Both the position numbers and the translations under genes were made by a program. A stretch of DNA of 64,000 nt from an uncultured virus (IMG/VR IMGVR_UViG_3300023710_000222) (Duplodnaviria > Heunggongvirae > Uroviricota > Caudoviricetes). The notes under the pieces are model-generated. The model ran no database searches. It was given only the letters and a program-made list of their open reading frames with translations, and was not told where the DNA came from. Positions within the stretch are counted from its first letter, which is position 1. Each line of letters starts with the position of its first letter. The stretch lies in the IMG/VR virus record IMGVR_UViG_3300023710_000222; one strand, 5' to 3'. This document shows, piece after piece, positions 1 through 64,000 of the stretch.

Positions 1-1281
1 ATGAGAACGAGTCATGTAGATGTCATTTTTGACAAAAGAAAAAGAGTTGCCAAGTGTGGCAAAGGATTGGCTGAGTATCGCCTTTATCTGGCTGATGGGG
101 TCAGAAAGTACATCCCCATCGCTGAAATTACCCCATCTGAGTGGGAGCATTTCACTGAGAGTTTTGTTATCCAGGAACAGATCTCGAAGTACGAACAAAT
201 GCTTTCAGCTATGGAGTATATGGGAAAACCTCTCACCTTGGATAACGTCAATGAGGTTCTTGGCGTTGAAACAAGGAAGACTAAAGCTGAGAAACAGAAA
301 GAAGAACGTGAAAAGAAGGCGAAGTCCAAGAACAGCTTCATCCTATTTTTCTATGACCAGCTGGCAGCAGAGAAGATTCAGCGACGCACCGTACAGGCAC
401 GCGAAGTAGTATATAACTCATTACTTGCCTTTGGCCGCATCAAGAACTTTGAGGACTTGACCCCTGCCAACATCCTCGACTACCACAATTGGCTTCAGAA
501 GGACGGCAAGCGCAAGGCCACTACCCTGAAGCACTATCACAAGCGTCTGCACCGCTATGTGCTAAAGGCTTTTGAATACGGCTATATCGACCGTGACCCC
601 TACAAGCTTGTGAAGATACCTACTGGCCAATATGAGGAGCGTCGCCCTCTTAATGAGGATGAGATCAACCTACTTCGCTCCCTGCGCCTTCCCCTGAAAG
701 AGGAAAAAGCCCGTGACCTCTTCATCTTCTCTTGCTTCACTGGTCTTGCCTACTGTGATGCACAGCTCTTCGATTTCCACACAATGACAGAGAAGGAAGG
801 TGACCTCTATTACATCGATGGAAAGCGTCTGAAGACTGGCTCCACTTTCTACACTCCCATCCTCGAACCTGCTATGGAGGTGCTGCAGAAGTACAACTAC
901 CGCTTACCCCGAATGAGCAATCAGAAGCTCAATGACTACCTTCACTTGGTTGAGAGCCGTGCATGTCTGAATAAGAAGATGACTTCTCACGTTGCCCGTC
1001 ACACCTTTGCCACCTGGGTCCTGGCACACGACGTACCCATTGAGAACGTTACCCGTATGCTTGGCCAGAAGGATGTCCGCACGACTCAGGTGTATGCCAA
1101 GATCCTCCCCACCACCATTCAGCGGCACGCAGAGACTTTGAATAAAAGCATCAAGAGCCGTCCGACAAGACCAAAAGCAAGGCCGAAGCCACAGCCACAA
1201 CCACAACCTGAAGCCGTCATTCAGCCCGTCAACACCTACAGCTACTCCTACGACAACAATTCACTTTACATAATTTTGTAG
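1..1281 (+). CDS. int: Tyrosine recombinase / integrase, Bacteroidales type
   Basis: FSCFTGLAYCD, R-x-KT, HVARHTFAT and LGQKDVRTTQVYAK boxes; SAM-like middle domain. Confidence 0.92.
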   Translation: MRTSHVDVIFDKRKRVAKCGKGLAEYRLYLADGVRKYIPIAEITPSEWEHFTESFVIQEQISKYEQMLSAMEYMGKPLTLDNVNEVLGVETRKTKAEKQKEEREKKAKSKNSFILFFYDQLAAEKIQRRTVQAREVVYNSLLAFGRIKNFEDLTPANILDYHNWLQKDGKRKATTLKHYHKRLHRYVLKAFEYGYIDRDPYKLVKIPTGQYEERRPLNEDEINLLRSLRLPLKEEKARDLFIFSCFTGLAYCDAQLFDFHTMTEKEGDLYYIDGKRLKTGSTFYTPILEPAMEVLQKYNYRLPRMSNQKLNDYLHLVESRACLNKKMTSHVARHTFATWVLAHDVPIENVTRMLGQKDVRTTQVYAKILPTTIQRHAETLNKSIKSRPTRPKARPKPQPQPQPEAVIQPVNTYSYSYDNNSLYIIL

Positions 1282-3107
1282 AAAACACCTTTCATCTTCC
1301 GCGACATTCCATTTTCCGTGAATGTCGCGGTTATTTTTTCACAAATGTAACGGAAGCCGTCAATATGGAAGATGGCTCGTGGATTAGGTACGTGGTCAGA
1401 CAGGAAGGAGAATGTGTACTTCTTCTTCAAGTCCACGTTGTATGCCGGATAGTTGATGGCATCCCGCCCATCGAACCGCAGGGATGACGGATATTGCCTA
1501 TAATGCCAGTTGGCATCTATCATGATAGTATCCACCCAGGGCATCGGCACCTCGTTCTGCGGCACCTGTCCATCCCAATAAGCCAGGTATATCTTATCGT
1601 AGTATTCCTTCACGCCCTGTTTCTCCCCCTGTGCAATCATTGCCAGCGGAAACGGATTCACCAGCTTGGAGGCATCGTTTGCTCCAAGATTGTCCTCTGC
1701 CGTCTCGTCGTAGTTGTTCATCTGTAGGAACAGCATGAAGCCGTGTTCCGCGTCCGTCTCATCCAGCCATGCGGGAACCATCTTCAGCTCATCGACCTTC
1801 TCATCCTCTTCACCCGTCATGCTGCGGTCACCGAATATATTGATGGGAACCGGAGCATAGTTGCGAGAATAGACCCAGTATGAGCCACTTGGCTGCACCT
1901 CCCCATTCTGAACTACCACCCCTTCCCTCGTCACCATCGACGTATTGCGGAAAGCGAAGTACGTATCCACTGAGCGTACATAGTGGATGGCGTTGATGAG
2001 CTGCATGTTCTCTTCCTGTTCCTGACTGTCGTTATACTGCATGATCAGCGTATGCAGGTCATGGCAGGTACTGAGGAAATCGTTCATCGTCGCGTATGTC
2101 CTCACCCTGTCCCACAATGTCCTCAGCACCCACGGGCTGGAATAATACTTCCAGGCATTGTGGTCGCAGTCTGCAAACTGCCTTTTCCTTGCAGGCAGGA
2201 ACTTGTCATTATTCTCCGAGGATATATCCACCTTATACTCATCAATGACCGTCTCGATGACCTCATCATACAGCTCATGTATGATGCTGGAGGTATATTT
2301 GAACGTCACCACCTTGTTCTTGTGGTCGATGTCAAATTCCGCATTCAGCAGCCGTTCAATCTGACTGAGCAGTTCCGTAATGCTCCAATGCGGCATCGCT
2401 CGGGCAAATGAATACACTTCCCATGCCCCGGGCAGTGTATTACAGATGAGGATAAACCGATGGTACGACTGTTCCCAATCCGTAAAGTCGTAGGTATATC
2501 CCATCGCCATCAGGATCTGCTTGACGGCATAGATAAGGAACGGCTGGAAAGACAGGCGCATCGAGTTCTGTCCGTTGCCGTATCGATATACCCAGGTGTA
2601 GTTCCCATGGTCGCCATCATACCTTGCTTCATTCTGTATGTTGCCCGAATAGCTGTTGACCCACGGCAAGGCAGTATAGGTGATGAAGTTATCTCTTATT
2701 GCCCACACTTGGCCGGGCGCGAAGTTCCTTGCCAACCCTCTCGGGTACTGGCCCCACTCAAATTCATTGATGAAGGTATTGTCAAAAGTACGCTCGAAGT
2801 TCTGCGCCGAGCGTCCTTCCAGGAACTGTGTCTTCACCTCCTTCTCCGTTACCTCCGTGATGGTGACAACACCGCTTCGGTACAGTGAGCCGTGCATCAG
2901 GACACAGTCATATACCGTTGTGTCCTTGGCCACGTCCTTTCGGTCAATGTTACCGAAGATGGCGCGGTTCTGCGGACAGTCGGCCAGCGGAAAAGTCATT
3001 GTCAGCGTATAAGAATCGCTGCCTGTGAACAGTCTGTTCTCTGAGATATAATCGAAGCTGCTCCCCTTCTTCAGGATGGCTTCCTTGTCATCTATCAGTA
3101 TAGTCAT
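1266..3107 (-). CDS. Putative phage tail protein, 613 aa
   Basis: Long ORF directly downstream of the tape measure gene; function from position only. Confidence 0.55.
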   Translation of the reverse strand: MTILIDDKEAILKKGSSFDYISENRLFTGSDSYTLTMTFPLADCPQNRAIFGNIDRKDVAKDTTVYDCVLMHGSLYRSGVVTITEVTEKEVKTQFLEGRSAQNFERTFDNTFINEFEWGQYPRGLARNFAPGQVWAIRDNFITYTALPWVNSYSGNIQNEARYDGDHGNYTWVYRYGNGQNSMRLSFQPFLIYAVKQILMAMGYTYDFTDWEQSYHRFILICNTLPGAWEVYSFARAMPHWSITELLSQIERLLNAEFDIDHKNKVVTFKYTSSIIHELYDEVIETVIDEYKVDISSENNDKFLPARKRQFADCDHNAWKYYSSPWVLRTLWDRVRTYATMNDFLSTCHDLHTLIMQYNDSQEQEENMQLINAIHYVRSVDTYFAFRNTSMVTREGVVVQNGEVQPSGSYWVYSRNYAPVPINIFGDRSMTGEEDEKVDELKMVPAWLDETDAEHGFMLFLQMNNYDETAEDNLGANDASKLVNPFPLAMIAQGEKQGVKEYYDKIYLAYWDGQVPQNEVPMPWVDTIMIDANWHYRQYPSSLRFDGRDAINYPAYNVDLKKKYTFSFLSDHVPNPRAIFHIDGFRYICEKITATFTENGMSRKMKGVFYKIM

Positions 3108-3148
3108 ACCTTAAATCTTTTACGTGCGCGTGTGCGCGAATCATTATA

Positions 3149-6100
3149 TTATCTCTGTGAGCGTGGTGTCTTGTTCCGCATCAGGTTATCATATTCCTCC
3201 TGAGCCTGTTTCGTCCCCTTATCCCCCTCAACCGTGTTGACAGTGACAAACGGCTCATTCAGTCTGCGGTTCAGCTTGTCAATAGCCGATGAATAAGAAG
3301 CGATGGCCGCTGCCGTTGCCGCCATCGTCTTCTGCAAGCGTCCGTCCGTGCTCTGACTGGCAATGACAGCCGGAGCCGTTATAGAGCGCGAGACATCTTC
3401 ACTGCGCAGTGTACCGATTGTGTTGGTTCTCTGCGCATAGTCCAGCGCATCAATCATCGGACGTGCCACTGGCGAATTGACCAGCGCCTGTGAAGCCACC
3501 CATTCCCCTGCATGGACTACGCCAACTTCCATGTCCTTCGGTCCCTTGGGCGTATAGCCACCTTCGGCATATCCCTGTGCCTCCGATGCCTGTTGCTGTT
3601 TCTTGATGGCCGCTATCTGTATAGCACCTGCAGCCACGGCCATAGCCGCTGCAATAGGTGCCAGGATATAGCCAATCATAGGCACCTGTGCCGCAGAACT
3701 GTAGGCATTGATAGCCGCCATCGCCGTCTGTGCCACGGCCTGAATCACCTGCATGGCAAACATCTTTCGGTTTGCCTCGTTCTTCATCTTGGCTATCTCC
3801 TGTTCCTTCTCCCGTTCCAGTTTCTTCACCTTGTACGTATTCCCCTCGGCAAAGGAGATTTCAGCATCGTAGCGACGTGTGATGGCCGCAGTCTGTATCT
3901 CCAATTCAGACTGTATGATGTCCGACAGTCCGCTGAAGATGCTGCTCATGCCTGACACAATCGTATCGAAGCTTTCAAGTATGGCCTGCCCTCCGTCTGA
4001 GTCCATCCATTCGACCACTGCCTGTGTACTCTTCTGCATCCCATTCAGCTCTTCCATGCCATACTTGCGTATCAGTGCAGCCTTGGCTTTCTGATACGCC
4101 TCTTCGATGCGCAGTTTCTCCTTGGCATTGTTTCCGGCAAGGCGTATCTCATCCTGATACACCTGCTGCAATGCCGCCAGATCCTGGGACAATGCCTGCT
4201 GCCTCTCTGCGAGGTTCAAACCGAAATAATCCTTCTTGATTTTCTCTAACTTCTGCTGGTGTTCCTTCTCTTTCTGCTCATACTCCCTGCGTCTGCGCTC
4301 GGCATCAGCCAACAGCTTACTATGATAATCCTTCTCAGCCTGTAGACGTTCCTTCGTTCCTTCCTGATAGATGGCTACGACCTTGCGGGCGTGTTCCAGT
4401 TCCAGCATCTGAAGGGAACTCTGATACGTCTTAGTATCCATTTCCCCATCAATGTACCGCTTCTGAAGGGCTATCCGGCTTTCTTCGTATGCATCATCCT
4501 CTTCCTTTCGGGTACGTTTCAGTCCCGCTTCCGTCTGTGCCCGAAGTGCCTCATAATAGCCAGCCTCGATGCTTATCCTTTCCTGATCCGTGAGGTCTGT
4601 ATGTTCCAGCTTCTTGCGGTTGAACTCCACGGCTATCTCTTCGAGTCGTTTCTGGTACTGTTCATAATCAGCTTCGCCCTTGGCGTAGGCAATTCTGATC
4701 AGTGCCTCTTCCCGCTCTCTCCATTCCTTTTCCTGTTTGAACTTATCGCGGTTCTTCTCGTCCTCGTCTTCATCTTCATCTTCATCTTCATCATCGTCAC
4801 CATCCCCTTCTGCCATCTTTATTGCCGTTGCCTGGTCTGCAAGGGCTTGGTTCTGTGCCGTGAGGTCATCAATGATACGGTTCAACTGCTTCACTTCCTT
4901 TTCAGCCTCTTTGAGCTGAGACCGGAACACCCGATAAGCCGTAGGTGAAGCGTTAGCCTTACCTGCTGCTTCATCGGGATTGAGTCCTTCCAGGTGTTCG
5001 TACAGTAGCGCATCCTGAAGGTTTGTCGGAGCCTCCTTCTGTATCTTGCGCAGACGTTCCTCGGCCTCAGGCAGCTTTGCCAATGCCGCCTGTATCTTGG
5101 CCGTGTTCTTCAGCTGTTCCACATAGATGCCAAGCACCTCGGCGTTATGCCCTATCAGTTCCCCTTCGTCACTGAGGCTGGCGTGGTAGTCCGGGATGAT
5201 ACTTTGCAGCTCCTCGATGGCCTTGCGTCTGTTGTCAATGCTCAAAGTCTCATTCTCTATGGTGGACTTCAGCAGTTCAATACGCTTGATGTCCTCGGAC
5301 GTATTGCGTCTGGCTTCCGACTCAATATCAGCAAGTAGCTTCTGTGCCTTGCTCTGCTTATTGAACGAAGAGACGATGGCCACCCCTGCTGCCACAACAG
5401 CCGCTGCCAGCAGCGCATATATATTTGTCAATGCCGCTGTGTTCTTCTTCAGATCCGTCATAAGAAGGTTCTGTTTGGCATAGTTGCCTGTCAGTTTGGC
5501 CATACCCACCTGCAAGGCAAGATGAGCTGTCTTCAGATGCGTGACGACAACCTCATACGCCTTGGTAGCCGTTGTGGTGATGGTGGTCCAGGCATTGAGA
5601 GCCTTCAGTTTGATGGTACTCAGGTTCACCACTACGGCATAGGTGGCAATGGCAGCTGTTGTAGAGACGATTGCTTTGCGATGTTCCGATATGAATGTCA
5701 CTGTGGTACTGAGGAAGCGCAAGGTCAATGATGTAGAGGTATAGATATGCTTCATCACCGGAAGAAGCTTTTCGCCCAGCTCCACAGCCAGCTCATTGAC
5801 CCGCTTACGGGCTTTCTCAATACCCGCCTGTGCCGTGTTGTTCTGGATATCGTACATCTGTGTGACCTTGGTCGCACTGTCGAAAGCCTTCTGTGCCTCT
5901 TCCTGCTCCCACTTCACCATGTCAATGTTATTGGCCAGCGTAGCCATGACCTGTGAGGCACGTGCTCCGTTTTCACCCATGTCCTTGAAGACTGGAGCCA
6001 GTGCGTCCATGTTGCCAATCTCCTTGAATCGTTCAAGAATCATGATGAAGCCAGCGTTGGCATCCTCGGCCATGACCTTCTTGAACTGCTCTGCATTCAG

Positions 6101-7168
6101 GTTCAATGCCTTGGCAAACTTATCACTCTCCTTATAGGCATCCATAATCAGCTTCGACACAGCCGTTGCCGACATCTCCGCTGCCTGTCCGTTGGCATCG
6201 AGGACGGCACCGATGGCGATAAGCTGCGGCAGTGTCATCCCTGCAGCCTTACCCACACCACCCATACGGCGTGCGAAGTTAGCCAGGTACTCACTTCCAG
6301 CCGTACAGTTCTGGGACAGTTCTGTTATCGTTGAACCGATGGCCAACAGTGCTTGTTCCGTGCCAAGTTCATCCTTGATACCGAAGATGCTACTCAACTT
6401 GGAGAGGACAAGTGTTGCCCCGTCACCGATGTCAGCGAGTGCCACATTGATCTGGTCGGCACCACGGACATAGCCCATGATATCCTCAATTGTCTTCATG
6501 CCCAGCTTACCTGCATCCTCAGCGTACTTATTCAGTTCGATGAGCGATGTTCGGGTGTTCATCTTCTTCATCTCCTCGTTCAGTTCCTTGACCTTTTCCA
6601 TTGGCAAGGATGTGAACTTACTGACATTTGCCATCTCCTGTTCCAGTTCCGCGTAGGCATTCACGGCCGAGCGTCCGGCCATGACAAGGCCAGTCACTGC
6701 AGCAGCAGCCGTGGCGATGGTTGCTCCCCATTCGTTGAAGCCCCGGTTCAACCGTTGCAGCAGGGATTCCGACTGTCTGAGTTCCGCGTTTACGCGGTCA
6801 ATCTCAGCCTTTACCCTCTGGATCTTCTGCACCTGGATATTCCATGCTTCGCTGTCCCGCTCTATGCCGTTGAGCTGGCGGCGAAGCACTGTCAGGGTCT
6901 GATTCAGCTGCTTGGGTGTTGCCCGGTCCAGGCGTCGCAGGACATCTTCTGCCGATGCCGTTGCTGACTGAATCTGTTTGATTTGTGCGTTGGTCTGGTT
7001 GAGTTCCTTTTGGAGGCGTTTCAGCGTGGCCTTGTCCCCGCTGCGACGGGCTTTGTCAATGGCCGCTTCCAGCTGCGTGGCCTTCTGTTTGAGGTTATCC
7101 AACATCTCCTGAGCCTGTCGGCCATTGACAGTGAGGGTGACTGTAGCGTTTGTGTTTAGTTCGGACAT
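3149..7168 (-). CDS. Phage tail tape measure protein
   Basis: 1339 aa, Ala/Glu/Gln-rich and helical; TP901-like core (ELEQEMANVSK...GQAAEMSATA); C-terminal GYAEGGYT...VGVVHAGEWV motif. Confidence 0.9.
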   Translation of the reverse strand: MSELNTNATVTLTVNGRQAQEMLDNLKQKATQLEAAIDKARRSGDKATLKRLQKELNQTNAQIKQIQSATASAEDVLRRLDRATPKQLNQTLTVLRRQLNGIERDSEAWNIQVQKIQRVKAEIDRVNAELRQSESLLQRLNRGFNEWGATIATAAAAVTGLVMAGRSAVNAYAELEQEMANVSKFTSLPMEKVKELNEEMKKMNTRTSLIELNKYAEDAGKLGMKTIEDIMGYVRGADQINVALADIGDGATLVLSKLSSIFGIKDELGTEQALLAIGSTITELSQNCTAGSEYLANFARRMGGVGKAAGMTLPQLIAIGAVLDANGQAAEMSATAVSKLIMDAYKESDKFAKALNLNAEQFKKVMAEDANAGFIMILERFKEIGNMDALAPVFKDMGENGARASQVMATLANNIDMVKWEQEEAQKAFDSATKVTQMYDIQNNTAQAGIEKARKRVNELAVELGEKLLPVMKHIYTSTSLTLRFLSTTVTFISEHRKAIVSTTAAIATYAVVVNLSTIKLKALNAWTTITTTATKAYEVVVTHLKTAHLALQVGMAKLTGNYAKQNLLMTDLKKNTAALTNIYALLAAAVVAAGVAIVSSFNKQSKAQKLLADIESEARRNTSEDIKRIELLKSTIENETLSIDNRRKAIEELQSIIPDYHASLSDEGELIGHNAEVLGIYVEQLKNTAKIQAALAKLPEAEERLRKIQKEAPTNLQDALLYEHLEGLNPDEAAGKANASPTAYRVFRSQLKEAEKEVKQLNRIIDDLTAQNQALADQATAIKMAEGDGDDDEDEDEDEDEDEKNRDKFKQEKEWREREEALIRIAYAKGEADYEQYQKRLEEIAVEFNRKKLEHTDLTDQERISIEAGYYEALRAQTEAGLKRTRKEEDDAYEESRIALQKRYIDGEMDTKTYQSSLQMLELEHARKVVAIYQEGTKERLQAEKDYHSKLLADAERRRREYEQKEKEHQQKLEKIKKDYFGLNLAERQQALSQDLAALQQVYQDEIRLAGNNAKEKLRIEEAYQKAKAALIRKYGMEELNGMQKSTQAVVEWMDSDGGQAILESFDTIVSGMSSIFSGLSDIIQSELEIQTAAITRRYDAEISFAEGNTYKVKKLEREKEQEIAKMKNEANRKMFAMQVIQAVAQTAMAAINAYSSAAQVPMIGYILAPIAAAMAVAAGAIQIAAIKKQQQASEAQGYAEGGYTPKGPKDMEVGVVHAGEWVASQALVNSPVARPMIDALDYAQRTNTIGTLRSEDVSRSITAPAVIASQSTDGRLQKTMAATAAAIASYSSAIDKLNRRLNEPFVTVNTVEGDKGTKQAQEEYDNLMRNKTPRSQR

Positions 7169-7196
7169 GGTGCGATGTGTTGTGTTATAATCGCTG

Positions 7197-7232
7197 CAAA
7201 GCTACCTATTCTTCCGCGCAAGCGAAAAGACA
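7197..7232 (-). promoter_or_regulatory. Putative late promoter of the tape measure operon
   Basis: Minus strand TGTCTTTTCGC-N17-TAGCTTTG. Confidence 0.7.
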
Positions 7233-7636
7233 GCTTTAGCACAAAAACGGCCATCGGCTACCTCTTTCCCCGCAAAGCCGGGAACCATGATAAGGCTCAG
7301 AAACGGGCATTTTCGACATGCCCGAAAAGCCTGTATTCATGCGGCTTTGCGGCCATTTTTAGCCATCAATTTTTCACGATTCCTTCAATTTGTCCTAAGT
7401 TGAAGTACCTTAACTTGCTAAAAATGAGTTTTCTGGGGGTGTCGGGGGAATGAAAATTCCCCTGACTTCGCGCTATGCACCCCCCGACCGCCCTGCCTTC
7501 GCCCCTCCCTCTCGCCCTCCTTGACCTTTGCGGAATATGTAGGCGGTCTCTTTGAGAATACCCCCTTCTTGGTCTCAATGCGTTGGCTTGTCTTGTTGGT
7601 CTCATTGTTGCCGCCACCTTCAAACTTGCCGCCCTT

Positions 7637-8060
7637 GGTCTCATATCGTTGGACTTGCCTTGATGGTCTCACAATAACCTCCCGCCCTCTCACGCGCTCA
7701 CGCGCTGACCACCGCCACCCCGAAAACAGCCTTTAGGGTCTCATATCGTCATAACCGCCTCAATGGTCTCACAATAGCCTCCCGCCCTCTCACGCGCTCA
7801 CGCGCTGACCACCGCCACCCCGAAAACAGCCTTTAGGGTCTCATATCGTCATAACCGCCTCAATGGTCTCACAATAGCCTCCCGCCCTCTCACGCGCTCA
7901 CGCGCTGACCACCGCCACCCCNNNNNNNNNNATCGTCATAACCGCCTCAATGGTCTCACAATAGCCTCCCGCCCTCTCACGCGCTCACGCGCTGACCACC
8001 GCCACCCCAAAAGCCGCCTTTATGGTTACAATTCGTCATAACCGCCCCAATGGTCTCACA
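7637..8060. repeat. 100-bp tandem repeat, at least 4 units, interrupted by an assembly gap (N 7922-7931)
   Basis: CCCGCCCTCTCACGCGCTCACGCGCTGACCACCGCCACCCC recurs at 7681, 7781, 7881 and after the gap; two GGTCTCA per unit. Confidence 0.95.
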
Positions 8061-8263
8061 GCAATTCCCCACTTTCACCCTCTCACACATACCCGACAGC
8101 CGCCACGACAGCCCCGCACGACATCCGAAAACGCCCCTTTGATGGTCTCAATGCGACTTGTGAACCCTCGCGCCTCTGCCGCTTGTGCTTTTGTCATCTT
8201 CGAGCCGCGAAGCGCGGTGGTGGCCTTTATGCGTGGAAAAGATGTGTGTGGCAGTCAGCCACT

Positions 8264-8272
8264 TACATTTGC
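8264..8272 (+). promoter_or_regulatory. Bacteroidetes -7 promoter element ahead of the structured region
   Basis: TACATTTGC matches TAnnTTTG. Confidence 0.45.
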
Positions 8273-9310
8273 AGTGTCTCACGGCTCAATACCCATTGAG
8301 CGGTAAAGAGACATTGGGGCCGACTGAAAGGAGGATTGCAGCGGGAAAAGGTGGCAGCGAGTGGCCTGGCTCCAGGCTTCGCCGTCCCTTTTCAAGCTGC
8401 AACGATAAGGCTTTTCATCCTGAAGTGCCTTATCGCCACTATCTAAATTCTTTCCTCTCTCCCCTTCCGAATACCACACGGATGCCAAGGTAAGTCAGCG
8501 TTTAGGCTATGCCGTTAAGAACGCCGACCTGCCTTGGTATTGGTGTGCGTATTGGACGGGGGCTTTGGAGGCACACTTGTATGCCTTCGTCAAGTGAGGC
8601 CTTGCCTCATGGAGGGTGCGGCATTTGAGCCGCTGGGAGGTGACGAGTGCCTTGCCCTGCCGTGTGCTGCTTGTCAGCCACAGCATGACAAGGCTTTCGT
8701 GGGTATTGTTCTATAGCAGCTTATCTTCGGGACGTGGATTTTCCGCCCATGCCATTTGCGTGGACGATTGCGATGCCCGGCAATGAGGCTGGAAAATCCA
8801 CATCCCAGAAGATGTGCTGCAGAACTGAGAAAGAGCCATTCGGCTTATCATGTCATTAGGCTTCAGCCCAATGATGTTGATGTGCCAGGAATGGCTTTGA
8901 TGGTGCGGCATTTATGCCGCTGGGAGGTGACGAGTGCCTTGTTTTGCCGTGCGCTGCCTGTCAGCCCACAGCAATGCAAGGCTTTCGTGAATAACCTGTC
9001 CCGAGGCTCTTCTTCAAGTACAGACTTGTCTATACTTCGGAGATGTGCCGAGGGATAAGTAGCCCTTGGGCTTTTATCAGGCATCGGCTCTTGCCGTCGT
9101 GCCTATGTGGTGGCCGTCACAGACAGAGGTGGTACTTGCCTACGGTGTGTGCTGCCTCTTGCGTGGCCGTAAGCAAATACCCCTCCGTCCGTGACGATGT
9201 GCGGTGGCGGCACAGACAGCAAGAGCAGATGGGGTTCGCGGGTGGGATTAAGCACTCTTCTTTCCTCTTTCAATAGGAGCCATCCGCCCCAACACTGGAG
9301 CGGATGACAC
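8273..9310 (+). ncRNA. Candidate large structured ncRNA (or structured ssDNA region)
   Basis: Back-to-back long imperfect hairpins, a duplicated ~87-nt module (8615-8701, 8902-8989) and no credible ORF. Confidence 0.5.
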
Positions 9311-9335
9311 CTGCACAAACGGCACAGCCACGTAC

Positions 9336-9959
9336 TCAGAGGACTCTGAATACATGGCCGTGCTCACCCATCGTGTAGTCAGTCATGAATAGATCACGTG
9401 CGAAAGCCTTATAATCAAAGTAACTTGACAAGCTTCCCATCATGTTATCGATATTGTAGCAGTCATTCACAAGCTGCTCAGCGAAGTCCTCCTCACTGTC
9501 CCACTCACCGCAGTAGGCTTCCTCAAAACTATCGAAGTCATCATCACTGCGAGTATCCATGTAGTCATCGAAAGCTTCTTGCCGTGATTCGTCCATTTCG
9601 GCGTACTTCTTTATTTTATCGAATGTCTCTTCATCCATGCAGCTCTCCGAGTACCAATCACGAGGGAAGTTCTCATAGTCCTGGAACATCAGTTCAGGAT
9701 CCTCTTCATCGCGGTGCAACAGTCGGCACACTTCCATGAACTCGTCGTAGTCTTTGAATGAGGCCAGATCCAGCCAGGCGCCGTCAATGCTGCCCTCATT
9801 GTATTTACGGTATGTCCCACAATAAACAGCGGGATTGCCTGATGTGTAATCGTAGCCGTGTTCACGGATGCGTTCATCAGCTTCCAGAGCCTCGCCCAGC
9901 TTGACTGTTACGAACTCCTGTTCAAGTTCTTGTTCGGAAAATAGATTCTTGTCTTGCAT
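9336..9959 (-). CDS. ardA: Antirestriction protein ArdA (acidic DNA mimic)
   Basis: VYCGTYRKYNEGSIDGAWLDL, ELMFQDYE and YFDYKAFARDLF motifs; very acidic. Start moved to the ATG at 9959 (MQDKN). Confidence 0.9.
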   Translation of the reverse strand: MQDKNLFSEQELEQEFVTVKLGEALEADERIREHGYDYTSGNPAVYCGTYRKYNEGSIDGAWLDLASFKDYDEFMEVCRLLHRDEEDPELMFQDYENFPRDWYSESCMDEETFDKIKKYAEMDESRQEAFDDYMDTRSDDDFDSFEEAYCGEWDSEEDFAEQLVNDCYNIDNMMGSLSSYFDYKAFARDLFMTDYTMGEHGHVFRVL

Positions 9960-9986
9960 AACTTTGATAATGTTTGGGTTAATACT

Positions 9987-10225
9987 TTGCCTCTGTGTGA
10001 GGCGTAACTCTTTTTTACGGTGCTTTATCAAAGGTAGCTGTGTGCAGACAAGCAAGGCCGAAGGAAGATTATTCACCCCTGGGCGTAGCAGAAATTGAAT
10101 AACAGTGCAGCCGTTGTTCCATTTGTGAGAAAAATCTTTTGTAGCCAAGGCCTCCGGCCAGCCTTTCATGTCAAAGCACGGTGATTTACCTTTGCGCCGG
10201 AAAAGAGAGTTACGCACAGAGGCAA
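9987..10225. promoter_or_regulatory. Fold-back element copy 1 (ssDNA-promoter-like) upstream of ardA
   Basis: Arms TTGCCTCTGTG..GCGTAACTCT..CAAAGGTA and TACCTTTG..AGAGTTACGCACAGAGGCAA are complementary; core shared with 24142-24408. Confidence 0.6.
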
Positions 10226-10533
10226 GTTCCAAACATGAAGTTGAGCAAGAACAGACAAGAATCCCGAAACAAGAACATTGGAGTCAAGTCAAGCACCATC
10301 AGCGAGGCCACGGCTGTACCTTTGCTGCCGTGCAGAAGCAAGAGGCATCCCGTCTGTGTGGAATCATACCGGATGAGGGTCATTGATACCATGTTTAAGA
10401 AGAGCTGGCCGCCCTCGATGACTACTTCCTCATGTGTGCCATCAGACCGTTACACCGCCATGAAAAACGAGGAGCCTTTAGGCCGCAGAACTTTTCGCAG
10501 GTACTCGGAATTAGAGCTGCATCGTTGAAGAGC

Positions 10534-10567
10534 AAAAAAATCCCGCCGTAGATGGACCACAGCGGGA
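10534..10567 (-). terminator. Putative intrinsic terminator after the lysis genes
   Basis: TCCCGC...GCGGGA stem followed by a T7 run on the minus strand. Confidence 0.55.
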
Positions 10568-10600
10568 AGCAGACTATATGGATGCAGTGATAATAACTTC

Positions 10601-11188
10601 CTACCTTTTGAATTTGCTAGCTGCAAGTAGTAGGACACCGAGGAGGATGGCAATAGCCATGATAAGGAATGCAAGATTACGGAATGTATTGGGAGGCTTC
10701 ACCACTTTCTCTAAATCGCCCGTTTCAGTGACCTTTTGATGACCGAAACGATGGGTAGAGACTGTATCTACAGACAGGCTCTCAGCACCTGCCGTTTGTG
10801 TATGTGTCAGCTGTGTGTTGGAGCGGATGCCCTTCAAAGACAGCCTTGCCGCGAGCCGCCCCGAAGCTTTAGATCGGGGCGGTCTCGTAGCGGCAAGGCT
10901 GTCATTATCCACACTAGGAATTTCGAGTGTGAAGATCTCCAGTTCGAGGCTGTCAGCCTCAATTGAATGCGTAGCATTGAGACTGTCGAAGAGCGCGAAG
11001 ATAGACTGTCCTAGGGACACCCGTTCTACGTGTTCTTCAAGTTGTTGAGTTGCTTCAATCTTTGTACTCTTTTTAACTGAGCCACAGGCAGTAAAGACTA
11101 CAAGGATAAAGAACAGTGCGAAGCACCGCGCGACCCTGAAAGCATACGTTCCAGGGTGGGCGGGATGGAAAGGAACGTATGCTTTCAT
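10601..11188 (-). CDS. Lipoprotein with C-terminal TM helix, unimolecular-spanin-like
   Basis: Hydrophobic signal ending FTAC, C-terminal hydrophobic helix, follows holin and endolysin. Confidence 0.55.
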   Translation of the reverse strand: MKAYVPFHPAHPGTYAFRVARCFALFFILVVFTACGSVKKSTKIEATQQLEEHVERVSLGQSIFALFDSLNATHSIEADSLELEIFTLEIPSVDNDSLAATRPPRSKASGRLAARLSLKGIRSNTQLTHTQTAGAESLSVDTVSTHRFGHQKVTETGDLEKVVKPPNTFRNLAFLIMAIAILLGVLLLAASKFKR

Positions 11189-11640
11189 GGGAGCGCTTTT
11201 TTGATGTCCATGTTGGAAATATACTCATATTCTTTTTTCGCATCGAACGATGGACAATCCTTTTTTGCGAAGTCCCGATGGCCATAAATCTTAGCCTCCG
11301 GGAAGGCCGCTTTGAGCAATTGAAGCAGAACCTTCATAGCCTCTTTCTGTTCTGGAGTGCGTGTATCTTCAGGTGTGCGTCCGTCCTCTTTGCGCACGCC
11401 ACCGATATAGCATACTCCGATGCTGTGTTTGTTGTGGCCACCTTCTTTACAGTGGGCACCTTCTTCTTCTATGGGCCTGCCTAAATGGATGGTGCCGTCA
11501 AGGTAGATGACATAGTGATAGCCGATACAACGGAAGTTGAATGGCGGTTTGCGGTGCCAGCTATCAATGTCTTCTACAGTGAAGTTAGCCCCTTTGGGCG
11601 TGGCACTGCAATGAACGATGATTTCATTGATCTGTCTCAT
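11185..11640 (-). CDS. N-acetylmuramoyl-L-alanine amidase (T7-lysozyme-like endolysin)
   Basis: IIVHCSAT, IGYHYVI, GAHC, SIGVCYIGG and GHRD..KDCPSFD motifs. Confidence 0.92.
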   Translation of the reverse strand: MRQINEIIVHCSATPKGANFTVEDIDSWHRKPPFNFRCIGYHYVIYLDGTIHLGRPIEEEGAHCKEGGHNKHSIGVCYIGGVRKEDGRTPEDTRTPEQKEAMKVLLQLLKAAFPEAKIYGHRDFAKKDCPSFDAKKEYEYISNMDIKKALP

Positions 11641-11878
11641 TTTGTGTTGAAGTTTTAGTTAGTTGTTTCTTGATGTCTGAGAACTTGGAATTGATATACA
11701 CGTTGATGCCGAGAGCGCTGCCCGCATATACGAGGCATTGTGCGGTGAACATCAGCACCGAGTCGGAGATTTCCCCCATAGGAGGTACGACGAATCCCGC
11801 GATGGAGAGGCCGACACCAGCCACTAGCATGGCGACGGCGGTAAAGACCTGGATGTCTGTTCGAGTTTCTTTTGTCAT
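11624..11878 (-). CDS. Putative holin
   Basis: 84 aa with two TM segments, overlapping the endolysin start. Confidence 0.65.
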   Translation of the reverse strand: MTKETRTDIQVFTAVAMLVAGVGLSIAGFVVPPMGEISDSVLMFTAQCLVYAGSALGINVYINSKFSDIKKQLTKTSTQNETDQ

Positions 11879-11890
11879 GGCTTTACATAT

Positions 11891-13219
11891 TTAGCTATTT
11901 GATAAGGAGCGTTCTAGAATTACCTCATACGAGCCACTGACATTTCTGTTATGGTCAGTGAGCGTGATTGTCAATTTGCCATTTCCGTTGCCTTGCCAGT
12001 AGTCATCTTCGTCTGCAATGAAAGTGACATAACGTTTTCCACCTTCATATTCCACATGGAAAACACTGTCATTTGTACCTAGTGACCATGTTACATTGCA
12101 GTCCATGGCACTCACCGAGTTTTCATCTTCATCCATTGCACTCAGTTGAATATCTACTTCAACACTTGATGCAATAGTGCACCCACTGCTAGTTACGTTC
12201 CTTACAGGAATGACGATAGTTGAAGGATTAGCAAAAGCAAACAGCTTTGCCTTCAATACATATCTGTTATCCAGACTGTTAAATCTATCATAGATACTCG
12301 ATATACTATCCTGCAGGTTAGATATTCCACTTTGCAGCTCGACTATTGTGAGTAACATGTCATTAACCTGCTCATCGAGGCTGTTCAATATTCTAAGATT
12401 CTCCTTTGTCATCAGTCCGGCATAGTTGCTGTTAGCCTGTCCTATGGTAAGTGCCAGTACTCCGGCGTTGTTTTCCATGAACGGATGCACCAGCTTGATG
12501 GTTGCAGTCGTTGCCGTGCGGCTTACGCCGATGTCCGTTCCTACAGAACTCCAGCTTCCCACTGACGAGATGGCCGTGCGCAGATTGTTTGTGAAGGTGA
12601 TTGTTCTCTGACTGTGTTTATTACCAGCAAAGTAAAGATTCTGAACCGTCGTTGTCGCATTGTGCGTTTGATGGATCATTCCCACGTTGTTGCCATATTT
12701 GTAGATAATCCATTTGATGCGAGTGGCTGATGCAATGGCCAGCTGTGCTGCCGCTTCCTCTCCTGGGGAAGATGCACTGCCCACGTCACCGAGGAAACGG
12801 ATTCCCATGTTTTCTAGTTCAACCTTATTGGCTATCCCTGTGATTCTGGTATAGTCCGTAGGGCTGATGACTCCGGCCAGTGTGGCTGATGCCAAGGGGA
12901 TGCTGATATTGACGGCACTTGTATCATCATCACCCTCTGTAAGCGTCAGCGTAATGTTGACAGCCTCTGCTGTACGTGTCACCCTTGATGCGATATTGAC
13001 TATTGCCGTATTCTTCAGCGCATCAAACTCTTCAGGGTCAACCCCATCTGTAGAGCCACCAACCTGGATGTTTGCCAGCTGTGAATCCGTTGCACAGTTG
13101 GCGATGAGGTTTGCCAGCTGCTGCAGCAGTGCGCCTATCCTCTCCGGAGTGATGCTTGCCTCCTGAGTCTCAGCACGGAGGGAAGATATGACTGATGTGA
13201 TGGAAGTAATGTTGTTCAT
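11891..13219 (-). CDS. Putative tail fibre / virion appendage protein
   Basis: Ser/Thr/Asn-rich; ETQEASITPERIG N-terminus, repeated A..AG(V/L)(I/M) motifs, coiled coil. Start moved to 13219 because the upstream in-frame part overlaps a promoter. Confidence 0.55.
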   Translation of the reverse strand: MNNITSITSVISSLRAETQEASITPERIGALLQQLANLIANCATDSQLANIQVGGSTDGVDPEEFDALKNTAIVNIASRVTRTAEAVNITLTLTEGDDDTSAVNISIPLASATLAGVISPTDYTRITGIANKVELENMGIRFLGDVGSASSPGEEAAAQLAIASATRIKWIIYKYGNNVGMIHQTHNATTTVQNLYFAGNKHSQRTITFTNNLRTAISSVGSWSSVGTDIGVSRTATTATIKLVHPFMENNAGVLALTIGQANSNYAGLMTKENLRILNSLDEQVNDMLLTIVELQSGISNLQDSISSIYDRFNSLDNRYVLKAKLFAFANPSTIVIPVRNVTSSGCTIASSVEVDIQLSAMDEDENSVSAMDCNVTWSLGTNDSVFHVEYEGGKRYVTFIADEDDYWQGNGNGKLTITLTDHNRNVSGSYEVILERSLSNS

Positions 13220-13273
13220 TGTGCGGTAGTATTTGTGTTTGTGTTTGTGATGTGATAGCCTGTTTTTCAGTTG

Positions 13274-13309
13274 CAAATGTACATACATATATACATGTGC
13301 GAAAAGACA
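13274..13309 (-). promoter_or_regulatory. Putative late promoter of the tail fibre / lysis operon
   Basis: TGTCTTTTCGC-N17-TACATTTG. Confidence 0.7.
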
Positions 13310-13321
13310 GATTTGACACCT

Positions 13322-13768
13322 TCATGCCCTCATGGTACCATGATAGCGTCGGAAGTTATAGTCATCCAGTGCCTCATTGATGATGCCGATGAACTCCTTG
13401 CCCAAGTTGTCTGCGTAGAACTCCTTGATGTTCATGAAGCTGGCATAGTACTTGATGGAGAACCAGCGGCGACGTTGGCGTACCTTGGCACGTCCTATGT
13501 CGCCCGGATTCCCTCGCGGCGTTTCGCGTCCCGTGCCATAGTCCTGCCACAGGCCGTATTCACGGAAGGCTTGGGTGAGGTGCACATCCACCAGCTTCCC
13601 GTCGGCCTTATAGCCGAGTGAGACGGGAGAATTGAGCAGCGTCTTGGTGTCAATGACATCAAGGAGCGTGATACGTTCCTTCCAAATCTTGATCATCGTG
13701 TCATTGAAGGCCGCGACATATTTTTGTCGTTCTTGCAGGGCCTGTTCCTGTGTCTGTTGCTGTGGCAT
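13322..13768 (-). CDS. Phage hypothetical protein (tail completion-like position)
   Basis: 148 aa ORF tightly packed in the morphogenesis region. Confidence 0.6.
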   Translation of the reverse strand: MPQQQTQEQALQERQKYVAAFNDTMIKIWKERITLLDVIDTKTLLNSPVSLGYKADGKLVDVHLTQAFREYGLWQDYGTGRETPRGNPGDIGRAKVRQRRRWFSIKYYASFMNIKEFYADNLGKEFIGIINEALDDYNFRRYHGTMRA

Positions 13769-13771
13769 AGC

Positions 13772-14314
13772 TTAATCGTATGACTGAGTGAACTGAGGAG
13801 AGAACGCGCCCATTTCCGGCAAGTTCTCCCATTCTGAAAAGCGAAAGCGTAGGTCGGTGAATGTGTCCACTGCCACTTGGAAGTAGGCACATGCACATCC
13901 GGAGAAGAAGTATTCGTCTATCTCCTGGAACTGTATTCGTTGGTCAAGGTAGATGGCATTCTGTTCGAGTCGTGTCCTTTCAAGGATGAGTCTCGACATG
14001 AATTGCCGGAATACTTCTCGCATTGTATCAAGGCATCTGCCACGTGCCGCCATATCGTCAATGGCGTGCCGTTTGGCGAAAAACACCGTCTTGATGCATC
14101 GTGTGTGCGGGCTGTTTGTGAGGTCGGTATAACCCTGTGAGCTGTCATCCACAGCGATGATGGCAGTAGCTGTCTGCAAACGCGCAAGTGCTTCCTCGAA
14201 GCCTTGCAGTCCTGTAACCCTGCAGAACTTGAAGCCCTGTTCCTGGGCGAGCTTGTTCTGCTCTGTAAGTTGTTTGAAGAACGCCGTGGCGTTCCAGTTG
14301 ATGTTTGGTATCAT
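13772..14314 (-). CDS. Phage hypothetical protein, 180 aa
   Basis: Protein-like sequence starts at MIPNINWN (ATG 14314); the upstream part of the track ORF is translated repeat. Confidence 0.65.
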   Translation of the reverse strand: MIPNINWNATAFFKQLTEQNKLAQEQGFKFCRVTGLQGFEEALARLQTATAIIAVDDSSQGYTDLTNSPHTRCIKTVFFAKRHAIDDMAARGRCLDTMREVFRQFMSRLILERTRLEQNAIYLDQRIQFQEIDEYFFSGCACAYFQVAVDTFTDLRFRFSEWENLPEMGAFSPQFTQSYD

Positions 14315-14358
14315 GGAGAATGGGATGAAAAATGAAAAGTGAAAAGAGAAAATGTAAA

Positions 14359-14930
14359 ATTGGGTTCGGCTCCCCGAATAGCGGCAGCGTCTGTCTTGGG
14401 GGCATGGGGTACTCCCCATAAACACCTCGGGGCTTGGGCATCTCCCAAATACACACCATCGGAGATATGGGGCTTGGGGACTCCCAAACAGCTTGCGTCC
14501 TTCTGATTGGGGTTCGGCATTCTCCCGAATAGCGGCAGCGTCTGGCTTGGGGGCATGGGGTACTCCCCATATACACCTCGGGGCTTGGGCATTCTCCCAA
14601 ATACACACCATCGGAGATATGGGGCTTGGGGACTCCCAAACAGCTTGCGTCTTTCTGATTGGGTTCGGCTCCCCGAATAGCGGCAGCGTCCTGTCTTGGG
14701 GGCATGGGGTGCTCCCCATATACACCTTGGGGCTTGGGCATTCTCCCAAATACACACCATCGGAGATATGGGGCTTGGGGACTCCCAAATAGCTTGCGTC
14801 CTTCTTATTGGGGTTCGGGCATTCTCCCGAATAGCGGCAGCGTCTGTCTTGGGGGCATGGGGCACTCCCCATATACACACCATCGGAGATATACCCAGCA
14901 TCGCAGATAAACATACCATCGGAGATATGC
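14359..14930. repeat. ~150-bp tandem repeat (about 3.5 units) built of short G/C hairpins
   Basis: Units start near 14359, 14506, 14658 and 14807; each has four GGG-loop-CCC stems. Confidence 0.95.
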
Positions 14931-14941
14931 CCCGAACAAGT

Positions 14942-15688
14942 TTACTTGTTAATCTTCCGAAGCTCTTCATATTCTTTCGCTTGTGCATTGAGTTCTGTAA
15001 GGGCTCTCCAAGTGTCCAATTGAAGGACTTCGGCTTCTTTTGTGACATCACCTTTGGTGAGGGCACGTATCTGAGCATCCATCGATTCCTGAAGATGGAT
15101 CGACAGCGAGGCACTGCCGAGCATATTCCCCTGCTTGGGGTCAAAGGGCTGGAATAGATGTGTGAAGCGGCTGCGTAACATCGTCTTGACGGAGGCGAAC
15201 CAATAGAACACCGCGACAGTCTGCGTCTTGTTGAGCCGGATGTCCTCAGCATCGTAGAGAATCGCCGCCATCTGGCGTATGATGTCCTCATCCTGTGTCT
15301 GTAGGAAACCTTGGTAGAGGTTATCCAGACAGAGGTACTTTTCAAATGGCACCCCCATCAGGTCTGCGGGCAATGACTCATGTCCGTCAATGCTCTCAGC
15401 CTTAATGGGAACAGGTGGCAGTTCATTCAGGAAAGACAGTTCGGTAGCGGCTGCTGCCGCTTGCGAGGCAGACAAGATTCCTTTTTGCTTGCCCAGTTGA
15501 ACGAGGAAGTTGTGCTTGCCCTGTGTTGCCAGAACCTTGATGCCGCTCCACCGGATTAGGCAGAAAGAACGGATAGCGGCAGCGTCATATCCTTCTGAAA
15601 GAAGGAAATAAACATATAGCTGCTGCGCAGTTGTCAACTCATTCCAGGCCTTGGGTAGTGACAGAGAAAAAGAAATAGCTGTTTCCAT
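14942..15688 (-). CDS. Phage hypothetical protein, 248 aa
   Basis: LPKAWNELT N-terminus; preceded by the late promoter motif. Confidence 0.65.
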   Translation of the reverse strand: METAISFSLSLPKAWNELTTAQQLYVYFLLSEGYDAAAIRSFCLIRWSGIKVLATQGKHNFLVQLGKQKGILSASQAAAAATELSFLNELPPVPIKAESIDGHESLPADLMGVPFEKYLCLDNLYQGFLQTQDEDIIRQMAAILYDAEDIRLNKTQTVAVFYWFASVKTMLRSRFTHLFQPFDPKQGNMLGSASLSIHLQESMDAQIRALTKGDVTKEAEVLQLDTWRALTELNAQAKEYEELRKINK

Positions 15689-15692
15689 ACTG

Positions 15693-15728
15693 CAAAAGTA
15701 CGGTAACAGCCATCAATGCGAAAAGACA
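15693..15728 (-). promoter_or_regulatory. Putative late promoter, probably giving a leaderless mRNA
   Basis: TGTCTTTTCGC-N17-TACTTTTG, then only 4 nt before the ATG at 15688. Confidence 0.7.
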
Positions 15729-15739
15729 AAAAATGTAGG

Positions 15740-17161
15740 TTATTTGACCTTGATAATATCCTTTATATCCGTCGTGTAGAACGGAGAACGGCGGTCGTGA
15801 AGGATGCTGTTGCGGAATGTGATGGCCTTGCCTGTTGCCGGATCGATGCTTCTCATTGCCTGTGCTACCATCATTGTTTCATCCCCGTGTTTACGGTTAA
15901 TGGCATCTGCAACCTCAGACAGCTTTGTAAGTTTCTGCTTCAGGATTGGCGGGATGTCAAGAAAGTTGGTCTGCAGTTCCGAATCAGGAACAATGCCGCT
16001 GACGATGACTCCGGCGCGTTTCCATTGGAAGGGAGGCCCACCCCCAGCCCCTCCCCATGGGAGGGGAGAATGTTGGCGCGTAGTTAGCAATAGTTCATCC
16101 TCATTGCTTGCAATCAACTTTTCTTCCTCTGATATATAATGGCTTATGGTTGCAGTAGATATACAACCTTCCATAGCCTTCATGGCAGCTTTGACAATCT
16201 CAGGGTCAGAGCTGGCTGGAGCCAGGAGGTTCACCGTGCGTCCGATTGACATCTGATCCAAGTCCTCGCGGAAGGGATTGGTGGACATGAAGACCGTAAC
16301 GTACTGAGCCATACTGTGCTGCGCCCTCAGCTTCTGCGCACACCGTGCCGCGAAACCCGCTATGGGCGTTGCCAACATCTCAGCAGAAGCAATCATCTTC
16401 GGGAAGCTGCGACTCGTGCAGATAGTCTGCTTGCGAGGCAGGTTATCCAGAGCTATGCAATCGCGTCCGTGCAGTTCCATCCACGTGCGAAGACCTGTGA
16501 CAGTCATTGCACGGCGCACGGACTCAGCATCAACCCGCGTAAAGTCAAGAGCGGTCTTGATGCCCCGCGCCTGTAGTCGTGCCGCATGACGTCGCCCGAT
16601 GCCCCAAACATCCTCTACAGGAAAGAGCGAAAGCGCTTTCTCCCGTTGTGTATCCGTCTCGATGAAGCAACATTTCTTGTACGCCGGATAGCGTTTGGCA
16701 AACTTGCTGGCCACCTTGGCCAGCGTCTTAGTCCGTGCAATGCCGATACTCACAGGCATTCCCGTCCACTGGCGTACCTTGGCAGCAAGCGCCTCGCCCC
16801 ACTGCTTGAAGTCCATTTTCATGTAGGGGGACTCATTCCACATCAGGAATGCTTCATCGATGCTATATACGAAAATCTCAGGCGCACTGTCACGAAGGAT
16901 ATTCATTACACGGCGGGACATATCCCCGTATAAAGTGTAGTTGCTGCTGAGTGCGTGAATCTCCTGCCCGGGGAAACGTTCTGCCAGTTGGAAGAACGGT
17001 AATCCTTCAGGTACGCCTAAGGCTTTCGCCTCCTGACTGCGTGCTACCACACAGCCGTCGTTGTTCGAGAGAACCACAACCGCCTTGCCTTCGAGTGCGG
17101 GATTAAAAACCCGTTCACAAGACACGTAACAATTATCACAATCTACGAGAGCGTATATCAT
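15740..17161 (-). CDS. umuC: Y-family DNA polymerase V catalytic subunit UmuC
   Basis: [45 protein letters not shown] and VWGIGRR motifs; start at MIYAL (17161). Confidence 0.93.
16037..16068. repeat. REP-like palindromic element inside umuC
   Basis: CCCACCCCCAGCCCCTCCCCATGGGAGGGGAG with a CCCCTCCC/GGGAGGGG stem; translated as [11 protein letters not shown]. Confidence 0.6.
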
Positions 17162-17282
17162 AGCGGGGACAAAAATACTAAAAACTGTCCAAAAAGCAGT
17201 GCAGAAGTCACATATAACCTTAAAAACAAGGTAAAATTGACCGATTTTATTTACTTTTGCACCGCAAAACAGACAATCCTTT

Positions 17283-17738
17283 ATGAACGAGATACAAATA
17301 CTGACAGCAGAGATAGGTGAAGAAGTCAAGCTTCCCTATTTTCCCGGCGGCATCCGTGCGGGCTTCCCTTCTCCGGCTACTGACTACGAGGAAGAATCCA
17401 TTGACCTCAACCATGAGCTTATCAAGCACCGTGAGGCCACCTTCTTTGCCCGTGTCAATGGTGATTCCATGATAGATGCTGGCTACGTACCCGGTGACCT
17501 CATAGTTATAGATAGAGCCTTGGAGCCTAAGGATGGCGATGTCGTTGTGGCATGGGTAGATGGCGATGATACAGGCTTCACCATCAAGGAGCTTGATTTA
17601 TCCAAGCAGAAAGAAGGCATCGTCAGGCTTGTTCCTCATAACAAGGCCTATCAGCCCATTGTCATTACTACCGAACAGCGTAGCATCATCTGGGGTGTTG
17701 TCACCTACTGTATCCATCAGAGTTCAAGAATCAGATAA
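17283..17738 (+). CDS. umuD: UmuD / S24 peptidase subunit
   Basis: IRAGFPSPA cleavage region, GDSM serine, FTIK lysine; TACTTTTG promoter element at 17252-17259. Confidence 0.92.
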
Positions 17739-17748
17739 ATCGGAATTT

Positions 17749-18390
17749 ATGGAAATCAATAATAGACCCAACCCCAATGAGGCTTTTCCGAATCCGAAGA
17801 TTCCAAGCCTCTGCTTCATCAAGAACGTGGTGAAGAACCCGCGTATCATCATCGGCGACTATACCTACTACGATGATGTGGATGGTGCTGACCAGTTCGA
17901 GAAGCATGTCACTCATTTCTACGATTTCATAGGCGACCGACTGATTATTGGCAAATTCTGCGCTATTGCCAAGGGTGTGGAGTTTGTCATGAATGGAGCC
18001 AATCATAGGATGGACGGTGTGACAACCTATCCGTTTTATGTCATTGGTGGCGACTGGGGAAGTGCCATTGCTCCAGTGAAAGATGAATTGCCTCTGAAGG
18101 GTGATACCGTTGTGGGCAATGATGTCTGGATTGGCCAGCATGTTACTATCATGCCAGGCGTTCACATAGGTGACGGAGCAATTATCGGAGCCAACTCTGT
18201 TGTTGCCTCAGACATTCCTCCATACGCTGTTGCTGTGGGTAATCCGTGCCGAGTGGTCAGGATGCGTTTTGACGACGAATTCATTGCCTTTCTGTTGCAA
18301 CTGAAATGGTGGGATTGGGACATTGAGAAAATAGAGCGCAATTTCAAAGCTTTGTCAAGTGGTGATTTATCATTGATCAGAAACCTATAA
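17749..18390 (+). CDS. vat: Vat/CatB-family hexapeptide-repeat O-acetyltransferase
   Basis: [43 protein letters not shown] and KWWDW motifs; start at ATG 17749. Confidence 0.85.
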
Positions 18391-18431
18391 ATTCCAATTT
18401 ATCGGACAGTTTACTTCAACATTTCATCACT

Positions 18432-18728
18432 ATGGAAACCTTCAACGATGTAATCAATAGCGGCGAGTTGGTTTTGGCCGATTTCTTTGCCACTTGGTGC
18501 GGCCCCTGTAAGGCCATGCACCCCGTATTGGAACAGTTAAAAGCCCAATTGGGCGACCGCGTCCGCATTATCAAGGTGGATGTGGATAAACACGGCATTC
18601 CCGCAGAAGAGTATAATGTGCAGGCTGTACCCACATTGATACTTTTCCGCAGTGGTCAAGTCCTTTGGCGACAGAGCGGAGCCATGCCACTTAACCAACT
18701 ACTTTCAGTGGTGAATCAATATCTATAA
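18432..18728 (+). CDS. trxA: Thioredoxin
   Basis: DFFATWCGPCK. Confidence 0.95.
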   Translation: METFNDVINSGELVLADFFATWCGPCKAMHPVLEQLKAQLGDRVRIIKVDVDKHGIPAEEYNVQAVPTLILFRSGQVLWRQSGAMPLNQLLSVVNQYL

Positions 18729-18731
18729 TCC

Positions 18732-19361
18732 ATGCTGATACAAGTGACACCCGAACTTCAGCGCTATGTCGAAGCCAATATCATACCGAGGTATGACAGT
18801 TTCGACAAAGCCCATCAGCGTGATCATGTTTTGATGGTCATACAGCAAAGCATGGAACTGGCTGAAAAGTTGGGTGTCAATGCCGATATGGCCTACGCCA
18901 TAGCTGCCTATCACGATACAGGCCTGTGCGAAGGAAGAGAGCGCCACCATGAAGTATCAGCCAGGATTATCAAGGCAGACCAAACACTGCGCAGGTGGTT
19001 CACAGAAGAGCAGATAGTCACCATGGCCGATGCAGCAGAAGACCATCGTGCTTCATCCGGCCATGAGCCTCGCACCATCTATGGCCGCATTGTGGCAGAG
19101 GCAGACCGTTTTATTGATGCAGCCACCATCATCCGCAGAACCATTCAGTACGGTTTTGACCATTATCCGGAGTATAGCCGTGAAGAGCATTTTCAGCGTA
19201 TGGTGGCACATCTTCATGAGAAATATGGCCGTAATGGCTATCTTCACCTATGGTTTGAGGATTCCCCCAATGCCGAACGATTAAGGCAGCTTCAAGACAT
19301 CATAGATGATGAAGCTGCCCTTATGCAGTATTTCAATCAGTATTTTGACAGTCAGGATTAG
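18732..19361 (+). CDS. HD-domain phosphohydrolase
   Basis: AH...H, YHDTG, HH, EDHRAS and AEADR motifs. Confidence 0.85.
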   Translation: MLIQVTPELQRYVEANIIPRYDSFDKAHQRDHVLMVIQQSMELAEKLGVNADMAYAIAAYHDTGLCEGRERHHEVSARIIKADQTLRRWFTEEQIVTMADAAEDHRASSGHEPRTIYGRIVAEADRFIDAATIIRRTIQYGFDHYPEYSREEHFQRMVAHLHEKYGRNGYLHLWFEDSPNAERLRQLQDIIDDEAALMQYFNQYFDSQD

Positions 19362-20206
19362 AAGAAGTACCCCTGGGCTTCCTTCTTGTTCTCAAATATG
19401 GGTGGTTCGAACAATTTGGCCGTGTCGGAGCTATGCCATTCCGGGAATATGTCTGTCTGGGAACGGATGACGTTCACCAAGTCTGACATATAGCGATGGC
19501 CAATGGGGTTGCCATTCAGCTGTGATACAATCTCTGCTGTAAGGTGTGTGAGGACGTAGGCACGGCCAGACTGTTCGGCGGGTGACAGTTCGGCATAGCC
19601 GATGCCAAACTGATACGTATGCAGATGTGCCAGCAATTCAGGACTGATGAACGAGTTAGCCAGTTCATCCTCAATCTGAATGATGCGAGGCACCAGTGCG
19701 CGGTAAGCCACAAAGCGGTGTTCGCGGATCTGCAGCTGATGACAGACCGAGATATTGGGAAGCAGGGTCTGCGCCCAATATCCGAACACTTCCGACTGTT
19801 GCCAGTCGGCGCGTTTGAATAGCGACTTCTGCAGAAGTATAATGGCATCGTCGCGCTGCATCTCTATTGAGCCATTCAGTCTATCGACGCGATCACGCGA
19901 AGCCGGAGCGATGTTCTGATTGCTTACGATGCCGAATCCGTTAGGTGTCAGTACCAGGTCCAAGGACGGTAAGGCGTGAATGAGGGCATGACAAACCACG
20001 ATGCGGCAAGCGAGTGGTCTATTTGCGCCCTCATTCTCAGCCGTGATAGCGGCCAATGGTGCTGCACCTGTGATATAGTTGGCCAGCCATGATTCAGCCT
20101 CTGAGAGATAAGCACTCAGCTTCTCGAAGAGCGAGGCTTCCCCCTCGACAGTGACGAGAGCATTGGGAAAAAAGGAACGGAGTTCCTGGTCATTTGTGAT
20201 TAGCAT
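19358..20206 (-). CDS. Phage head-tail connector-like protein (DUF6712-like)
   Basis: Follows the portal-like gene; LDLVLTPNGFGIV..APAS motif; start likely MLITND (20206). Confidence 0.55.
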   Translation of the reverse strand: MLITNDQELRSFFPNALVTVEGEASLFEKLSAYLSEAESWLANYITGAAPLAAITAENEGANRPLACRIVVCHALIHALPSLDLVLTPNGFGIVSNQNIAPASRDRVDRLNGSIEMQRDDAIILLQKSLFKRADWQQSEVFGYWAQTLLPNISVCHQLQIREHRFVAYRALVPRIIQIEDELANSFISPELLAHLHTYQFGIGYAELSPAEQSGRAYVLTHLTAEIVSQLNGNPIGHRYMSDLVNVIRSQTDIFPEWHSSDTAKLFEPPIFENKKEAQGYFF

Positions 20207-20242
20207 AGGGCAATTTATTATTGACGATTTATAGATCAATGC

Positions 20243-20311
20243 CTATCAGCCTTGCCGTGAGCCGCTTCGCTGCACCGCTGCGAAGCGGTCTCATCACGGC
20301 AAGGCTGATAG
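20243..20311. repeat. Long intergenic hairpin
   Basis: Perfect 18-bp arms CTATCAGCCTTGCCGTGA / TCACGGCAAGGCTGATAG plus inner 9-bp stem CCGCTTCGC / GCGAAGCGG. Confidence 0.9.
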
Positions 20312-20314
20312 TAC

Positions 20315-21700
20315 CTATGATTGATTCTCTTCGGTAGTTACTTTCTTGGCATCCTTGTTTTCATCAAGGGTGGTAAGCTGTATAAATGGACAGTCCGGCG
20401 TTACGCCGTCCCATTTGTTGAACTTGATGATGATGCGATGCACGGTGAAGAGCAAATCATGATACGGCTTCTGCAGGGCCTGTGCGATGGTATAAAGCTC
20501 CCGTTTGTCCGATCCGGAGTTGTTTGACTGCGACTTGCCGGGAACAGACCCCACGAGGTTCGAGTGTACGCGCATGGTAAAGCAGATGATGTTGATGGCT
20601 TCGGCGATGTCCGATGCCCAATCACCACCCTCTTTGTCCGTATCAATCTTGTTGATAATGACATCATGATTCTCCTGTCCGTCCGGTGTTTTGTAGTGGC
20701 AAGAGAACCACACCTTGCCCGAGTTCTCAACGCCCGTAAGGAAGTCAAGAATCTCCTGTTTCGCTTTCTTGACCCTTGCCTGCTGTTTCTTGCGGTCAGT
20801 GATACCTTCCGAACGGAAAAGATTCTCCCAATACTTATTTGAAATCTCGATGTGGTACTTGATGGGAGCCGTGTTTTTCAGCTTGCTTTCCTTGGCAATG
20901 CCTATGAGCCTCTTGATGTTGTACCACTTCCCTTTGAACAGCGCGGCATAGTACGGTATGGGATAATACGTACTATCAGGTGTAGGAATACGTGTGACGA
21001 TGGCAAACTTATGTCCCTTTGCACTAACCTTTGTATTTCCGTCTGCCCCCGGCATCTTTCCCATTCGCACGGCGAGGTCAGCCCAAGGTGCAGAGACGGA
21101 AAGCAGTGGAATCTTCTCGACCTTTTCCTTGTCGAAGGAAGACTCCCGCCAGTTTGCATAGAGGATATAGGGAATATCCCCATTCTTGTCAGCCGGAGCG
21201 AAGCGGCAGTAGCAAGCCTCCTTACGGAGCAGTCTGACGATTCGGGTATTATCCCCGTTGAGGATGATGACAGAGACACAGAAGGCGAAGTGTTTCAGGT
21301 CCTGGCAAACCCCGAGGTAGTAGCTACTGAGGTCGTTTGACAGTAGGAACTCCTCCACCTGCTCTTTCACCTCTTTACTTGCTGCCTCCGTATTGTAACG
21401 CAGTCCGTCCCCATAGACGATTTCAGCATTGAACATCTGGCAGGTGGAAAGTGTCTCGTCATCCTCAATATACCTCAGGATGTCGTAAGGCATCTGGTTA
21501 TCCCCGCCCCAAGGCATGTATTCCATCTTGTCATTGAGCTTGATGGGGCTGGTGTCTGTCGTTTCCTTGAATACAGCGCTGCTGTCCGAGGTAAACGCCG
21601 CTCGTGCTTCTATGTCTGGAATGTCCTCGATGGATGCAAAGCCATACTGAGGCATATCCACAGGCACTGTATGAACTTGATTAAAAGATTTCTTTCTCAT
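20315..21700 (-). CDS. Putative portal protein
   Basis: 461 aa; PWGGDNQMP, YYPIPYY, LTGVENSGK and SGSDKREL motifs that I associate with Bacteroidetes phage portal-like proteins. Confidence 0.65.
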   Translation of the reverse strand: MRKKSFNQVHTVPVDMPQYGFASIEDIPDIEARAAFTSDSSAVFKETTDTSPIKLNDKMEYMPWGGDNQMPYDILRYIEDDETLSTCQMFNAEIVYGDGLRYNTEAASKEVKEQVEEFLLSNDLSSYYLGVCQDLKHFAFCVSVIILNGDNTRIVRLLRKEACYCRFAPADKNGDIPYILYANWRESSFDKEKVEKIPLLSVSAPWADLAVRMGKMPGADGNTKVSAKGHKFAIVTRIPTPDSTYYPIPYYAALFKGKWYNIKRLIGIAKESKLKNTAPIKYHIEISNKYWENLFRSEGITDRKKQQARVKKAKQEILDFLTGVENSGKVWFSCHYKTPDGQENHDVIINKIDTDKEGGDWASDIAEAINIICFTMRVHSNLVGSVPGKSQSNNSGSDKRELYTIAQALQKPYHDLLFTVHRIIIKFNKWDGVTPDCPFIQLTTLDENKDAKKVTTEENQS

Positions 21701-21730
21701 TGTAGTTTTATGTGTTTGTGTGTTGTGTGT

Positions 21731-21964
21731 TCAAAGATACACTTCCATCCCATTGAGTCGGAAGATGCAAACATCTCGCACCTTTCGTATCTCGTTGGAA
21801 GGCCGGAGCTTTACATTTCGCGTCCCTTCATAGAAGTTATAGCGCAGGGATATACAGTCATTGTATGTCTGAATCTCCCCCTTGGAAGTCCAGAAAGAGA
21901 TGCTGACAGGATCGTGGCTGTCCAGTATCTTCTTGGCGGTGGTGATGTGTATTGCGTTTGCCAT
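21731..21964 (-). CDS. Phage hypothetical protein, 77 aa
   Basis: Compact ORF in the operon before the portal gene. Confidence 0.65.
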   Translation of the reverse strand: MANAIHITTAKKILDSHDPVSISFWTSKGEIQTYNDCISLRYNFYEGTRNVKLRPSNEIRKVRDVCIFRLNGMEVYL

Positions 21965-21967
21965 GAG

Positions 21968-23083
21968 TTATGCGAATTTATTGTTGAACTGAGCCGAGAA
22001 CTTCCGTGTTACCTCGTTCGTTTCGGTGAGCGTTGTCAATGTCGCTCCCTGCCGTTTCAGGCGGTACGTGAACTTGATGCGTCGGTGTTCCTCATCGCTG
22101 TCCGTCACTTCGGCGTTCATGTCGGTAATGAGGATGTCCGTAAAAGTGCCGTCCTTCTCCACTCTCTGCACCTTATGAGACAGCAACAGTTGTGCAGCCC
22201 AATCCGCTTCCTCGGTACTTAGCGGTGCGGTAGTGACCTCATACTCTTGTGAGTCCACCTGATCATAGAAGAGCGACTGGCCATGAGAAGTAGCTATGCT
22301 GCGCTCTGTGTCCGTCTTCGTCACCGTCACCGCATCGAGGTATATCATTTCCTCCACGTTGAACACGTTTTTGAAGTGGAACCTCTGCGTAGGCTTGAAA
22401 TCGTAGTCCACATAATACGTGAAGAGCCGTGCCCCTGCTTTCACGGTATAATACATCAGCTTCATCTCCTCGATGGTGTATTCATCCGGGTCGTAGTTGC
22501 TATCACAAGCATCCCAGACGGCATCATAGCCGATAGCGAGTGCTTTTCTTACATAATAGCCTGTAATCGGAAACGTCATTTCCAGCGTGAAGATGGTATC
22601 TGCGGGAGTCAGGAAGTACGCTGTCAGCGTGTAGCTGTTCGGCGCATTCCCTTCTTCCGCCGAATAATTCAGCCACAGGCGTTCCTTATCGCTGCTGCTC
22701 CCTGCAGGTATGCGTTTGGCAGTCAGTGAACTCAGGAAATGATTGGCGAGGAACCTGGTACAGTCAACGTTTGTGCTGAACGGGCAGTGATAAGCCACGA
22801 AGGGCGTGCTCAGAATACGATTATTCCCAGAGTAGAATGAGACGTCAATGACGCTTTCCGTGATGTCACCATTTCTCATGTCCTCCTCAATGAGCGGTCC
22901 AAGGTCGTAAAGGATTACTTTCCCATTGACCGGATAGATTGTCGTATTCAGGATGCGATGACGGTTTTCTTCACAGTCGCCGTATATCTGCACATTCAGC
23001 GGGTCGATGCCCGCCTGTGCATATTCCAGCGGCGGGATCTGCGAAGTGAAGAGACATTGTGTTATGGATGTAACGAGGTTCAT
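21968..23083 (-). CDS. Phage hypothetical (probably structural) protein, 371 aa
   Basis: First gene after a late promoter motif. Confidence 0.6.
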   Translation of the reverse strand: MNLVTSITQCLFTSQIPPLEYAQAGIDPLNVQIYGDCEENRHRILNTTIYPVNGKVILYDLGPLIEEDMRNGDITESVIDVSFYSGNNRILSTPFVAYHCPFSTNVDCTRFLANHFLSSLTAKRIPAGSSSDKERLWLNYSAEEGNAPNSYTLTAYFLTPADTIFTLEMTFPITGYYVRKALAIGYDAVWDACDSNYDPDEYTIEEMKLMYYTVKAGARLFTYYVDYDFKPTQRFHFKNVFNVEEMIYLDAVTVTKTDTERSIATSHGQSLFYDQVDSQEYEVTTAPLSTEEADWAAQLLLSHKVQRVEKDGTFTDILITDMNAEVTDSDEEHRRIKFTYRLKRQGATLTTLTETNEVTRKFSAQFNNKFA

Positions 23084-23118
23084 TGTGCGGTGTTTGTGTT
23101 GTTGTCAGTTACCGAATG

Positions 23119-23154
23119 CAAAGTTACAATAACATGTACGCACGCGAAAAGACA
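23119..23154 (-). promoter_or_regulatory. Putative late promoter of the portal operon
   Basis: TGTCTTTTCGC-N17-TAACTTTG. Confidence 0.7.
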
Positions 23155-23186
23155 AAAAAGAGGGGTTAAAAGAGGAGGAAGGAGGG

Positions 23187-23441
23187 CTAACTGCCCTCCT
23201 CTTCCTCCGTACTCCAATGCGGAGTCTTGACAATCGCGTTGAAGTCGCGGGGGAAGTTCTCCCAACCTCGTTCTTCATCGAGGAAGTCAACAAGTTCCTT
23301 GAACTCTTCTTCCTCAACGAGGACGAAGGTACGGCTTGTTTCGCCGATGACAACTTCTGCCTGGTGATCATACTGGGCATCCTGCAGATGTTGGACTGCC
23401 TTCAGGACCAACTCTGTGACGATGAATGGAACTTCTTTCAT
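23187..23441 (-). CDS. Small acidic hypothetical protein, 84 aa
   Basis: MKEVPFIV... from ATG 23441; the longer track ORF overlaps the upstream gene. Confidence 0.6.
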   Translation of the reverse strand: MKEVPFIVTELVLKAVQHLQDAQYDHQAEVVIGETSRTFVLVEEEEFKELVDFLDEERGWENFPRDFNAIVKTPHWSTEEEEGS

Positions 23442-23497
23442 AATGCTGAATGATTTAGAGTGTGGATAAATGAGGATTATTGAGTGAGGGAAGTGGC

Positions 23498-23866
23498 CTA
23501 CGCGGCCACCTCCTCTATCTGCTTCTTCGTGCGACGTGTGCGCTTCTTGGGCTGGGCATCCTCTGCGGGCTGCTCTTCGACGGCCTCCGTGGGCTGTGCC
23601 TCCTCCTTGGGAGTGCGGGGCTTGTACCAATTGAGCTTGCCCTTCTCGTTCTCGGCGTAGTAGCTCTTCAGCTGCTCCAGCGTGTTGTCCTCGATGGGGA
23701 ACTGAGTGCGGGCTTTGAGGATGAAGCAGAACTGCATGGCCTTGATGGCGTGCTTGCAGTACCCCTGGAGTTCGGGATTGTCGCATCCGGTGACGTGGAC
23801 GAACCACACATTGTTGTTACTCTTGTTCGATTGAACCATCTCTGCTACGATTGAATACTGTGACAT
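23498..23866 (-). CDS. Hypothetical protein, 122 aa
   Basis: Clean ORF with an A-rich leader. Confidence 0.7.
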   Translation of the reverse strand: MSQYSIVAEMVQSNKSNNNVWFVHVTGCDNPELQGYCKHAIKAMQFCFILKARTQFPIEDNTLEQLKSYYAENEKGKLNWYKPRTPKEEAQPTEAVEEQPAEDAQPKKRTRRTKKQIEEVAA

Positions 23867-23903
23867 AGTTGTAAAGTTGTTTAGGGGTTATTGAATTATT
23901 GGA

Positions 23904-24128
23904 TTAGTAAGCGTTGATATTCATGAAGGAAATCTGTATGCAGTCATGGAAAGCAAGATTCTCGGCCTCACGTGCTGCATCCTCGAAGCTCTCAGCCGAT
24001 ACGCTATATTCTCTTGATTCTCCGTCGAAGTCCACCACCTCTACGGTGAACATATTGCTGAGGAAAACTTTTGCACTTCTTTTGTGTGAGCGAAGGCGGA
24101 AATCTGCTGTCATGTAGTGAGTTGTCAT
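23904..24128 (-). CDS. Hypothetical protein, 74 aa
   Basis: First ORF downstream of fold-back element copy 2. Confidence 0.65.
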   Translation of the reverse strand: MTTHYMTADFRLRSHKRSAKVFLSNMFTVEVVDFDGESREYSVSAESFEDAAREAENLAFHDCIQISFMNINAY

Positions 24129-24141
24129 AATGATTAAGAGT

Positions 24142-24408
24142 TTTTGTTATTGGTTTTGTGTGCCGAAGCACTTTTGAATTTTGACAGTGCTTTACCAAGG
24201 TAAGCCAGGCGAAGAGCAGCAAGGCCGAAGCAAATTATTTTCACCCCTTGTGGGCTTTAGCAGAAATTAGTCTGACCCACGGCTCACGGCTCATTTGTTT
24301 GAAAATAATTTGTGTAGCCAAGGCCTCCGGCCAGCCTTGCAGCACGAGAATGGCGATTTACCTTTGCAATGGCAAAATCATAAGTGTGCTTCAGGTACGA
24401 TAACAAAA
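24142..24408. promoter_or_regulatory. Fold-back element copy 2 (ssDNA-promoter-like)
   Basis: Complementary arms; 26-nt block TGTAGCCAAGGCCTCCGGCCAGCCTT (24313-24338) identical to 10140-10165. Confidence 0.6.
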
Positions 24409-25074
24409 GCAAGTGAAGACAAAAGCTCCATGGTGACAACTCAATGACAGTAGATTGCCCGCTCACATAGAGATAAGAAGCGCGTACCGCTTTAGCAATT
24501 TGCGTAGAGACAGGTGGACTTGGAGAGACAAGGGAATGTATCGGTAAAGAGCGGATGCAGAAAAGATGGCCATGGCAGAATCCCCATGACCAGCAGACAG
24601 ATACATGAATAGCAACAAAAAAGCTCTAATCCATCAATAACCTACAACGTGCAACGTCACAAAGTATGGTAGCAATAGAGATGGTGACGAATAAGAGTGA
24701 CATAGGAACAATGTCAGTTCATCCACGCGGATGCGACCCGAAGACACAAGATTATGGGTACAATCGGCATCAAAGCCAATAATGCAGTCGCTCCATACCA
24801 AGCCCACAGAGCACCAGCTAACAGACCTCCCCCAAACAAAACGCCCGTAGTTCGCCACTCCCTTGGGACTGGCGAACTGCGAGGCGTTGGGGAGGTCAAA
24901 GCCAGCGGACAACACAGGAGTAGCGGCTACTACGCCAACAGAGAACGTGAAACGGCAAGCTCGGTACATGCCCCATCAAGCAGCACACACCTCAGAGGCC
25001 ATCAAGCAGCCTGCCGCCAAGCCCTGCACACATAGCATGATAATAGAAGCAATGGAGGTGGCCGATGGCCACAA

Positions 25075-25110
25075 CAAAAAATGCCCATCCACACGAGGTG
25101 AACGGGCAAT
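25075..25110 (-). terminator. Possible intrinsic terminator at the distal end of the island
   Basis: TGCCC...GGGCA stem followed by a T run on the minus strand. Confidence 0.35.
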
Positions 25111-25270
25111 GAGACGTCACATTATCATTGAATGATCAAAAGAACGACATCTGAATTAACAAATAAAGCAAGTACGCAATGAGAGCAATGGCGCATCCTT
25201 TGCTGGAGCAGCCATTATCGTCTGATGGAGTGTCCCATGGGAGTGACATTGTACAATGAATTTGCAGGGC

Positions 25271-25915
25271 CTATTTTGTATTCGTCAACAGATGGCTAAT
25301 CTCGAATTCAAAAGTATAGTCATTCTGTACACCCTCCACACTGATAGGCATTAGCACCTTCATCGTCTTTCCCACGTAGCTGCCAGCTCCTGCATCCATA
25401 GCTTCTTTTGACTTGTAAAAAGAAGGTATCAGATTCCTTTTATTCCATCCCCCGCTTGTGTATCTGGTTGGAGAGATGTAATAAACATTTTCAGTTGGAA
25501 TCAGGACGTCATCAATCTTTGCCCCATTAGGGATTGTGGTTGCAGGCTGGCTATTATTCCGGTCAATAAACTTTACCCCGTTATGCATTACACGTCCGAC
25601 TGTTCCATTGATGTCCACAAAGCTGATGTCATCCCAGTTAATTTTAATGGAATGTCCAGACTTGTTTTTCAGCGTGAAGTATAGGTTAGTCGTTCCCACA
25701 TACCATATAATATCGATATAATCATCTTCGTACCGATATTTGTTCACATTGTCCTCATTTACTAGGACAACCTTTGTTTCACCGAAGTTCTTTTTTACAT
25801 CTGCAGGGCTTTCGACCTTTGCAAGCGTAACGTCATAGGTAGCCATGTAAGTGGTACCACAGGAAGTAAGCAGCAAACCAATCAAGGTGAGCGCAAATAG
25901 GAGTGTTTTTTTCAT
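25271..25915 (-). CDS. Lipoprotein of unknown function
   Basis: MKK plus hydrophobic stretch and LTSC lipobox. Confidence 0.8.
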   Translation of the reverse strand: MKKTLLFALTLIGLLLTSCGTTYMATYDVTLAKVESPADVKKNFGETKVVLVNEDNVNKYRYEDDYIDIIWYVGTTNLYFTLKNKSGHSIKINWDDISFVDINGTVGRVMHNGVKFIDRNNSQPATTIPNGAKIDDVLIPTENVYYISPTRYTSGGWNKRNLIPSFYKSKEAMDAGAGSYVGKTMKVLMPISVEGVQNDYTFEFEISHLLTNTK

Positions 25916-25956
25916 TGCAATAATACTTTTAATGGTTATTTGAAGGAATTACTGCA

Positions 25957-25996
25957 CAAAAGTAGTTGGAATAGGAACACTCAAATTGAGCCTATT
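25957..25996 (-). promoter_or_regulatory. Promoter with a second putative BrxR operator
   Basis: AATAGGAACA-N7-TGAGCCTATT (25970-25996) 5 nt from the -7 element TACTTTTG (25957-25964). Confidence 0.7.
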
Positions 25997-26045
25997 CAGA
26001 AAAGTCTCTGAAAACACTCCTCAAAAGCACATTTTGGCTCATTTT

Positions 26046-26249
26046 TTATTCCAATAAAGCCGAATCTTTTGGGAAATACCAAGAAACAGGAGGTGCTTGC
26101 TCATAATAAAGCTTATAGAGCCGTTTCCGCCTTTCTTCTCTTTCTTTTTGGCGTTTATGTTCCTCTTCCATTTCAGCCTCTTTGCGTGCCGCAATATCAG
26201 CCAGGCCATTCAAGGCACGTGATAACCTTTCAATATCTTCTCTATCCAT
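26046..26249 (-). CDS. Hypothetical protein, 67 aa
   Basis: Co-oriented, short spacer, charged helix. Confidence 0.5.
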   Translation of the reverse strand: MDREDIERLSRALNGLADIAARKEAEMEEEHKRQKEREERRKRLYKLYYEQAPPVSWYFPKDSALLE

Positions 26250-26265
26250 TCTCTTTTATCCGCAC

Positions 26266-26541
26266 TTATTTTTTATGAAAGCGCATATAACTCTTGATTA
26301 AATTGCATTGGCCAGCTACTGGCATCATCTTGTCATTACGAAGGTCAAAATATTCTCGTATCGTTTTTCCTATAGTTGGATTGACCTCTTTATAATGCTT
26401 CTTCAGAGCCATATAATCCATTAGCAGACTCTCATTAGACTCAATGAGCTTGAAGACATCAAGGGTGATATGAGGATTAACAGTGCCACCCTTTTCCAAA
26501 TAAACTTTAATTGCTGATTCTGTAAATTCTTTAATAGTCAT
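26266..26541 (-). CDS. Hypothetical protein, 91 aa
   Basis: Co-oriented in a tight gene string. Confidence 0.65.
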   Translation of the reverse strand: MTIKEFTESAIKVYLEKGGTVNPHITLDVFKLIESNESLLMDYMALKKHYKEVNPTIGKTIREYFDLRNDKMMPVAGQCNLIKSYMRFHKK

Positions 26542-26559
26542 AATCTTGTATTTTTAATT

Positions 26560-26820
26560 TTACTTTTTATCCCAGAAATAGTACATAATATCCAAGCTTT
26601 CTCCACTTTGAATGATTTGGATTTTGCTGGTCGTAACAAGAACCACTATCGGTAATCCTTTGTCAACTACACGCCCATCTGATATTTTGAAGTCAACTTC
26701 AAAAGTGTGCTTCATCTTGTATATACCAAGATAATGCAAGCCAATCTCTGGGCGTTCTACCTGATATTCTTTCTGGACTGCAAATAATGCACGGTGTCGA
26801 GCTTGTGGAATTGTCATCAT
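26560..26820 (-). CDS. Hypothetical protein, 86 aa
   Basis: Co-oriented in a tight gene string. Confidence 0.6.
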   Translation of the reverse strand: MMTIPQARHRALFAVQKEYQVERPEIGLHYLGIYKMKHTFEVDFKISDGRVVDKGLPIVVLVTTSKIQIIQSGESLDIMYYFWDKK

Positions 26821-26825
26821 AGCAT

Positions 26826-27902
26826 TTATACTTTTATGACCCTACCTTTGTGTTCCAATAGCCATTCGACAAACTCTTTTGAATTGTGGAATTTATCATC
26901 ACCATCTTCTAATTTGATGATGATATATTTGCCGTCTTGCTTCTTATGGAATTGGAAGCGGCAAATCAGTACCTGGCTCCTGTAGAAGTATATCCAACCA
27001 TCATCTAGGTAGAACCCATAGCGGTTCTCCCAGTCTGTGTACCAAGCCCGGATAAGATGGTGGTGTTCCTCTTCAGAGAACTCATACTTGTGTACATCTT
27101 CATAGGACGGTGACCACTTATGTTTTTTAACATTGGTAAGAGCACAATTCTTCTTGAAGAATTTGCGGTCTCTGTCCTCCTTCTCTATCATCATTTCTGA
27201 AAGACGTTGAATTTCCTCTTTCCTGTTGAAAGCATGGTAGTACAGTTCACCTCTGATAACGCCATCCACGGCATATCTCTCTTTGATGTAGTTAAATCGG
27301 CATCCATACATTGCGCTAGCGAAAGCACCTGCAATTGCAGCTGTCAAGTGGGTATCATCAGACCATTTTACAGCGTTATGGATGGTCGATGTATAGTCAT
27401 ATCCCAGATAAAAAGCGTTCCAAGCTCGGAATACGTATGTCAATAAGCCAAACCCAAAGTCAGCGCCTGGCAACTTTTGTTCTCCTTTTCTCCACTGCCA
27501 ATGCTTAGATAGTTCTTCAAAAGTGTGGCATGAATGGTATGCTTCACCTTTGGTGCTACCATTCAGCAACGACTTCAACAGTTCCCTAACGAACATTCTA
27601 GCATAGAATTCTTCCTTGTCAAGCCCCGGGAATTGGGGGATATGCCTTTCCAGCTCCTCGCCATACCATGCAACAGCTATCTGCCACATCAGCCATTGAC
27701 CAAAGAAGCAATCATCCATTGGTGTGCCGATGGGTTTGGTATCAATCTTTTCTTCGGGACAGAAGAACGTATTGGCAGCATTTATCAATGCGATGCCATA
27801 CGGTGAAGGCATAGCCGTGTTTAATACCAATTGTTTGTAGAAAGTCTCATGGTCTTTCTCCCATGTACTTACTGCAAGGTCACCTATGATAGCTCCAATC
27901 AT
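26826..27902 (-). CDS. Divergent ADP-ribosylglycohydrolase-like protein with extra C-terminal domain
   Basis: MIGAIIGD start and SDDTHLTAAIAGAFASAMYG resemble the DraG/ARH fold; acidic metal motifs are degenerate. Confidence 0.65.
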   Translation of the reverse strand: MIGAIIGDLAVSTWEKDHETFYKQLVLNTAMPSPYGIALINAANTFFCPEEKIDTKPIGTPMDDCFFGQWLMWQIAVAWYGEELERHIPQFPGLDKEEFYARMFVRELLKSLLNGSTKGEAYHSCHTFEELSKHWQWRKGEQKLPGADFGFGLLTYVFRAWNAFYLGYDYTSTIHNAVKWSDDTHLTAAIAGAFASAMYGCRFNYIKERYAVDGVIRGELYYHAFNRKEEIQRLSEMMIEKEDRDRKFFKKNCALTNVKKHKWSPSYEDVHKYEFSEEEHHHLIRAWYTDWENRYGFYLDDGWIYFYRSQVLICRFQFHKKQDGKYIIIKLEDGDDKFHNSKEFVEWLLEHKGRVIKV

Positions 27903-27915
27903 AATTCTTAACGTT

Positions 27916-28149
27916 CTATCTTCTGATACTATTCTCGTGCAGATTTCGCCAAAACGATTTGTACTTCATGCATATCTCATAATTGACACCGTATACTTCT
28001 GCCCAGTGCTTGATGTCTTCCTTTGAGGCATCATAGCCAAGCACACCCCAAACACACCCTGCGCGATGCTTGCGGTCTGTTTCTTCATCAACGGTGAACT
28101 CTGAGTGCATTTTCTCAGTCAGTTCGTCATATTGGGGATATCTTCTCAT
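27916..28149 (-). CDS. Hypothetical protein, 77 aa
   Basis: Co-oriented in a tight gene string. Confidence 0.6.
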   Translation of the reverse strand: MRRYPQYDELTEKMHSEFTVDEETDRKHRAGCVWGVLGYDASKEDIKHWAEVYGVNYEICMKYKSFWRNLHENSIRR

Positions 28150-28163
28150 TTTAACTTTTCTCT

Positions 28164-28535
28164 TTATACATATTCAATTTCATATTTCCATCCGTCACAC
28201 TGCTGCGCTTTCAAGCCGACCAGCTCAGCCGGAAACTTAGGATGTTTTCTGATATAATCTTTCGCGGCTTTCCCCGAAAGGAACTCTGGAGAAGGATGAA
28301 TGGAGATGCGCTTTCTTCTCCTTTCAGCCACTTCAAGAGCCTGGCACATTCGCCATATAGGAACAGGCACTTCAAATCCATTCTGAGAAACCGCCTCGAT
28401 GATGGTACCCACATATTCATCAAACTCTTCGGAGTATCTACCAGTGCCGTAGCCCTGTAAATACTCCAAGAGGATTTCTTTTCCTCTTGTGTACTTGGTT
28501 GCCACTTGCTCTATGTCCTCTGTTCCAATATACAT
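28164..28535 (-). CDS. Hypothetical protein, 123 aa
   Basis: Co-oriented in a tight gene string. Confidence 0.6.
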   Translation of the reverse strand: MYIGTEDIEQVATKYTRGKEILLEYLQGYGTGRYSEEFDEYVGTIIEAVSQNGFEVPVPIWRMCQALEVAERRRKRISIHPSPEFLSGKAAKDYIRKHPKFPAELVGLKAQQCDGWKYEIEYV

Positions 28536-28556
28536 AACGCTACATTTCTATTTCAT

Positions 28557-28901
28557 TTACCCAGCAAAAGCGGCGTAAAATATAAAGATTATGAAAGCGA
28601 TAAATAAAATGACAAGTATGATTTCATTGTTATCAGCAGTGCCTTTTGCTCGATCCTCTTTCCATTTTTTGACTGTTTGATATATCATCCACCCAGAAAT
28701 AATAAGGCTGATTATGAGAAGGATGATAAAAAAGATGAGTTTAAATTCATTTGGAAGATTTGATTGAGTGATGCCACCTATGACAAGGCCAAATACCAAT
28801 AAGGCTGCAACTGTTAAACAGCCACATCCTGGACTTGACTTTTCGCCTTCGTTATATATGTTCAATAGTCCATAAAGAACAGCTTTGATAGCTTCGCCCA
28901 T
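28557..28901 (-). CDS. Membrane protein with about 3 TM helices
   Basis: Three hydrophobic segments. Confidence 0.7.
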   Translation of the reverse strand: MGEAIKAVLYGLLNIYNEGEKSSPGCGCLTVAALLVFGLVIGGITQSNLPNEFKLIFFIILLIISLIISGWMIYQTVKKWKEDRAKGTADNNEIILVILFIAFIIFIFYAAFAG

Positions 28902-28904
28902 ATC

Positions 28905-29267
28905 CTAAACGTTTTTATTTGACTTCAATTTTTCTCCCCTTTCAGCCCAGTATAATGCTGCTTCCTGTTGGCAGCTGGTGAGAGCTTCGTCCACCTCGTC
29001 AATATTCTCATCGGTAATCTCGATGGTTGGGTGCTCAGGTGTGCCGCCGCCAGCCTGAATGCAAATGAAGTCACGGCGATCTGGAGCGACCGTAACAAAC
29101 TCTTCTTTTTCATCCATTAACTTCATCACTTTTTCATATTCACCTTCCCCTTCTGGGATTTCGATGACCTGTACATTCATCCACGGATATTCGTTGGATG
29201 TGAGAAGATGGTAACGTTTCCCGTTTTCCGCCATCTGGTATTTGTATGTAAAAGTGTACTTTTCCAT
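28905..29267 (-). CDS. Acidic hypothetical protein, 120 aa
   Basis: Co-oriented in a tight gene string. Confidence 0.65.
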   Translation of the reverse strand: MEKYTFTYKYQMAENGKRYHLLTSNEYPWMNVQVIEIPEGEGEYEKVMKLMDEKEEFVTVAPDRRDFICIQAGGGTPEHPTIEITDENIDEVDEALTSCQQEAALYWAERGEKLKSNKNV

Positions 29268-29308
29268 TATGAATCAGCTGTTAAATTCGTGTTTTGTTCC
29301 GCCATTAT

Positions 29309-31312
29309 TTATTCGTTAAAAGTAATAGAAAACTCCTGGTTGTCGTTATTTGTATATAGGATTTTGTTACCTTCTTCTCTTATATACCCGATTAGAAAAT
29401 AATCCTTCTCTATATCATGAACAATTCTATATCCTTTACTGTTAATCGGTTTCTTTATCCAGACGCTGCCTTGTTTATCGTTGAACCCCTTCGGATAATC
29501 TCCGAGTTTTATGTAATCGCCTGTTACTTCTAGATAATATCCTAATTTCGATAGAACAACACGACAATTATATGACAAGAATCTCTTGCTGGAATAAATA
29601 AACGGAACCGAATCAACAAAATACCATTCATCATCAGACTCTTCATCCTCCGATTCTTGTTGTTCAATTTCTTTCATCTTATGCTTCACCTCAGCTATCA
29701 CCATTCTGATTTCAGCATATTTCACGTTTGGGGCACACAAGTTTTTGATGTCCTTTAACGGACAGTCAACGCCAACACTTTTAATAGCATTAAGGATTGG
29801 CAAGTAGTTATCTCTATCTACAAAATCTGGAGCCTTTAGTTCTCCATTTTCAATTAGCTTTGCAATATGGCCATAGATAATTTCAATTCTTTGGCTGCTT
29901 TGCTCTGCTATCTGCTGAGGGTTAAGCCCGTCTCTTATCATCCACAATGTCCGCTGCTCTCCATGAATAGGAGTCAAATGGCTGACAGTTTCTGTTTCTG
30001 GTTCCTCATCGAGAACAATTCTCTTCACAGACTTCATATAGGCTGTGACAATTGGATCTGTCTTGATTATCTTTGCTGTGATGGGTGAAACGAGAACAAT
30101 ACCATGAAATTTGCGGCAGCGGCTAAGAGCCACATAAACTTGCCCGTAAGTAAAAGCCTTGCCGGCATCTATAATCACCTTGTCAAATGTCAGACCCTGA
30201 CTTTTGTGAATAGTTACAGCCCAGGCAAGCTTCAACGGGTACTGTCTAAACGAGCCACAAAGGATTGCTTCAATCTCTTTGGTCTTCTTATTGATATGAT
30301 ACCTATAAAAATCCCAGGTCTGACGTTCAACACCAATCACATTTCCCTCATCTGTTCTGACTATAATCCCTCTATCTCCCAGAGACTGTACAGTTCCAAG
30401 AGTACCATTAACGTATTGGTTACAATCGTTATCATTTCTGATAAACATGACTCTTGCACCCTTTTTTAGTCGGAGCACATAGTTTGTGGGATATTCCTCT
30501 TTTGGGAAAAAGTCCTCGATATATGCCTTATACTCATACTCAACTCCCCCCAGCTCTTCCAACCTTCTATTATTGTATGTCTTAGACCTCCAATTATGAG
30601 TTGTCAATCTGATATAACCTTCATCATCCTTCGGAACGAAATCTTTTTTGAATCTTCCTTCCAGTTCTTTAAGCTCCGTTGTTGAGACGTGTCCAAGCCT
30701 GACATTATTCAACAAAGTAACAAAGTTTCGGTCGTCCTGTCGGTGTATGATCTTCAATTCAAACATCGGGCAATCCAACCGCTTCAATACTTTGCTGCTG
30801 AAGAAATATGGTGAATCGTATTTCTCTCTTAGCTGATCCCAGTCCTCTTCCTGAGCTACAGGCATCAGTTGGTACAAGTCACCAAACATGACCATCTGTA
30901 TTCCCCCAAAAGGAAGAGGATTTTTCCTATAGTGCCTCAGTACATCATCCATTTCATCCAGCAGGTCGCATCGAACCATACTCACTTCATCTATGATGAT
31001 AAGATCTACACTATTGACCAGTCTTATTTCCTCCTCTTTCAGGGCATATAGTTTATGCATCCTCATTCCTGGAATGTATGGCCCAAGTGGCAGATGCAAG
31101 AAAGAATGAATGGTAACACCTTCTGCATTCTTTGCAGCTACACCCGTAGGTGCAAGAACAACGGTCTTTCTGTTGTTCCGCTTGCATTGGCGCACAATCT
31201 CTTTAAGTACAGTTGTTTTACCTGTACCTGCCTTACCTGTAATGAAGAGCGACTTGCCTTCCAAAACAAGGCCAAGAGCCTTCTCGCCGTATTTATCTAA
31301 TTGAATGCTCAT
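29309..31312 (-). CDS. PIF1/RecD-like SF1B helicase with C-terminal HTH and extra domain
   Basis: GKAGTGKT, APTGVAA, IIDEVSM, GDLYQL, LAWAVTIHKSQGLT and GQVYVALSR motifs. Confidence 0.92.
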   Translation of the reverse strand: MSIQLDKYGEKALGLVLEGKSLFITGKAGTGKTTVLKEIVRQCKRNNRKTVVLAPTGVAAKNAEGVTIHSFLHLPLGPYIPGMRMHKLYALKEEEIRLVNSVDLIIIDEVSMVRCDLLDEMDDVLRHYRKNPLPFGGIQMVMFGDLYQLMPVAQEEDWDQLREKYDSPYFFSSKVLKRLDCPMFELKIIHRQDDRNFVTLLNNVRLGHVSTTELKELEGRFKKDFVPKDDEGYIRLTTHNWRSKTYNNRRLEELGGVEYEYKAYIEDFFPKEEYPTNYVLRLKKGARVMFIRNDNDCNQYVNGTLGTVQSLGDRGIIVRTDEGNVIGVERQTWDFYRYHINKKTKEIEAILCGSFRQYPLKLAWAVTIHKSQGLTFDKVIIDAGKAFTYGQVYVALSRCRKFHGIVLVSPITAKIIKTDPIVTAYMKSVKRIVLDEEPETETVSHLTPIHGEQRTLWMIRDGLNPQQIAEQSSQRIEIIYGHIAKLIENGELKAPDFVDRDNYLPILNAIKSVGVDCPLKDIKNLCAPNVKYAEIRMVIAEVKHKMKEIEQQESEDEESDDEWYFVDSVPFIYSSKRFLSYNCRVVLSKLGYYLEVTGDYIKLGDYPKGFNDKQGSVWIKKPINSKGYRIVHDIEKDYFLIGYIREEGNKILYTNNDNQEFSITFNE

Positions 31313-31329
31313 TCAGTCCTTTAGTATAT

Positions 31330-31593
31330 TTACAGATAATCAACGTGAAATTGAAATTCACAGTCCTGACATTCGCAACTTCCGTCGCGGTAAACGGTCA
31401 CATTTGGGCTACCACATTCCGGGCAATAGACATCATCTACGTTTACTTGACTGTAATTGTTTGAATATCTATTCGGACTTTTTCGGGAGCCATTGCGATT
31501 ATGGTTCCTGCGTTGGAATAATCCAGGAAAGTCTTCTGCCAGCACAGCAACTAAGCATAACACAAATAGTATTGTAAAAATAAAAAATGTCAT
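31330..31593 (-). CDS. Membrane-anchored zinc-ribbon protein
   Basis: N-terminal TM; CPECGS...CQDC. Confidence 0.65.
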   Translation of the reverse strand: MTFFIFTILFVLCLVAVLAEDFPGLFQRRNHNRNGSRKSPNRYSNNYSQVNVDDVYCPECGSPNVTVYRDGSCECQDCEFQFHVDYL

Positions 31594-32150
31594 TCGTCAC
31601 TTTCTTTATTGTCGTAATACCCAGCTTCATATCCTTCTTCATACCCCTGCTCATATTCATCTTTTTTCCATCCCTCATATCTGCACTCATCATCAAACTG
31701 GCCACCAAAGCCATTGCCCATCACAGCATCATCCTCACCATCATCATAGCCTTTCTCATATCCTTCTTCGTAATAACGAGAGATTTTCACGGGCTTGACA
31801 GGTTGAGCTTGTGGCAGTTCTTGTTGTTGCTCTTGCACTTCAACCTTGGGCTGTTCTACCTGTTCTTGTGTAGATGTTGAAGCTGGAGTTGATGTCTGAG
31901 GTGGATAATATGGTGTTTGATAATTATATGTTGGAACTGTCACATACTGAGGGTTTGGCTCTTGTTTGGTTTCTTTCTTATTATCTGAACTACAAGTAGC
32001 ATATAAAAAACCTGCAAACAAAATGATGGCCACAAAGTAGCCGAAGCCACAGCCTCGGTTGTCGCTGCCCCCACCACCAAAGTATTCAGGGAGTTCCCCC
32101 GTATGCTGGTGGTAGTCATAATCTGCCATCATTCTTGTAAATGCGCTCAT
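31590..32150 (-). CDS. Single-TM protein with low-complexity linker and GY(E/D)xG repeats
   Basis: TM helix, Gln/Pro-rich linker, YEEGYEKGYDDG repeats. Confidence 0.65.
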   Translation of the reverse strand: MSAFTRMMADYDYHQHTGELPEYFGGGGSDNRGCGFGYFVAIILFAGFLYATCSSDNKKETKQEPNPQYVTVPTYNYQTPYYPPQTSTPASTSTQEQVEQPKVEVQEQQQELPQAQPVKPVKISRYYEEGYEKGYDDGEDDAVMGNGFGGQFDDECRYEGWKKDEYEQGYEEGYEAGYYDNKESDE

Positions 32151-32186
32151 TGTATGCTATCTATATTGTTCTTCGTAAAAAAGACT

Positions 32187-32408
32187 CTAAATGACACCGC
32201 TGCAATCCAAAACAAATAATAGGACTAAGATAAGGGCTAAGAGGCATCCAGTGTAAGCCTTCCAACCTTTCTCTTTCTTTGCCTCTTCATATTGCTCTGC
32301 CCAGCTCTTACGTCCCCTTCGTGAGGAGTGTCTGCTATTCGAGTCGCTCATTTCTTCATGAGCATCCTCTATGGCTGTCATTGCCAGGAAATCTGTAAAG
32401 TCAGACAT
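32187..32408 (-). CDS. Small membrane protein, 73 aa
   Basis: C-terminal TM; starts 29 bp after the brxL stop. Confidence 0.6.
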   Translation of the reverse strand: MSDFTDFLAMTAIEDAHEEMSDSNSRHSSRRGRKSWAEQYEEAKKEKGWKAYTGCLLALILVLLFVLDCSGVI

Positions 32409-32437
32409 GTGATGAGGTTACTATATTATTCCATTTC

Positions 32438-34951
32438 CTACTCGCTTTTTCTTTTCACATTAACCACGTCACCTAAATGGTACACGACAAGCCAGAGGCA
32501 GAGATCACCATTGGCATCAGGAACCAATTGTGATGCTTCAATGCGCAGTCTAATGGGTGTGCCATCTTCATTCTTTGCTGGCTCGAAGGTGATTTCCTTC
32601 ACCTCGACAAGTGCGGTATCGCGGACTGCATTATAGCCGACGGCCAATGACAGGTACTTGTATTCAATGGGCTTGTATGGATATACGCCATCATTCCATG
32701 CCATCGGGTCACCCTCGATGGGAGTCTGGATATACTTCTTATACGTAGTATCCTTGATTTCTCTGTACTCCTCTTTCTTGGTACCTTCTACAATCGCATC
32801 GAAGTACTCTTGTTTGATGGGCAGGTACAAAGAATTGGCTTTGACCTCTTCGGCCAGTGACGTTTTTTCCATCAGATCCGAACCCTCCTTCAGGTAGGTA
32901 ACGGTGAAAGCGCGGCATCGGCGTTCACTCTGGCGAATCTGAGCGAGGGTGTAACGCTCGAACTTATCATAGATGTCAAGGCCACGAGTAAGCAGAATTT
33001 TCCAGCCGTTATCAAGCTGAATCCAGCGGTCGTGGTCAGCCTTGAAGTCGTATGTAAAGGTAATGCCGTAGGATTCCAGCTCATCCTTGATGCCATCGAA
33101 TGTGTCAATCATTTCAGGAATCTTCTCTTCATCGTTCTGCGTACTAACATGAACGCTCAGCTCTTCGGGGAAGTCAGAGCATTCACGCAGTGATGCTATC
33201 AGTTCCATCAGATTGAATATCTGGAAGGGCGCACGGATGTAAGGGTCGGTTATGGTGATTGATCGTGCACTACGGAAATAATCACCAAATAGGGAGTTGT
33301 AAGTGACCCCCTTCTGATTCATTCGGATAGTCTTCAGCCCTTCCCGAAGCGGCTTGATACGCGGACGGCGTGTCTGCTCAACCTCTTTTGAAGGTTCTGC
33401 AGCAGGCTCCTTTCCGACAGTCGGAATCTCATTGTCCACCTCTTCTGCAGGTTCAGGTTCCTCATCTATATATTTATCCTCTATACCATTTTCCAAAGCT
33501 TCCAGCGTCTGTACCTTCACCTGTTCGCCCGTCTTCATATTTGTGTAAACGAACTTGGCAGGTTCTGCCTTGAAGGTTTCATCTATGATGTAAAGCTGAT
33601 CCTTCACACGCTTACGGCTCTCCGCTGCAAAGTCAATCATTTCGTATGCTTCTTCATCCGTGAAGTTAAGGTCAGGATAAATCAGCTTAATCAAGCCGGA
33701 GAACGTCTTACGTACTGCCAGATGGTCTCGCTCTGAAAGCGAGCCATCGAACCTTGCGTATTCCTTCAGCTTGCCTGTGAGGTCTGTATTACGCATGGCG
33801 TGAAGCACAGCTGCTATGTAGTCAGTAATCAGGCCATAGCCTTTAGAGAAGCTATCCTTCTTCAGCATCTTTATCTCCCAACCTGGGTTATAAAGATGGA
33901 TGCGGTCAAGGAAAGCACCTTTGATGAATGATGTGGGTATGCTCTCAAACAAATGAGAGTTTCGGAGCATATAAGGTACGGTATGCTTCGTGTTACCCAC
34001 AAATGACATCGAAGCTGATGCCTCGTGTGTAGCCTTACCGCGGTTGAAGGACTTATTGGCGAGGTAGTTCTGCATGGTGTCAATGAGCACGGCATCTGTG
34101 GCACGTCCCTTCTGCTGTTCAAACTCATCCCATGCCACTACGTCCCAATAACCTACAAGTCCAAGTATCTCCTTATTGCCGGACATCTTCACGAACAGAC
34201 GTGCAGAGGTGACATCACCGCCACTTACCAAAACGCCGTATGGTGACAGTTCCTGGAACACATGGGACTTACCCGTACCCTTCGGTCCAAGTTCCATGAA
34301 GTTGAAGTTATTCTCAACGTGCGGCAACAGTCGAGACAGCACAATGAACTTCTCGCGTCGGTTCATCATATCCGGATTGAGTCCCACTGTATGAACGAGG
34401 AAGTCAATCCATTCTTCTGTTGTGAAGTTTTTGCGTTGGCTGATATAATACTGCAGATCGATGTTGGAGATTTGCACAGGCTTCAGCGTCTGTATCTCCC
34501 ATCGAACCTTGACATCCTCTCCGGGGATATAGCCAACAGTCACGATGCACCAAACGCCGTTGCCGGAAAGCAGCTTTGGATTCTGCTTGACATACTCCGT
34601 TCCGATGGGAACGTGCGTCAAGCCCAAGTTTGCGAACTCGGCATTATATTCATCGTTGCGTTCATTCAGCGTGACGGAGATCTTATCAATGATACGATGC
34701 CGTCCGTTCTCGCGGATTTTGCCTTTTACGGCTTCCGCGTCGGCACGATGCACGTAGTTATTACGAATTACATCCTTGACTTTTTCAAGTCCGTTTTCAA
34801 TATCTTCCGGGTCGTCACTGGCACAGTACTGTCCCAGCAGGTATTCGAGAACGTATGTAGGTACAGGCAGACCACCTTTCACGAGGAAAGCCAGGTCTTT
34901 CCGAACCACTTTGCCTAAAAAGGCTTCCATTATCTTTTCTTGTAATGACAT
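32438..34951 (-). CDS. brxL: BREX BrxL-type AAA+ protein with MIT_C (PLD-like) domain and C-terminal ASCH-like domain
   Basis: VPTYVLEYLLGQYC, ELGPKGTGKS, VAWDE, AFLDR; then DPYIR..HDRWIQLDNGWKILLTRGLD; then LYLPIKQEYFDAIVEGTKKEEYRE. Confidence 0.88.
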   Translation of the reverse strand: MSLQEKIMEAFLGKVVRKDLAFLVKGGLPVPTYVLEYLLGQYCASDDPEDIENGLEKVKDVIRNNYVHRADAEAVKGKIRENGRHRIIDKISVTLNERNDEYNAEFANLGLTHVPIGTEYVKQNPKLLSGNGVWCIVTVGYIPGEDVKVRWEIQTLKPVQISNIDLQYYISQRKNFTTEEWIDFLVHTVGLNPDMMNRREKFIVLSRLLPHVENNFNFMELGPKGTGKSHVFQELSPYGVLVSGGDVTSARLFVKMSGNKEILGLVGYWDVVAWDEFEQQKGRATDAVLIDTMQNYLANKSFNRGKATHEASASMSFVGNTKHTVPYMLRNSHLFESIPTSFIKGAFLDRIHLYNPGWEIKMLKKDSFSKGYGLITDYIAAVLHAMRNTDLTGKLKEYARFDGSLSERDHLAVRKTFSGLIKLIYPDLNFTDEEAYEMIDFAAESRKRVKDQLYIIDETFKAEPAKFVYTNMKTGEQVKVQTLEALENGIEDKYIDEEPEPAEEVDNEIPTVGKEPAAEPSKEVEQTRRPRIKPLREGLKTIRMNQKGVTYNSLFGDYFRSARSITITDPYIRAPFQIFNLMELIASLRECSDFPEELSVHVSTQNDEEKIPEMIDTFDGIKDELESYGITFTYDFKADHDRWIQLDNGWKILLTRGLDIYDKFERYTLAQIRQSERRCRAFTVTYLKEGSDLMEKTSLAEEVKANSLYLPIKQEYFDAIVEGTKKEEYREIKDTTYKKYIQTPIEGDPMAWNDGVYPYKPIEYKYLSLAVGYNAVRDTALVEVKEITFEPAKNEDGTPIRLRIEASQLVPDANGDLCLWLVVYHLGDVVNVKRKSE

Positions 34952-34972
34952 ATAGCGAATGTATTATATAAC

Positions 34973-37510
34973 TTAGAAATCTTGTTCAATCATTGTGTTG
35001 TTCTTCACCGTCTCGCGGATGAGCGGATTCAGCTTGTCCTTAGCATCCCAGATGCGAAGTTGGAGGACGCTTGAAGCAGCAGATTCTTTCAGGTGCAGCA
35101 CCACTTCAAACACGCGGTTGTTCAAGTTGGCAGAATCAGTACTGTTCAACTGAACTTCCTTTTCCTCCGTTACAGGGCGTTCTCCATCGAAGACTTGGCA
35201 AACGACAGTACGTTCCATCACTGTCATAGATACAGCCTCAGACTGAATCAGATGGAACTTCAGTCGGCTGCTGACCATATTCAGATTATGGCTCATCAAT
35301 GAAACGCCAACCTTCTCCGTCTTGTCTGTCTGACGCTCTCTACTCCTGATTACAGGAATAATCATTTCTTGCAGCGTTGCTCCGCCATGGGCAAATTTAT
35401 AACCTCCAGATGCAGCTAAACGATTCGTTCCAGTTGGGACTGCGACGAACACTTGGCTATCACTCTTCATGGCTGATACCTGCTGCAATGGGAACTTCTC
35501 GATCCCTTCTTTATATGCATTGCTTGTGGTAAGATAGTAACGAGTCTTTTTCTCGATACATGATTCTTCCACGCTATGCTTGTCTTTTTCCTCGAAATTG
35601 GTGTCATTATAGATGAAGCCGTGGTCTGCTGTTACAACGACGTTGGACACGTTCCATGTAGCATGAAGTCTTGTAATCAGCACCTTCAGCTGTTCTATTG
35701 CTGTGCGGCAAGAACGGATAATCTCAAACGTATCCTGCTTATGGCTCGTGTCATCAATTATGTCATGGAAAATATAAACCAGCGGTCGTTTGAATAGTTC
35801 GCGGATAGCAGTCCTATCACCATTCATAACCTCTTCGTATGTGACACATACAGCCCTTTCCTTATAACGTTCGAGATGGGCAGTGCGTTGTTCCTTTGTT
35901 ACAAGAACTTGCCCATCAACAGCCATTTCCGCCCCTTGCAGTTGCAGGGATTGATGCGGCAATAATGCTGTCTTCGTGAACTTGGTTTCTGTAGGCAGCA
36001 TTGCACGGTATGGAACCAGCTCAGCAATATGTTTTTCTTTTGCCAGAATCTCCATCAGTTCCTCTGCTACCTCATATCGGAATGCGTCTGAAATGATAAT
36101 CGCCTGTTTTACTGTTGGCTCACTCTCATGAGCATAGAACTCCTCTTGCTTCCCTATTGAAAGGACATCGAACAGTTCCGGCTTCTCTTTGATGCAGGCA
36201 ATCCATTCCAGGTTCAGGACGTTGGTCAGTTTAGCATATTCCTGATCCAACTGCCTCTTGGTATCGTTGATGACCTCAAATATTGGGAAGTCCTTTGTGA
36301 TAAGTACATGATATGCTTCAAGAGAGTGGCGGTAGAATCTATCCACCAGATGCCATGTCTCTGTGTAGAGACTCACATAAGCTTCTGCCGTATTCAGTTT
36401 CATCGTCGGCACAGAGCGTACTTTCTCATAAAACAAGGCCACTTGCCCAATAAAGCGGAACACAATCTGAATGTCAGCTTCCAATGGGAACTTAATGGAC
36501 AGTGTACGAATCTTGTCATTTACCTCAGATGGTTCTGCCAGCAAGCGCTCTGTCATCAACTTCGCCAACATCGGCCAACACATTGCTTCGGTCATATAGT
36601 GATATTGGGCATCGATACCATATACTCTTACGATTTCATCTTCTCTGATATCCTTGCCAAGTTCGTTCAATGCCTGAACAAACTTCTCTGCCCATTGTCT
36701 GCTATGAAGCCCGTATTCATAGACCTTATTCTGAGCGTCAAGCAATACAGGGCTTGTCACCTTATATTCCTTATAGTTGTCAAACGAAGCCACCTCTAAA
36801 AGCTGGGTGATGCTATTGTATTTCAAGCATTCAGCCACTTCCTTCATCTTCACCTCAGAATTGGGATTGTAGCTACGCCCGAAGATGCGGTTGAGCTTAT
36901 TGTCAACAGCTTTCTTCGCGTCGCGGTTCTTCTCCAGACGGTAGAAGAAATCAATCCGCCGTTTTTCTTCAGACGGCAACCCGAGTACAAGCATCCTAAC
37001 AATGATTGGTTCCCAATCCAGTAATTTCTTATCACCGAGGTACGCAGAAATAAAAGCCCTGCACACGATGTCCTCGCTGAACGTCTCAGGATTCAGCATC
37101 CCCACCAGCATAGTGCTGATCTTGGAGGACATTATTTCGCTGATGTTGTTCTTGATGAACAGCCGGAACTTGTCAGGCAGGTTGTATTGCTGCATGAAGC
37201 TTTCGTAGTCATCCTCCTTGTACTCCATATTGGCTTTCAGCATGTCAAGCAAGGGGAACTTCAACATCTGTTCCTCGGTATGCGGGAATACCTCTTCAGG
37301 GAAGAGCAAGATGATATTCTTCTCCTTCCAGGTGTTTTCGATGGCATACTTTGTGTTAAACCAAGCACCATCGAATACCTTATAAATGTAGTTGTCACTC
37401 CACGTTTTATCCTGCAGTTCCGTGAAAATGATATTCATCTGGTCAAAGATGAACAGCACATGCAACTGAGGATTGCGTTCAAAGTAGTTATATATTCTGT
37501 TCTGTGTCAT
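34973..37510 (-). CDS. pglZ: BREX-1 PglZ (BrxZ) phosphatase-fold protein
   Basis: IISDAFRYE, MLPTETK, TADHGF and FAHGGATLQEM motifs. Confidence 0.93.
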   Translation of the reverse strand: MTQNRIYNYFERNPQLHVLFIFDQMNIIFTELQDKTWSDNYIYKVFDGAWFNTKYAIENTWKEKNIILLFPEEVFPHTEEQMLKFPLLDMLKANMEYKEDDYESFMQQYNLPDKFRLFIKNNISEIMSSKISTMLVGMLNPETFSEDIVCRAFISAYLGDKKLLDWEPIIVRMLVLGLPSEEKRRIDFFYRLEKNRDAKKAVDNKLNRIFGRSYNPNSEVKMKEVAECLKYNSITQLLEVASFDNYKEYKVTSPVLLDAQNKVYEYGLHSRQWAEKFVQALNELGKDIREDEIVRVYGIDAQYHYMTEAMCWPMLAKLMTERLLAEPSEVNDKIRTLSIKFPLEADIQIVFRFIGQVALFYEKVRSVPTMKLNTAEAYVSLYTETWHLVDRFYRHSLEAYHVLITKDFPIFEVINDTKRQLDQEYAKLTNVLNLEWIACIKEKPELFDVLSIGKQEEFYAHESEPTVKQAIIISDAFRYEVAEELMEILAKEKHIAELVPYRAMLPTETKFTKTALLPHQSLQLQGAEMAVDGQVLVTKEQRTAHLERYKERAVCVTYEEVMNGDRTAIRELFKRPLVYIFHDIIDDTSHKQDTFEIIRSCRTAIEQLKVLITRLHATWNVSNVVVTADHGFIYNDTNFEEKDKHSVEESCIEKKTRYYLTTSNAYKEGIEKFPLQQVSAMKSDSQVFVAVPTGTNRLAASGGYKFAHGGATLQEMIIPVIRSRERQTDKTEKVGVSLMSHNLNMVSSRLKFHLIQSEAVSMTVMERTVVCQVFDGERPVTEEKEVQLNSTDSANLNNRVFEVVLHLKESAASSVLQLRIWDAKDKLNPLIRETVKNNTMIEQDF

Positions 37511-37515
37511 TATTC

Positions 37516-39465
37516 TTAGTTTTTATTATAAGCTTCTAATGTTCGCATTTCAGGGAACTCATCATCCATTGGTTTATCAGAATATAACACTTTATAAGAT
37601 TCTCCCTGATAACTGAGATCGATATGTATGCCATCATCTGATAGCTTTCTCATTTCAATGACTTTACAGTTATTATAGATTTTATGAGTATAAGGAATTA
37701 CAAACACACTACCATTTAGTTCATATTGTGAATTTGTTGCTTCACAATGAACAATAGCGACATTACCGCCTTCTTTGACTTCTTGTAAAAAAGCTGTAGA
37801 AGGTATTACATCTGCACCAAAACTTATACATTCCTCTTTTGATTGATAATTGATTACAGTATGGTTTAGATATGATAAGACAATATTTGATATCTTATAT
37901 GCTTCATCACTATACTGGAAATACTTTGCAAATTTATTTCCTGTTTTTAATTCTATGGCTCTAATGTTCTGGTAATATTTTTCATGCTTTACGAACGGAT
38001 TGCTGGATGGCTGTTTTGGGGAATCAGAAAGATTAATAGGGCTCGATGACAGTTCTTTAATAATGAGGTCTTCTTTGGCAAAGAAAGCTTTTATTAGCTT
38101 AATCCATTTAAGTGCCTCGTTATTGTCAGAATAGCTGTCTTTCGACTCAAAATAGAATTGTATTCCATATCCTTTGGTATCTATATCAGAAAAGTCCAAA
38201 GTAATCTCCAAAAGATAGATATGGCAGTCTAAAACCAATCTTCTCTTGTATTCATTGAGTTTGAATGCCCTACATTTTGTCCTCTCTAAGAAGCTTTCTG
38301 ACGGAATTAAAATTGTTAATGCCAACTCCGTAACAGAGGGTGTCAGCATTAACGATTTTATCTCGCTGTTTATCAAAACACCATTGACGCTATGGTTGCA
38401 TTTTAACAAATCCTCTCCAGTGAATAAGATTGATGGGAGTTCTGGCATTTCTTGGTTTATGCCTTTTTTACCGAATCTCTCAAAATCAAAGCCGTTGAAA
38501 GGATCGTCTGATAGCGGTTTAATTGTAAACTGAACTTGTTCAGTCAGTAATTCTCCTGGTAAGGGTTTATAAGATAGAATTTGATTCTCCCCTTCTTTAG
38601 ATAGAGATACAACAGGCGTAAAGTGGTTAGATTTACAGAACCTATCATAAGTTTCAGTGGAAATCTTATGGTGACGAAAATCATCACTAATATGTTCTTT
38701 TAATTCATCCATTAATACAGTAAAGAATTCAGAAGCATACGCCTCATAATATTGTATCTTCAATTTTCGAAGTTGCCTTTTTCGGCTTTGAGGTATATGA
38801 GGAGCAATCAGAAACATAGGCTTTTGATTCCTACCTATTTGTTTAGATATACCCGTAATAATATCAACGATATTGTCATCAGTTAAACTATATCCGATAA
38901 ATAGAATGTGTGTTTTTACAAATTCAGAAGTAACCATATTCCAAAGTTGTGGGAAGGGTGGTTTTTTTTGGAATTTGTTATAATCAGTCTTGGTTATAAT
39001 TACGGAATCAGGGTCATTAAAATCTCCGTGTATTTTGAATACATTCGTCCTCTTTGGATCAAAAAAAGCACAGTCTTTATCATTCCTTATCACATTCACT
39101 TCATCCTGAGGATAAGAGCTTTCTAATAGTGTATCATAATTTGTAGTATATATATTATGAAAATGAGGGATGCCAGCCATCATGGAATGATCAGTCATAC
39201 ACTTTGGCTCGAATTCAAACTTTTCTTTAAGTAAGGTTATCAATTCGTTTCTGCTTCCCAAACAAATGTTTTCTACATAAAAATCTGACAAAGCTGACAA
39301 ATCATCATCTTTGTGTTCTTCTTGTTGTTCTTTATCTAATTCTCCGAGAATGGCATTACATAATTCCTTAACAGATGGCGCATCTGCCTCTATAGAGAAT
39401 CCCGCTCCAATAAAAAGCGATACTTTCTCCTCTCGTATTAATTTTATCAGTCTGTCAAAATTCAT
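37516..39465 (-). CDS. SIR2-like domain protein inserted in BREX
   Basis: LFIGAGFS, YTTNYDTLLE, KIHGD and LFIGYSLTD motifs; visibly AT-rich compared with neighbours. Confidence 0.88.
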   Translation of the reverse strand: MNFDRLIKLIREEKVSLFIGAGFSIEADAPSVKELCNAILGELDKEQQEEHKDDDLSALSDFYVENICLGSRNELITLLKEKFEFEPKCMTDHSMMAGIPHFHNIYTTNYDTLLESSYPQDEVNVIRNDKDCAFFDPKRTNVFKIHGDFNDPDSVIITKTDYNKFQKKPPFPQLWNMVTSEFVKTHILFIGYSLTDDNIVDIITGISKQIGRNQKPMFLIAPHIPQSRKRQLRKLKIQYYEAYASEFFTVLMDELKEHISDDFRHHKISTETYDRFCKSNHFTPVVSLSKEGENQILSYKPLPGELLTEQVQFTIKPLSDDPFNGFDFERFGKKGINQEMPELPSILFTGEDLLKCNHSVNGVLINSEIKSLMLTPSVTELALTILIPSESFLERTKCRAFKLNEYKRRLVLDCHIYLLEITLDFSDIDTKGYGIQFYFESKDSYSDNNEALKWIKLIKAFFAKEDLIIKELSSSPINLSDSPKQPSSNPFVKHEKYYQNIRAIELKTGNKFAKYFQYSDEAYKISNIVLSYLNHTVINYQSKEECISFGADVIPSTAFLQEVKEGGNVAIVHCEATNSQYELNGSVFVIPYTHKIYNNCKVIEMRKLSDDGIHIDLSYQGESYKVLYSDKPMDDEFPEMRTLEAYNKN

Positions 39466-39472
39466 AATATGA

Positions 39473-42400
39473 TTACTTTATTTTTGCCAACACATCTCCG
39501 AACTTTGCATAGTTCACGACAACGCCATCATCGAGGTCGAAGGCGATGGCGTGTTCTGCTACGACTTGAAGGCGTTCGTGGTACTCACGGCATTCTTCGA
39601 GTGCCTTTTGGAAGTTCTGAAGCTTGCGGTTTTCTGCGGTTGAGAGGGATGCTGCCCGCTTTTCGAGATCTGCAATCTGGTTCTGCAGGTACTCGATGTA
39701 GGGCAAGAGGTAATTCTGACGTACCCGCTCAGCAGTATAGGCATCCATACGGTGCATGTATGCCAGGCACTTGAAGGCACCCTTAGCAGAGCTGAAGAGC
39801 CAGTAGATGGGACGGTTCTGGTACATCTTCTTATGATCTTTCCAAAAGTCCTTTTGAACATAGTTGTCTATGGTGGTACCCAAGGACTGCTCCATGAAGT
39901 TCAGGTTCTCTGTCAGCTTCTCTGTTCCGAAGGTGATGCGGATGAAGTCGGTGATGCGACTACTGAGGTTGTCATCGAATGGTGAGTTCTGTGGCAATAT
40001 GGGTATGATGCCGTCATCATCGATGCGTACCTCTTCGCCGTTATAGCTATATGATGCTAACTCTTCATCCGTAGGATTAGGATGTGCGATATTCAGCCCT
40101 GGCTTATCAAGGCGGTATCGTCCCATCCACACGCCTACAGCGTAAGAGATGAGTTGCTTCATGATGACATCAGCATTGAAGCGAATGGTATCACCATAGC
40201 CGGAATCATCACCAGGTTCGGGAATCACTGTTATCTCCCCCTGTTGGAGGATAGTGATTTCCGATGTTGGAACAAACTCTTCAAGTTCTTCCTGAAGACC
40301 ATATATCTCAATGAACTGGCGGTTCAACTCTTCCTCGTTCTGCTTCAGGCGATAGAAGTTTGTTTCCCACTTCATCTTGTACATATCATAACGCCATTCT
40401 AACTTTTCAGGTTCTGGAGCCGCAGGGTCTATGCACAATCCGTGAAAATCTGCATAATCGTCTATAATGTCAAGGAAGTTATCTTCATTGATGGCAACCA
40501 GTTCATTTTGGGCAAAGTCCCAAGAAGTTTCTTGGGAATCCCAGTCGAGCTTGGATATGGAAATACAGTTATCTATCAACTCTACAGAGACATCATTATC
40601 AATGTATGGTAATTTAGCAACAACACCTGAATTAAAATGCAATGTAGGCGATAATACTTTTAGCATTTCTATTGATGGCTTTGAATTCAAAAAAGCCATT
40701 ATTTTGGCTTTCAATTCACTAGATTCTGTAAAAATACATTGTCCTGTTGTATCAAACAAATAGCCAGCAGGCGAATAACGTAAAGAAATATAACCGCTAC
40801 TTAATGCAGACCATGTTATTGACTCTTTAAAATAATGCTGAATGTTTTTAATTGTTCTAGTTGGACTACCATATAAACTTGCAGCAAAACCTAGAAGCTC
40901 CTGTCCATCATGCTCCCAATTAATGATGTATTCATTATTGCCATACCACTTTCGATATGATCCTCCTTTGTTATAAGGAAACCATTTACATTTACTTAAA
41001 ACTGATTCCTCTCTTGAAGATGAATTAAATGAGATCCTTTTGATGCTAGGTTCATGCCATAGTCTTAAGAAACGATTATTGTCACTTGTAGCCAGCCCTT
41101 GACGAGGTGCTGCAAAATCTCCGATTGTTGGATGGTTAAATGCAGATAACATTTTGTTACTAATCCAATAACCCAAAATACAGCCTGGAATTTTCATGAA
41201 ATTACTCTGCTTTATTTGCGGGAAGCAAATACCTGTAACATTATTGTCCAATGCATTTAAGAACATTTGTTCTTTTTCTGAACAGTTCTTTCCATCAACA
41301 ATACGGAAATAAATACTACCATCTTTGTAATTATGATTAGATATAATAAAGGCGGCATTCTGCACAACTTCGCCACTTAAATCATCAAATGTTCGAGGAC
41401 CAAGATGTAAGAGAGAGTCTATATGATATTTCTCAAGTATAGCCCTCCTTAATAGCTCAAAAGATGAAATAAACATCCATGAATGCATATTTATCATCCC
41501 ATATTTGCCATTCATAGATAATCGGTTAACAGCTACTTCCATAAATACGGCAAAAAGGTCTGCTTTACTTTGAACATAATTATCACAGATGTACTTGTAT
41601 AAAGAGTCATCAAAGCGAGAACTTCCCATATATGGCGGATTCATCACGAGTGCAGCATATTTATCTGTCAGCGTAATGATGAGACTCATCGCAGGCTTGA
41701 TTTCCTCAACAGCTTCTGGTATGAAGCTTTGACTACTCCAATAGTCTATTGCTTCAACGATTGCAAGTCTTGTTGACTCAGCAATATCAAACTTCATGAT
41801 AGAACCGAGAGAGTCCGCATCCTTAATCAATGCGAAGGCATCTATCAAATCTTCATAAGTCTGACGGGAAGGAGTTTCGTTGAAGAAAACTGGAAGACTG
41901 TCTGTCACCTTGTCTGACGGAATAGGCTTAGGCATATTAAGTACCATTGGTAAAATATGGGCATCTGCGAACGAAGCATCCTTCTGACATGCCTTCAATA
42001 GCAAAGAAAAAGTGGCCAACTGTTTTGCACGAGTATCAAGGTCTATACCTCTCAGGTTGTATTTGAAGATTTTCTCAATAGCTTCTCTTCGACCATAGCC
42101 TTCGTAAAGGTAGAGATCATAGAAGAGGTCGAAGCACTCATTGAGAATATGGCCGGAGCCACAGGCCAAGTCGCCAGTTAAGAGTTCCGTCAACTCCTTG
42201 AACTTGAAGATAGCATCTTCTGGAGTTGGCTCAGACGGCTCCACCAAGTACTGCCATTTAGGTGCAAACTCTGAAGCTGCTCGTGGATGATTATCAAGGT
42301 AAATGCGCCCAATGGTATTCTGCACCATGTACTTCACAATCCAGTTAGGCGTGAAGATCTGCGTGGCAGCAGGTATCTCATCTGCATTATATTTACCCTT

Positions 42401-43090
42401 CTTGGCAAACACCTCATCCTTGCGCTCCGAGATATAGAACTGGTAGAGCCAGCCAATCAATTCCGGAGAGTGGAAATCGCTGTCAGTGATAAACTCCGTC
42501 TGGTTCAAGAGATCCACGAATCCACCTTCTGTGAGGATGTCATTGGGCAGAAGCAATTCCGTGTAGTCTGCTACGCTGCCGAAACAGGCATTGATGATGG
42601 CGTTGTTATGACAGAATGCCGCAATGAGAACGGCAAATTGCTCCGTCATGCGGGAATCATCATCAAGAAGTTCCATGAGGCGTGTACGTTGTGTCTCCTG
42701 CATCTGCGGTAGCCGTCCCATGCGGGCCTCATCTACTATGCGAGGGGTACGGGCTGCATCCACATATTCAAGGACGGGTTCAATGATGCCATTCTTCTGG
42801 AGGATGCGGATGGCCACCAGGCGGTTGAACCATGTATAAGCAGCTTCTTCATACACCTCCTTGATGCCCTTCTGCTTGATGCGGGCATATAGAGCCTGCC
42901 ATTGATGGAAGAAGCTCTCCGTCTGCAGCTGTCCATTCCATAAGGAACCGCCTTGCATGAGTTCCGGGCGCAGGTGTTCTGGGACATTGCCGTTACGGTC
43001 AAAGCCCAGCATGGTTATCTTGGCTGCAACACCAGCCTTTAGTTTATTTCGTGCTTCAACAGCAAACTTCTTGATGCGATTGGTATCCAC
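39473..43090 (-). CDS. pglX: BREX-1 adenine methyltransferase PglX (BrxX)
   Basis: EEAAYTWFNR, PAATQIFTP, DLACGSGH, MNPPY, RPIYWLFSS and DLDDGVVVNY motifs; GTG start. Confidence 0.95.
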   Translation of the reverse strand: MDTNRIKKFAVEARNKLKAGVAAKITMLGFDRNGNVPEHLRPELMQGGSLWNGQLQTESFFHQWQALYARIKQKGIKEVYEEAAYTWFNRLVAIRILQKNGIIEPVLEYVDAARTPRIVDEARMGRLPQMQETQRTRLMELLDDDSRMTEQFAVLIAAFCHNNAIINACFGSVADYTELLLPNDILTEGGFVDLLNQTEFITDSDFHSPELIGWLYQFYISERKDEVFAKKGKYNADEIPAATQIFTPNWIVKYMVQNTIGRIYLDNHPRAASEFAPKWQYLVEPSEPTPEDAIFKFKELTELLTGDLACGSGHILNECFDLFYDLYLYEGYGRREAIEKIFKYNLRGIDLDTRAKQLATFSLLLKACQKDASFADAHILPMVLNMPKPIPSDKVTDSLPVFFNETPSRQTYEDLIDAFALIKDADSLGSIMKFDIAESTRLAIVEAIDYWSSQSFIPEAVEEIKPAMSLIITLTDKYAALVMNPPYMGSSRFDDSLYKYICDNYVQSKADLFAVFMEVAVNRLSMNGKYGMINMHSWMFISSFELLRRAILEKYHIDSLLHLGPRTFDDLSGEVVQNAAFIISNHNYKDGSIYFRIVDGKNCSEKEQMFLNALDNNVTGICFPQIKQSNFMKIPGCILGYWISNKMLSAFNHPTIGDFAAPRQGLATSDNNRFLRLWHEPSIKRISFNSSSREESVLSKCKWFPYNKGGSYRKWYGNNEYIINWEHDGQELLGFAASLYGSPTRTIKNIQHYFKESITWSALSSGYISLRYSPAGYLFDTTGQCIFTESSELKAKIMAFLNSKPSIEMLKVLSPTLHFNSGVVAKLPYIDNDVSVELIDNCISISKLDWDSQETSWDFAQNELVAINEDNFLDIIDDYADFHGLCIDPAAPEPEKLEWRYDMYKMKWETNFYRLKQNEEELNRQFIEIYGLQEELEEFVPTSEITILQQGEITVIPEPGDDSGYGDTIRFNADVIMKQLISYAVGVWMGRYRLDKPGLNIAHPNPTDEELASYSYNGEEVRIDDDGIIPILPQNSPFDDNLSSRITDFIRITFGTEKLTENLNFMEQSLGTTIDNYVQKDFWKDHKKMYQNRPIYWLFSSAKGAFKCLAYMHRMDAYTAERVRQNYLLPYIEYLQNQIADLEKRAASLSTAENRKLQNFQKALEECREYHERLQVVAEHAIAFDLDDGVVVNYAKFGDVLAKIK

Positions 43091-43130
43091 GGATTATGAA
43101 AGTTGAGAGTTGAAAGTTTAAAGTTGAAAG

Positions 43131-46100
43131 TTACTTGATGACCATTACGCTGTCGTAATCGACAAGCAGTTTGGTAAGCTGATCCTTCAGACCTTTCAGA
43201 TAGCGGTCAATATCCTCCTCATTGGAGAGAGGTATGGAAGTCTTGGTCTGGAGAGAAACCTGACGAACACGCTTCTTTGGCTCTTCGGGATTGGGGCCAG
43301 TTCCGCCACCAGCAGGAGGATTAGAACCAGTAGGCGGCTGTGGCTTATGCTTGGCCGCATACTCCAAGATGATGCCTATCTGCTCTTCGTAGAAAGCATC
43401 CGTGTTGATATTGCCTTTGAGGACCAGGATGTTCTCCGGCGTAGTCTTGGAAAGGATGACCTTTTCCTTATTTGGCAAAACAGAAAGCGGTACGTTCTGC
43501 TCAGCTGCCACCTTTTCGAGATAAGCAAATTGCTCATTATAAGCAATCGTGATTTTCTCGCGAAGGTCTTTTCGCACTTCATCGAGGATGGCCTCCAAAT
43601 CCCGTTTCAGCTTGATATAGTTGCGCAGTCCCTGAATAGGCCATTGGTCTGCCTCTATCTTGATGAACTGTGAGACGTGTTCCTGGTAGCTTACAGGTAC
43701 AAAGGCAAAGTTATACTGATTATCCTTTGAGAATGCCAGCAATTCGCGGTATGTGTCCAGATGATCGTGCGTGAACTGCACCACCTCCTTACAGCGGTCG
43801 AAGAGGTCATGCGCCTGCTGACGGCTATTGATGACAGCCTCGAAGAACGCTTTCGGGTCGCGTTCTGTCAGCCAAGCATCGAAGAGGTCAATGGCATCAT
43901 GGATTGGTTTGGCAAAGGGATAGCCACCAATCTGCTGCTCAATCTTATGATAGCTGGAGCGACGGTCATTGATACTCTGAGAACTGCCAGGCTCATGGCA
44001 GAGACGGAAGAGCTGTGTGCTGTCGTTGGTGGAGAACACCTGTGTCACGCCAAAGATGTATTTCCAAGCATCCGTGAAAGCATTGATGATGTCCTGGGAA
44101 ATAGCCACAGCCTGACGAAGCGTGAACTTGGATGACTCTTGAACCAAGCGGCTGGCCACCAACGATGTCTCTACATTCGGGTTATTCGTGTAGGAATAAT
44201 CACGGCGGTGACGGCGAACCAATTCATTGATGACATACAGGGTGCAGATGGCATCCCATCCGTATGGAGCCTTGGCGAACTTACTCACCACGTCGGCAAC
44301 ATTAGCATCGTAAGCCGTCTTGTTAAGGTAGATTTCCACCTCATGCTCAGCAGGTGTGAGCGTGGCATTCAGACCATCATAGTCACCCGTGTTAATGGGG
44401 CGAAGAATGGCCTTTCGCAAAGCATCAGTATTACGCGGCATATCAGGGCGATCCACAAGAGCAGCCTTGGTATAGATGCCCGAAAGGTGTTTCTGAATGG
44501 CGAGGTGGAAACGTTCTGCACCTCGTTTGTTGCCAATCTCAATGTCATCCATCACCCGCATACCGCTGATGATGGGACAGGTATCGAGAATCTTCTTGAA
44601 GCCCGGTTCAATAATCATGCTAAACACCTCGCCAGCTCGTTTCTCAAACTCTTTGCGTGTCTTGGCATTCTCTTCACTGGAGGGCTGTGTGGCCATGTAA
44701 CGGCTCACCTGACAATACCAATAGAAGGTGTTATAAAGGCGCTTGTTATCCATGAACTGCGGCCCGACGTAATACACCATGCGGTTAGGAGCATTGGTGA
44801 GAGCCAATTGGTCTGCCGTGTCGTAGTCGGCATCCATCGTGAATTCCACTACAATGTCAGGCGAGTTGGAAAGGAACTGACGTTGTTTGATGGTGGCACC
44901 AACAGCAAAGGAACGAGTAAGGAACTGTTCCTTGTTCTTCAGCGTAGAAAGATACTTGAAGAAAATCTCTCGGAGCTGTTCTGCCTGAGTGTTGTTGTCA
45001 ACGCTCTGGCTCTGGATGAGCTGCGCCACCTTCATCTCCTCTTCACTATAGAAGGAGAAAGTGTCCAGTGCGCCGTCCTTACCCTGTTCGCGGCGGATGA
45101 TGTTGTTGTCGCAGAGGAACTCGACAATCTTCTCCACCTCCGTCTTGATGGACAGTCGCGGTGTGCTGATGTCATTCACCAGAAGCGAAGTGATATTGTC
45201 TATGTTGGCGGGGAACAGCAGCTGGTCGTTCTGCGAGATATTGCAAATCATGAACAGCACCTTGGCCACTCGGACAGCAAGACGAGGATCCTGTGTGTAG
45301 GTACGAGCCATATCCTCGGCATTCTTGAATGCCTTGTGACCGATGGCCTGCAGTCCTTCCTCGAACATGTTGTTATACAGCTCGTCGAAAGAAACGAACT
45401 TGCCCAATTCCTGTTCGGCACAAGCCTTGGCGGTAGAATGGATGACCTTGATTATACTGCGCTCGTTACCCTTCACTTCACGGGCCACATAGCCCAACTG
45501 AAGGAATGAGTTGAACACCTGCATAATCAGTTTGAACTGATAGGGCACGAATGGATAGTAGTCAATGAAGTTCTCTTCGGTGTCGAAGTTGCAGTAGCTG
45601 TTGGGCAGTTTGAATTGCAGGCTGAAGGCCGCTTTCTGCTTGTTATAGAGTGCTGCCAGCGTAGGCTTCACTTCCAGCTTTTTGTCAAGAATACGTTTCT
45701 GGGTAATCACTTCGGGTTGTGTTCCCTTCAGGCTAACCTTCACCTCGAAGCGTCCCATAATCTTGCCCTCCTTATCCTTTTCCTCTGCGATGTGACAGTC
45801 ATCCAACACCTCCGAAAGATCCTGCTGGGCTGTACATGCCACCCATACCTTGTTGGCACAAGCCTCAGACAGTTTTGTGATAATCTCCTGAAGATTGAGA
45901 TAGCGGTCTTTCTCCTTGTTGATGAACTGACTCACCTCATCTGCCAGGAGTATGAGGCGGTAGTCCTCTCCCTTGTCTTTGAGGAACGAAGACAGCTCTG
46001 CGGCGAAGCGCTCTATAGAGATATTCATATCACGGCGTACAATGCGCTCGCGAATACTCTCTTTGTCAAGTGTAGGAGCCAATTCACAGGCAATGTCAAG

Positions 46101-46778
46101 AACCATTCCAAGCTCATTGTCTATCATGTCAGCAGCCATGCTCGGGTCATCCCAGTCACCACCTTCCTCTGCGATGCGCTGTTTGAACTCCTCGAATACA
46201 CCTTTCTCCTGCAAGGGCTTTTCGAGGTTTTGGGCAAGCGTGAGGTTGAACTTATTGAATCCACGTTTCCCATTGAACTCATTCCAGAAGATATGAAGGA
46301 AGGATTTCTTCTTATCAATGGTGGTGTCGTAGCTTGTTTCGAGGTTGAAGATGCAAGTCTGGATGGTAGCCTTCTTCAGCCACGTAGCAATATCCCTCAT
46401 GGAACTGTAATCACATCCCGCCATGAGACTGTGCTTCTCGTCCATGGGGTCAATGGCCTTGATTGCATCCAGCAGTCGGCCAAGAGCATCCTCCTGTGTC
46501 TCAGGAGTGATGCAATAATCGAGATATTTCAGGAAATGAGACTTACCAGAGCCATAGTAGCCATCAATCCATATACCTACGTGGTCGTAGGGCTTATTGT
46601 CCTTGATGGCACTTAGAATTCGGTACAGGCCATTGATGATTTCATCTGTAAAGACGTATTCATCAATTTCCGTGCGGATGGTTTCGGGGTCATCCAACTT
46701 AGTGGCACTGACGGCAGGATTTACAGTGCGGGTAATAGGCTTGCTGTATAATTCTTTCAGCTTCATTTTATTGCTCAT
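43131..46778 (-). CDS. brxC: BREX P-loop ATPase BrxC
   Basis: WIDGYYGSGKSHF, LADEVSQF and YPFVPYQ motifs. Confidence 0.93.
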   Translation of the reverse strand: MSNKMKLKELYSKPITRTVNPAVSATKLDDPETIRTEIDEYVFTDEIINGLYRILSAIKDNKPYDHVGIWIDGYYGSGKSHFLKYLDYCITPETQEDALGRLLDAIKAIDPMDEKHSLMAGCDYSSMRDIATWLKKATIQTCIFNLETSYDTTIDKKKSFLHIFWNEFNGKRGFNKFNLTLAQNLEKPLQEKGVFEEFKQRIAEEGGDWDDPSMAADMIDNELGMVLDIACELAPTLDKESIRERIVRRDMNISIERFAAELSSFLKDKGEDYRLILLADEVSQFINKEKDRYLNLQEIITKLSEACANKVWVACTAQQDLSEVLDDCHIAEEKDKEGKIMGRFEVKVSLKGTQPEVITQKRILDKKLEVKPTLAALYNKQKAAFSLQFKLPNSYCNFDTEENFIDYYPFVPYQFKLIMQVFNSFLQLGYVAREVKGNERSIIKVIHSTAKACAEQELGKFVSFDELYNNMFEEGLQAIGHKAFKNAEDMARTYTQDPRLAVRVAKVLFMICNISQNDQLLFPANIDNITSLLVNDISTPRLSIKTEVEKIVEFLCDNNIIRREQGKDGALDTFSFYSEEEMKVAQLIQSQSVDNNTQAEQLREIFFKYLSTLKNKEQFLTRSFAVGATIKQRQFLSNSPDIVVEFTMDADYDTADQLALTNAPNRMVYYVGPQFMDNKRLYNTFYWYCQVSRYMATQPSSEENAKTRKEFEKRAGEVFSMIIEPGFKKILDTCPIISGMRVMDDIEIGNKRGAERFHLAIQKHLSGIYTKAALVDRPDMPRNTDALRKAILRPINTGDYDGLNATLTPAEHEVEIYLNKTAYDANVADVVSKFAKAPYGWDAICTLYVINELVRRHRRDYSYTNNPNVETSLVASRLVQESSKFTLRQAVAISQDIINAFTDAWKYIFGVTQVFSTNDSTQLFRLCHEPGSSQSINDRRSSYHKIEQQIGGYPFAKPIHDAIDLFDAWLTERDPKAFFEAVINSRQQAHDLFDRCKEVVQFTHDHLDTYRELLAFSKDNQYNFAFVPVSYQEHVSQFIKIEADQWPIQGLRNYIKLKRDLEAILDEVRKDLREKITIAYNEQFAYLEKVAAEQNVPLSVLPNKEKVILSKTTPENILVLKGNINTDAFYEEQIGIILEYAAKHKPQPPTGSNPPAGGGTGPNPEEPKKRVRQVSLQTKTSIPLSNEEDIDRYLKGLKDQLTKLLVDYDSVMVIK

Positions 46779-47382
46779 TGATTAGAAGGGTTGCACGATA
46801 GGTATGATTGTCTGGCAAAACGCCGAAGAGCCGGAATGAATTTTCCTCACGGTGGCCAGGATAGAATACGATGATTTTGTATCGGCTTGTGTCGTTGTAG
46901 TTCTCATAGAGCGCCAGCAACTCATTGACACGTATGTAAGGGAACATGCTGCCAACGCCATTGACGAAAACAAAAGGCCTGCGGAAGTCATCTTTGATGT
47001 TGATATGGTCAAGGATTCGCTTGTGCAAAAATTGCAAGAACTCCTGACTATGTGCATTCCGAATCAAAGTCTCCTGTGTAGAGCTGGCCTTGGATGGGTC
47101 TGCCTCTTCCTTTTCCATCAGATATTTCAGCATACTGGGATGTTTCAGGAATTTCTTCTGATCCAGGAACTGGCAGAACTCCTCAAAGAGGTTCAGGCAG
47201 AGCACATCCACATAGTTGATAGGACGTATGAGGTTCGCCTTGAACTCCTGTATCTGGCGACGGATGTCATACTCCTTCTCTGCCGGATACTGATAGATGA
47301 AGAAGTTATAGAACAAGTCGCCGTTTTCAGGGTCTTGGAAACTGGGGCTGTTCAGTTTATCGTCTAATTCCTTTATCGTCAT
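46768..47382 (-). CDS. brxB: BREX BrxB (DUF1788)
   Basis: FFIYQYP, GVGSMFPYIR, VFYPG and YRA motifs; ATG at 47382 overlaps the brxA stop (ATGA). Confidence 0.88.
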   Translation of the reverse strand: MTIKELDDKLNSPSFQDPENGDLFYNFFIYQYPAEKEYDIRRQIQEFKANLIRPINYVDVLCLNLFEEFCQFLDQKKFLKHPSMLKYLMEKEEADPSKASSTQETLIRNAHSQEFLQFLHKRILDHINIKDDFRRPFVFVNGVGSMFPYIRVNELLALYENYNDTSRYKIIVFYPGHREENSFRLFGVLPDNHTYRATLLINEQ

Positions 47383-48005
47383 AGTATTTCTTTCTTTATG
47401 GCTTCTATCTCGTATGGCATGAGCAAACAGGCTTCCAAGGACCATTGTTCACCGCATGAGATATAGTAGGCGAAATTTGTAGCAGAGAGAGGATGTAACT
47501 TATCCTCTATATCGAGAATACCCACCTTGCGGAGTATGGTCAGGTATGCACTGGCGACTTTACGCTTAGTCTTGTCGCTCCACGAATCCACGAATTCATC
47601 ACGGGCCGAGACCTCATTGAACTCCATTTCAATGTCATCGTATGTAACAGACTTCGATATGCTGTTCCACTTGCGCATCGTTATATTGACGTGGAAATCG
47701 AAGCAAATCTTGTATGTCTTCAAGATGACGAAGAGCAGAGCCACAGCCTGGTCATCGTCATTCATAGCCTGGAAGTCCACCCAGAAAGATGCCGGCATGG
47801 CATCGTAGCGTCGGGCGATTTCCATGATAAAGCGATAACGTGATGTCTCGGCATTTATCTTTAGAAGGCGGTTGTTGAGCCTTTCATCTTTGAGCAATTG
47901 TTCTCTGTTGTCTGATTGCAACAGAGGAAGCAGGGCTTTTGTTTCTTCCAGTAAGAAGCCTCCCCCTGTGATTGCAGCAGTATATGGTGATTTATATGTA
48001 GTCAT
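47379..48005 (-). CDS. brxA: BREX BrxA (DUF1819)
   Basis: YTAAITGGGFLLEE and WSDKT..KV..YLTIL..VG motifs; position before brxB. Confidence 0.88.
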   Translation of the reverse strand: MTTYKSPYTAAITGGGFLLEETKALLPLLQSDNREQLLKDERLNNRLLKINAETSRYRFIMEIARRYDAMPASFWVDFQAMNDDDQAVALLFVILKTYKICFDFHVNITMRKWNSISKSVTYDDIEMEFNEVSARDEFVDSWSDKTKRKVASAYLTILRKVGILDIEDKLHPLSATNFAYYISCGEQWSLEACLLMPYEIEAIKKEIL

Positions 48006-49015
48006 TATGATTCGTAATTCTTAACTGATTGGATAATCTGATTTTGGATTTTCTCCCTGAATGGCTCGGGACTCAGCACCTTCATGTGCATCCCCTGTGC
48101 CAGTATGCGTGATTCCAGCTCAAAGTTAGGGATGACGCTGATGCTTATTTCAGCAGAACCGTCCTCGTTCTCTGCTATTATTGCCTGGCTTTTGTGCAGC
48201 GGTTTGGATTTGATATATGGCCACTGCTTATTGTCCACCCACAGGTGAATCTCTGTCAGCTCGCTCCCTTTCGGGAAGCTTACGCCAATCACATCATCAA
48301 AGAATTTGTTGAAATCCACACCTTCGTTTTCTCGATAGGGACGGCTGACGTGTTCCATTTCAACAATTCTGTCCAATGCGAGGGTAGCTATCTCCTTCCA
48401 TTCCTCGTACCATCCGAGCAAGAACCAACGGTTATTGTATTGTTTCAGGAAGTACGGGTGAATGGTGTACTTAAACGGCTCTGGAATCTTAAAGCTCTGG
48501 TACTTGATATGAAGTACCTGTTTCTTCACAATCGCCGAATAGACATCCCGGTAGAACTTCATCCCATCCACGTATGGGTTTTCATCAAAAGCAACCACAG
48601 GCTTTTGATTGGCTGGGTTCATAAAGAACTGGGATGATAAGCGGCTGTTGATTTCTTCGAGCCATTCAAAATGCGGTACTCCTTCAAAGCGTGACAGCAG
48701 CTGCATAGTCTGATTCAGCAGCTGAAGTTCGTTTTCCTTCAGTTGCATGTGGAAAATAGATTCACCTTTCTTAGCGTAGCGGTAGAATATGTTTCGCCCC
48801 ACCTTCTCAGAAACGATACGGACCCCATAATGTGTTTCCATATTATTCAGGTCAAGCCGGATGGTCGTTGTAGAGGTGACCAGTTCCATTTTTTCCTCCT
48901 CCAAGCGTCTGTTGCACGCCGCCATGAGGTCACGGACAGAGTAGTGTCCGTGTCGGTCACTCAGGCAGCGGTCAATGATAATCTCCCGCACAGTTGCATT
49001 TTTTGTATTAGCCAT
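48005..49015 (-). CDS. brxR: WYL-domain transcriptional regulator (BrxR-like)
   Basis: N-terminal HTH, HPYFLKQYNNRWFL, ALDRI and WCX-like C-terminus; first gene of the BREX operon; start MANTKN (49015). Confidence 0.88.
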   Translation of the reverse strand: MANTKNATVREIIIDRCLSDRHGHYSVRDLMAACNRRLEEEKMELVTSTTTIRLDLNNMETHYGVRIVSEKVGRNIFYRYAKKGESIFHMQLKENELQLLNQTMQLLSRFEGVPHFEWLEEINSRLSSQFFMNPANQKPVVAFDENPYVDGMKFYRDVYSAIVKKQVLHIKYQSFKIPEPFKYTIHPYFLKQYNNRWFLLGWYEEWKEIATLALDRIVEMEHVSRPYRENEGVDFNKFFDDVIGVSFPKGSELTEIHLWVDNKQWPYIKSKPLHKSQAIIAENEDGSAEISISVIPNFELESRILAQGMHMKVLSPEPFREKIQNQIIQSVKNYES

Positions 49016-49152
49016 GTTTTTATACAGGTTTAATAGCCATTTTGCAGCTAAAAGCGGGTTAAAATTATATTTATTTTCGCAGACTACCATCTTTTTTGTC
49101 CTTTTGGAGCGGTTTTGACCCTAATTATACACATTGTTTAACATTTCGGGGG

Positions 49153-49192
49153 CAAAAATAAGCAAAATAGGCACACTTGAATTGTGCCTATT
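49153..49192 (-). promoter_or_regulatory. brxR/BREX promoter with inverted-repeat operator
   Basis: Perfect AATAGGCACA-N7-TGTGCCTATT (49166-49192) 5 nt from the -7 element TATTTTTG (49153-49160). Confidence 0.8.
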
Positions 49193-49250
49193 GGTGTTTT
49201 TTACACCTTATTATATAAAAAAAGATTTTTTATTTTTGAGGGTGTTTTAA

Positions 49251-50891
49251 CTACAAAACACCACTTCCATCGACACTAAAAATATCGTGTTGCGGGAACT
49301 TCTCACACCCGATATAGAGGGTGTCAAAAGCATCCGTTCCGTCGGTGCGGTGTTCCAATAAATCCTCTTCCGTTTCAGGGTTCTTCTCGTCATTCTTGTT
49401 CTTGCGGAATCCGAGCCGCCCACGATACACCTGTGCCGTCTGAATAGCGAGGATCAAGTCATCGTTATTCTGGCGGTTGAAGAAAGGCATGAGCCGCTGC
49501 TTACCAGCGAATGCCTGGTTGATGAGCAGGTACTTCTCATCATGCTTCATCGGATTACCGAGGTATACGTCAACGACCTCCCATCCGTGGCGTTCAAACT
49601 CTGTTACAATCACATAATGGAAGTCCTGGTCATTCACGGCATAGTTTGAGCCAAGCGCCGTAGCATCATAGTAGAACACCACCGTCTTGTTCTCATGGTA
49701 TGCGTAGTAATTGCAGAACTCCGCAATCAATGCCGGAAGTTTCTGCTCGAACTTGACGAAGAACGACTTCAGTACATTCAGGCGATGTCCTTTGGGCTGA
49801 CCGCAAACAATCCAATTTATATTGGCATTGTAATCCATGCCAATACAAATAGGAGCCTGCAAGTTCAAGTCCTTGTCAGCCCTGCAATCAAGAGCCGCGT
49901 CATCAAACTCATACCCTAGACTGTCTAAGTACTCGAAGTTTGAGGCGTTGTACTTGTGGCCTTCTTTCATCGACGAATAGAAGCCATCCTTGCGTATGCC
50001 TATCCGCTGACAGAGAATTGATGTCTGGAATGTCAGCGGAGTCAGGTCACGCTTCATCTGCCGGATGTAGTTCTCACCCAGCAGCTCCACATTCTCGATG
50101 CTGGAGTATTCCTTGTAATAAACAGCCACGGAGCGCATCTTATTCAGCTGCGTGTCCAGCTTGCGCAGATACCCTTTGAGGTAAGAAGGAATCACCTGTT
50201 TCTTCTTGCGTATCTCACGTATGCGCTCCTTGGTGTGCCATATCTCATAGAGGGTGGCCTTAATACCCTCGATGAGATCCTTGTCCATCTTCTCGCGGTA
50301 ATGCAGGAACCAGCTGCCTTTCTGTGTCTGCGGCATATCCGAGAGAATCATCAGCGAATGGTTGAAGCTATGCTTCCCAAAAAACGACTTGATGCCGCCG
50401 TTTGCGGGTAGCGTCTCATCCTTCAGCTTCTGGTAGTCAATGAACTTTGCTTCATCGACCAGCACCCATGAGAGCGTCAGGGAGTTGGACGTACCCGGAC
50501 GATCCTGGGAGATGATGATAGCGACTGAACCATTGTAGAACGTAATGACATGCTCATAGTCACTTGGTTCAATCAATGGCCTCTTGAAAGCCTTTGGCGG
50601 TCGTTTTCCCACCACGTAGTGCACATCCTTCTCATACCCCCATCTGCGCCAAGCCGTGAACAAGCCCGGCAGCGTGTTTGTCAGTCCGTGCTTGAACGTC
50701 GGTACCACGATGCCGCCCGTGCTCCCTTCCATGCGCTGCATATTGCGGAGCACGAAAGGCGCGGCGATGGAGTCCGTCTTACCTGTACGTCGCCCGGCCA
50801 CAATGACCGTCGTATTGGCCCCGATGAGCTGCGTCAATCGCTGCGGGTCATTGAAGTATATCCTCTTTGCTTCCTTCTCTGTCTTTTCCAT
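49251..50891 (-). CDS. Terminase large subunit-like protein
   Basis: AGRRTGKT Walker A, VLVDEAK Walker B, IGMDYN and TDGTDAFD RNase-H-like motifs. Confidence 0.85.
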   Translation of the reverse strand: MEKTEKEAKRIYFNDPQRLTQLIGANTTVIVAGRRTGKTDSIAAPFVLRNMQRMEGSTGGIVVPTFKHGLTNTLPGLFTAWRRWGYEKDVHYVVGKRPPKAFKRPLIEPSDYEHVITFYNGSVAIIISQDRPGTSNSLTLSWVLVDEAKFIDYQKLKDETLPANGGIKSFFGKHSFNHSLMILSDMPQTQKGSWFLHYREKMDKDLIEGIKATLYEIWHTKERIREIRKKKQVIPSYLKGYLRKLDTQLNKMRSVAVYYKEYSSIENVELLGENYIRQMKRDLTPLTFQTSILCQRIGIRKDGFYSSMKEGHKYNASNFEYLDSLGYEFDDAALDCRADKDLNLQAPICIGMDYNANINWIVCGQPKGHRLNVLKSFFVKFEQKLPALIAEFCNYYAYHENKTVVFYYDATALGSNYAVNDQDFHYVIVTEFERHGWEVVDVYLGNPMKHDEKYLLINQAFAGKQRLMPFFNRQNNDDLILAIQTAQVYRGRLGFRKNKNDEKNPETEEDLLEHRTDGTDAFDTLYIGCEKFPQHDIFSVDGSGVL

Positions 50892-50894
50892 GGC

Positions 50895-51533
50895 TTACTC
50901 CGTTTCGTCTTCATCCTTGACTTCCTCATATTCCGCATACAGCTCATCCTCTTCGAGGTCAGCTTCCTCATACTCAACATCATCAATATCCGCAGACTCA
51001 GCCCGATATTTGGCCAGCAAGTCCTCCACGAACTTCTGCCTGTTGGGAATGGGCTTGATTCCCAGTACCGACGGGTCGGAAGTCGCAGTGAAGGGCTGTA
51101 TGACGATGAGATGATAAGGCAGTGCCGTTTCATCCTCCACATCGACGCGGTTGTATTTGGCGTAGGAGGTAGCGGCACGTTCCATCGTCTTCGTGTCCTT
51201 GCGTTTCTTGGCCATCTGGTACGTTTCGAGAATCATCTCGTTATAACGCCACCGATGGAACTCCCGCGAGGCCGAAGTAAGCAGCGGCATCAAGGCTTTG
51301 ATGACAGCCAAATCCGCGTATGCCTGTGACCGATGAGCAGCATACCCACGTGCCAGCTCCTCCTCGATAAACTGCCTGTCCTTTGCATCAGGATTCGCCA
51401 GTACCCACGAATACATGTCACGCAAACGCAGTACACGGGCAATCTGCGTTTCCGTGTACTTTTCTTGGCGCATGACTTCAGCAGTTGAAAAGAGATGCTC
51501 CTTGCACAGATCTATGGTGGATATGTTGGCCAT
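50895..51533 (-). CDS. Putative terminase small subunit-like protein
   Basis: Directly upstream of the large subunit; helical with an acidic tail. Confidence 0.5.
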   Translation of the reverse strand: MANISTIDLCKEHLFSTAEVMRQEKYTETQIARVLRLRDMYSWVLANPDAKDRQFIEEELARGYAAHRSQAYADLAVIKALMPLLTSASREFHRWRYNEMILETYQMAKKRKDTKTMERAATSYAKYNRVDVEDETALPYHLIVIQPFTATSDPSVLGIKPIPNRQKFVEDLLAKYRAESADIDDVEYEEADLEEDELYAEYEEVKDEDETE

Positions 51534-51542
51534 TGTGCGGTG

Positions 51543-51833
51543 TTATTCATCGTCTTCCATATCGAGCAGGTTCTTCGCTGCATTCTCCAAGGCAAGCGGA
51601 GAGCCGACCATTGCCAGCTGCATTTCTTGCATGTGCAGCTTTACCTTTGAACTGGCTTTCCCGCGAAGGTAAGCCTGTGACACAAGCGTTTGCCTGTTCT
51701 TGATGTCCTCGCGCAGTTGCTCAGCGGGAATATCAAGAATCAGTGCAATGTCAGATATAGGCAGAAAGATGGAAGCATACTTCTCTATCTCCTCCAATTC
51801 ATTGGCTTTGTATTCTCTGTTCGAGCAATCCAT
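51543..51833 (-). CDS. Small HTH-like phage protein
   Basis: ISDIALILDIPAEQL helix-turn-helix-like segment. Confidence 0.5.
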   Translation of the reverse strand: MDCSNREYKANELEEIEKYASIFLPISDIALILDIPAEQLREDIKNRQTLVSQAYLRGKASSKVKLHMQEMQLAMVGSPLALENAAKNLLDMEDDE

Positions 51834-52320
51834 GTAGCGGTACTGATTTGTTACGGATGATATACTGCATTTCTTTCTGAAGCGTATTGAAAATGCCAGG
51901 ATCTGTTGTCACCAAAGCCGACTCTGTGCGGTTGCCTCGTGTGAGGTTCTGCGAGGTGAGGACAGTTGCCACCGCCCCGCTTTCAGCCTGAACGAGCAGC
52001 ACCTTGGAGTGATTATCTGCCAAATAGACGTGTTCCATCGTCTGGCAGATGAACGGCCACAGTCTCAAAGTCTTCTGCGTAGCCTTGAAGTCCAGAACCA
52101 AGTTGAACTGTGAAACGCGGCCATCTTGCTCGATGAAGAACAGGCGGCGAAGGAATTCCTCGGAGATGGAGAACGAAGTCTGCCAGACCTCAGACTTCCC
52201 TACCTGTTCCAGTATCCATTCGAGCACATCAGCCACCTGCAGCTCATTGGTGAGATAGACCTGATGCGTCTTTTCAGCCAATGGTAGAAGGTATTTGGAT
52301 ATGTTGATGCCGCGTTTCAT
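51799..52320 (-). CDS. PLD-like (HxK) nuclease-fold protein
   Basis: NHSKVLL...TSQNLT...RTE. Confidence 0.65.
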   Translation of the reverse strand: MKRGINISKYLLPLAEKTHQVYLTNELQVADVLEWILEQVGKSEVWQTSFSISEEFLRRLFFIEQDGRVSQFNLVLDFKATQKTLRLWPFICQTMEHVYLADNHSKVLLVQAESGAVATVLTSQNLTRGNRTESALVTTDPGIFNTLQKEMQYIIRNKSVPLHGLLEQRIQSQ

Positions 52321-52323
52321 GTA

Positions 52324-53004
52324 TTATTCTGTATTCTTAGCGGCTGAATCCTTTGCCTCCTTCTTGGCTTTCGGCTTCGAGGCTTTCTTTTCGCCCTTGG
52401 CCGCAGTCTTAGACCCCTTGGCCGTGGACTTCTTGACCTTAGTTGTGTCAGGTACTGGAGTACCTATCACATAGTGGTCATAGATGTCCCAATTCTCATG
52501 AATCTGCTTGTCAAGCTCTATTAGTTCTTTAAGGAACGGATAGCGTTCTGAGTCCGGGCAGCTGACATTCTCCAAGGAGAGATTGCGCAGTTTCAGATGC
52601 ACTTCCCGCAACCTCTGGAGCAAGGGTAGGTTCTCTACATAGCGTGCCTGAATCTCTTCCGGCAGCTGGTCGTGATCTGCCCGTTTCCCTTTACGGAATT
52701 CCTCATCCGAAGTACCCTTTTTCGGGGCATCCCGATACAGGAAATATTTCTTCTCGATGACCTTCACCTGGGCATCCATTTGTTCCACTTCCTCATGCGT
52801 ACACTTGGCCAGTCTTGCAGTCAGGCGACGGCTCAATTCCGAGACAAGATAATCCATCAGTTTCTTCTTGTCAGGATAGCGCATGAGGTTGTTATAATGG
52901 ATGTGATTGCCCTCTAACTGAAGCAGCAGAAGACATCCTTCCTCAGTTGTTCGGCTGTCATCATCTAGCCAAGAACGGAGCTTAGAGTTAAACATTTCAT
53001 TCAT
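52324..53004 (-). CDS. Phage hypothetical protein with basic tail
   Basis: GKRADHDQLPEEIQ..NWDIYD; Lys/Ala-rich C-terminus. Confidence 0.65.
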   Translation of the reverse strand: MNEMFNSKLRSWLDDDSRTTEEGCLLLLQLEGNHIHYNNLMRYPDKKKLMDYLVSELSRRLTARLAKCTHEEVEQMDAQVKVIEKKYFLYRDAPKKGTSDEEFRKGKRADHDQLPEEIQARYVENLPLLQRLREVHLKLRNLSLENVSCPDSERYPFLKELIELDKQIHENWDIYDHYVIGTPVPDTTKVKKSTAKGSKTAAKGEKKASKPKAKKEAKDSAAKNTE

Positions 53005-53057
53005 ATCATAGATGTTTAATATCCAGTTTATAATGTAATCACATATAAATATCTACT

Positions 53058-53708
53058 TCAAAGCTTGTTGTTGATTCCGGCAAACAGCATCACGTTTTTT
53101 TTGTGGCCATCGAACACCGCCTTCATCGACTTCATTGTTGACCCCGTTGTGACGAAATCATCAAAGATAATGATGTTGTTTTCGGGTGGCAAAAACAGTA
53201 GGTCAAACACCGCGTTTACCCGATGTTTCGACTTGCAAACGGCCACATCTTCATAGAACGGTATGCCCATTTTCTTGCCAATTTCATCAGCAATCAGCGT
53301 GGCGAAATTGCGAGTCAGATGCCTCCGTTTGGGAGTGCAAACGATACACCAGTTTCCATTCTTCAGATGCTGTCCGATGACCTCCCCGATGAGCCTGCTC
53401 ACCTCCTCAGCGAAGTGCGGTATCTCGCCATCGTCCGACTTGATTTCAGTCAGTGTCCGTCCCATGACGGACTTCTGCCATAGTGCAAAAAACCATACCC
53501 CTGCGCGGCTCACCAACCGCGTCTTCGGGTAAAAGTCACATCGCGCCTCCGTGTCCTTGTCCCAGGCTTCCCGTCTCTTTTTCCCGAAGAGATCCTTGAC
53601 TGTTCTCTGTCTGGTTGACTCGGAAAAAGAACGAAGCGCACCGTCCATGTCCGGCACTTGCACCTCAGCGAGGAGGTCACTCATGTCTATGGCGGTGCGC
53701 TCATCCAA
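53058..53708 (-). CDS. ComF-like phosphoribosyltransferase-domain protein
   Basis: IIIFDDFVTTGSTM PRPP-binding loop. Confidence 0.8.
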   Translation of the reverse strand: MDERTAIDMSDLLAEVQVPDMDGALRSFSESTRQRTVKDLFGKKRREAWDKDTEARCDFYPKTRLVSRAGVWFFALWQKSVMGRTLTEIKSDDGEIPHFAEEVSRLIGEVIGQHLKNGNWCIVCTPKRRHLTRNFATLIADEIGKKMGIPFYEDVAVCKSKHRVNAVFDLLFLPPENNIIIFDDFVTTGSTMKSMKAVFDGHKKNVMLFAGINNKL

Positions 53709-53739
53709 CGTTTCAAAGATATGATTTCAAGAGTCTTTA

Positions 53740-54318
53740 TCAGGAACCAGTCAGAACTACCGTTCCGTCCTCGGTGGCTATCGAGCCTTGGTAGAACGGC
53801 GAGGGGCATACATCCGTGGCCTCCACGTTGATGGTGGTGCTGGCCGTTCCCGTGGCACCCTGTCCGTTGTCCTGTGTCACCGTTGTCTTCGTCTCATAGA
53901 AACGAGACCCGACGATGCGCCAGTAGCCGGACATGTCCTGTACGAGGAACACGTTATCGGAGTTGTTGAGGTAACACGCAACGGCAGAAGCCTCGGGGCC
54001 TACTCCCGGATGGACGGCAGTGAGCTTGTTCAACTGCGTCTGCGAGGGAGCTTCCCCCTGCGGGTCAGAGGTCAGCGTGGACTTCTCCGCGAGGATGTCG
54101 ATGTAATACCAATAGGTATCAGCCTTCAGCGCGAAGTTGCCCGTCACGGTGGCAAAAGAGTATCTGCCTCCGTTGTCCGTGCTGTAATTTGGCCACTGCA
54201 CGATGTTCTGCTTACTCGTGTAGTAGAGCCTGCGGCGGATGCCAGGCATGACGGGCATACCTTGGCACCAACCGAGGGAGCGCTGCAATGGCGTAAAGCA
54301 AGAGTTATTGTTTGGCAT
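53740..54318 (-). CDS. Putative major tail (tube)-like protein, copy B
   Basis: Near-identical paralogue of 54345-54947; downstream of the capsid gene. Confidence 0.55.
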   Translation of the reverse strand: MPNNNSCFTPLQRSLGWCQGMPVMPGIRRRLYYTSKQNIVQWPNYSTDNGGRYSFATVTGNFALKADTYWYYIDILAEKSTLTSDPQGEAPSQTQLNKLTAVHPGVGPEASAVACYLNNSDNVFLVQDMSGYWRIVGSRFYETKTTVTQDNGQGATGTASTTINVEATDVCPSPFYQGSIATEDGTVVLTGS

Positions 54319-54344
54319 AGTCGTACAATTTAGAGTTTCAACGA

Positions 54345-54947
54345 TTAACCGCCATTGTTCTGTTCTTCAGCGGAATCATCCTCGTCATCCAGAGTCAGTT
54401 CTCCGTCCTCGGTGACGATTTTCCCAGCATAGAAAGGTGACGGCGCGATGTCAGTAGCTTCCACGTTGATGGTGGTGCTGGCCGTTCCCGTTGCGCCCTG
54501 TCCGTTGTCCTGCGTCACCGTTGTCTTCGTCTCATAGAAACGAGAGCCGACGATGCGCCACTTCCCGGACATGTCCTGAACGATGAACACGTTATCGGAG
54601 TTATTGAGGTAACAGGCGACGGCAGAAGCCTCGGGGCCTACTCCCGGATGAACGGCAGTCAGTTTGTTCAACTGTGTCTGCGAGGGTGTTTCCCCTTGCG
54701 GATCCGAGGTCAGCGTGGATTTCTCCGCGAGGATGTCAATATAATGCCAATAGGTATCAGCCTTCAGCGTGAAGTTACCCGACGTATTGGCAAAGGACAG
54801 GCTGCTGCTGGTATAGGCTGGCCACTGCACGATATTCTGCTTGCTCGTGTAGTAGAGCCTGCGGCGGATGCCCGGCAATACAGGCATTCCCTGGCACCAT
54901 CCAAGAGACTTCTGCAATGGAGTAAAGCAAGTATTTTGCGTAGGCAT
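54345..54947 (-). CDS. Putative major tail (tube)-like protein, copy A
   Basis: PGIRRRLYY..NSDNVF.VQD..RIVGS; Thr-rich beta protein after the capsid gene. Confidence 0.55.
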   Translation of the reverse strand: MPTQNTCFTPLQKSLGWCQGMPVLPGIRRRLYYTSKQNIVQWPAYTSSSLSFANTSGNFTLKADTYWHYIDILAEKSTLTSDPQGETPSQTQLNKLTAVHPGVGPEASAVACYLNNSDNVFIVQDMSGKWRIVGSRFYETKTTVTQDNGQGATGTASTTINVEATDIAPSPFYAGKIVTEDGELTLDDEDDSAEEQNNGG

Positions 54948-55002
54948 AGCAGTAATGATTTAACAGTTCAACAATTGCATGGATTCAGTTGTCATTACCG
55001 AC

Positions 55003-56115
55003 TTAGCCGTTGCCCCCATTATTCTCACCGCCTTGGTTGTCACCTCCGGTGTTTTCACCGCCTTGGGTGTTGCCTTGTTCCTGGCTTCCACCTTGGTTCT
55101 GAGACTGGCCGCTGTTCTGGTCCTGTCCGTTGCCCTGTTCCTCTTCGGAAGAGCCGAACAGTTCGATAACCTTCAGGCGGCGACGGTCGATGCTCTCGAA
55201 CTGCACGCCGAAGAACATGGTGGCGATGTAAGTAAGGACGAAGGGAGCGAACTCACGTACATCCACACTTTCCATATCACCCATCTGGTCAAAACCAACG
55301 AGCATATTGCTCTTGGGAGCGATGTGGATAAAGTTGGAGCCCAGCTTGTTCGTGAGCGGGATCATGTGCAGCTTGTTATTGCTGCCCTCGACGGTATTCT
55401 TCTCATAACCGAGGTTATAGGGAAGAGCCCCGTGCATGGACTGGTAGGATTCGTTGTACATGTCAACGAACTCCTGTGTGCAGTACATGTTCAGGTCCTG
55501 GGCGCGGAGAATCGGGTCAAGGCTGAACAGAATCTTCTTGGCGACGGTACAGGCGTTCAGCTCGGTAATCTCCTCAGTCAGTTTGAGGTAGTTACCCTTG
55601 TTGGCTGCGATGTTACCAGCGGTGATTTCCGTGGAGGTAATCGTATCGAAGCCGTTGAACAGATCCATCGTAGTGTCGCCGTTCTCATTGCGTACAGCCG
55701 ACCAGATAGCATTGTTAAGCGTTTCGGACAGACCACGGGAAATGAGGGCAAGCACTTCTCTTGCCTGAATCGTGTTCTTCTGTCCGTCACCCTTGGTAGA
55801 ACCTGCCATCATGCCGAGCAAGGTACTTACGGCACTGTTAGGCTCGAAATCCGTACATACGGAACCGAAGAACGTTTCCAAAGTGCGGAAATTCAGGTGA
55901 AGATCCGTGTTAGTGCGTCGGCTGGCCTTATACGGAGCGAACTGAGCCGTGCCGCTTATTTCGCCCACGGACTCCTTATAGCGGATGCCCGGGCGCTTAG
56001 TCATGTGCTGCAGAGTTTCCTCACAGCCGATGATGGGGAGCATCAACAGTTCCTTGCGCCACTTGTGCGCTGCCTCCTGATACTCCTGCGGGGTAAAGTG
56101 AACTATTCCTGCCAT
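55003..56115 (-). CDS. Putative major capsid protein
   Basis: 370 aa directly after Clp protease/scaffold; DLFNGFDTI motif; Gly/Gln/Asn-rich tail. Confidence 0.7.
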   Translation of the reverse strand: MAGIVHFTPQEYQEAAHKWRKELLMLPIIGCEETLQHMTKRPGIRYKESVGEISGTAQFAPYKASRRTNTDLHLNFRTLETFFGSVCTDFEPNSAVSTLLGMMAGSTKGDGQKNTIQAREVLALISRGLSETLNNAIWSAVRNENGDTTMDLFNGFDTITSTEITAGNIAANKGNYLKLTEEITELNACTVAKKILFSLDPILRAQDLNMYCTQEFVDMYNESYQSMHGALPYNLGYEKNTVEGSNNKLHMIPLTNKLGSNFIHIAPKSNMLVGFDQMGDMESVDVREFAPFVLTYIATMFFGVQFESIDRRRLKVIELFGSSEEEQGNGQDQNSGQSQNQGGSQEQGNTQGGENTGGDNQGGENNGGNG

Positions 56116-56172
56116 GGTAGTAAAAAATTGTGTTTGTGTTGTTTGGAAGAATTGGATAAAAGAAAGATGGGT

Positions 56173-57297
56173 TTAGGAAACCAGATCATACAGCTCTTTG
56201 GCGCTGTTCACCCTGGCCAGGTACTCACTTGCTCTGTTGGGCTGCTGGTTGTTCTCGCCGGAGTTGTTGTTGACCACAGAAGAAGTAGTATCAGCGGGAG
56301 TAGCTTTGAGTGCTCTCACCTCTGCTTCCAGCTCAGTGATGCGGTTGTTACGCTCTGTCAGCTGGTTCTCCTGGTCTGTGATACGTGTTTCCTGTGCGGT
56401 GATGTGGTCTTCGAGGCTCTGCAGCTGTGCCTCCGTAAGAGGCACGCTGCCCTCGGCGTTGGGAGTGAAGCCCTCCACTTGCAGTGTGGCTTCGATGTGA
56501 GGCATCTGTTTCATGGGAGTGATGGGTGTGTTTGGAGTTTGTGTTTGATTATCTTCTTGGTTGTGAATCGATGTGTCAGGATCCTGAGCTGCGGCTTCCG
56601 GGGTTTTGTTCCCGAATGTGAACAAACCCGCCAGAGCCGCCATGAACCTCGTGAAGAGCGGTTCCGATGGCTGCTCAGTCTTCCCCTCTGCATAAGGAAT
56701 GGCCGGAATAGGAATGCAAGCCGTCGCCAATGCGGTGGCCAGCGCCTCGGTCATCATAGGCTTCACGTCCTCCTCATATTCCGTGATGTCATCGACGAAG
56801 CCCCATTCCTTGGCTTCCTTGGCTGTCAGCCAGCCGCCCGTCTTCATCAATGCCAGCAGATCCTCATGAGGCTTGCGGCATCGGGCGGCATACATGGCAG
56901 CTACATGAGAGTCCAGCTTTTCCAGATTTGCCTTCTGCTTGTCAAGACTGTCAATATACTCCTGCAGCTGGTCGGCGTTCATGCTTGCCCACTCGAACAC
57001 CGCCACCGAACATTTGTGCACCAGATAGAGCGCAGACGCATCCATGGAGATGCGCTGCGCTCCGAGCGAGGAGATGGTGGCGGCAGAGGCATTCATGCCG
57101 GAGAAATGGACGTGGACCTTCCCGTGACGGTGGAAGGCGGAGGATATAGAGAGTGCCGTGGCCAGCTGACCTCCTGTGGAGTCCACAAGAACGCTGACCT
57201 CGGCATCGGGATTTGCGGCCAGCGTGGCCAGCACGGACTCCGTATTGAAGTCCGCGCCGCCCACATAGCCTTTAAGATGAAGATGATATTGAGTCAT
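56173..57297 (-). CDS. ClpP-like head maturation protease with scaffold-like coiled coil
   Basis: DSTGG, NASAAT, LVHK and WLTAKEAKEWGFVD motifs. Confidence 0.88.
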   Translation of the reverse strand: MTQYHLHLKGYVGGADFNTESVLATLAANPDAEVSVLVDSTGGQLATALSISSAFHRHGKVHVHFSGMNASAATISSLGAQRISMDASALYLVHKCSVAVFEWASMNADQLQEYIDSLDKQKANLEKLDSHVAAMYAARCRKPHEDLLALMKTGGWLTAKEAKEWGFVDDITEYEEDVKPMMTEALATALATACIPIPAIPYAEGKTEQPSEPLFTRFMAALAGLFTFGNKTPEAAAQDPDTSIHNQEDNQTQTPNTPITPMKQMPHIEATLQVEGFTPNAEGSVPLTEAQLQSLEDHITAQETRITDQENQLTERNNRITELEAEVRALKATPADTTSSVVNNNSGENNQQPNRASEYLARVNSAKELYDLVS

Positions 57298-57322
57298 GTG
57301 GCAGATGTGTTTGTTTCTGCCA

Positions 57323-57358
57323 CAAAAGTACTATATTATATATATACGCGAAAAGACA
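57323..57358 (-). promoter_or_regulatory. Putative late promoter of the head/packaging operon
   Basis: TGTCTTTTCGC-N17-TACTTTTG. Confidence 0.7.
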
Positions 57359-57371
57359 ATTTAGCACACAA

Positions 57372-57407
57372 TAATAAATGCCCGCTCTCACTTGCAAGAA
57401 CGGGCAT
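57372..57407 (-). terminator. Possible terminator after the ATPase gene
   Basis: ATGCCCG...CGGGCAT stem followed by TTATTATT on the minus strand. Confidence 0.45.
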
Positions 57408-57427
57408 ATCATTCAAATCATCTGAAA

Positions 57428-58780
57428 TCATAGGAAGGGTGTCATATATACAGGAAGGCTCAGCAAGTCCCCGTCTTTGCGTACATCTTTTGTGTGCAAG
57501 ACATACCTGTGAAGAATACGCTCAGAGTATTTTTCCTGGAAATGGTCAATAGAAGCGTGTTTCGTTGACTGTGACGACTTCACTTCAATAGGACAGAGCT
57601 TAGCTTGCCGCGAAAGCAGGAAGTCAATCTCATAGTTATGCTTGCCGGATTCTGTCGGCCAAGTGTGATAGAACAGCTTACTATTTGCGGCAACAAGCAT
57701 CTGTGCCACGATGTTCTCGTATATGTATCCCAGATTTGTATTCAGTTTGTCAGACAACAGTTTTTGATAGATAATGTTTTCCGAGAAATCATTATCCCAG
57801 AATGCCAGTGTCACAAAGAGCCCGGTATCACCACAGAAAAGCTTAAACTGTTCCTGGCTTATATTTAGCGACAGTCCGGCGTGTGGGTCGTTGGCATGAT
57901 AGGCAATGTTGGTTGTCATAGAATCCTTCAGGATGGCAATCTCCTCTGTCAGCCTGTCAACCCGTCCTCCATCAACGACGCTTGACACTTTGTAGCGTGA
58001 AGCATTACTGCTCAGCTGTGCAGGTATGGCATGAAAGAGTAATGACGTAACGCCAGAGGGGTCTAATTTGTAGAAATCATCATCATAGAGGTTGATGATA
58101 CTGCGTTTCCTCTGATCTACAATACTCAGGTTCTGAGTGTCAAGATAGTCATTAACTGCCTGTGGCATACCTCCTACAAGCATATACAGCCTGAAGTCCC
58201 GCATCAGCTTCCTGTTTACGGCATCTCCCAAGGGCTTGCGTTTGTCGAACATTGTTTTCAGTAGTGGGATGGTAGCTGTATCGCCCATGGCCCATCTGAA
58301 TTCCTCGTAGTCCATGGGGTACATGTCAAGACGTGTCTCTTCACTTGGAATGACGATACCCTGAATGTTCTTCTTTATGCTCAATAACGAGCCGGTTTCA
58401 ATGTAGTCATACCTGCCGTCCTTTACCAGATACTTGATAGCTTGCCGTGCCAGTGGCTGTTTCTGAATCTCATCCAACACTACAACAGATTTTCCAGGTA
58501 CAAGAGTTACATTGTACGTAAGCTGTAGTTGGGTGAATAAGAAATCAAGATCAGACGTATCCTCGAAGAGTCGCATGACAGCTTTCGGGGCATTGGCAAA
58601 GTCTATAATGAGATAGCTCTCATACTCATGTTTTGCGAATTGCTCCACGACAGTAGATTTACCCACTCGCCTTGCACCTCTTATGAGTAAGGCGGTGGTG
58701 CCATGCTGGTTCTTTTTCCATTCGAGCATACGCTCATAAATCTTCCTTTTGAAGATCCTTTCTTCAGTTTTTGCGGGCAT
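57428..58780 (-). CDS. AAA_14 ATPase with DUF4143 / PD-(D/E)xK-like C-terminus
   Basis: GARRVGKS, LDEIQ, ETGS, GGMP, DTGL, ENIVAQ and EIDF..PIEVKS motifs; start likely MPAKT (58780). Confidence 0.9.
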   Translation of the reverse strand: MPAKTEERIFKRKIYERMLEWKKNQHGTTALLIRGARRVGKSTVVEQFAKHEYESYLIIDFANAPKAVMRLFEDTSDLDFLFTQLQLTYNVTLVPGKSVVVLDEIQKQPLARQAIKYLVKDGRYDYIETGSLLSIKKNIQGIVIPSEETRLDMYPMDYEEFRWAMGDTATIPLLKTMFDKRKPLGDAVNRKLMRDFRLYMLVGGMPQAVNDYLDTQNLSIVDQRKRSIINLYDDDFYKLDPSGVTSLLFHAIPAQLSSNASRYKVSSVVDGGRVDRLTEEIAILKDSMTTNIAYHANDPHAGLSLNISQEQFKLFCGDTGLFVTLAFWDNDFSENIIYQKLLSDKLNTNLGYIYENIVAQMLVAANSKLFYHTWPTESGKHNYEIDFLLSRQAKLCPIEVKSSQSTKHASIDHFQEKYSERILHRYVLHTKDVRKDGDLLSLPVYMTPFL

Positions 58781-58856
58781 ATCAGTTGCTGTTATTGATA
58801 ATTGCGCTGCAAAGGTATTCATTTATTTCTAAATATCAAAGATTTAGCATCAATTT

Positions 58857-58936
58857 TGTCAAAAATCTCACTTGTTTTATGGCCGAATATGTCAAAAATC
58901 TCACTTCTTTAACCATTCTATATGTCAAAAATCTCA
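58857..58936. repeat. Three 14-bp direct repeats at an exact 33-bp period
   Basis: TGTCAAAAATCTCA at 58857, 58890 and 58923. Confidence 0.95.
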
Positions 58937-58943
58937 TTAAATA

Positions 58944-59369
58944 TCACATTTCGACAGGAACCAGTGTCTTTCGTCCTATGAGCGTCACTTCATAGGTATA
59001 TCCGGCCTTTTCCTCACTTGGAGTTCCAAGGCTTCCTGTACGCTTGATGGTTGGATAAGGAGCCTCCAAGTGGCCGATAAGGTAGCTATGCCCGTTCACA
59101 TCCTGAACCACAAAGGCCAGATGGTGACGGACAGGCAGCTCACCAGTTGAAATGAAGGTGAGGGTAGTACGCTCGCTCTGTGTGTGGCTGTCATACTCCG
59201 ATTCCGTGATACATGTCGGATTGCCTGAGAAGCAAACCGATGTCATGCTTTCATAGATGGCCACTGGAATACCAGCGAGACTTTTCATTTCGATGTTCTT
59301 TGGCAATGCCGAACATTCGAGGTAGCTGATGGCAATGATGCCAGGAAGTGATTGTTTCGTTTGGCTCAT
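58944..59369 (-). CDS. Phage hypothetical protein, 141 aa
   Basis: SLPGIIAI..FVVQDVNG.SYLIG..PYP. Confidence 0.65.
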   Translation of the reverse strand: MSQTKQSLPGIIAISYLECSALPKNIEMKSLAGIPVAIYESMTSVCFSGNPTCITESEYDSHTQSERTTLTFISTGELPVRHHLAFVVQDVNGHSYLIGHLEAPYPTIKRTGSLGTPSEEKAGYTYEVTLIGRKTLVPVEM

Positions 59370-59477
59370 AAAATATATAGTTTAAATGATGTATTTTGTG
59401 CTCGAAAAAGCGAAAGGACAAATTAAGAAAAGTGCGTATGTCTTTTTTAATGTTTATTGAGAGAAATCAGGGCTGTT

Positions 59478-59984
59478 TTACATTTTTTTACTTTTGGATG
59501 TTCCCTTATGTGCTTTATTGGCTTTTACATTGATGTCTGTCGGCTTTTCAAACAGATGTCCTTTTCTAATCCTTATTTTCATCAGTGTTTCCAGATTCGT
59601 TGTGTCATCTTCAATTCCATTACGTGCCATGAACTCAATGATTCTTGATTTATAGGTAGGCAAGTCTGGGTTTGGAGTAGCCAGGAACTCGAAAAACTCT
59701 CTCAGGAACTTGTGTGTTAGCATCTGCCGGAGTTTTACGAGGTGGTAATATGGAATATAACACCAGGTACTTGGGTAAAAGCCTTCTCTTCTTGGAACCA
59801 AGATAGCTATACATGATTCGTCATGTACAGGTTTCCAATGTTTAGGCTTCCGTTGTAGATGATCCTGAAGAAAGTCTGTTTCTTTAGACCATTTAGGAAA
59901 GGTTATAGGCTCTTCGCCATACTTGTGGAGAATCCATTGCCGAAGGTATTTCTCCATTCTAATGTACAATACATGCTTTGCCAT
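59478..59984 (-). CDS. Basic hypothetical protein, 168 aa
   Basis: ORF between the replication and head modules; IRMEKYLRQW N-terminus. Confidence 0.6.
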   Translation of the reverse strand: MAKHVLYIRMEKYLRQWILHKYGEEPITFPKWSKETDFLQDHLQRKPKHWKPVHDESCIAILVPRREGFYPSTWCYIPYYHLVKLRQMLTHKFLREFFEFLATPNPDLPTYKSRIIEFMARNGIEDDTTNLETLMKIRIRKGHLFEKPTDINVKANKAHKGTSKSKKM

Positions 59985-60239
59985 TTTTAATACGAAAAGT
60001 TATAGGGGTTCAACAAAATGCCTTCTATGCACTCCTCGTATATAAGGCCAACATGCACAACTACATTGACCGCATTGATTTTATCACTGTTTGCCCATTT
60101 CTTATTGATTATTTTTAGCTTAAAAGTAAAAAGTCCATACCATTTTGAAAGGAACAACTTACTGCTATATGTTTGTCCGATTGTCCTAATAATAATATAT
60201 AAATGCTCGCACGCGCGAGACACATTCTGACGCGCCACA

Positions 60240-60452
60240 TCGGCTACATTGCTACAGAAAATGCAACATGCTGATAATGAGACTATATATAGAATTTTAT
60301 ATAGAATCATATATATAGAATCATGTAGAATATGTAGGCCAATCACCTTTTTTGTAGGCAATTTGTAGGCGCTTGTAGGCAATTTGTAGGCAAATTCCGC
60401 AAGGCTAAGGTGTTGGCACTGAGTATGTAGCATTTGTAGCACTTGTAGCAAG
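60240..60452. repeat. Iteron-like TGTAG(G)C array and AT-rich tract, putative replication origin
   Basis: TGTAG at 60324, 60333, 60353, 60364, 60374, 60385, 60426, 60435 and 60444; inverted CTACA copies near 60244-60255; TATAGAAT repeats. Confidence 0.6.
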
Positions 60453-60464
60453 GAAAATCGGGGT

Positions 60465-63400
60465 CTATTCCATTCTATCGAACAAATCAGGGGTTGTTTC
60501 CTGCTCGATCTGGGATGTATCCAGCAGATTGATTTGGTAATTCTTCACTAACTCGTCATAGTCGAAGCAGTAGGCACGCTGCACCTCTTCGACGTGTCTG
60601 CTCTTATCTCCTGGGAACTTCGGCGTACTCATCTTGGGTATGCCGCCCTTCAGGAAGCACTTGAAGCGTACAGACTTCTTCTCACCGAGATATTCCTTCG
60701 ACTTTTCGAGGTAATACTTCAGCGAGGCTTCTGGGATGCCCACCTCGTCCGTCATCTTATTGGAGCGTTTGTACAGCTTGAAGATACGCGACTTCTGGAG
60801 GAACAACACCCTCTTTGATGCTGGCCAGTCCGCATTCGTCACGATGTCCGTTGTCAGCGAGGTAACCGTCTTGATGCAGAAGTCACCTTCATTGATTATC
60901 TCGCCCTCAGAAAGCAGGTACTTGACAGTACGCCAGAACCCGGCCAGCTCATTGTTGGACTTACATTCTGCGTTCTGCCGCTTGATGCCATCGATGATGA
61001 CAGGCTTCATGGACTCATAATGAATATCGATGGCCAGGCTTGATTCCAGCGTCCTCTGCACGGCCAGCAGAATCGTCCAATTGTTCCTGATTCGATCCTC
61101 GATTCGTTCACCTTCCAGTGCAGCGTCCATCTCCGACTGTGTCATCCTATAGAAGTCCTTGAACTCCACTTCCATCTTCTTGCGATGGCGAAGCAGCTGC
61201 AGTGTCAGGTGCGAGACACCCAATGAACGCATCTCCTTCAGGCGGTTGTATTCCGCCTGCTGTTCCTTCGTAAACTCCGATGTGTCGAAGGTCAGATACA
61301 CGAAACGCGAGAACAGTGCGATGTCAGCCGTGGCCATCTCCTGGCCGGAGAGGATGATGCCCGCATCGACGCTGGTTGTCTCTTTCTTCTTGTCAAGATC
61401 CATGTTCATCCTGGTTCGTCCTGTGCCGTCCCACAGGCCCTTCAGGAACTCACGCTTGTAGAGATCGATGTCATTCTTGAACTCATCGATATGCACCAGG
61501 GCATTGCTGACAGCCGCCACCGTGTCATTCAATGCCGGAAGCGTAGCGTTCTGTATATTCGGCGGCACATTCCCGATGATGAAGAAGCTCATCAGCGTAT
61601 GTCCCAGCTCAGACTTACCCGAACCTTTCGGGCCGAAGAGATTGAGGATAGGGAAGGAGCGCGTTTCAGCCGTCACGATGTCCCGGAAGAGCGTAGCCAT
61701 CAGGAAACAGAACCCTATGCGTCCGTTATCCCCGAACACGCGGAATATCTGCCCTGTGAAGTCAACCAGCGGCAGTGTGGAATATCCCATGTGTACAAAC
61801 GTCTTCTCAAACTTATAGAGTTTGTTGTCCTTCTTATACTGCTGGGAGAAAGCGGGAAGGTAATAGTTGCCGATTTCCCCAAGCCTGACGATGCCCATGT
61901 CATCCACCTTCTGGAACTCCACGCCGTCCCATACACCGTTTCCGAAGGCGAAGAAGCCTTCCCGCTGCCAGCCCAGCTGCTTGACTTCCTCTGCCGTTTC
62001 CGTCACCTCGTAGAGGAAACGCTTCAGCTTCGTAAACTCGCGGTCGGTTGCCATCCAGAGGAAGTTACCCAGGCCTTCTATCTTCTGCTTGAATTTCGAC
62101 AGTCCCACAAGCTCCTCCTGACGCAGTTCCACCAGTTTCTTCAGCCCGAACTCATTCTTGATATAGTAGAGACGTTTGGGCATGATGTTGTCTATGATGT
62201 GGAACAGCGGTTGCATGGTGAAGTTCGACCATTCCCATTCATCACCGTCCTTGGTCGTGGAACAGTACTTACCTTTCTTGATATAGAAGCCGTACTGCTG
62301 CAGCTGCTCCAGATTGATTTCCCGTTCCTTCTTCGGCAGTCCGGCTTTTTCGTTTGCGATGCGCTTCTGGTCGTTTACAGCTCCACGCCAAAGCGCTTCC
62401 TTCTTTCCGCTCTTCTCAGCCAGCTCATCAATGAGCATGGCCTGTTCCGTATCTGACGGCACCATGGCCACCAGTCCTGCCAGTTCTGCCACGACAGTAG
62501 CCTTGGCCTCCGTCGTCTTTGCTCTTTCAAAACGCAGATCTGCCAGCCACAGGATGAAGTCACGTTCTTCAAGGCCGTTGAAGTGCTTCATGTCTCGGCA
62601 GTATTCGTCAGGATCCTGTTTCTCTCCGCTCTCTCCGAGCGGGATAGGCTTCACGGACACTGCGAATCCGGCTTTCATGGCCTCTGTGCCGTTCTTGATG
62701 ACCGCCTTTGTCCCTGCTCCGAACTCATCCCCGGCTTTCACTGGGTCGGCATCAGGAAGGAAGCAAATCTTATGTGCTATGCGCTTCAGCTGCTGGAACT
62801 GCGCATCTGTCCATGCCGTTCCCAGAGGGGCTACCGTATTGACCACTCCAATCTGCTGAAGCCTCATGCAGTCCGGCGCTCCCTCGACAGCGTACACCTT
62901 CTGTTCCTTGGCCGCTATGCGCCTGGCAGAATGGAAGCCGAAGAGGACATCCCCTTTATGATAGATAGGCGTGTCAGCACCATTGAGGTATTTGGACTTC
63001 GATGTGCCAGTCAAATCCCTGCCCGTGTAGTTGATGACACGCCCCATGCGGTCCTTTATCGGGATCATGATACGGGAGCGGAAGAAGTCATACCATTTAC
63101 CCTGTTCGTCCAGCCCCACGAGACTGAGCGCTTTCAGACGATCCAGGCTCTCGCCGTTCTTCTGCGCCCAGTCCACAAGGACGTTTCCCTTCGGCGCATA
63201 GCCGATACCTTCCTCCTCGCAGTATTCCGCTCCCCATCGGCCATGAGCGTATTCCTGGGCTTCCTCATCCTCCCGGAACATCGCCTTATATAGTGCATCC
63301 ACACGCGCCATCAGGCTCAGGTATGCCTCTCGTTCAAGGCGGGCATTCTTCTCGTCTTCTGTTTCCTCCTTATCCTCAATCTTGATATTCAGTTTGTCGG

Positions 63401-63668
63401 CCAGCACCTTCACGGCTGCAGGAAAGTCCAGATGGTCGTAGTCCATCACGAAGCCAATGGCGTTCCCATAAGCCCCGCAGCCGAAGCAGCGATAGGTGCC
63501 TTTCAGCTCATCCACCTTGAACGATGGTGTCTTCTCTGTATGGAAGGGGCAGCAGCCGACATGGTATTTGCTGCGTCCTCTTCTGCTCAGGGTAATGCCG
63601 TAGTCTGTAATGACATCCACGATATTCGACCTGTCAAGCACCTGTTCTATGATACTTTCCTTAATCAT
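60465..63668 (-). CDS. DnaG-type primase fused to a C-terminal P-loop (helicase-like) domain
   Basis: CPFHTEKTPSF..CFGC zinc finger, SKYLN, VEGAPD, DAD toprim, KQDPDE, GPKGSGKS and IDEF motifs; start likely MIKES (63668). Confidence 0.92.
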   Translation of the reverse strand: MIKESIIEQVLDRSNIVDVITDYGITLSRRGRSKYHVGCCPFHTEKTPSFKVDELKGTYRCFGCGAYGNAIGFVMDYDHLDFPAAVKVLADKLNIKIEDKEETEDEKNARLEREAYLSLMARVDALYKAMFREDEEAQEYAHGRWGAEYCEEEGIGYAPKGNVLVDWAQKNGESLDRLKALSLVGLDEQGKWYDFFRSRIMIPIKDRMGRVINYTGRDLTGTSKSKYLNGADTPIYHKGDVLFGFHSARRIAAKEQKVYAVEGAPDCMRLQQIGVVNTVAPLGTAWTDAQFQQLKRIAHKICFLPDADPVKAGDEFGAGTKAVIKNGTEAMKAGFAVSVKPIPLGESGEKQDPDEYCRDMKHFNGLEERDFILWLADLRFERAKTTEAKATVVAELAGLVAMVPSDTEQAMLIDELAEKSGKKEALWRGAVNDQKRIANEKAGLPKKEREINLEQLQQYGFYIKKGKYCSTTKDGDEWEWSNFTMQPLFHIIDNIMPKRLYYIKNEFGLKKLVELRQEELVGLSKFKQKIEGLGNFLWMATDREFTKLKRFLYEVTETAEEVKQLGWQREGFFAFGNGVWDGVEFQKVDDMGIVRLGEIGNYYLPAFSQQYKKDNKLYKFEKTFVHMGYSTLPLVDFTGQIFRVFGDNGRIGFCFLMATLFRDIVTAETRSFPILNLFGPKGSGKSELGHTLMSFFIIGNVPPNIQNATLPALNDTVAAVSNALVHIDEFKNDIDLYKREFLKGLWDGTGRTRMNMDLDKKKETTSVDAGIILSGQEMATADIALFSRFVYLTFDTSEFTKEQQAEYNRLKEMRSLGVSHLTLQLLRHRKKMEVEFKDFYRMTQSEMDAALEGERIEDRIRNNWTILLAVQRTLESSLAIDIHYESMKPVIIDGIKRQNAECKSNNELAGFWRTVKYLLSEGEIINEGDFCIKTVTSLTTDIVTNADWPASKRVLFLQKSRIFKLYKRSNKMTDEVGIPEASLKYYLEKSKEYLGEKKSVRFKCFLKGGIPKMSTPKFPGDKSRHVEEVQRAYCFDYDELVKNYQINLLDTSQIEQETTPDLFDRME

Positions 63669-63718
63669 CTTGCATCTTATTACAGTCTGTTTCCCAAAAT
63701 TGCCACGGATGGCTGGCT

Positions 63719-63988
63719 TCACAGCTTGCCAGCCGTGGACTTTTCACTTATACATACTCCCTCAAAAAGGGAGCTAAACAATGTCTGTTCGCTGATATAC
63801 CAGAGCTTCCCCTTCTTGACGGCCCCTTTGATTTCTCCTTTGGCGAACTTGTTATTTACTTCCTTCACGGTAAGCCCCAGCTTCTGTGCCACCTGCTCCG
63901 CCGTGAAGAAGTTATAGTTGATTGCCCGTTTCTCTATTTCCTCTACGATGAGGTGGGCGAGGGTAGAAAGCTCAATGCTACTTAACAT
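63719..63988 (-). CDS. Excisionase-like HTH protein
   Basis: FFTAEQVAQKLGLT...GEIKGAVKKGKLWYISE (HTH_17-like). Confidence 0.75.
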   Translation of the reverse strand: MLSSIELSTLAHLIVEEIEKRAINYNFFTAEQVAQKLGLTVKEVNNKFAKGEIKGAVKKGKLWYISEQTLFSSLFEGVCISEKSTAGKL

Positions 63989-64000
63989 GGCGAACCTCCT

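Follow-up and report, generated by a model that had tools for sequence, protein, structure and literature searches.

A Chain of Long, Modular Stem-Loops beside the Cargo Gene of a Prophage-Like Element from the Ruminant Gut

Introduction

What is the function of a gene-free kilobase that folds into little else than long hairpins, and does it act as RNA, as DNA or not at all? The question is raised by the region at 8240-9310 in DNA of an uncultured member of the Caudoviricetes (IMG/VR record IMGVR_UViG_3300023710_000222), of which a stretch of 64,000 nucleotides, hereafter the window, was analysed. An earlier note made from the letters of the window had proposed that the tract is a large structured RNA convergent with ardA, or a folded single-stranded DNA element.

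Imperfect stem-loops between genes, often in tandem, are familiar from the REP/BIME and ERIC elements of enterobacteria, the RNase III sites of phage T7 and sib of phage lambda. Hairpins of the REP/BIME, ERIC and RNase III kinds lie in the transcript, where they shield 3' ends, define where processing occurs or exert retro-regulation on a neighbouring gene, and their sequences evolve while the stems stay. Structured sites also occur at the DNA level, such as the attC sites of integrons, which are imperfect palindromes of ~60-140 nt, folded in single-stranded form, that bound gene cassettes and occur in arrays; their sequence varies while the structure is kept, and clusters without an integrase exist. 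The Frpo/ssi single-stranded DNA promoters act in plasmid leading regions, near ardA and umuC-type genes, the Frpo elements being upstream of the genes they drive and carrying promoter boxes in the stem (PMC11541004). ROOL and GOLLD are large, ornate, prophage-associated RNAs, the former first found in rumen data (PMC12286853).

Results

Genomic setting

The window belongs to an integrative, prophage-like element of Prevotellaceae/Bacteroidaceae from the ruminant gut, and the tract fills the gene-free end of its variable cargo ("moron") zone. Followed in gene direction (minus strand), the lysis cassette comes first, then the cargo gene, which is ardA here, the hairpin array and the GGTCTCA repeat array. 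Beyond these come a conserved leader carrying a promoter-like box, the tape-measure gene, a gene of 613 aa and finally the integrase. The landmarks are as follows.

1-1281: phage-type integrase, the only recombinase found, 7 kb from the tract
3149-7168, minus strand: tape-measure gene (TIGR01760), co-occurring with the tract in relatives; its own TAGCTTTG box is at 7197-7204, minus
7571-8150, plus strand: array of oriented GGTCTCA motifs inside 100-bp tandem repeats, C-rich on plus
9336-9962, minus strand: ardA (PF07275, E 7.6e-35), the cargo gene of this lineage; its TACCTTTG box is at 10029-10036, minus
15740-17329: UmuC-like gene

Eleven of the 13 GGTCTCA matches in the window fall in 7571-8150, all on plus, and a 10-N assembly gap (7922-7931) lies inside this array region. 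Upstream of ardA is a 190-nt hairpin-forming element (z -4.15 folded as DNA). The primase module is >50 kb from the tract, and no relaxase, coupling protein, type IV secretion component or rolling-circle Rep was named among the 62 distinct proteins searched with Pfam, PHROGs or NCBIfam, many of which have no family.

Architecture and folding

The tract has no credible ORFs across ~1 kb and consists of about a dozen long, separate stem-loops in a row, at least ten of which are independent and imperfect, with lengths from 26 to 150 nt. The stems that the earlier note had named were all present at roughly the positions it gave, and in the minimum-energy folds of both strands. Its suggestion that folding be compared with dinucleotide-shuffled sequence was also borne out, as the tract folded beyond such controls on both strands. 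Based on 200-nt windows, each set against 25 dinucleotide shuffles, z ranged from -1.0 to -7.6 on plus and from -3.0 to -11.4 on minus across 8200-9399, and from -2.3 to +3.2 in flank windows starting at 7400-8100 and 9400-10300. A GC-corrected folding scan of the whole 64 kb placed 11 of its 20 outlier 150-nt windows in 8251-9450.

A fold restricted to pairs at most 160 nt apart resolved separate domains at 8269-8319, 8330-8458, 8463-8616, 8618-8633, 8639-8704, 8708-8825, 8832-8898, 8905-8920, 8922-8996, 8997-9057, 9061-9072, 9082-9231, 9240-9257, 9265-9279 and 9281-9306. The features referred to below are as follows.

8248-8262, D0: hairpin at the tape-measure-proximal end
8269-8319, D1: tape-measure-proximal hairpin with relatives in every tract-carrying lineage
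8330-8458, D2: two hairpins, nested or adjacent, TTGCAGC...GCTGCAA and CGATAAGGC/GCCTTATCG
8463-8616, D3: rod of roughly 100 nt and two small hairpins
8612-8703, M1: first copy of the two-hairpin module M (model score 103.2 bits)
8708-8825, D6: 118-nt rod, GGGACGTGGATTTTCC/GGAAAATCCACATCCC
8832-8898, D7: 67-nt stem-loop, AGAGCCATTC/GAATGGCTTT, present in close relatives only
8899-8991, M2: second copy of module M (model score 112.3 bits)
8997-9057, D10: stem-loop
9061-9072: mini-hairpin of 12 nt, grouped with D10
9082-9231, D12: 150-nt rod of ~55 pairs, with an invariant central stem and a variable base and apex
9281-9306, D13: 26-nt stem-loop, CATCCGC/GCGGATG, 30 nt beyond the ardA stop

Duplicated module and constraint on stems

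The duplicated module described in the earlier note was recovered as two blocks, 8612-8679/8899-8966 and 8678-8701/8966-8989, matching at 88% each. Its description of stems kept and loops changed fits the comparison of the two copies, as 13 of the 14 positions at which M1 and M2 differ are unpaired (39 unpaired and 54 paired columns). The loop sequences of module M are conserved even in the most distant relatives. Short coding ORFs across the module were considered and rejected, as the copies differ by 1-nt indels and have no common frame.

Covariation of the kind that the earlier note had suggested looking for was seen as compensatory changes that keep the stems of D12 and D6, and also those of M and D1. 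Both sides had changed in nine of the 55 pairs of D12, compared with 2.6 +/- 1.3 in shuffles (0 of 500 reached nine) and 0-4 two-sided pair changes in slid controls, and it is the base and apex of this rod that vary with compensatory changes. In D6, 10 of 38 pairs had changed on both sides relative to the relatives L041 and L093, and two compensatory pairs were found in each of module M and D1. D2 has compensatory pairs at 8341/8397 and 8406/8432 among variants in public runs, and the D0 stem is altered from GGC/GCC to GAC/GTC in L093. Among close relatives, the substitutions comprised 10 that break pairs versus 10 that are compensated. Modules M, D1 and D6-like retain 65-83% identity between lineages whose tape-measure genes have 74% DNA identity, and that they are still alignable at that divergence argues for purifying selection.

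Turnover and cargo exchange among relatives

Within one narrow clade of prophage-like elements from the ruminant gut, the tract travels together with the tape-measure gene. Between close relatives hairpins have been gained, lost, duplicated and re-ordered, cargo genes have entered at hairpin boundaries, and the relatives share no long-range helices or junctions. The junction of D13 and D12 contains different inserts in L092 (~280 nt), L096 (~250 nt) and L093 (2.9 kb), the last carrying ArsR, thioredoxin-like and DsbD-like genes. In L039, radical-SAM, ABM, nitroreductase and HxlR genes replace ardA, of which the last 26 nt are retained together with D13; in relatives this hairpin stays with ardA or with what is left of it, and it adjoins a 3' remnant of ardA in both L039 and L093. 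In L041, a BspA-type LRR gene lies between 290-nt direct repeats (96-97% identical) of a unit composed of D6-like, M and D1-like hairpins. Hairpins at 3308-3442 and 3447-3516 in L041 and at 3566-3730 and 3734-3824 in L093 had no match to any domain of the window by blastn. The breakpoints of cargo exchange and mosaicism coincide with hairpin boundaries, and most hairpins of the tract adjoin directly, no cassette separating them.

A tie to ardA itself was rejected, since the tract aligned downstream at 0 of 36 ardA loci (viral contigs, blastn) and since L039 and L041 keep the tract with other cargo. At all 36 loci ORFs of at least 100 aa begin within ~700 nt downstream of ardA, and no comparable hairpin array was seen in L037 and L033, which have the strongest folding downstream of ardA among them. 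Distant tape-measure relatives (~55% identity, several labelled human-gut metagenome assemblies) gave no blastn match to the tract and have ORFs of 110 aa or more upstream, on the tape-measure strand.

Strand, promoter and terminator signals

The promoter motif reported in the earlier note, TACATTTG at 8264 on plus, is present, but it does not stand out from chance and is mutated in relatives. TANNTTTG occurs 45 times in the 64-kb window versus 34.3 +/- 5.8 expected; the box at 8264 is the only one in the tract, reads TACATTTA in L039, L092 and L096, and has disappeared from L093. Sigma-70 promoters in the scan were at chance level only.

Canonical terminators were rejected: with 3.5 +/- 2.0 terminator-like sites expected, four were found, every one on plus with minus lacking any, and the sense-strand tails after D13, D12 and D10 have no U run. 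Elsewhere in the element, a canonical terminator with a U tract occurs at ~23170-23200.

The excess of G-T over A-C mismatches on plus that the earlier note had observed held when all predicted pairs were counted (36 versus 21) and was reversed in helices predicted on both strands (6 versus 15), neither difference being significant. Fold energies of the two strands are about equal as RNA (-508.7 plus, -501.9 minus) and were -239.4 plus and -255.8 minus as DNA. In alignments, the gene-sense (minus) strand folded better for D12, the best-resolved rod (-85.9 versus -63.9 on plus), and for module M (-39.1 sense versus -32.0 antisense), and the antisense slightly better for D6 (-29.0 versus -16.6 sense) and D1 (-21.1 versus -18.1 sense). 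At six pairs the sense fold of D12, and that fold alone, has G.U in at least four of five sequences, and core helices have 12 G.U columns in sense versus 5 in antisense. Wobble cell counts over all pairs were 55 sense versus 50 antisense, and Watson-Crick to G.U substitutions among close relatives numbered 9 and 6, respectively. Overall, the G.U counts lean weakly to the gene-sense strand and not to plus, an asymmetry that is not significant. All four public runs compared with the window consist of contigs. The sole run recorded as RNA (X20), whose contigs possibly represent DNA and from which strand, ends and level are not readable, covers only small pieces, 7607-8043, 9185-9247, 9326-9502 and 12683-12842.

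Database and literature searches

In keeping with the earlier note, which could assign the tract to no family, there were no Rfam 15 matches at the gathering threshold in the whole window; at E up to 1, region 7000-10500 had three chance microRNA matches of 26-28 bits against thresholds of 58-93. BLAST matched the tract to none of 50,697 phage and 72,556 plasmid records and to nothing in its own genome (the copy without window 1-18024), and gave one marginal 37-nt match among 200 same-family genomes. A covariance model of module M found it in 0 of 151 family genomes and turned up none beyond the tract among 75 sources. Of the exact-pattern scans of viral contigs for the M and D12 cores, one returned no contig, and those across 2.9 million contigs returned only three, all already known. 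No description of a comparable tract was found among the entries that literature searches listed. A CRISPR-repeat mimic (RNA anti-CRISPR) was rejected, since a search at E up to 0.001 matched nothing in the own genome, a 58-contig draft of a kind from which repeats are often missing.

Discussion

The hairpins of this locus are real, fold more strongly than expected by chance and have stems that compensatory changes preserve; they are modular and turn over between relatives, with cargo inserted at their boundaries. That the tract is transcribed, from which strand, and that it acts as RNA, we only infer. The explanation that we prefer, and hold tentatively, is that the tract consists of RNA stem-loops at cassette ends, which lend cargo transcripts stability and insulation. 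The hairpins would act in RNA made in gene direction (minus) as cassette-end structures, supplying 3'-end protection or processing sites and blocking read-through; cargo mRNA would thereby be made more stable, the tape-measure operon, with its separate promoter, would be shielded from transcription of the cargo, and hairpins would arise and vanish during exchange of cargo cassettes. This explanation is favoured by the position of the tract between ardA and the tape-measure gene, each with its own box, by the turnover of cargo at hairpin boundaries, by the constraint on stems (D12, D6, M and D1, and M1 versus M2) and by the lean to gene sense in D12, module M, core helices and internal wobbles. 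Counting against it, the hairpins are not canonical terminators, and ten rods of up to 150 nt exceed by far what insulation would need. In addition, the conserved loops of module M suggest sequence-specific recognition, which cassette-end stem-loops leave unexplained, and far more lopsided wobble counts than the nearly symmetric ones observed would be expected of any RNA element acting from a single strand. Like the REP/BIME, ERIC, T7 and lambda hairpins, those of the tract are imperfect, untranslated and in tandem, with their stems kept, but they are much longer (150 nt and ~55 pairs in D12), at least ten occur in one place, and they are only candidates for acting as RNA. The tract also differs from MITE- and REP-like dispersed repeats in not being dispersed (no match in the own genome copy without window 1-18024, none in the 151 family genomes). 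Inspection by eye of the sequence on either side of D6, D7 and D12 showed no target-site duplication.

It is possible, although we would not expect it, that the palindromes act instead in DNA, as cruciforms or as hairpins in transient single strands of either polarity, at sites for recombination, replication priming, packaging or a transfer-origin-like process. This reading takes in the folded single-stranded element of the earlier note and an oriT- or leading-region-like version, with transcription of ardA running toward the hairpins and repeats. The near symmetry of G.U and A.C between strands (55 versus 50 cells, 9 versus 6 substitutions) and the similar fold energies of both strands are consistent with it, as are the exchange and mosaicism breakpoints at hairpin boundaries and the 11 oriented GGTCTCA motifs directly beside the tract, an oriented repeat array being the usual partner of structured DNA sites. 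The element furthermore has ardA and a UmuC-like gene, which are typical leading-region genes of plasmids, as well as the 190-nt hairpin-forming element upstream of ardA. However, the 62 proteins include no named transfer or Rep family, the element carries a lysis cassette as well as the tape-measure gene, its primase module is distant, and the G.U pairs of D12 recur on one strand only. For want of named transfer genes, the conjugative leading-region version was rejected. The tract lies downstream of ardA and therefore cannot be its single-stranded DNA promoter, and relatives keep it without ardA. The tract resembles Frpo/ssi elements (PMC11541004) in being hairpin-forming non-coding DNA that adjoins ardA in an element with a umuC-type gene, and differs from them in its downstream position, in having no conserved promoter box and in being kept without ardA; nor were conjugation genes found in the element. 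An improbable but more specific proposal is that the hairpins are folded recombination sites bounding exchangeable cassettes, with attC-like swapping of cargo in a Bacteroidota prophage-like element and the array representing stacked empty sites. Such sites would explain the three inserts at one junction, the LRR gene flanked by a duplicated hairpin unit, the conservation of stems amid drift, the likeness of the two strands and the sequence-specific loops of module M. The likeness to attC arrays may extend to the cargo at hairpin boundaries and the gene between repeated hairpin units; in contrast to those arrays, no integron-type integrase is evident and most hairpins have no cassette between them. 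The attC core motifs were considered by eye only.

That the hairpins are a by-product with no function of their own is a doubtful explanation, though it accounts for several observations. Here they would be quasi-palindromes that template switching from arm to arm has created and kept similar, left behind by the turnover of cassettes where no coding constraint applies. Hairpins that are lineage-specific and turn over quickly, such as the unmatched ones in L041 and L093, would be expected of such a by-product, as would the equal numbers of pair-breaking and compensated substitutions in close relatives, the lack of strand preference in all-pair and substitution counts, the narrow distribution (0 of 151 family genomes, three contigs of 2.9 million) and the failure to find a conserved promoter or terminator. 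Against it are the purifying selection indicated by the alignable M, D1 and D6-like modules, the retention by module M of loop sequences besides stems, and the confinement of 13 of 14 M1-M2 differences to unpaired positions since the duplication. In addition, homogenisation of arms should erase mismatches, yet D12 keeps identical G.U positions in four to five of five sequences. A single large non-coding RNA is unlikely and, in the form proposed in the earlier note, transcribed from plus and convergent with ardA, highly so. The ~1 kb without credible ORFs, the extreme folding, the TACATTTG box on plus, the slightly lower RNA energy of that strand and its higher all-pair G.U count (36 versus 21) all speak for it. 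The box, however, is at chance frequency, mutated in three of three close relatives and lost in L093, the stricter wobble counts favour minus, and Rfam provided nothing beyond the three chance microRNA matches. Moreover, what relatives share is a string of independent rods whose modules are inserted, deleted and re-ordered with no long-range helices or junctions kept, which is unlike a globular large RNA. Without a link to ardA or a preference for plus, that proposal is not supported. Compared with ROOL and GOLLD, the tract is likewise large, gene-free, highly structured and located in a prophage, but it has no Rfam match and consists of modular rods without conserved junctions, its modules being shuffled between close relatives (PMC12286853).

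Conclusions

The tract is real and unclassified, and since its family is narrow our claim is a modest one. Terminators and RNA processing are poorly known in Bacteroidota. If the hairpins act as RNA, the tract would represent an unusually elaborate cassette-end or insulator array, and would reveal how expressed cargo is held apart from silent structural genes in one temperate element of gut Bacteroidota. If they act as DNA, they would mark a site of cargo exchange, the cargo being anti-restriction, redox and surface-protein genes, and the tract could indicate a new route of gene capture. Either way, it offers a compact model open to testing, a single kilobase with about a dozen modules, of which natural variants are already present in ruminant-gut metagenomes.

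Results

The hairpin tract beside ardA contained no credible ORF, only overlapping frames of 40–100 aa on both strands at 8240–9310. Folding with pair span limited to 160 nt resolved it into a row of separate stem-loops with 15 domains; the larger units are listed here (D, stem-loop domain; M1 and M2, copies of a two-hairpin module, M).

Domains of the hairpin tract (D domains from the span-limited fold; M1 and M2 from the fold and the duplication)
D1: 8269–8319, stem-loop domain
D2: 8330–8458, stem-loop domain
D3: 8463–8616, stem-loop domain
M1: 8612–8703, module M, copy 1
D6: 8708–8825, stem-loop domain
D7: 8832–8898, stem-loop domain
M2: 8899–8991, module M, copy 2
D10: 8997–9057, stem-loop domain
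D12: 9082–9231, stem-loop domain
D13: 9281–9306, stem-loop domain

All of the stems named in the earlier note were found in the tract, whose folding was far beyond chance relative to shuffled sequence, with z-scores of −1.0 to −7.6 on the plus strand and −3.0 to −11.4 on the minus strand in 200-nt windows across 8200–9399; those of the flanks were −2.3 to +3.2. When the full 64 kb was scanned with correction for GC content, 11 of the 20 windows that stood out in folding were in the tract. The reported duplication was borne out by two copies of M with 88% identity, as was its pattern of kept stems and changed loops, 13 of the 14 differences between M1 and M2 being in unpaired columns. Elsewhere, an intergenic gap held a lone near-perfect hairpin of ~70 nt (20219–20290; z −6.8) that lacks a U tract and has the words CACGGCAAGGC and GAGACC in common with module M and the repeat array.

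The stems are maintained. In counts based on few, related sequences, both sides had changed in 9 of 55 D12 pairs, versus 2.6 ± 1.3 in shuffles (0 of 500 reached 9) and 0–4 in slid controls, with 93.8% of cells paired across five sequences; such changes were also present in 10 of 38 D6 pairs (five sequences) and in two pairs each of M and D1, and variants in two public runs added two compensatory pairs in D2. Template switching from arm to arm could imitate this compensation. M, D1 and D6-like units were alignable, with 65–83% identity, across lineages that share 74% identity in tape-measure DNA, and M retained its loop sequences too. Among the closest relatives constraint was merely moderate, their substitutions comprising 30 that were unpaired, 10 compensated, 15 to wobble, 10 pair-breaking and 7 at existing wobble pairs.

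Strand evidence leans weakly to gene sense (minus), with none of the contrasts individually significant; much stronger asymmetry would be expected of a classical structured RNA. The earlier observation of more G-T than A-C mismatches on the plus strand held for all predicted pairs but was reversed for wobbles in shared helices. The clearest case was D12, with six pairs that four or more of the five sequences form as G.U on the sense strand; D6 and D1 lean the opposite way. The proposed plus-strand promoter box TACATTTG at 8264 occurs at chance frequency (45 seen versus 34.3 ± 5.8 expected) and is unconserved, reading TACATTTA in the relative loci L039, L092 and L096 and being lost in L093.

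Strand comparisons (plus or antisense; minus or sense)
Whole-tract RNA energy: −508.7; −501.9
Whole-tract DNA energy: −239.4; −255.8
G.U, all predicted window pairs: 36; 21
G.U, wobbles inside helices common to both folds: 6; 15
G.U, all cells across alignments: 50; 55
G.U, core helices (cells/columns): 7/5; 37/12
D12 alignment energy: −63.9; −85.9
D6 alignment energy: −29.0; −16.6
D1 alignment energy: −21.1; −18.1

The tract had no match in Rfam and is not a known RNA, and BLAST against phage and plasmid collections returned no match. A link to ardA did not survive: in 36 of 36 viral-contig ardA loci ardA alone aligned to the window, and ORFs of at least 100 aa start within ~700 nt downstream. 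The tract accompanies the tape-measure gene, not ardA. Tape-measure N-termini are 88–100% identical in relatives L039–L043 and L092–L099, whose sources are viral contigs, metagenomes and genome bins of the ruminant gut. The full tract (92–94% identity) is present in L039, L092 and L096, part of it in L042 and L097 (matches identical to each other), a rearranged version (73–83% identity) in L093, and D1-like, M and D6-like units only in L040, L041 and L043 (the last two with identical matches). Tape-measure relatives at ~55% identity had no blastn match to the tract and have ORFs of 110 aa or more upstream, on the tape-measure strand. Among public runs, 14 rows contained half or more of the words sampled from 7169–10300, and 20 rows from 16 studies contained any part of it; the labels were feces, gut, bovine or sheep metagenomes, one possibly being the window's source sample.

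The cargo zone, from the lysis cassette to the tract, differs in content between relatives.

Cargo of the window and its relatives
Window, L092, L096: ardA
L039: radical-SAM/SPASM, ABM, nitroreductase and HxlR genes
L093: ArsR, thioredoxin-like and DsbD-like genes, other strand
L041: MutS-domain-I fragment and BspA-type LRR gene

L039 retains the final 26 nt of ardA and D13 (3715–3760) beside unrelated cargo; therefore, cargo was replaced there, with the breakpoint within ardA. Inserts are located at hairpin boundaries, the D13/D12 junction having a different one in each of L092 (~280 nt), L096 (~250 nt) and L093 (2.9 kb). In L041, a 290-nt direct repeat (3523–3812 and 5085–5373; 96–97% identity) composed of D6-like, M and D1-like units lies on either side of the BspA-type LRR gene (4025–4999). 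Relatives also hold extra hairpins without a blastn match to any window domain.

The tract is located in a prophage-like integrative element.

Order in gene direction
1: lysis-type cassette (465-aa protein, small membrane protein, amidase, lipoprotein)
2: 9962–9336, minus strand, ardA
3: hairpin tract
4: 7571–8150, 100-bp tandem repeats with 11 GGTCTCA motifs in one orientation
5: conserved leader
6: 1339-aa tape-measure gene
7: 613-aa gene
8: integrase

Rightward in the window are a UmuC-type polymerase, a PIF1/RecD-like helicase and a DnaG-type primase; of 62 distinct proteins scanned against Pfam, PHROGs or NCBIfam, none was assigned to a relaxase or type IV secretion family. A complete BREX-type defence set with a WYL/WCX regulator (32438–49090; BrxB, BrxC-like, Eco57I-type methylase, SIR2-domain protein, PglZ, BrxL) shares one contiguous stretch with ardA and the prophage-like genes. 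The tract-bearing element may be only ~18–24 kb long, because the available copy of the window's own genome starts its contig at window 18025 and two viral contigs with relatives, of 18 and 24 kb only, end just beyond the integrase. That copy of the genome had no match to 8264–9310 or 9336–13288, except for a paralogous element at 24 kb.

The repeats at 7571–8150, which contain a 10-N assembly gap (7922–7931), hold 11 of the window's 13 GGTCTCA occurrences, all on the plus strand. Their GC skew is −0.40 to −0.51, they fold no better than shuffles or worse, and their copy number differs between relatives and in public runs; they are probably a protein-binding array adjoining the tract. Upstream of the tape-measure gene are a conserved non-coding block (7337–7539; 76–82% identity in L041 and L099) that includes a G-rich hairpin (GGGGGGTG...CACCCCC) and a TAGCTTTG box at 7197–7204, ~30 nt ahead of the start codon. 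A ~190-nt conserved non-coding element, a long hairpin when folded as DNA, occurs immediately upstream of ardA (10012–10195; z −4.15) and upstream of small minus-strand genes (24180–24367; z −2.71), with 73% identity. The ardA copy has TACCTTTG on both strands and the other has the exact box on the plus strand only; the element could be a shared promoter/operator or ssDNA-promoter-like element.

Discussion

The reading we rank first, tentatively, is that the tract consists of putative cassette-end RNA stem-loops. In putative gene-direction transcripts, the hairpins would shield cargo messages on their 3' side or serve in processing there. They would also stop transcription of the cargo from entering the tape-measure operon, for which a separate promoter-like box is present (7197–7204), and would build up and swap along with the cargo. 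A terminator scan did not match them as canonical terminators, which counts against this reading, and its weaknesses include a hairpin number and length beyond insulation needs and the weak strand signal. Ranked second, and somewhat less probable, are palindromes that would act at the DNA level, as sites of recombination, priming or packaging or as sites resembling a transfer origin. The symmetry between strands, the adjoining oriented repeat array and the coincidence of breakpoints with hairpin boundaries argue for such sites, but no transfer or rolling-circle genes were found and the D12 wobbles are one-sided.

The hairpins might instead be quasi-palindromes left as by-products where an unconstrained region turns over, a third-ranked and rather unlikely explanation given that M, D1 and D6-like units, and the loops of M, are conserved. 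An attC-like, hairpin-bounded cassette exchange appears improbable. The single large plus-strand RNA proposed in the earlier note is very improbable, as modules turn over among relatives in a way incompatible with one globular RNA, and its promoter box is unconserved.

Among known systems, the tract's nearest counterparts in function would be palindromic repeats between genes and the RNase III processing hairpins of phages; in anatomy, they are attC arrays. It lacked those defining features that were tested for Rfam families, ornate large RNAs, intrinsic terminators, dispersed MITE/REP elements and CRISPR-repeat mimics (the last as judged against a 58-contig draft of the window's own genome), and likewise those of Frpo/ssi promoters as described in PMC11541004. 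At the level of titles and abstracts, no description of such a hairpin tract was found in the literature. The tract is real, unclassified and lineage-restricted, and is not a new class of large RNA but an array of modular hairpins situated where cargo is exchanged.

Follow-up and report, generated by a model that had tools for sequence, protein, structure and literature searches.

The window analysed here, the whole 64,000-nucleotide stretch of an uncultured tailed virus genome, raises the question of why two related fold-back elements should lie immediately before an anti-restriction gene and a cassette of small genes, and whether what folds is duplex DNA, single-stranded DNA or RNA. A first-pass annotation made from the letters alone had likened both elements to the single-stranded-DNA promoters of plasmid leading regions, with a structured 5' leader RNA as the alternative. 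The island that carries the elements is prophage-like, with genes for a tape measure, a protease, a terminase and a lysin. Relaxase, oriT and type IV secretion genes were searched for in the window and none was found; since the island lacks genes of both kinds, relaxase and type IV secretion, there is no known step that would make the plus strand single-stranded. The DNA to the right of the window belongs to a host polysaccharide locus.

Geometry of the Two Elements

Each element is the centre of a quasi-palindrome of about 400 nt on the plus strand. The first (el1) spans 9900..10293, with its proximal arm at 9900-10103 and its distal arm at 10113-10293, and the second (el2) spans 24073..24483, with arms at 24073-24243 (proximal) and 24300-24483 (distal). 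The fold-back character claimed earlier stands, since the folds beat shuffled sequences, while the extent of about 250 nt given with it was too small, as the arms reach much further. As DNA, the plus strand of el1 folds at -51.1 kcal/mol (z -5.7 against shuffles) and its minus strand at -48.4 kcal/mol, and el2 folds at -50.1 kcal/mol (z -4.4) and -44.4 kcal/mol, respectively; over both elements and both strands the z-scores run from -3.3 to -5.7, well beyond the shuffles. Over a wider run the plus and minus strands give -93.3 vs. -89.9 kcal/mol for el1 and -91.1 vs. -82.6 kcal/mol for el2. Aligned against each other, the arms of el1 have 136 matches, 5 G:T pairs, 1 A:C pair and 12 other mismatches, and those of el2 have 132 matches, 5 G:T pairs and 2 A:C pairs.

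Inside each palindrome lies a conserved structured core, at 10012..10204 in el1 and 24179..24376 in el2 (both plus strand). When the window was scanned with a covariance model, these were the sole scoring places (202 and 236 bits), the next best reaching 14.9 bits. The el1 core contains the helix GCAAGGC:GCCTTTC and a small hairpin, GGCC-TCC-GGCC, at 10149-10159, and el2 has its small hairpin at 24322-24332. Pairwise alignment placed the shared sequence blocks, including GATTTACCTTTGC, where they had been reported, and recovered the identical 26-mer at 10140-10165 and 24313-24338. The possibility that these are copies of a miniature transposable element (MITE) was rejected on the ground that the copies have a core in common yet unlike outer arms. 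Among public sequencing runs, three of RNA type gave contigs that break at the palindrome, and one raw DNA run gave no read depth at either element.

The Elements Overlap the Starts of the Genes They Precede

Downstream of el1 is ardA (9336..9962, minus strand, ATG at 9962), which matches Pfam ArdA at E 7.6e-35 and a PHROG anti-restriction protein; the plus strand of el1 is thus its template strand. Downstream of el2, also on the minus strand, come g74 (23904..24128, ATG at 24128), whose translation is 74 aa long, and g122 (23498..23866, 122 aa), the second gene of the cassette, which travels with the element and g74 in the relatives. Three small genes had originally been listed after el2, and two of them, g74 and g122, are conserved as a cassette. 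Pfam, PHROG and NCBIfam gave no family for either, and their relatives, 46 in the case of g74, all lack names. The Atlas gave weak leads to the function of these two genes.

The proximal arm spans the 5' UTR, the start codon and about 20 codons of ardA (el1) or g74 (el2), and the distal arm mirrors this stretch in a degenerate form with a broken frame. This arrangement bears on whether the folded template strand could be mainly a single-strand origin (sso/ssi), at which RNA polymerase makes a short primer for the complementary strand after conjugal entry or in rolling-circle replication, expression of the neighbouring gene being secondary. We regard this as unlikely. It shares its structural and strand evidence in full with the promoter reading, Frpo has been described for both transcription and priming in the accessible text of PMC12672017, an sso is known in ICEBs1 (PMC4595007), and each phage relative carries at least one copy of the element. 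Nevertheless, in every lineage examined the stem covers the beginning of its own downstream gene, start codon and initial codons included, and co-varies with the coding sequence, and the element always lies directly upstream of a correctly stranded gene. A pure origin needs neither a stem over start codons nor placement next to a gene, and both observations therefore count against it.

A Bacteroidales Family in Phages and Conjugative Transposons

The first-pass annotation had proposed a covariance-model scan of Bacteroidales elements. Such a model was built, and it recovered relatives in both conjugative transposons and phages of the order: diverged members in 12 of 150 same-genus genomes and 6 of 150 same-family genomes, and two weak matches in 150 genomes at the order level, which makes the family narrow by sequence. 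The relatives are located in phage-like islands and in conjugative transposons with tra genes. We conclude that el1 and el2 belong to a wider, undescribed Bacteroidales family of fold-back elements.

Searches by plain sequence similarity stayed closer to the window. Direct searches of phage records and plasmids found nothing outside one narrow clade, and blastn against 200 family genomes gave no matches. Two pattern scans of IMG/VR were likewise empty, and a third returned 102 chance matches in GC-rich contigs. Scanning genome and metagenome contigs with a 19-mer yielded 180 stretches, 15 of them real near-identical copies; the matches in Bacteroidia MAGs were discarded as coding-sequence coincidences.

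Which genes follow the homologues had been named at the outset as a point on which the promoter idea could fail. The genes found downstream of family members encode ArdA, SSB (3 loci), an ArdC-N-like protein or PRTRC_E, or form the g74/g122 cassette, and some of these loci are on conjugative transposons. The elements are always directly upstream of a correctly oriented gene, and the position is that of an element preceding establishment and anti-defence genes. On this point the outcome favours the promoter idea.

The Template Strand Appears to Be Selected for Folding

Two kinds of evidence point to a structure that is maintained, and one of them tells the strands apart. Across 20 family members, in an alignment (A4) that was fitted to the model's structure, 90.7% of cells are paired vs. 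73.1% in shuffles, and 0 of 500 shuffles reach 90.7%. In the core, 39 of 49 pairs change on both sides, and slid controls do not exceed 52%. In the arms, we counted G:T against A:C on the template strand in symmetric arm alignments. The counts were 143:76 in 19 family members (G:T in excess in 16), 257:73 in 28 phage ardA loci (in excess in 27, with one locus at 34:2) and 54:8 in six genomic ardA loci, although the compared sequences are related rather than independent, so these counts overstate the statistical support. Fold energy is also lower for the template strand in 18 of the 19 family members and 27 of the 28 phage ardA loci. Since arm mismatches are G:T far more often than A:C on the template strand, it is this strand that folds, as had been proposed for the plus strand of the window. 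The elements thus appear to form a large imperfect template-strand stem-loop under selection for pairing.

The same bias weighs on the idea that the structure acts as RNA, either as a sense read-through leader that masks the ribosome site or serves as an RNase III substrate, or as an antisense RNA with the plus-strand sequence. Such a hairpin would sequester the start-codon region, and in T7 the anti-restriction gene is preceded by an RNase III site. For pLS20, the accessible part of PMC6294495 describes a leader RNA mechanism that controls establishment genes. A sense RNA, however, should collect its wobble pairs on the strand opposite to the one where they are found, and this holds for the 5' leader alternative of the first-pass annotation as well. 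For an antisense RNA, a promoter would have to lie within unrelated coding sequences, and the invariant TAnnTTTG box, described below, would be left unexplained. No Rfam family matched either: the window had no match at the gathering score, and the 12 family loci searched with E up to 0.1 gave as sole match a sub-threshold mir-297 elsewhere in L349. We therefore give an RNA function little credence.

A Conserved Promoter Box Faces Away from the Gene in Duplex DNA

The distal arm carries on the template strand a -7 box, TACCTTTG, at 10187..10194 (plus strand) in el1 and 24359..24366 (plus strand) in el2. Boxes were scored as sigma-ABfr (-33 TTTG, -7 TAnnTTTG; consensus from PMC7366714). Upstream of the box, at a 19-nt spacer in both cases, are -33-like sequences, TTTC at 10164-10167 in el1 and CTTG at 24336-24339 in el2, and el1 has the conserved A-run at 10201-10204. 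The first-pass annotation had paired a perfect -7 box with C(A/C)AAGGTA on the proximal arm. This complement is perfect in el1, whose mirrored gene-facing sequence at 10029..10036 reads TACCTTTG on the minus strand, but not in el2, where the minus strand at 24195..24202 reads TACCTTGG, which is not a consensus -7 box.

In the wider family the two sides of the mirror are treated very differently. In 14 of 19 members the distal template-strand box matches TAnnTTTG perfectly, in the other 5 it has one mismatch, and each of 28 phage ardA loci has exactly one outward box, at -113 to -231. In contrast, a perfect gene-facing box is present in 1 of the 19, el1 alone, and within 500 nt in none of the 28. 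In a box-anchored alignment of 39 distinct sequences, the box positions are invariant or nearly so and the flanks are conserved, among them the -33-like TTG element and the start region. As judged from these sequences, the stem would rebuild host sigma-factor boxes that are aimed at the gene only when the strand is folded.

An outward box could instead be an ordinary promoter of duplex DNA that fires away from the gene, as an insulator that blocks read-through or to make an antisense transcript or decoy RNA, the palindrome being kept by arm-to-arm conversion or template switching. The outward promoter does have both boxes and a conserved start region, the arms of locus L333 share an exact 26-nt stretch that fits recent conversion, and the downstream genes could be reached by read-through from upstream operons. 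A duplex function nevertheless predicts no strand preference, whereas the wobble-pair counts lean 2- to 7-fold towards the template strand, where base composition predicts 1.06-1.24, and covariation in the core upstream of the box is that of a folded structure. The outward direction is also without conserved features, the upstream neighbours vary by locus, and a conserved reading frame in that direction was looked for and not found. We consider a duplex function quite unlikely.

A promoter flanked by inverted repeats, in a window with a tyrosine recombinase gene at 1-1281, also recalls the invertible promoters that are described as common in Bacteroidales, in which the segment between the arms would flip and so aim the good box at the gene. 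None of 15 independent metagenome or MAG contigs is inverted, all having the same orientation, and the box faces away from the gene in 19 of 19 family members with flanks read (gene starts were called in 16 of 17 relatives). Moreover, the arms, at 100-170 nt with many indels, are unlike short exact recombinase sites, and flipping would leave the strand bias unexplained. The uniform orientation and the quality of the arms led us to reject this switch, which we find barely credible.

Proposed Mechanism and Significance

We propose, with a probability of roughly 60%, that the elements are a Bacteroidota analogue, of sigma-ABfr type, of the Frpo/ssi single-strand promoters. Each prediction of the single-strand-promoter idea that was examined at the level of sequence held, namely strand, covariation, box asymmetry and gene association. 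The plus strand, as template of the downstream genes, would, once single-stranded, fold into a long imperfect hairpin with the small structured core on top. In the stem, the distal arm would act as the non-template strand of a sigma-ABfr promoter laid out as a TTG-type -33 element, a 17-20 nt spacer, TAnnTTTG and a conserved C-N4-G-N-AAA start region. The proximal arm would serve as template, and a 4-6 nt bulge or mismatches, found there in most cases at the box or immediately after it, may leave the start region partly pre-melted. Host RNA polymerase would start in the stem, opposite the conserved A-run and with the start templated near 10011-10016 in el1 and 24179-24182 in el2, and would follow the proximal arm into the gene, ardA for el1 and g74/g122 for el2, which predicts a leader of about 50 nt. 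In duplex DNA the same box points away from the gene. What we infer is that the polymerase recognises the promoter, where it starts, that activity depends on the DNA being single-stranded, and that some event exposes the strand.

Two further points tell against this single-strand promoter. Arm-to-arm gene conversion or template switching could maintain the palindrome without selection, yet neither explains the strand bias, and the outward-facing promoter, which seems complete, may just be active outward in duplex DNA. Even so, the family looks designed for gene expression that is confined to the single-stranded state of the DNA. More tentatively, a widespread group of Bacteroidales temperate tailed phages might drive ardA and a conserved small-gene cassette from promoters active only as single strands, reading exposure of the template strand at a defined moment as the signal for counter-defence or establishment genes. 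Such exposure might come about when the phage hitch-hikes by conjugation as an oriT-only island, when cut or incoming ends are resected, or during rolling-circle replication. Hitchers carrying only an oriT are reported in Pseudomonadota in the accessible part of a preprint (bioRxiv 10.64898/2026.01.13.699239).

If true, a Bacteroidota version would be a first handle on how the conjugative transposons by which resistance and defence genes spread among gut and rumen Bacteroidales become established at an early stage. Single-strand promoters explain how plasmids express anti-defence genes before the double-stranded state is reached, and to our knowledge they have so far been described for sigma-70 hosts. 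A literature search found no paper tying Frpo-type promoters to Bacteroidota or prophages, and Samuel et al. 2024 lists no Bacteroidota candidate in its text and 10 of its 11 supplementary files. The family would also provide a sequence-and-structure signature for leading-region-like anti-defence cassettes, including those with genes as obscure as g74 and g122. That the same device should be conserved and covarying in tailed phages is unexpected, and would imply either that the phage life cycle includes a single-stranded stage or trigger or that prophages are mobilised by conjugation.

Comparison with Known Systems

Single-strand origins recognised by RNA polymerase, such as the ssoA type of rolling-circle plasmids, the minus-strand origin of filamentous phages and the ICEBs1 sso, resemble the present elements as orientation-specific hairpins of one strand that mimic a promoter for the host RNA polymerase, and differ from them in making a short primer and having no tie to a gene start. 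The early promoters of phage N4 are likewise template-strand hairpins that serve a phage as promoters. Those of N4 have 5-7 bp stems, are extruded from supercoiled duplex DNA and are read by a virion RNA polymerase, whereas the stems here exceed 100 bp and the boxes are of host type; no virion polymerase gene was seen in the window.

The STAXI motif (Ssbp, Topoisomerase, Antirestriction, XerDC Integrase; Weinberg et al. 2010, PMC2864571) is, in the accessible text, a tandemly repeated pseudoknot judged likelier to be RNA. It is similar as a structured non-coding motif adjoining ssb, topoisomerase, anti-restriction and integrase genes for which a role as single-stranded DNA was considered. Its repeated-pseudoknot model matched neither the window (Rfam gathering score) nor the 12 family loci (E up to 0.1).

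The closest parallels are Frpo/ssi of IncF and IncI plasmids (F Frpo1 and Frpo2; ColIb-P9 ssi1-3) and the pESBL class 2 and 3 hairpin promoters, described in the accessible accounts as template-strand stem-loops of 250-400 nt (PMC9849209, PMC12672017, PMC11541004) that precede ssb, ardA and klcA (PMC9849209, PMC12672017). As far as those accounts go, the likeness covers an imperfect template-strand stem-loop that rebuilds host promoter boxes, several related copies per element, a position directly upstream of ssb, ardA and similar establishment genes, and boxes that are not aimed at the gene in duplex form. Searching el1 by blastn (word size 11) against 72,556 PLSDB plasmids gave no match, and we therefore regard the family as analogues, not homologues, of Frpo. 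Unlike Frpo/ssi, with its sigma-70 boxes, the present elements carry Bacteroidota sigma-ABfr boxes, their stem reaches into the downstream coding sequence, the apex is formed by a branched, covarying core, and the family is found on tailed phages and prophages as well as on conjugative transposons.

Anatomy and conservation of the two fold-back elements

The sequence blocks that the first-pass annotation had reported as shared by the two fold-back elements, el1 (before ardA, 9336-9962) and el2 (before a cassette of small genes), were all confirmed, including the identical 26-mer at 10140-10165 and 24313-24338. Both stretches fold far better than their dinucleotide shuffles on either strand, the + strand, which is the template of the downstream genes, folding better. 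The reported self-complementarity holds, with true spans reaching well beyond those first given: the arms lie at 9900-10103 and 10113-10293 in el1, and at 24073-24243 and 24300-24483 in el2. Of the three small genes noted after el2, two, g74 (74 aa) and g122 (122 aa), both of unknown family, are conserved as a cassette. The proximal arm, next to the gene, takes in the 5' UTR, the start codon and some 20 codons of the gene that follows, and the distal arm mirrors it in degenerate form, with the frame broken. Because each distal arm mirrors the start of its own downstream gene, the outer arms are unlike between the copies and yet pair within each, as had been described. A covariance model built from el1 and el2 scores nowhere else in the 64-kb window. 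Just past the el1 distal arm, at 10308-10333 on the + strand, a 6-bp hairpin has a further TACCTTTGC in its loop.

Similarity searches retrieved only near-identical copies (15 loci from rumen MAGs and metagenomes, all 15 in one orientation). Covariance models, suggested in the earlier annotation, reached diverged relatives beyond these: one model (R1) matched 3 of 150 relatives, and a second (R2) had matches in 12 of 150 genomes from the same genus, in 6 of 150 from the same family (spread over five other genera) and, weakly, in only 2 of 150 at order level. Across 20 aligned members, paired cells amounted to 90.7% vs 73.1% in shuffles (0 of 500 reaching 90.7%), 39 of 49 pairs had changed on both sides, and a control with partners slid by 1-3 columns gave at most 52%; having been fitted to the model, the alignment leans towards the structure. 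One related locus, L333, carries two clean double changes (the small hairpin GGCC-TCC-GGCC becoming GTCC-TCC-GGAC, and GCAAGGC:GCCTTGC becoming GCAAGGA:TCCTTGC), and its distal arm mirrors its own coding sequence over more than 85 nt. In three el2-type copies (L116, L210 and L240) the apical region of the core contains a 73-nt insertion, and in L219 there are 9 nt inserted at this site; indels are thus tolerated at the apex, with the stems preserved.

Strand bias of the fold

When arms were aligned with every mismatch type weighted alike, G:T outnumbered A:C on the template strand by 143 to 76 in 19 family members (16/19 individually) and by 257 to 73 in 28 distinct IMG/VR ardA loci (27/28), and by 54 to 8 in six genomic ardA loci of other families (5/6), counts that are not independent events, the sequences being related. 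Base composition predicts a ratio of only 1.06-1.24, and G:T exceeded A:C in 9 of 11 lineages (one representative each, family-member lineages grouped by eye). One IMG/VR ardA locus stands at 34:2, with fold energies of -111 vs -67 kcal/mol; the more stable fold is that of the template strand in 18 of 19 family members and 27 of 28 IMG/VR ardA loci. If the fold-back functioned as a sense-strand leader RNA, it is the sense strand that would fold, and the template-strand excess of G:T over A:C argues against this. The same wobble bias speaks against a purely duplex mechanism, including a palindrome kept by gene conversion alone.

Promoter boxes

The Bacteroidetes primary sigma factor is described as recognising TAnnTTTG near -7 and TTTG near -33 (PMC7366714). 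The perfect -7 box first noticed on the template strand is borne out in the distal arm: of 19 family members, 14 have it without a mismatch and the other five with one. The mirrored gene-facing sequence is a perfect box only in el1. All 28 phage ardA loci have exactly one outward-facing box, 113-231 nt upstream, and none has a gene-facing box within 500 nt of ardA; six genomic ardA loci have an outward box in four cases and a gene-facing box in none. Anchored on the box, most of 39 distinct sequences have a TTG-type element 17-20 nt upstream, and the box is followed by a near-invariant C and, 7-9 nt further, by an invariant A-run, matched by an invariant TTTT at the 5' end of the core. No conserved outward reading frame was found after the box. 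At the box or immediately past it, 4-6 bases of the template arm are usually extra or mismatched, which would leave the start region partly open in the hairpin.

In five conventional gene-facing promoters on the minus strand of the window (7197, 13274, 15693, 23119 and 57323), a perfect TAnnTTTG box is preceded at a distance of about 20 nt by a common extended block, TTGTCTTTTCGCG; these promoters probably form a phage-specific class.

Downstream genes and contexts of the relatives

Genes directly downstream of the relatives, on the strand opposite to the element, encode ArdA (G670), SSB (two genes in G692 and G065, one in G059), an ArdC-N-like protein (second gene in G150, weakly in G143), PRTRC protein E (third gene in G076) and, in some, the g74/g122 cassette, a list that agrees with the earlier expectation of anti-defence or early-type genes. 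The context is a conjugative transposon in G065 (ParA, two TraE-like proteins, TraG, TraM), ICE-like in G076 (topoisomerase III, DUF3945/DUF4099, PRTRC, integrases) and phage-like in G124, G150 and G143. In G617 and G660 the large terminase is followed immediately by the element and g74/g122, and G673 has these three among other genes. In the window, cargo of 25 kb lies between el2 and the terminase, which directly adjoins the element in relatives. Given these differing neighbours, the element, g74 and g122 move as a unit.

R2 also weakly detected 17 IMG/VR ardA loci (E 2.5e-6 to 0.02), with the matches on the template strand and immediately before ardA. Their contigs are phages with the order primase or helicase loader, fold-back, ardA, head protease, and these fold-backs either belong to the family as distant members or mimic it closely. 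Of the genomic ardA loci, two belong to conjugative transposons of the CTnDOT type (TraG, TraJ, TraM, TraN-like, TraO and TraQ present).

Genome setting and other repeats

Nearly all genes of the window are on the minus strand, and among them are those for a tape-measure protein, lysin amidase, Clp-type head protease, DnaG-type primase and integrase, with a weak terminase match; umuC with an adjoining S24 peptidase gene is also present. Between terminase and el2 lies a complete type 1 BREX locus (32438-49090; BrxR-like WYL, BrxA, BrxB, BrxC, PglX, PglZ, BrxL) with a SIR2-domain gene inserted. Beyond the right end is a host polysaccharide locus, which puts the size of the island at about 64 kb. 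Neither relaxase nor type IV secretion genes were found in the window. Positions 18025-64000 map to contig 12 (1-45976) of assembly G000; since 1-18024 are unmapped and searches of that genome gave no el1 and no ArdA, the left 18 kb, el1 included, are absent from it or unassembled.

A second hairpin family, AGCCTTGCCG...CGGCAAGGCT, occurs at 10842-10900 and 20248-20306 (matches expected by chance, 0), with apical stems that differ between copies and are each self-complementary; one copy lies inside a predicted 195-aa ORF (10601-11188), which may therefore be mis-called. Directly downstream of ardA, 7200-9330 is rich in repeats, and its ORFs are all short and doubtful. The repeats are four tandem copies of ~100 nt (7645-8060), a direct repeat of 68 nt (8612 and 8899) and a palindrome of 100 nt (8461-8561), the last with arms similar to the proximal arm of el2; the stretch may act in cis as a site or be what is left of a third element. 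Upstream of el2, a 74-nt GC-rich hairpin (24824-24897) lies within a predicted 111-aa ORF (24634-24969). There are also a 380-aa ORF made of ~150-nt tandem repeats (13772-14914) and two adjacent paralogous ~195-aa genes (53740-54947; 82-86% DNA identity).

Comparison with known systems

Among phages with terminases of only ~25% identity the elements remain conserved and show covariation, which implies that they function there. Tailed phages deliver duplex DNA, which makes the phage setting the largest puzzle for a single-strand reading. Candidate sources of the single strand are conjugation with the prophage as hitch-hiker (Pseudomonadota are reported to have oriT-only islands), resection of ends, or rolling-circle replication, and a priming role as single-strand origin may exist beside the promoter role.

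Our full-text literature search found no report of Frpo-type elements in Bacteroidota, of ssDNA promoters in prophages, or of ssDNA promoters for Bacteroides, its conjugative transposons or ardA there; the main text of Samuel et al. 2024 has no 'Bacteroid', and 10 of its 11 supplementary files have it solely in a TraN annotation. The STAXI motif has its gene neighbourhood, but not its structure, in common with the window elements. Frpo/ssi and the newer pESBL hairpin promoters are described as large stem-loops of the template strand in which promoter boxes are rebuilt, with several related copies on each element, ahead of ssb, ardA and klcA (PMC9849209, PMC12672017, PMC11541004), and the anatomy as described there matches el1 and el2. 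Because Frpo/ssi has no sequence homology to the window elements and boxes for a different sigma factor, we file these as an analogue of Frpo/ssi promoters, with predicted promoter activity.
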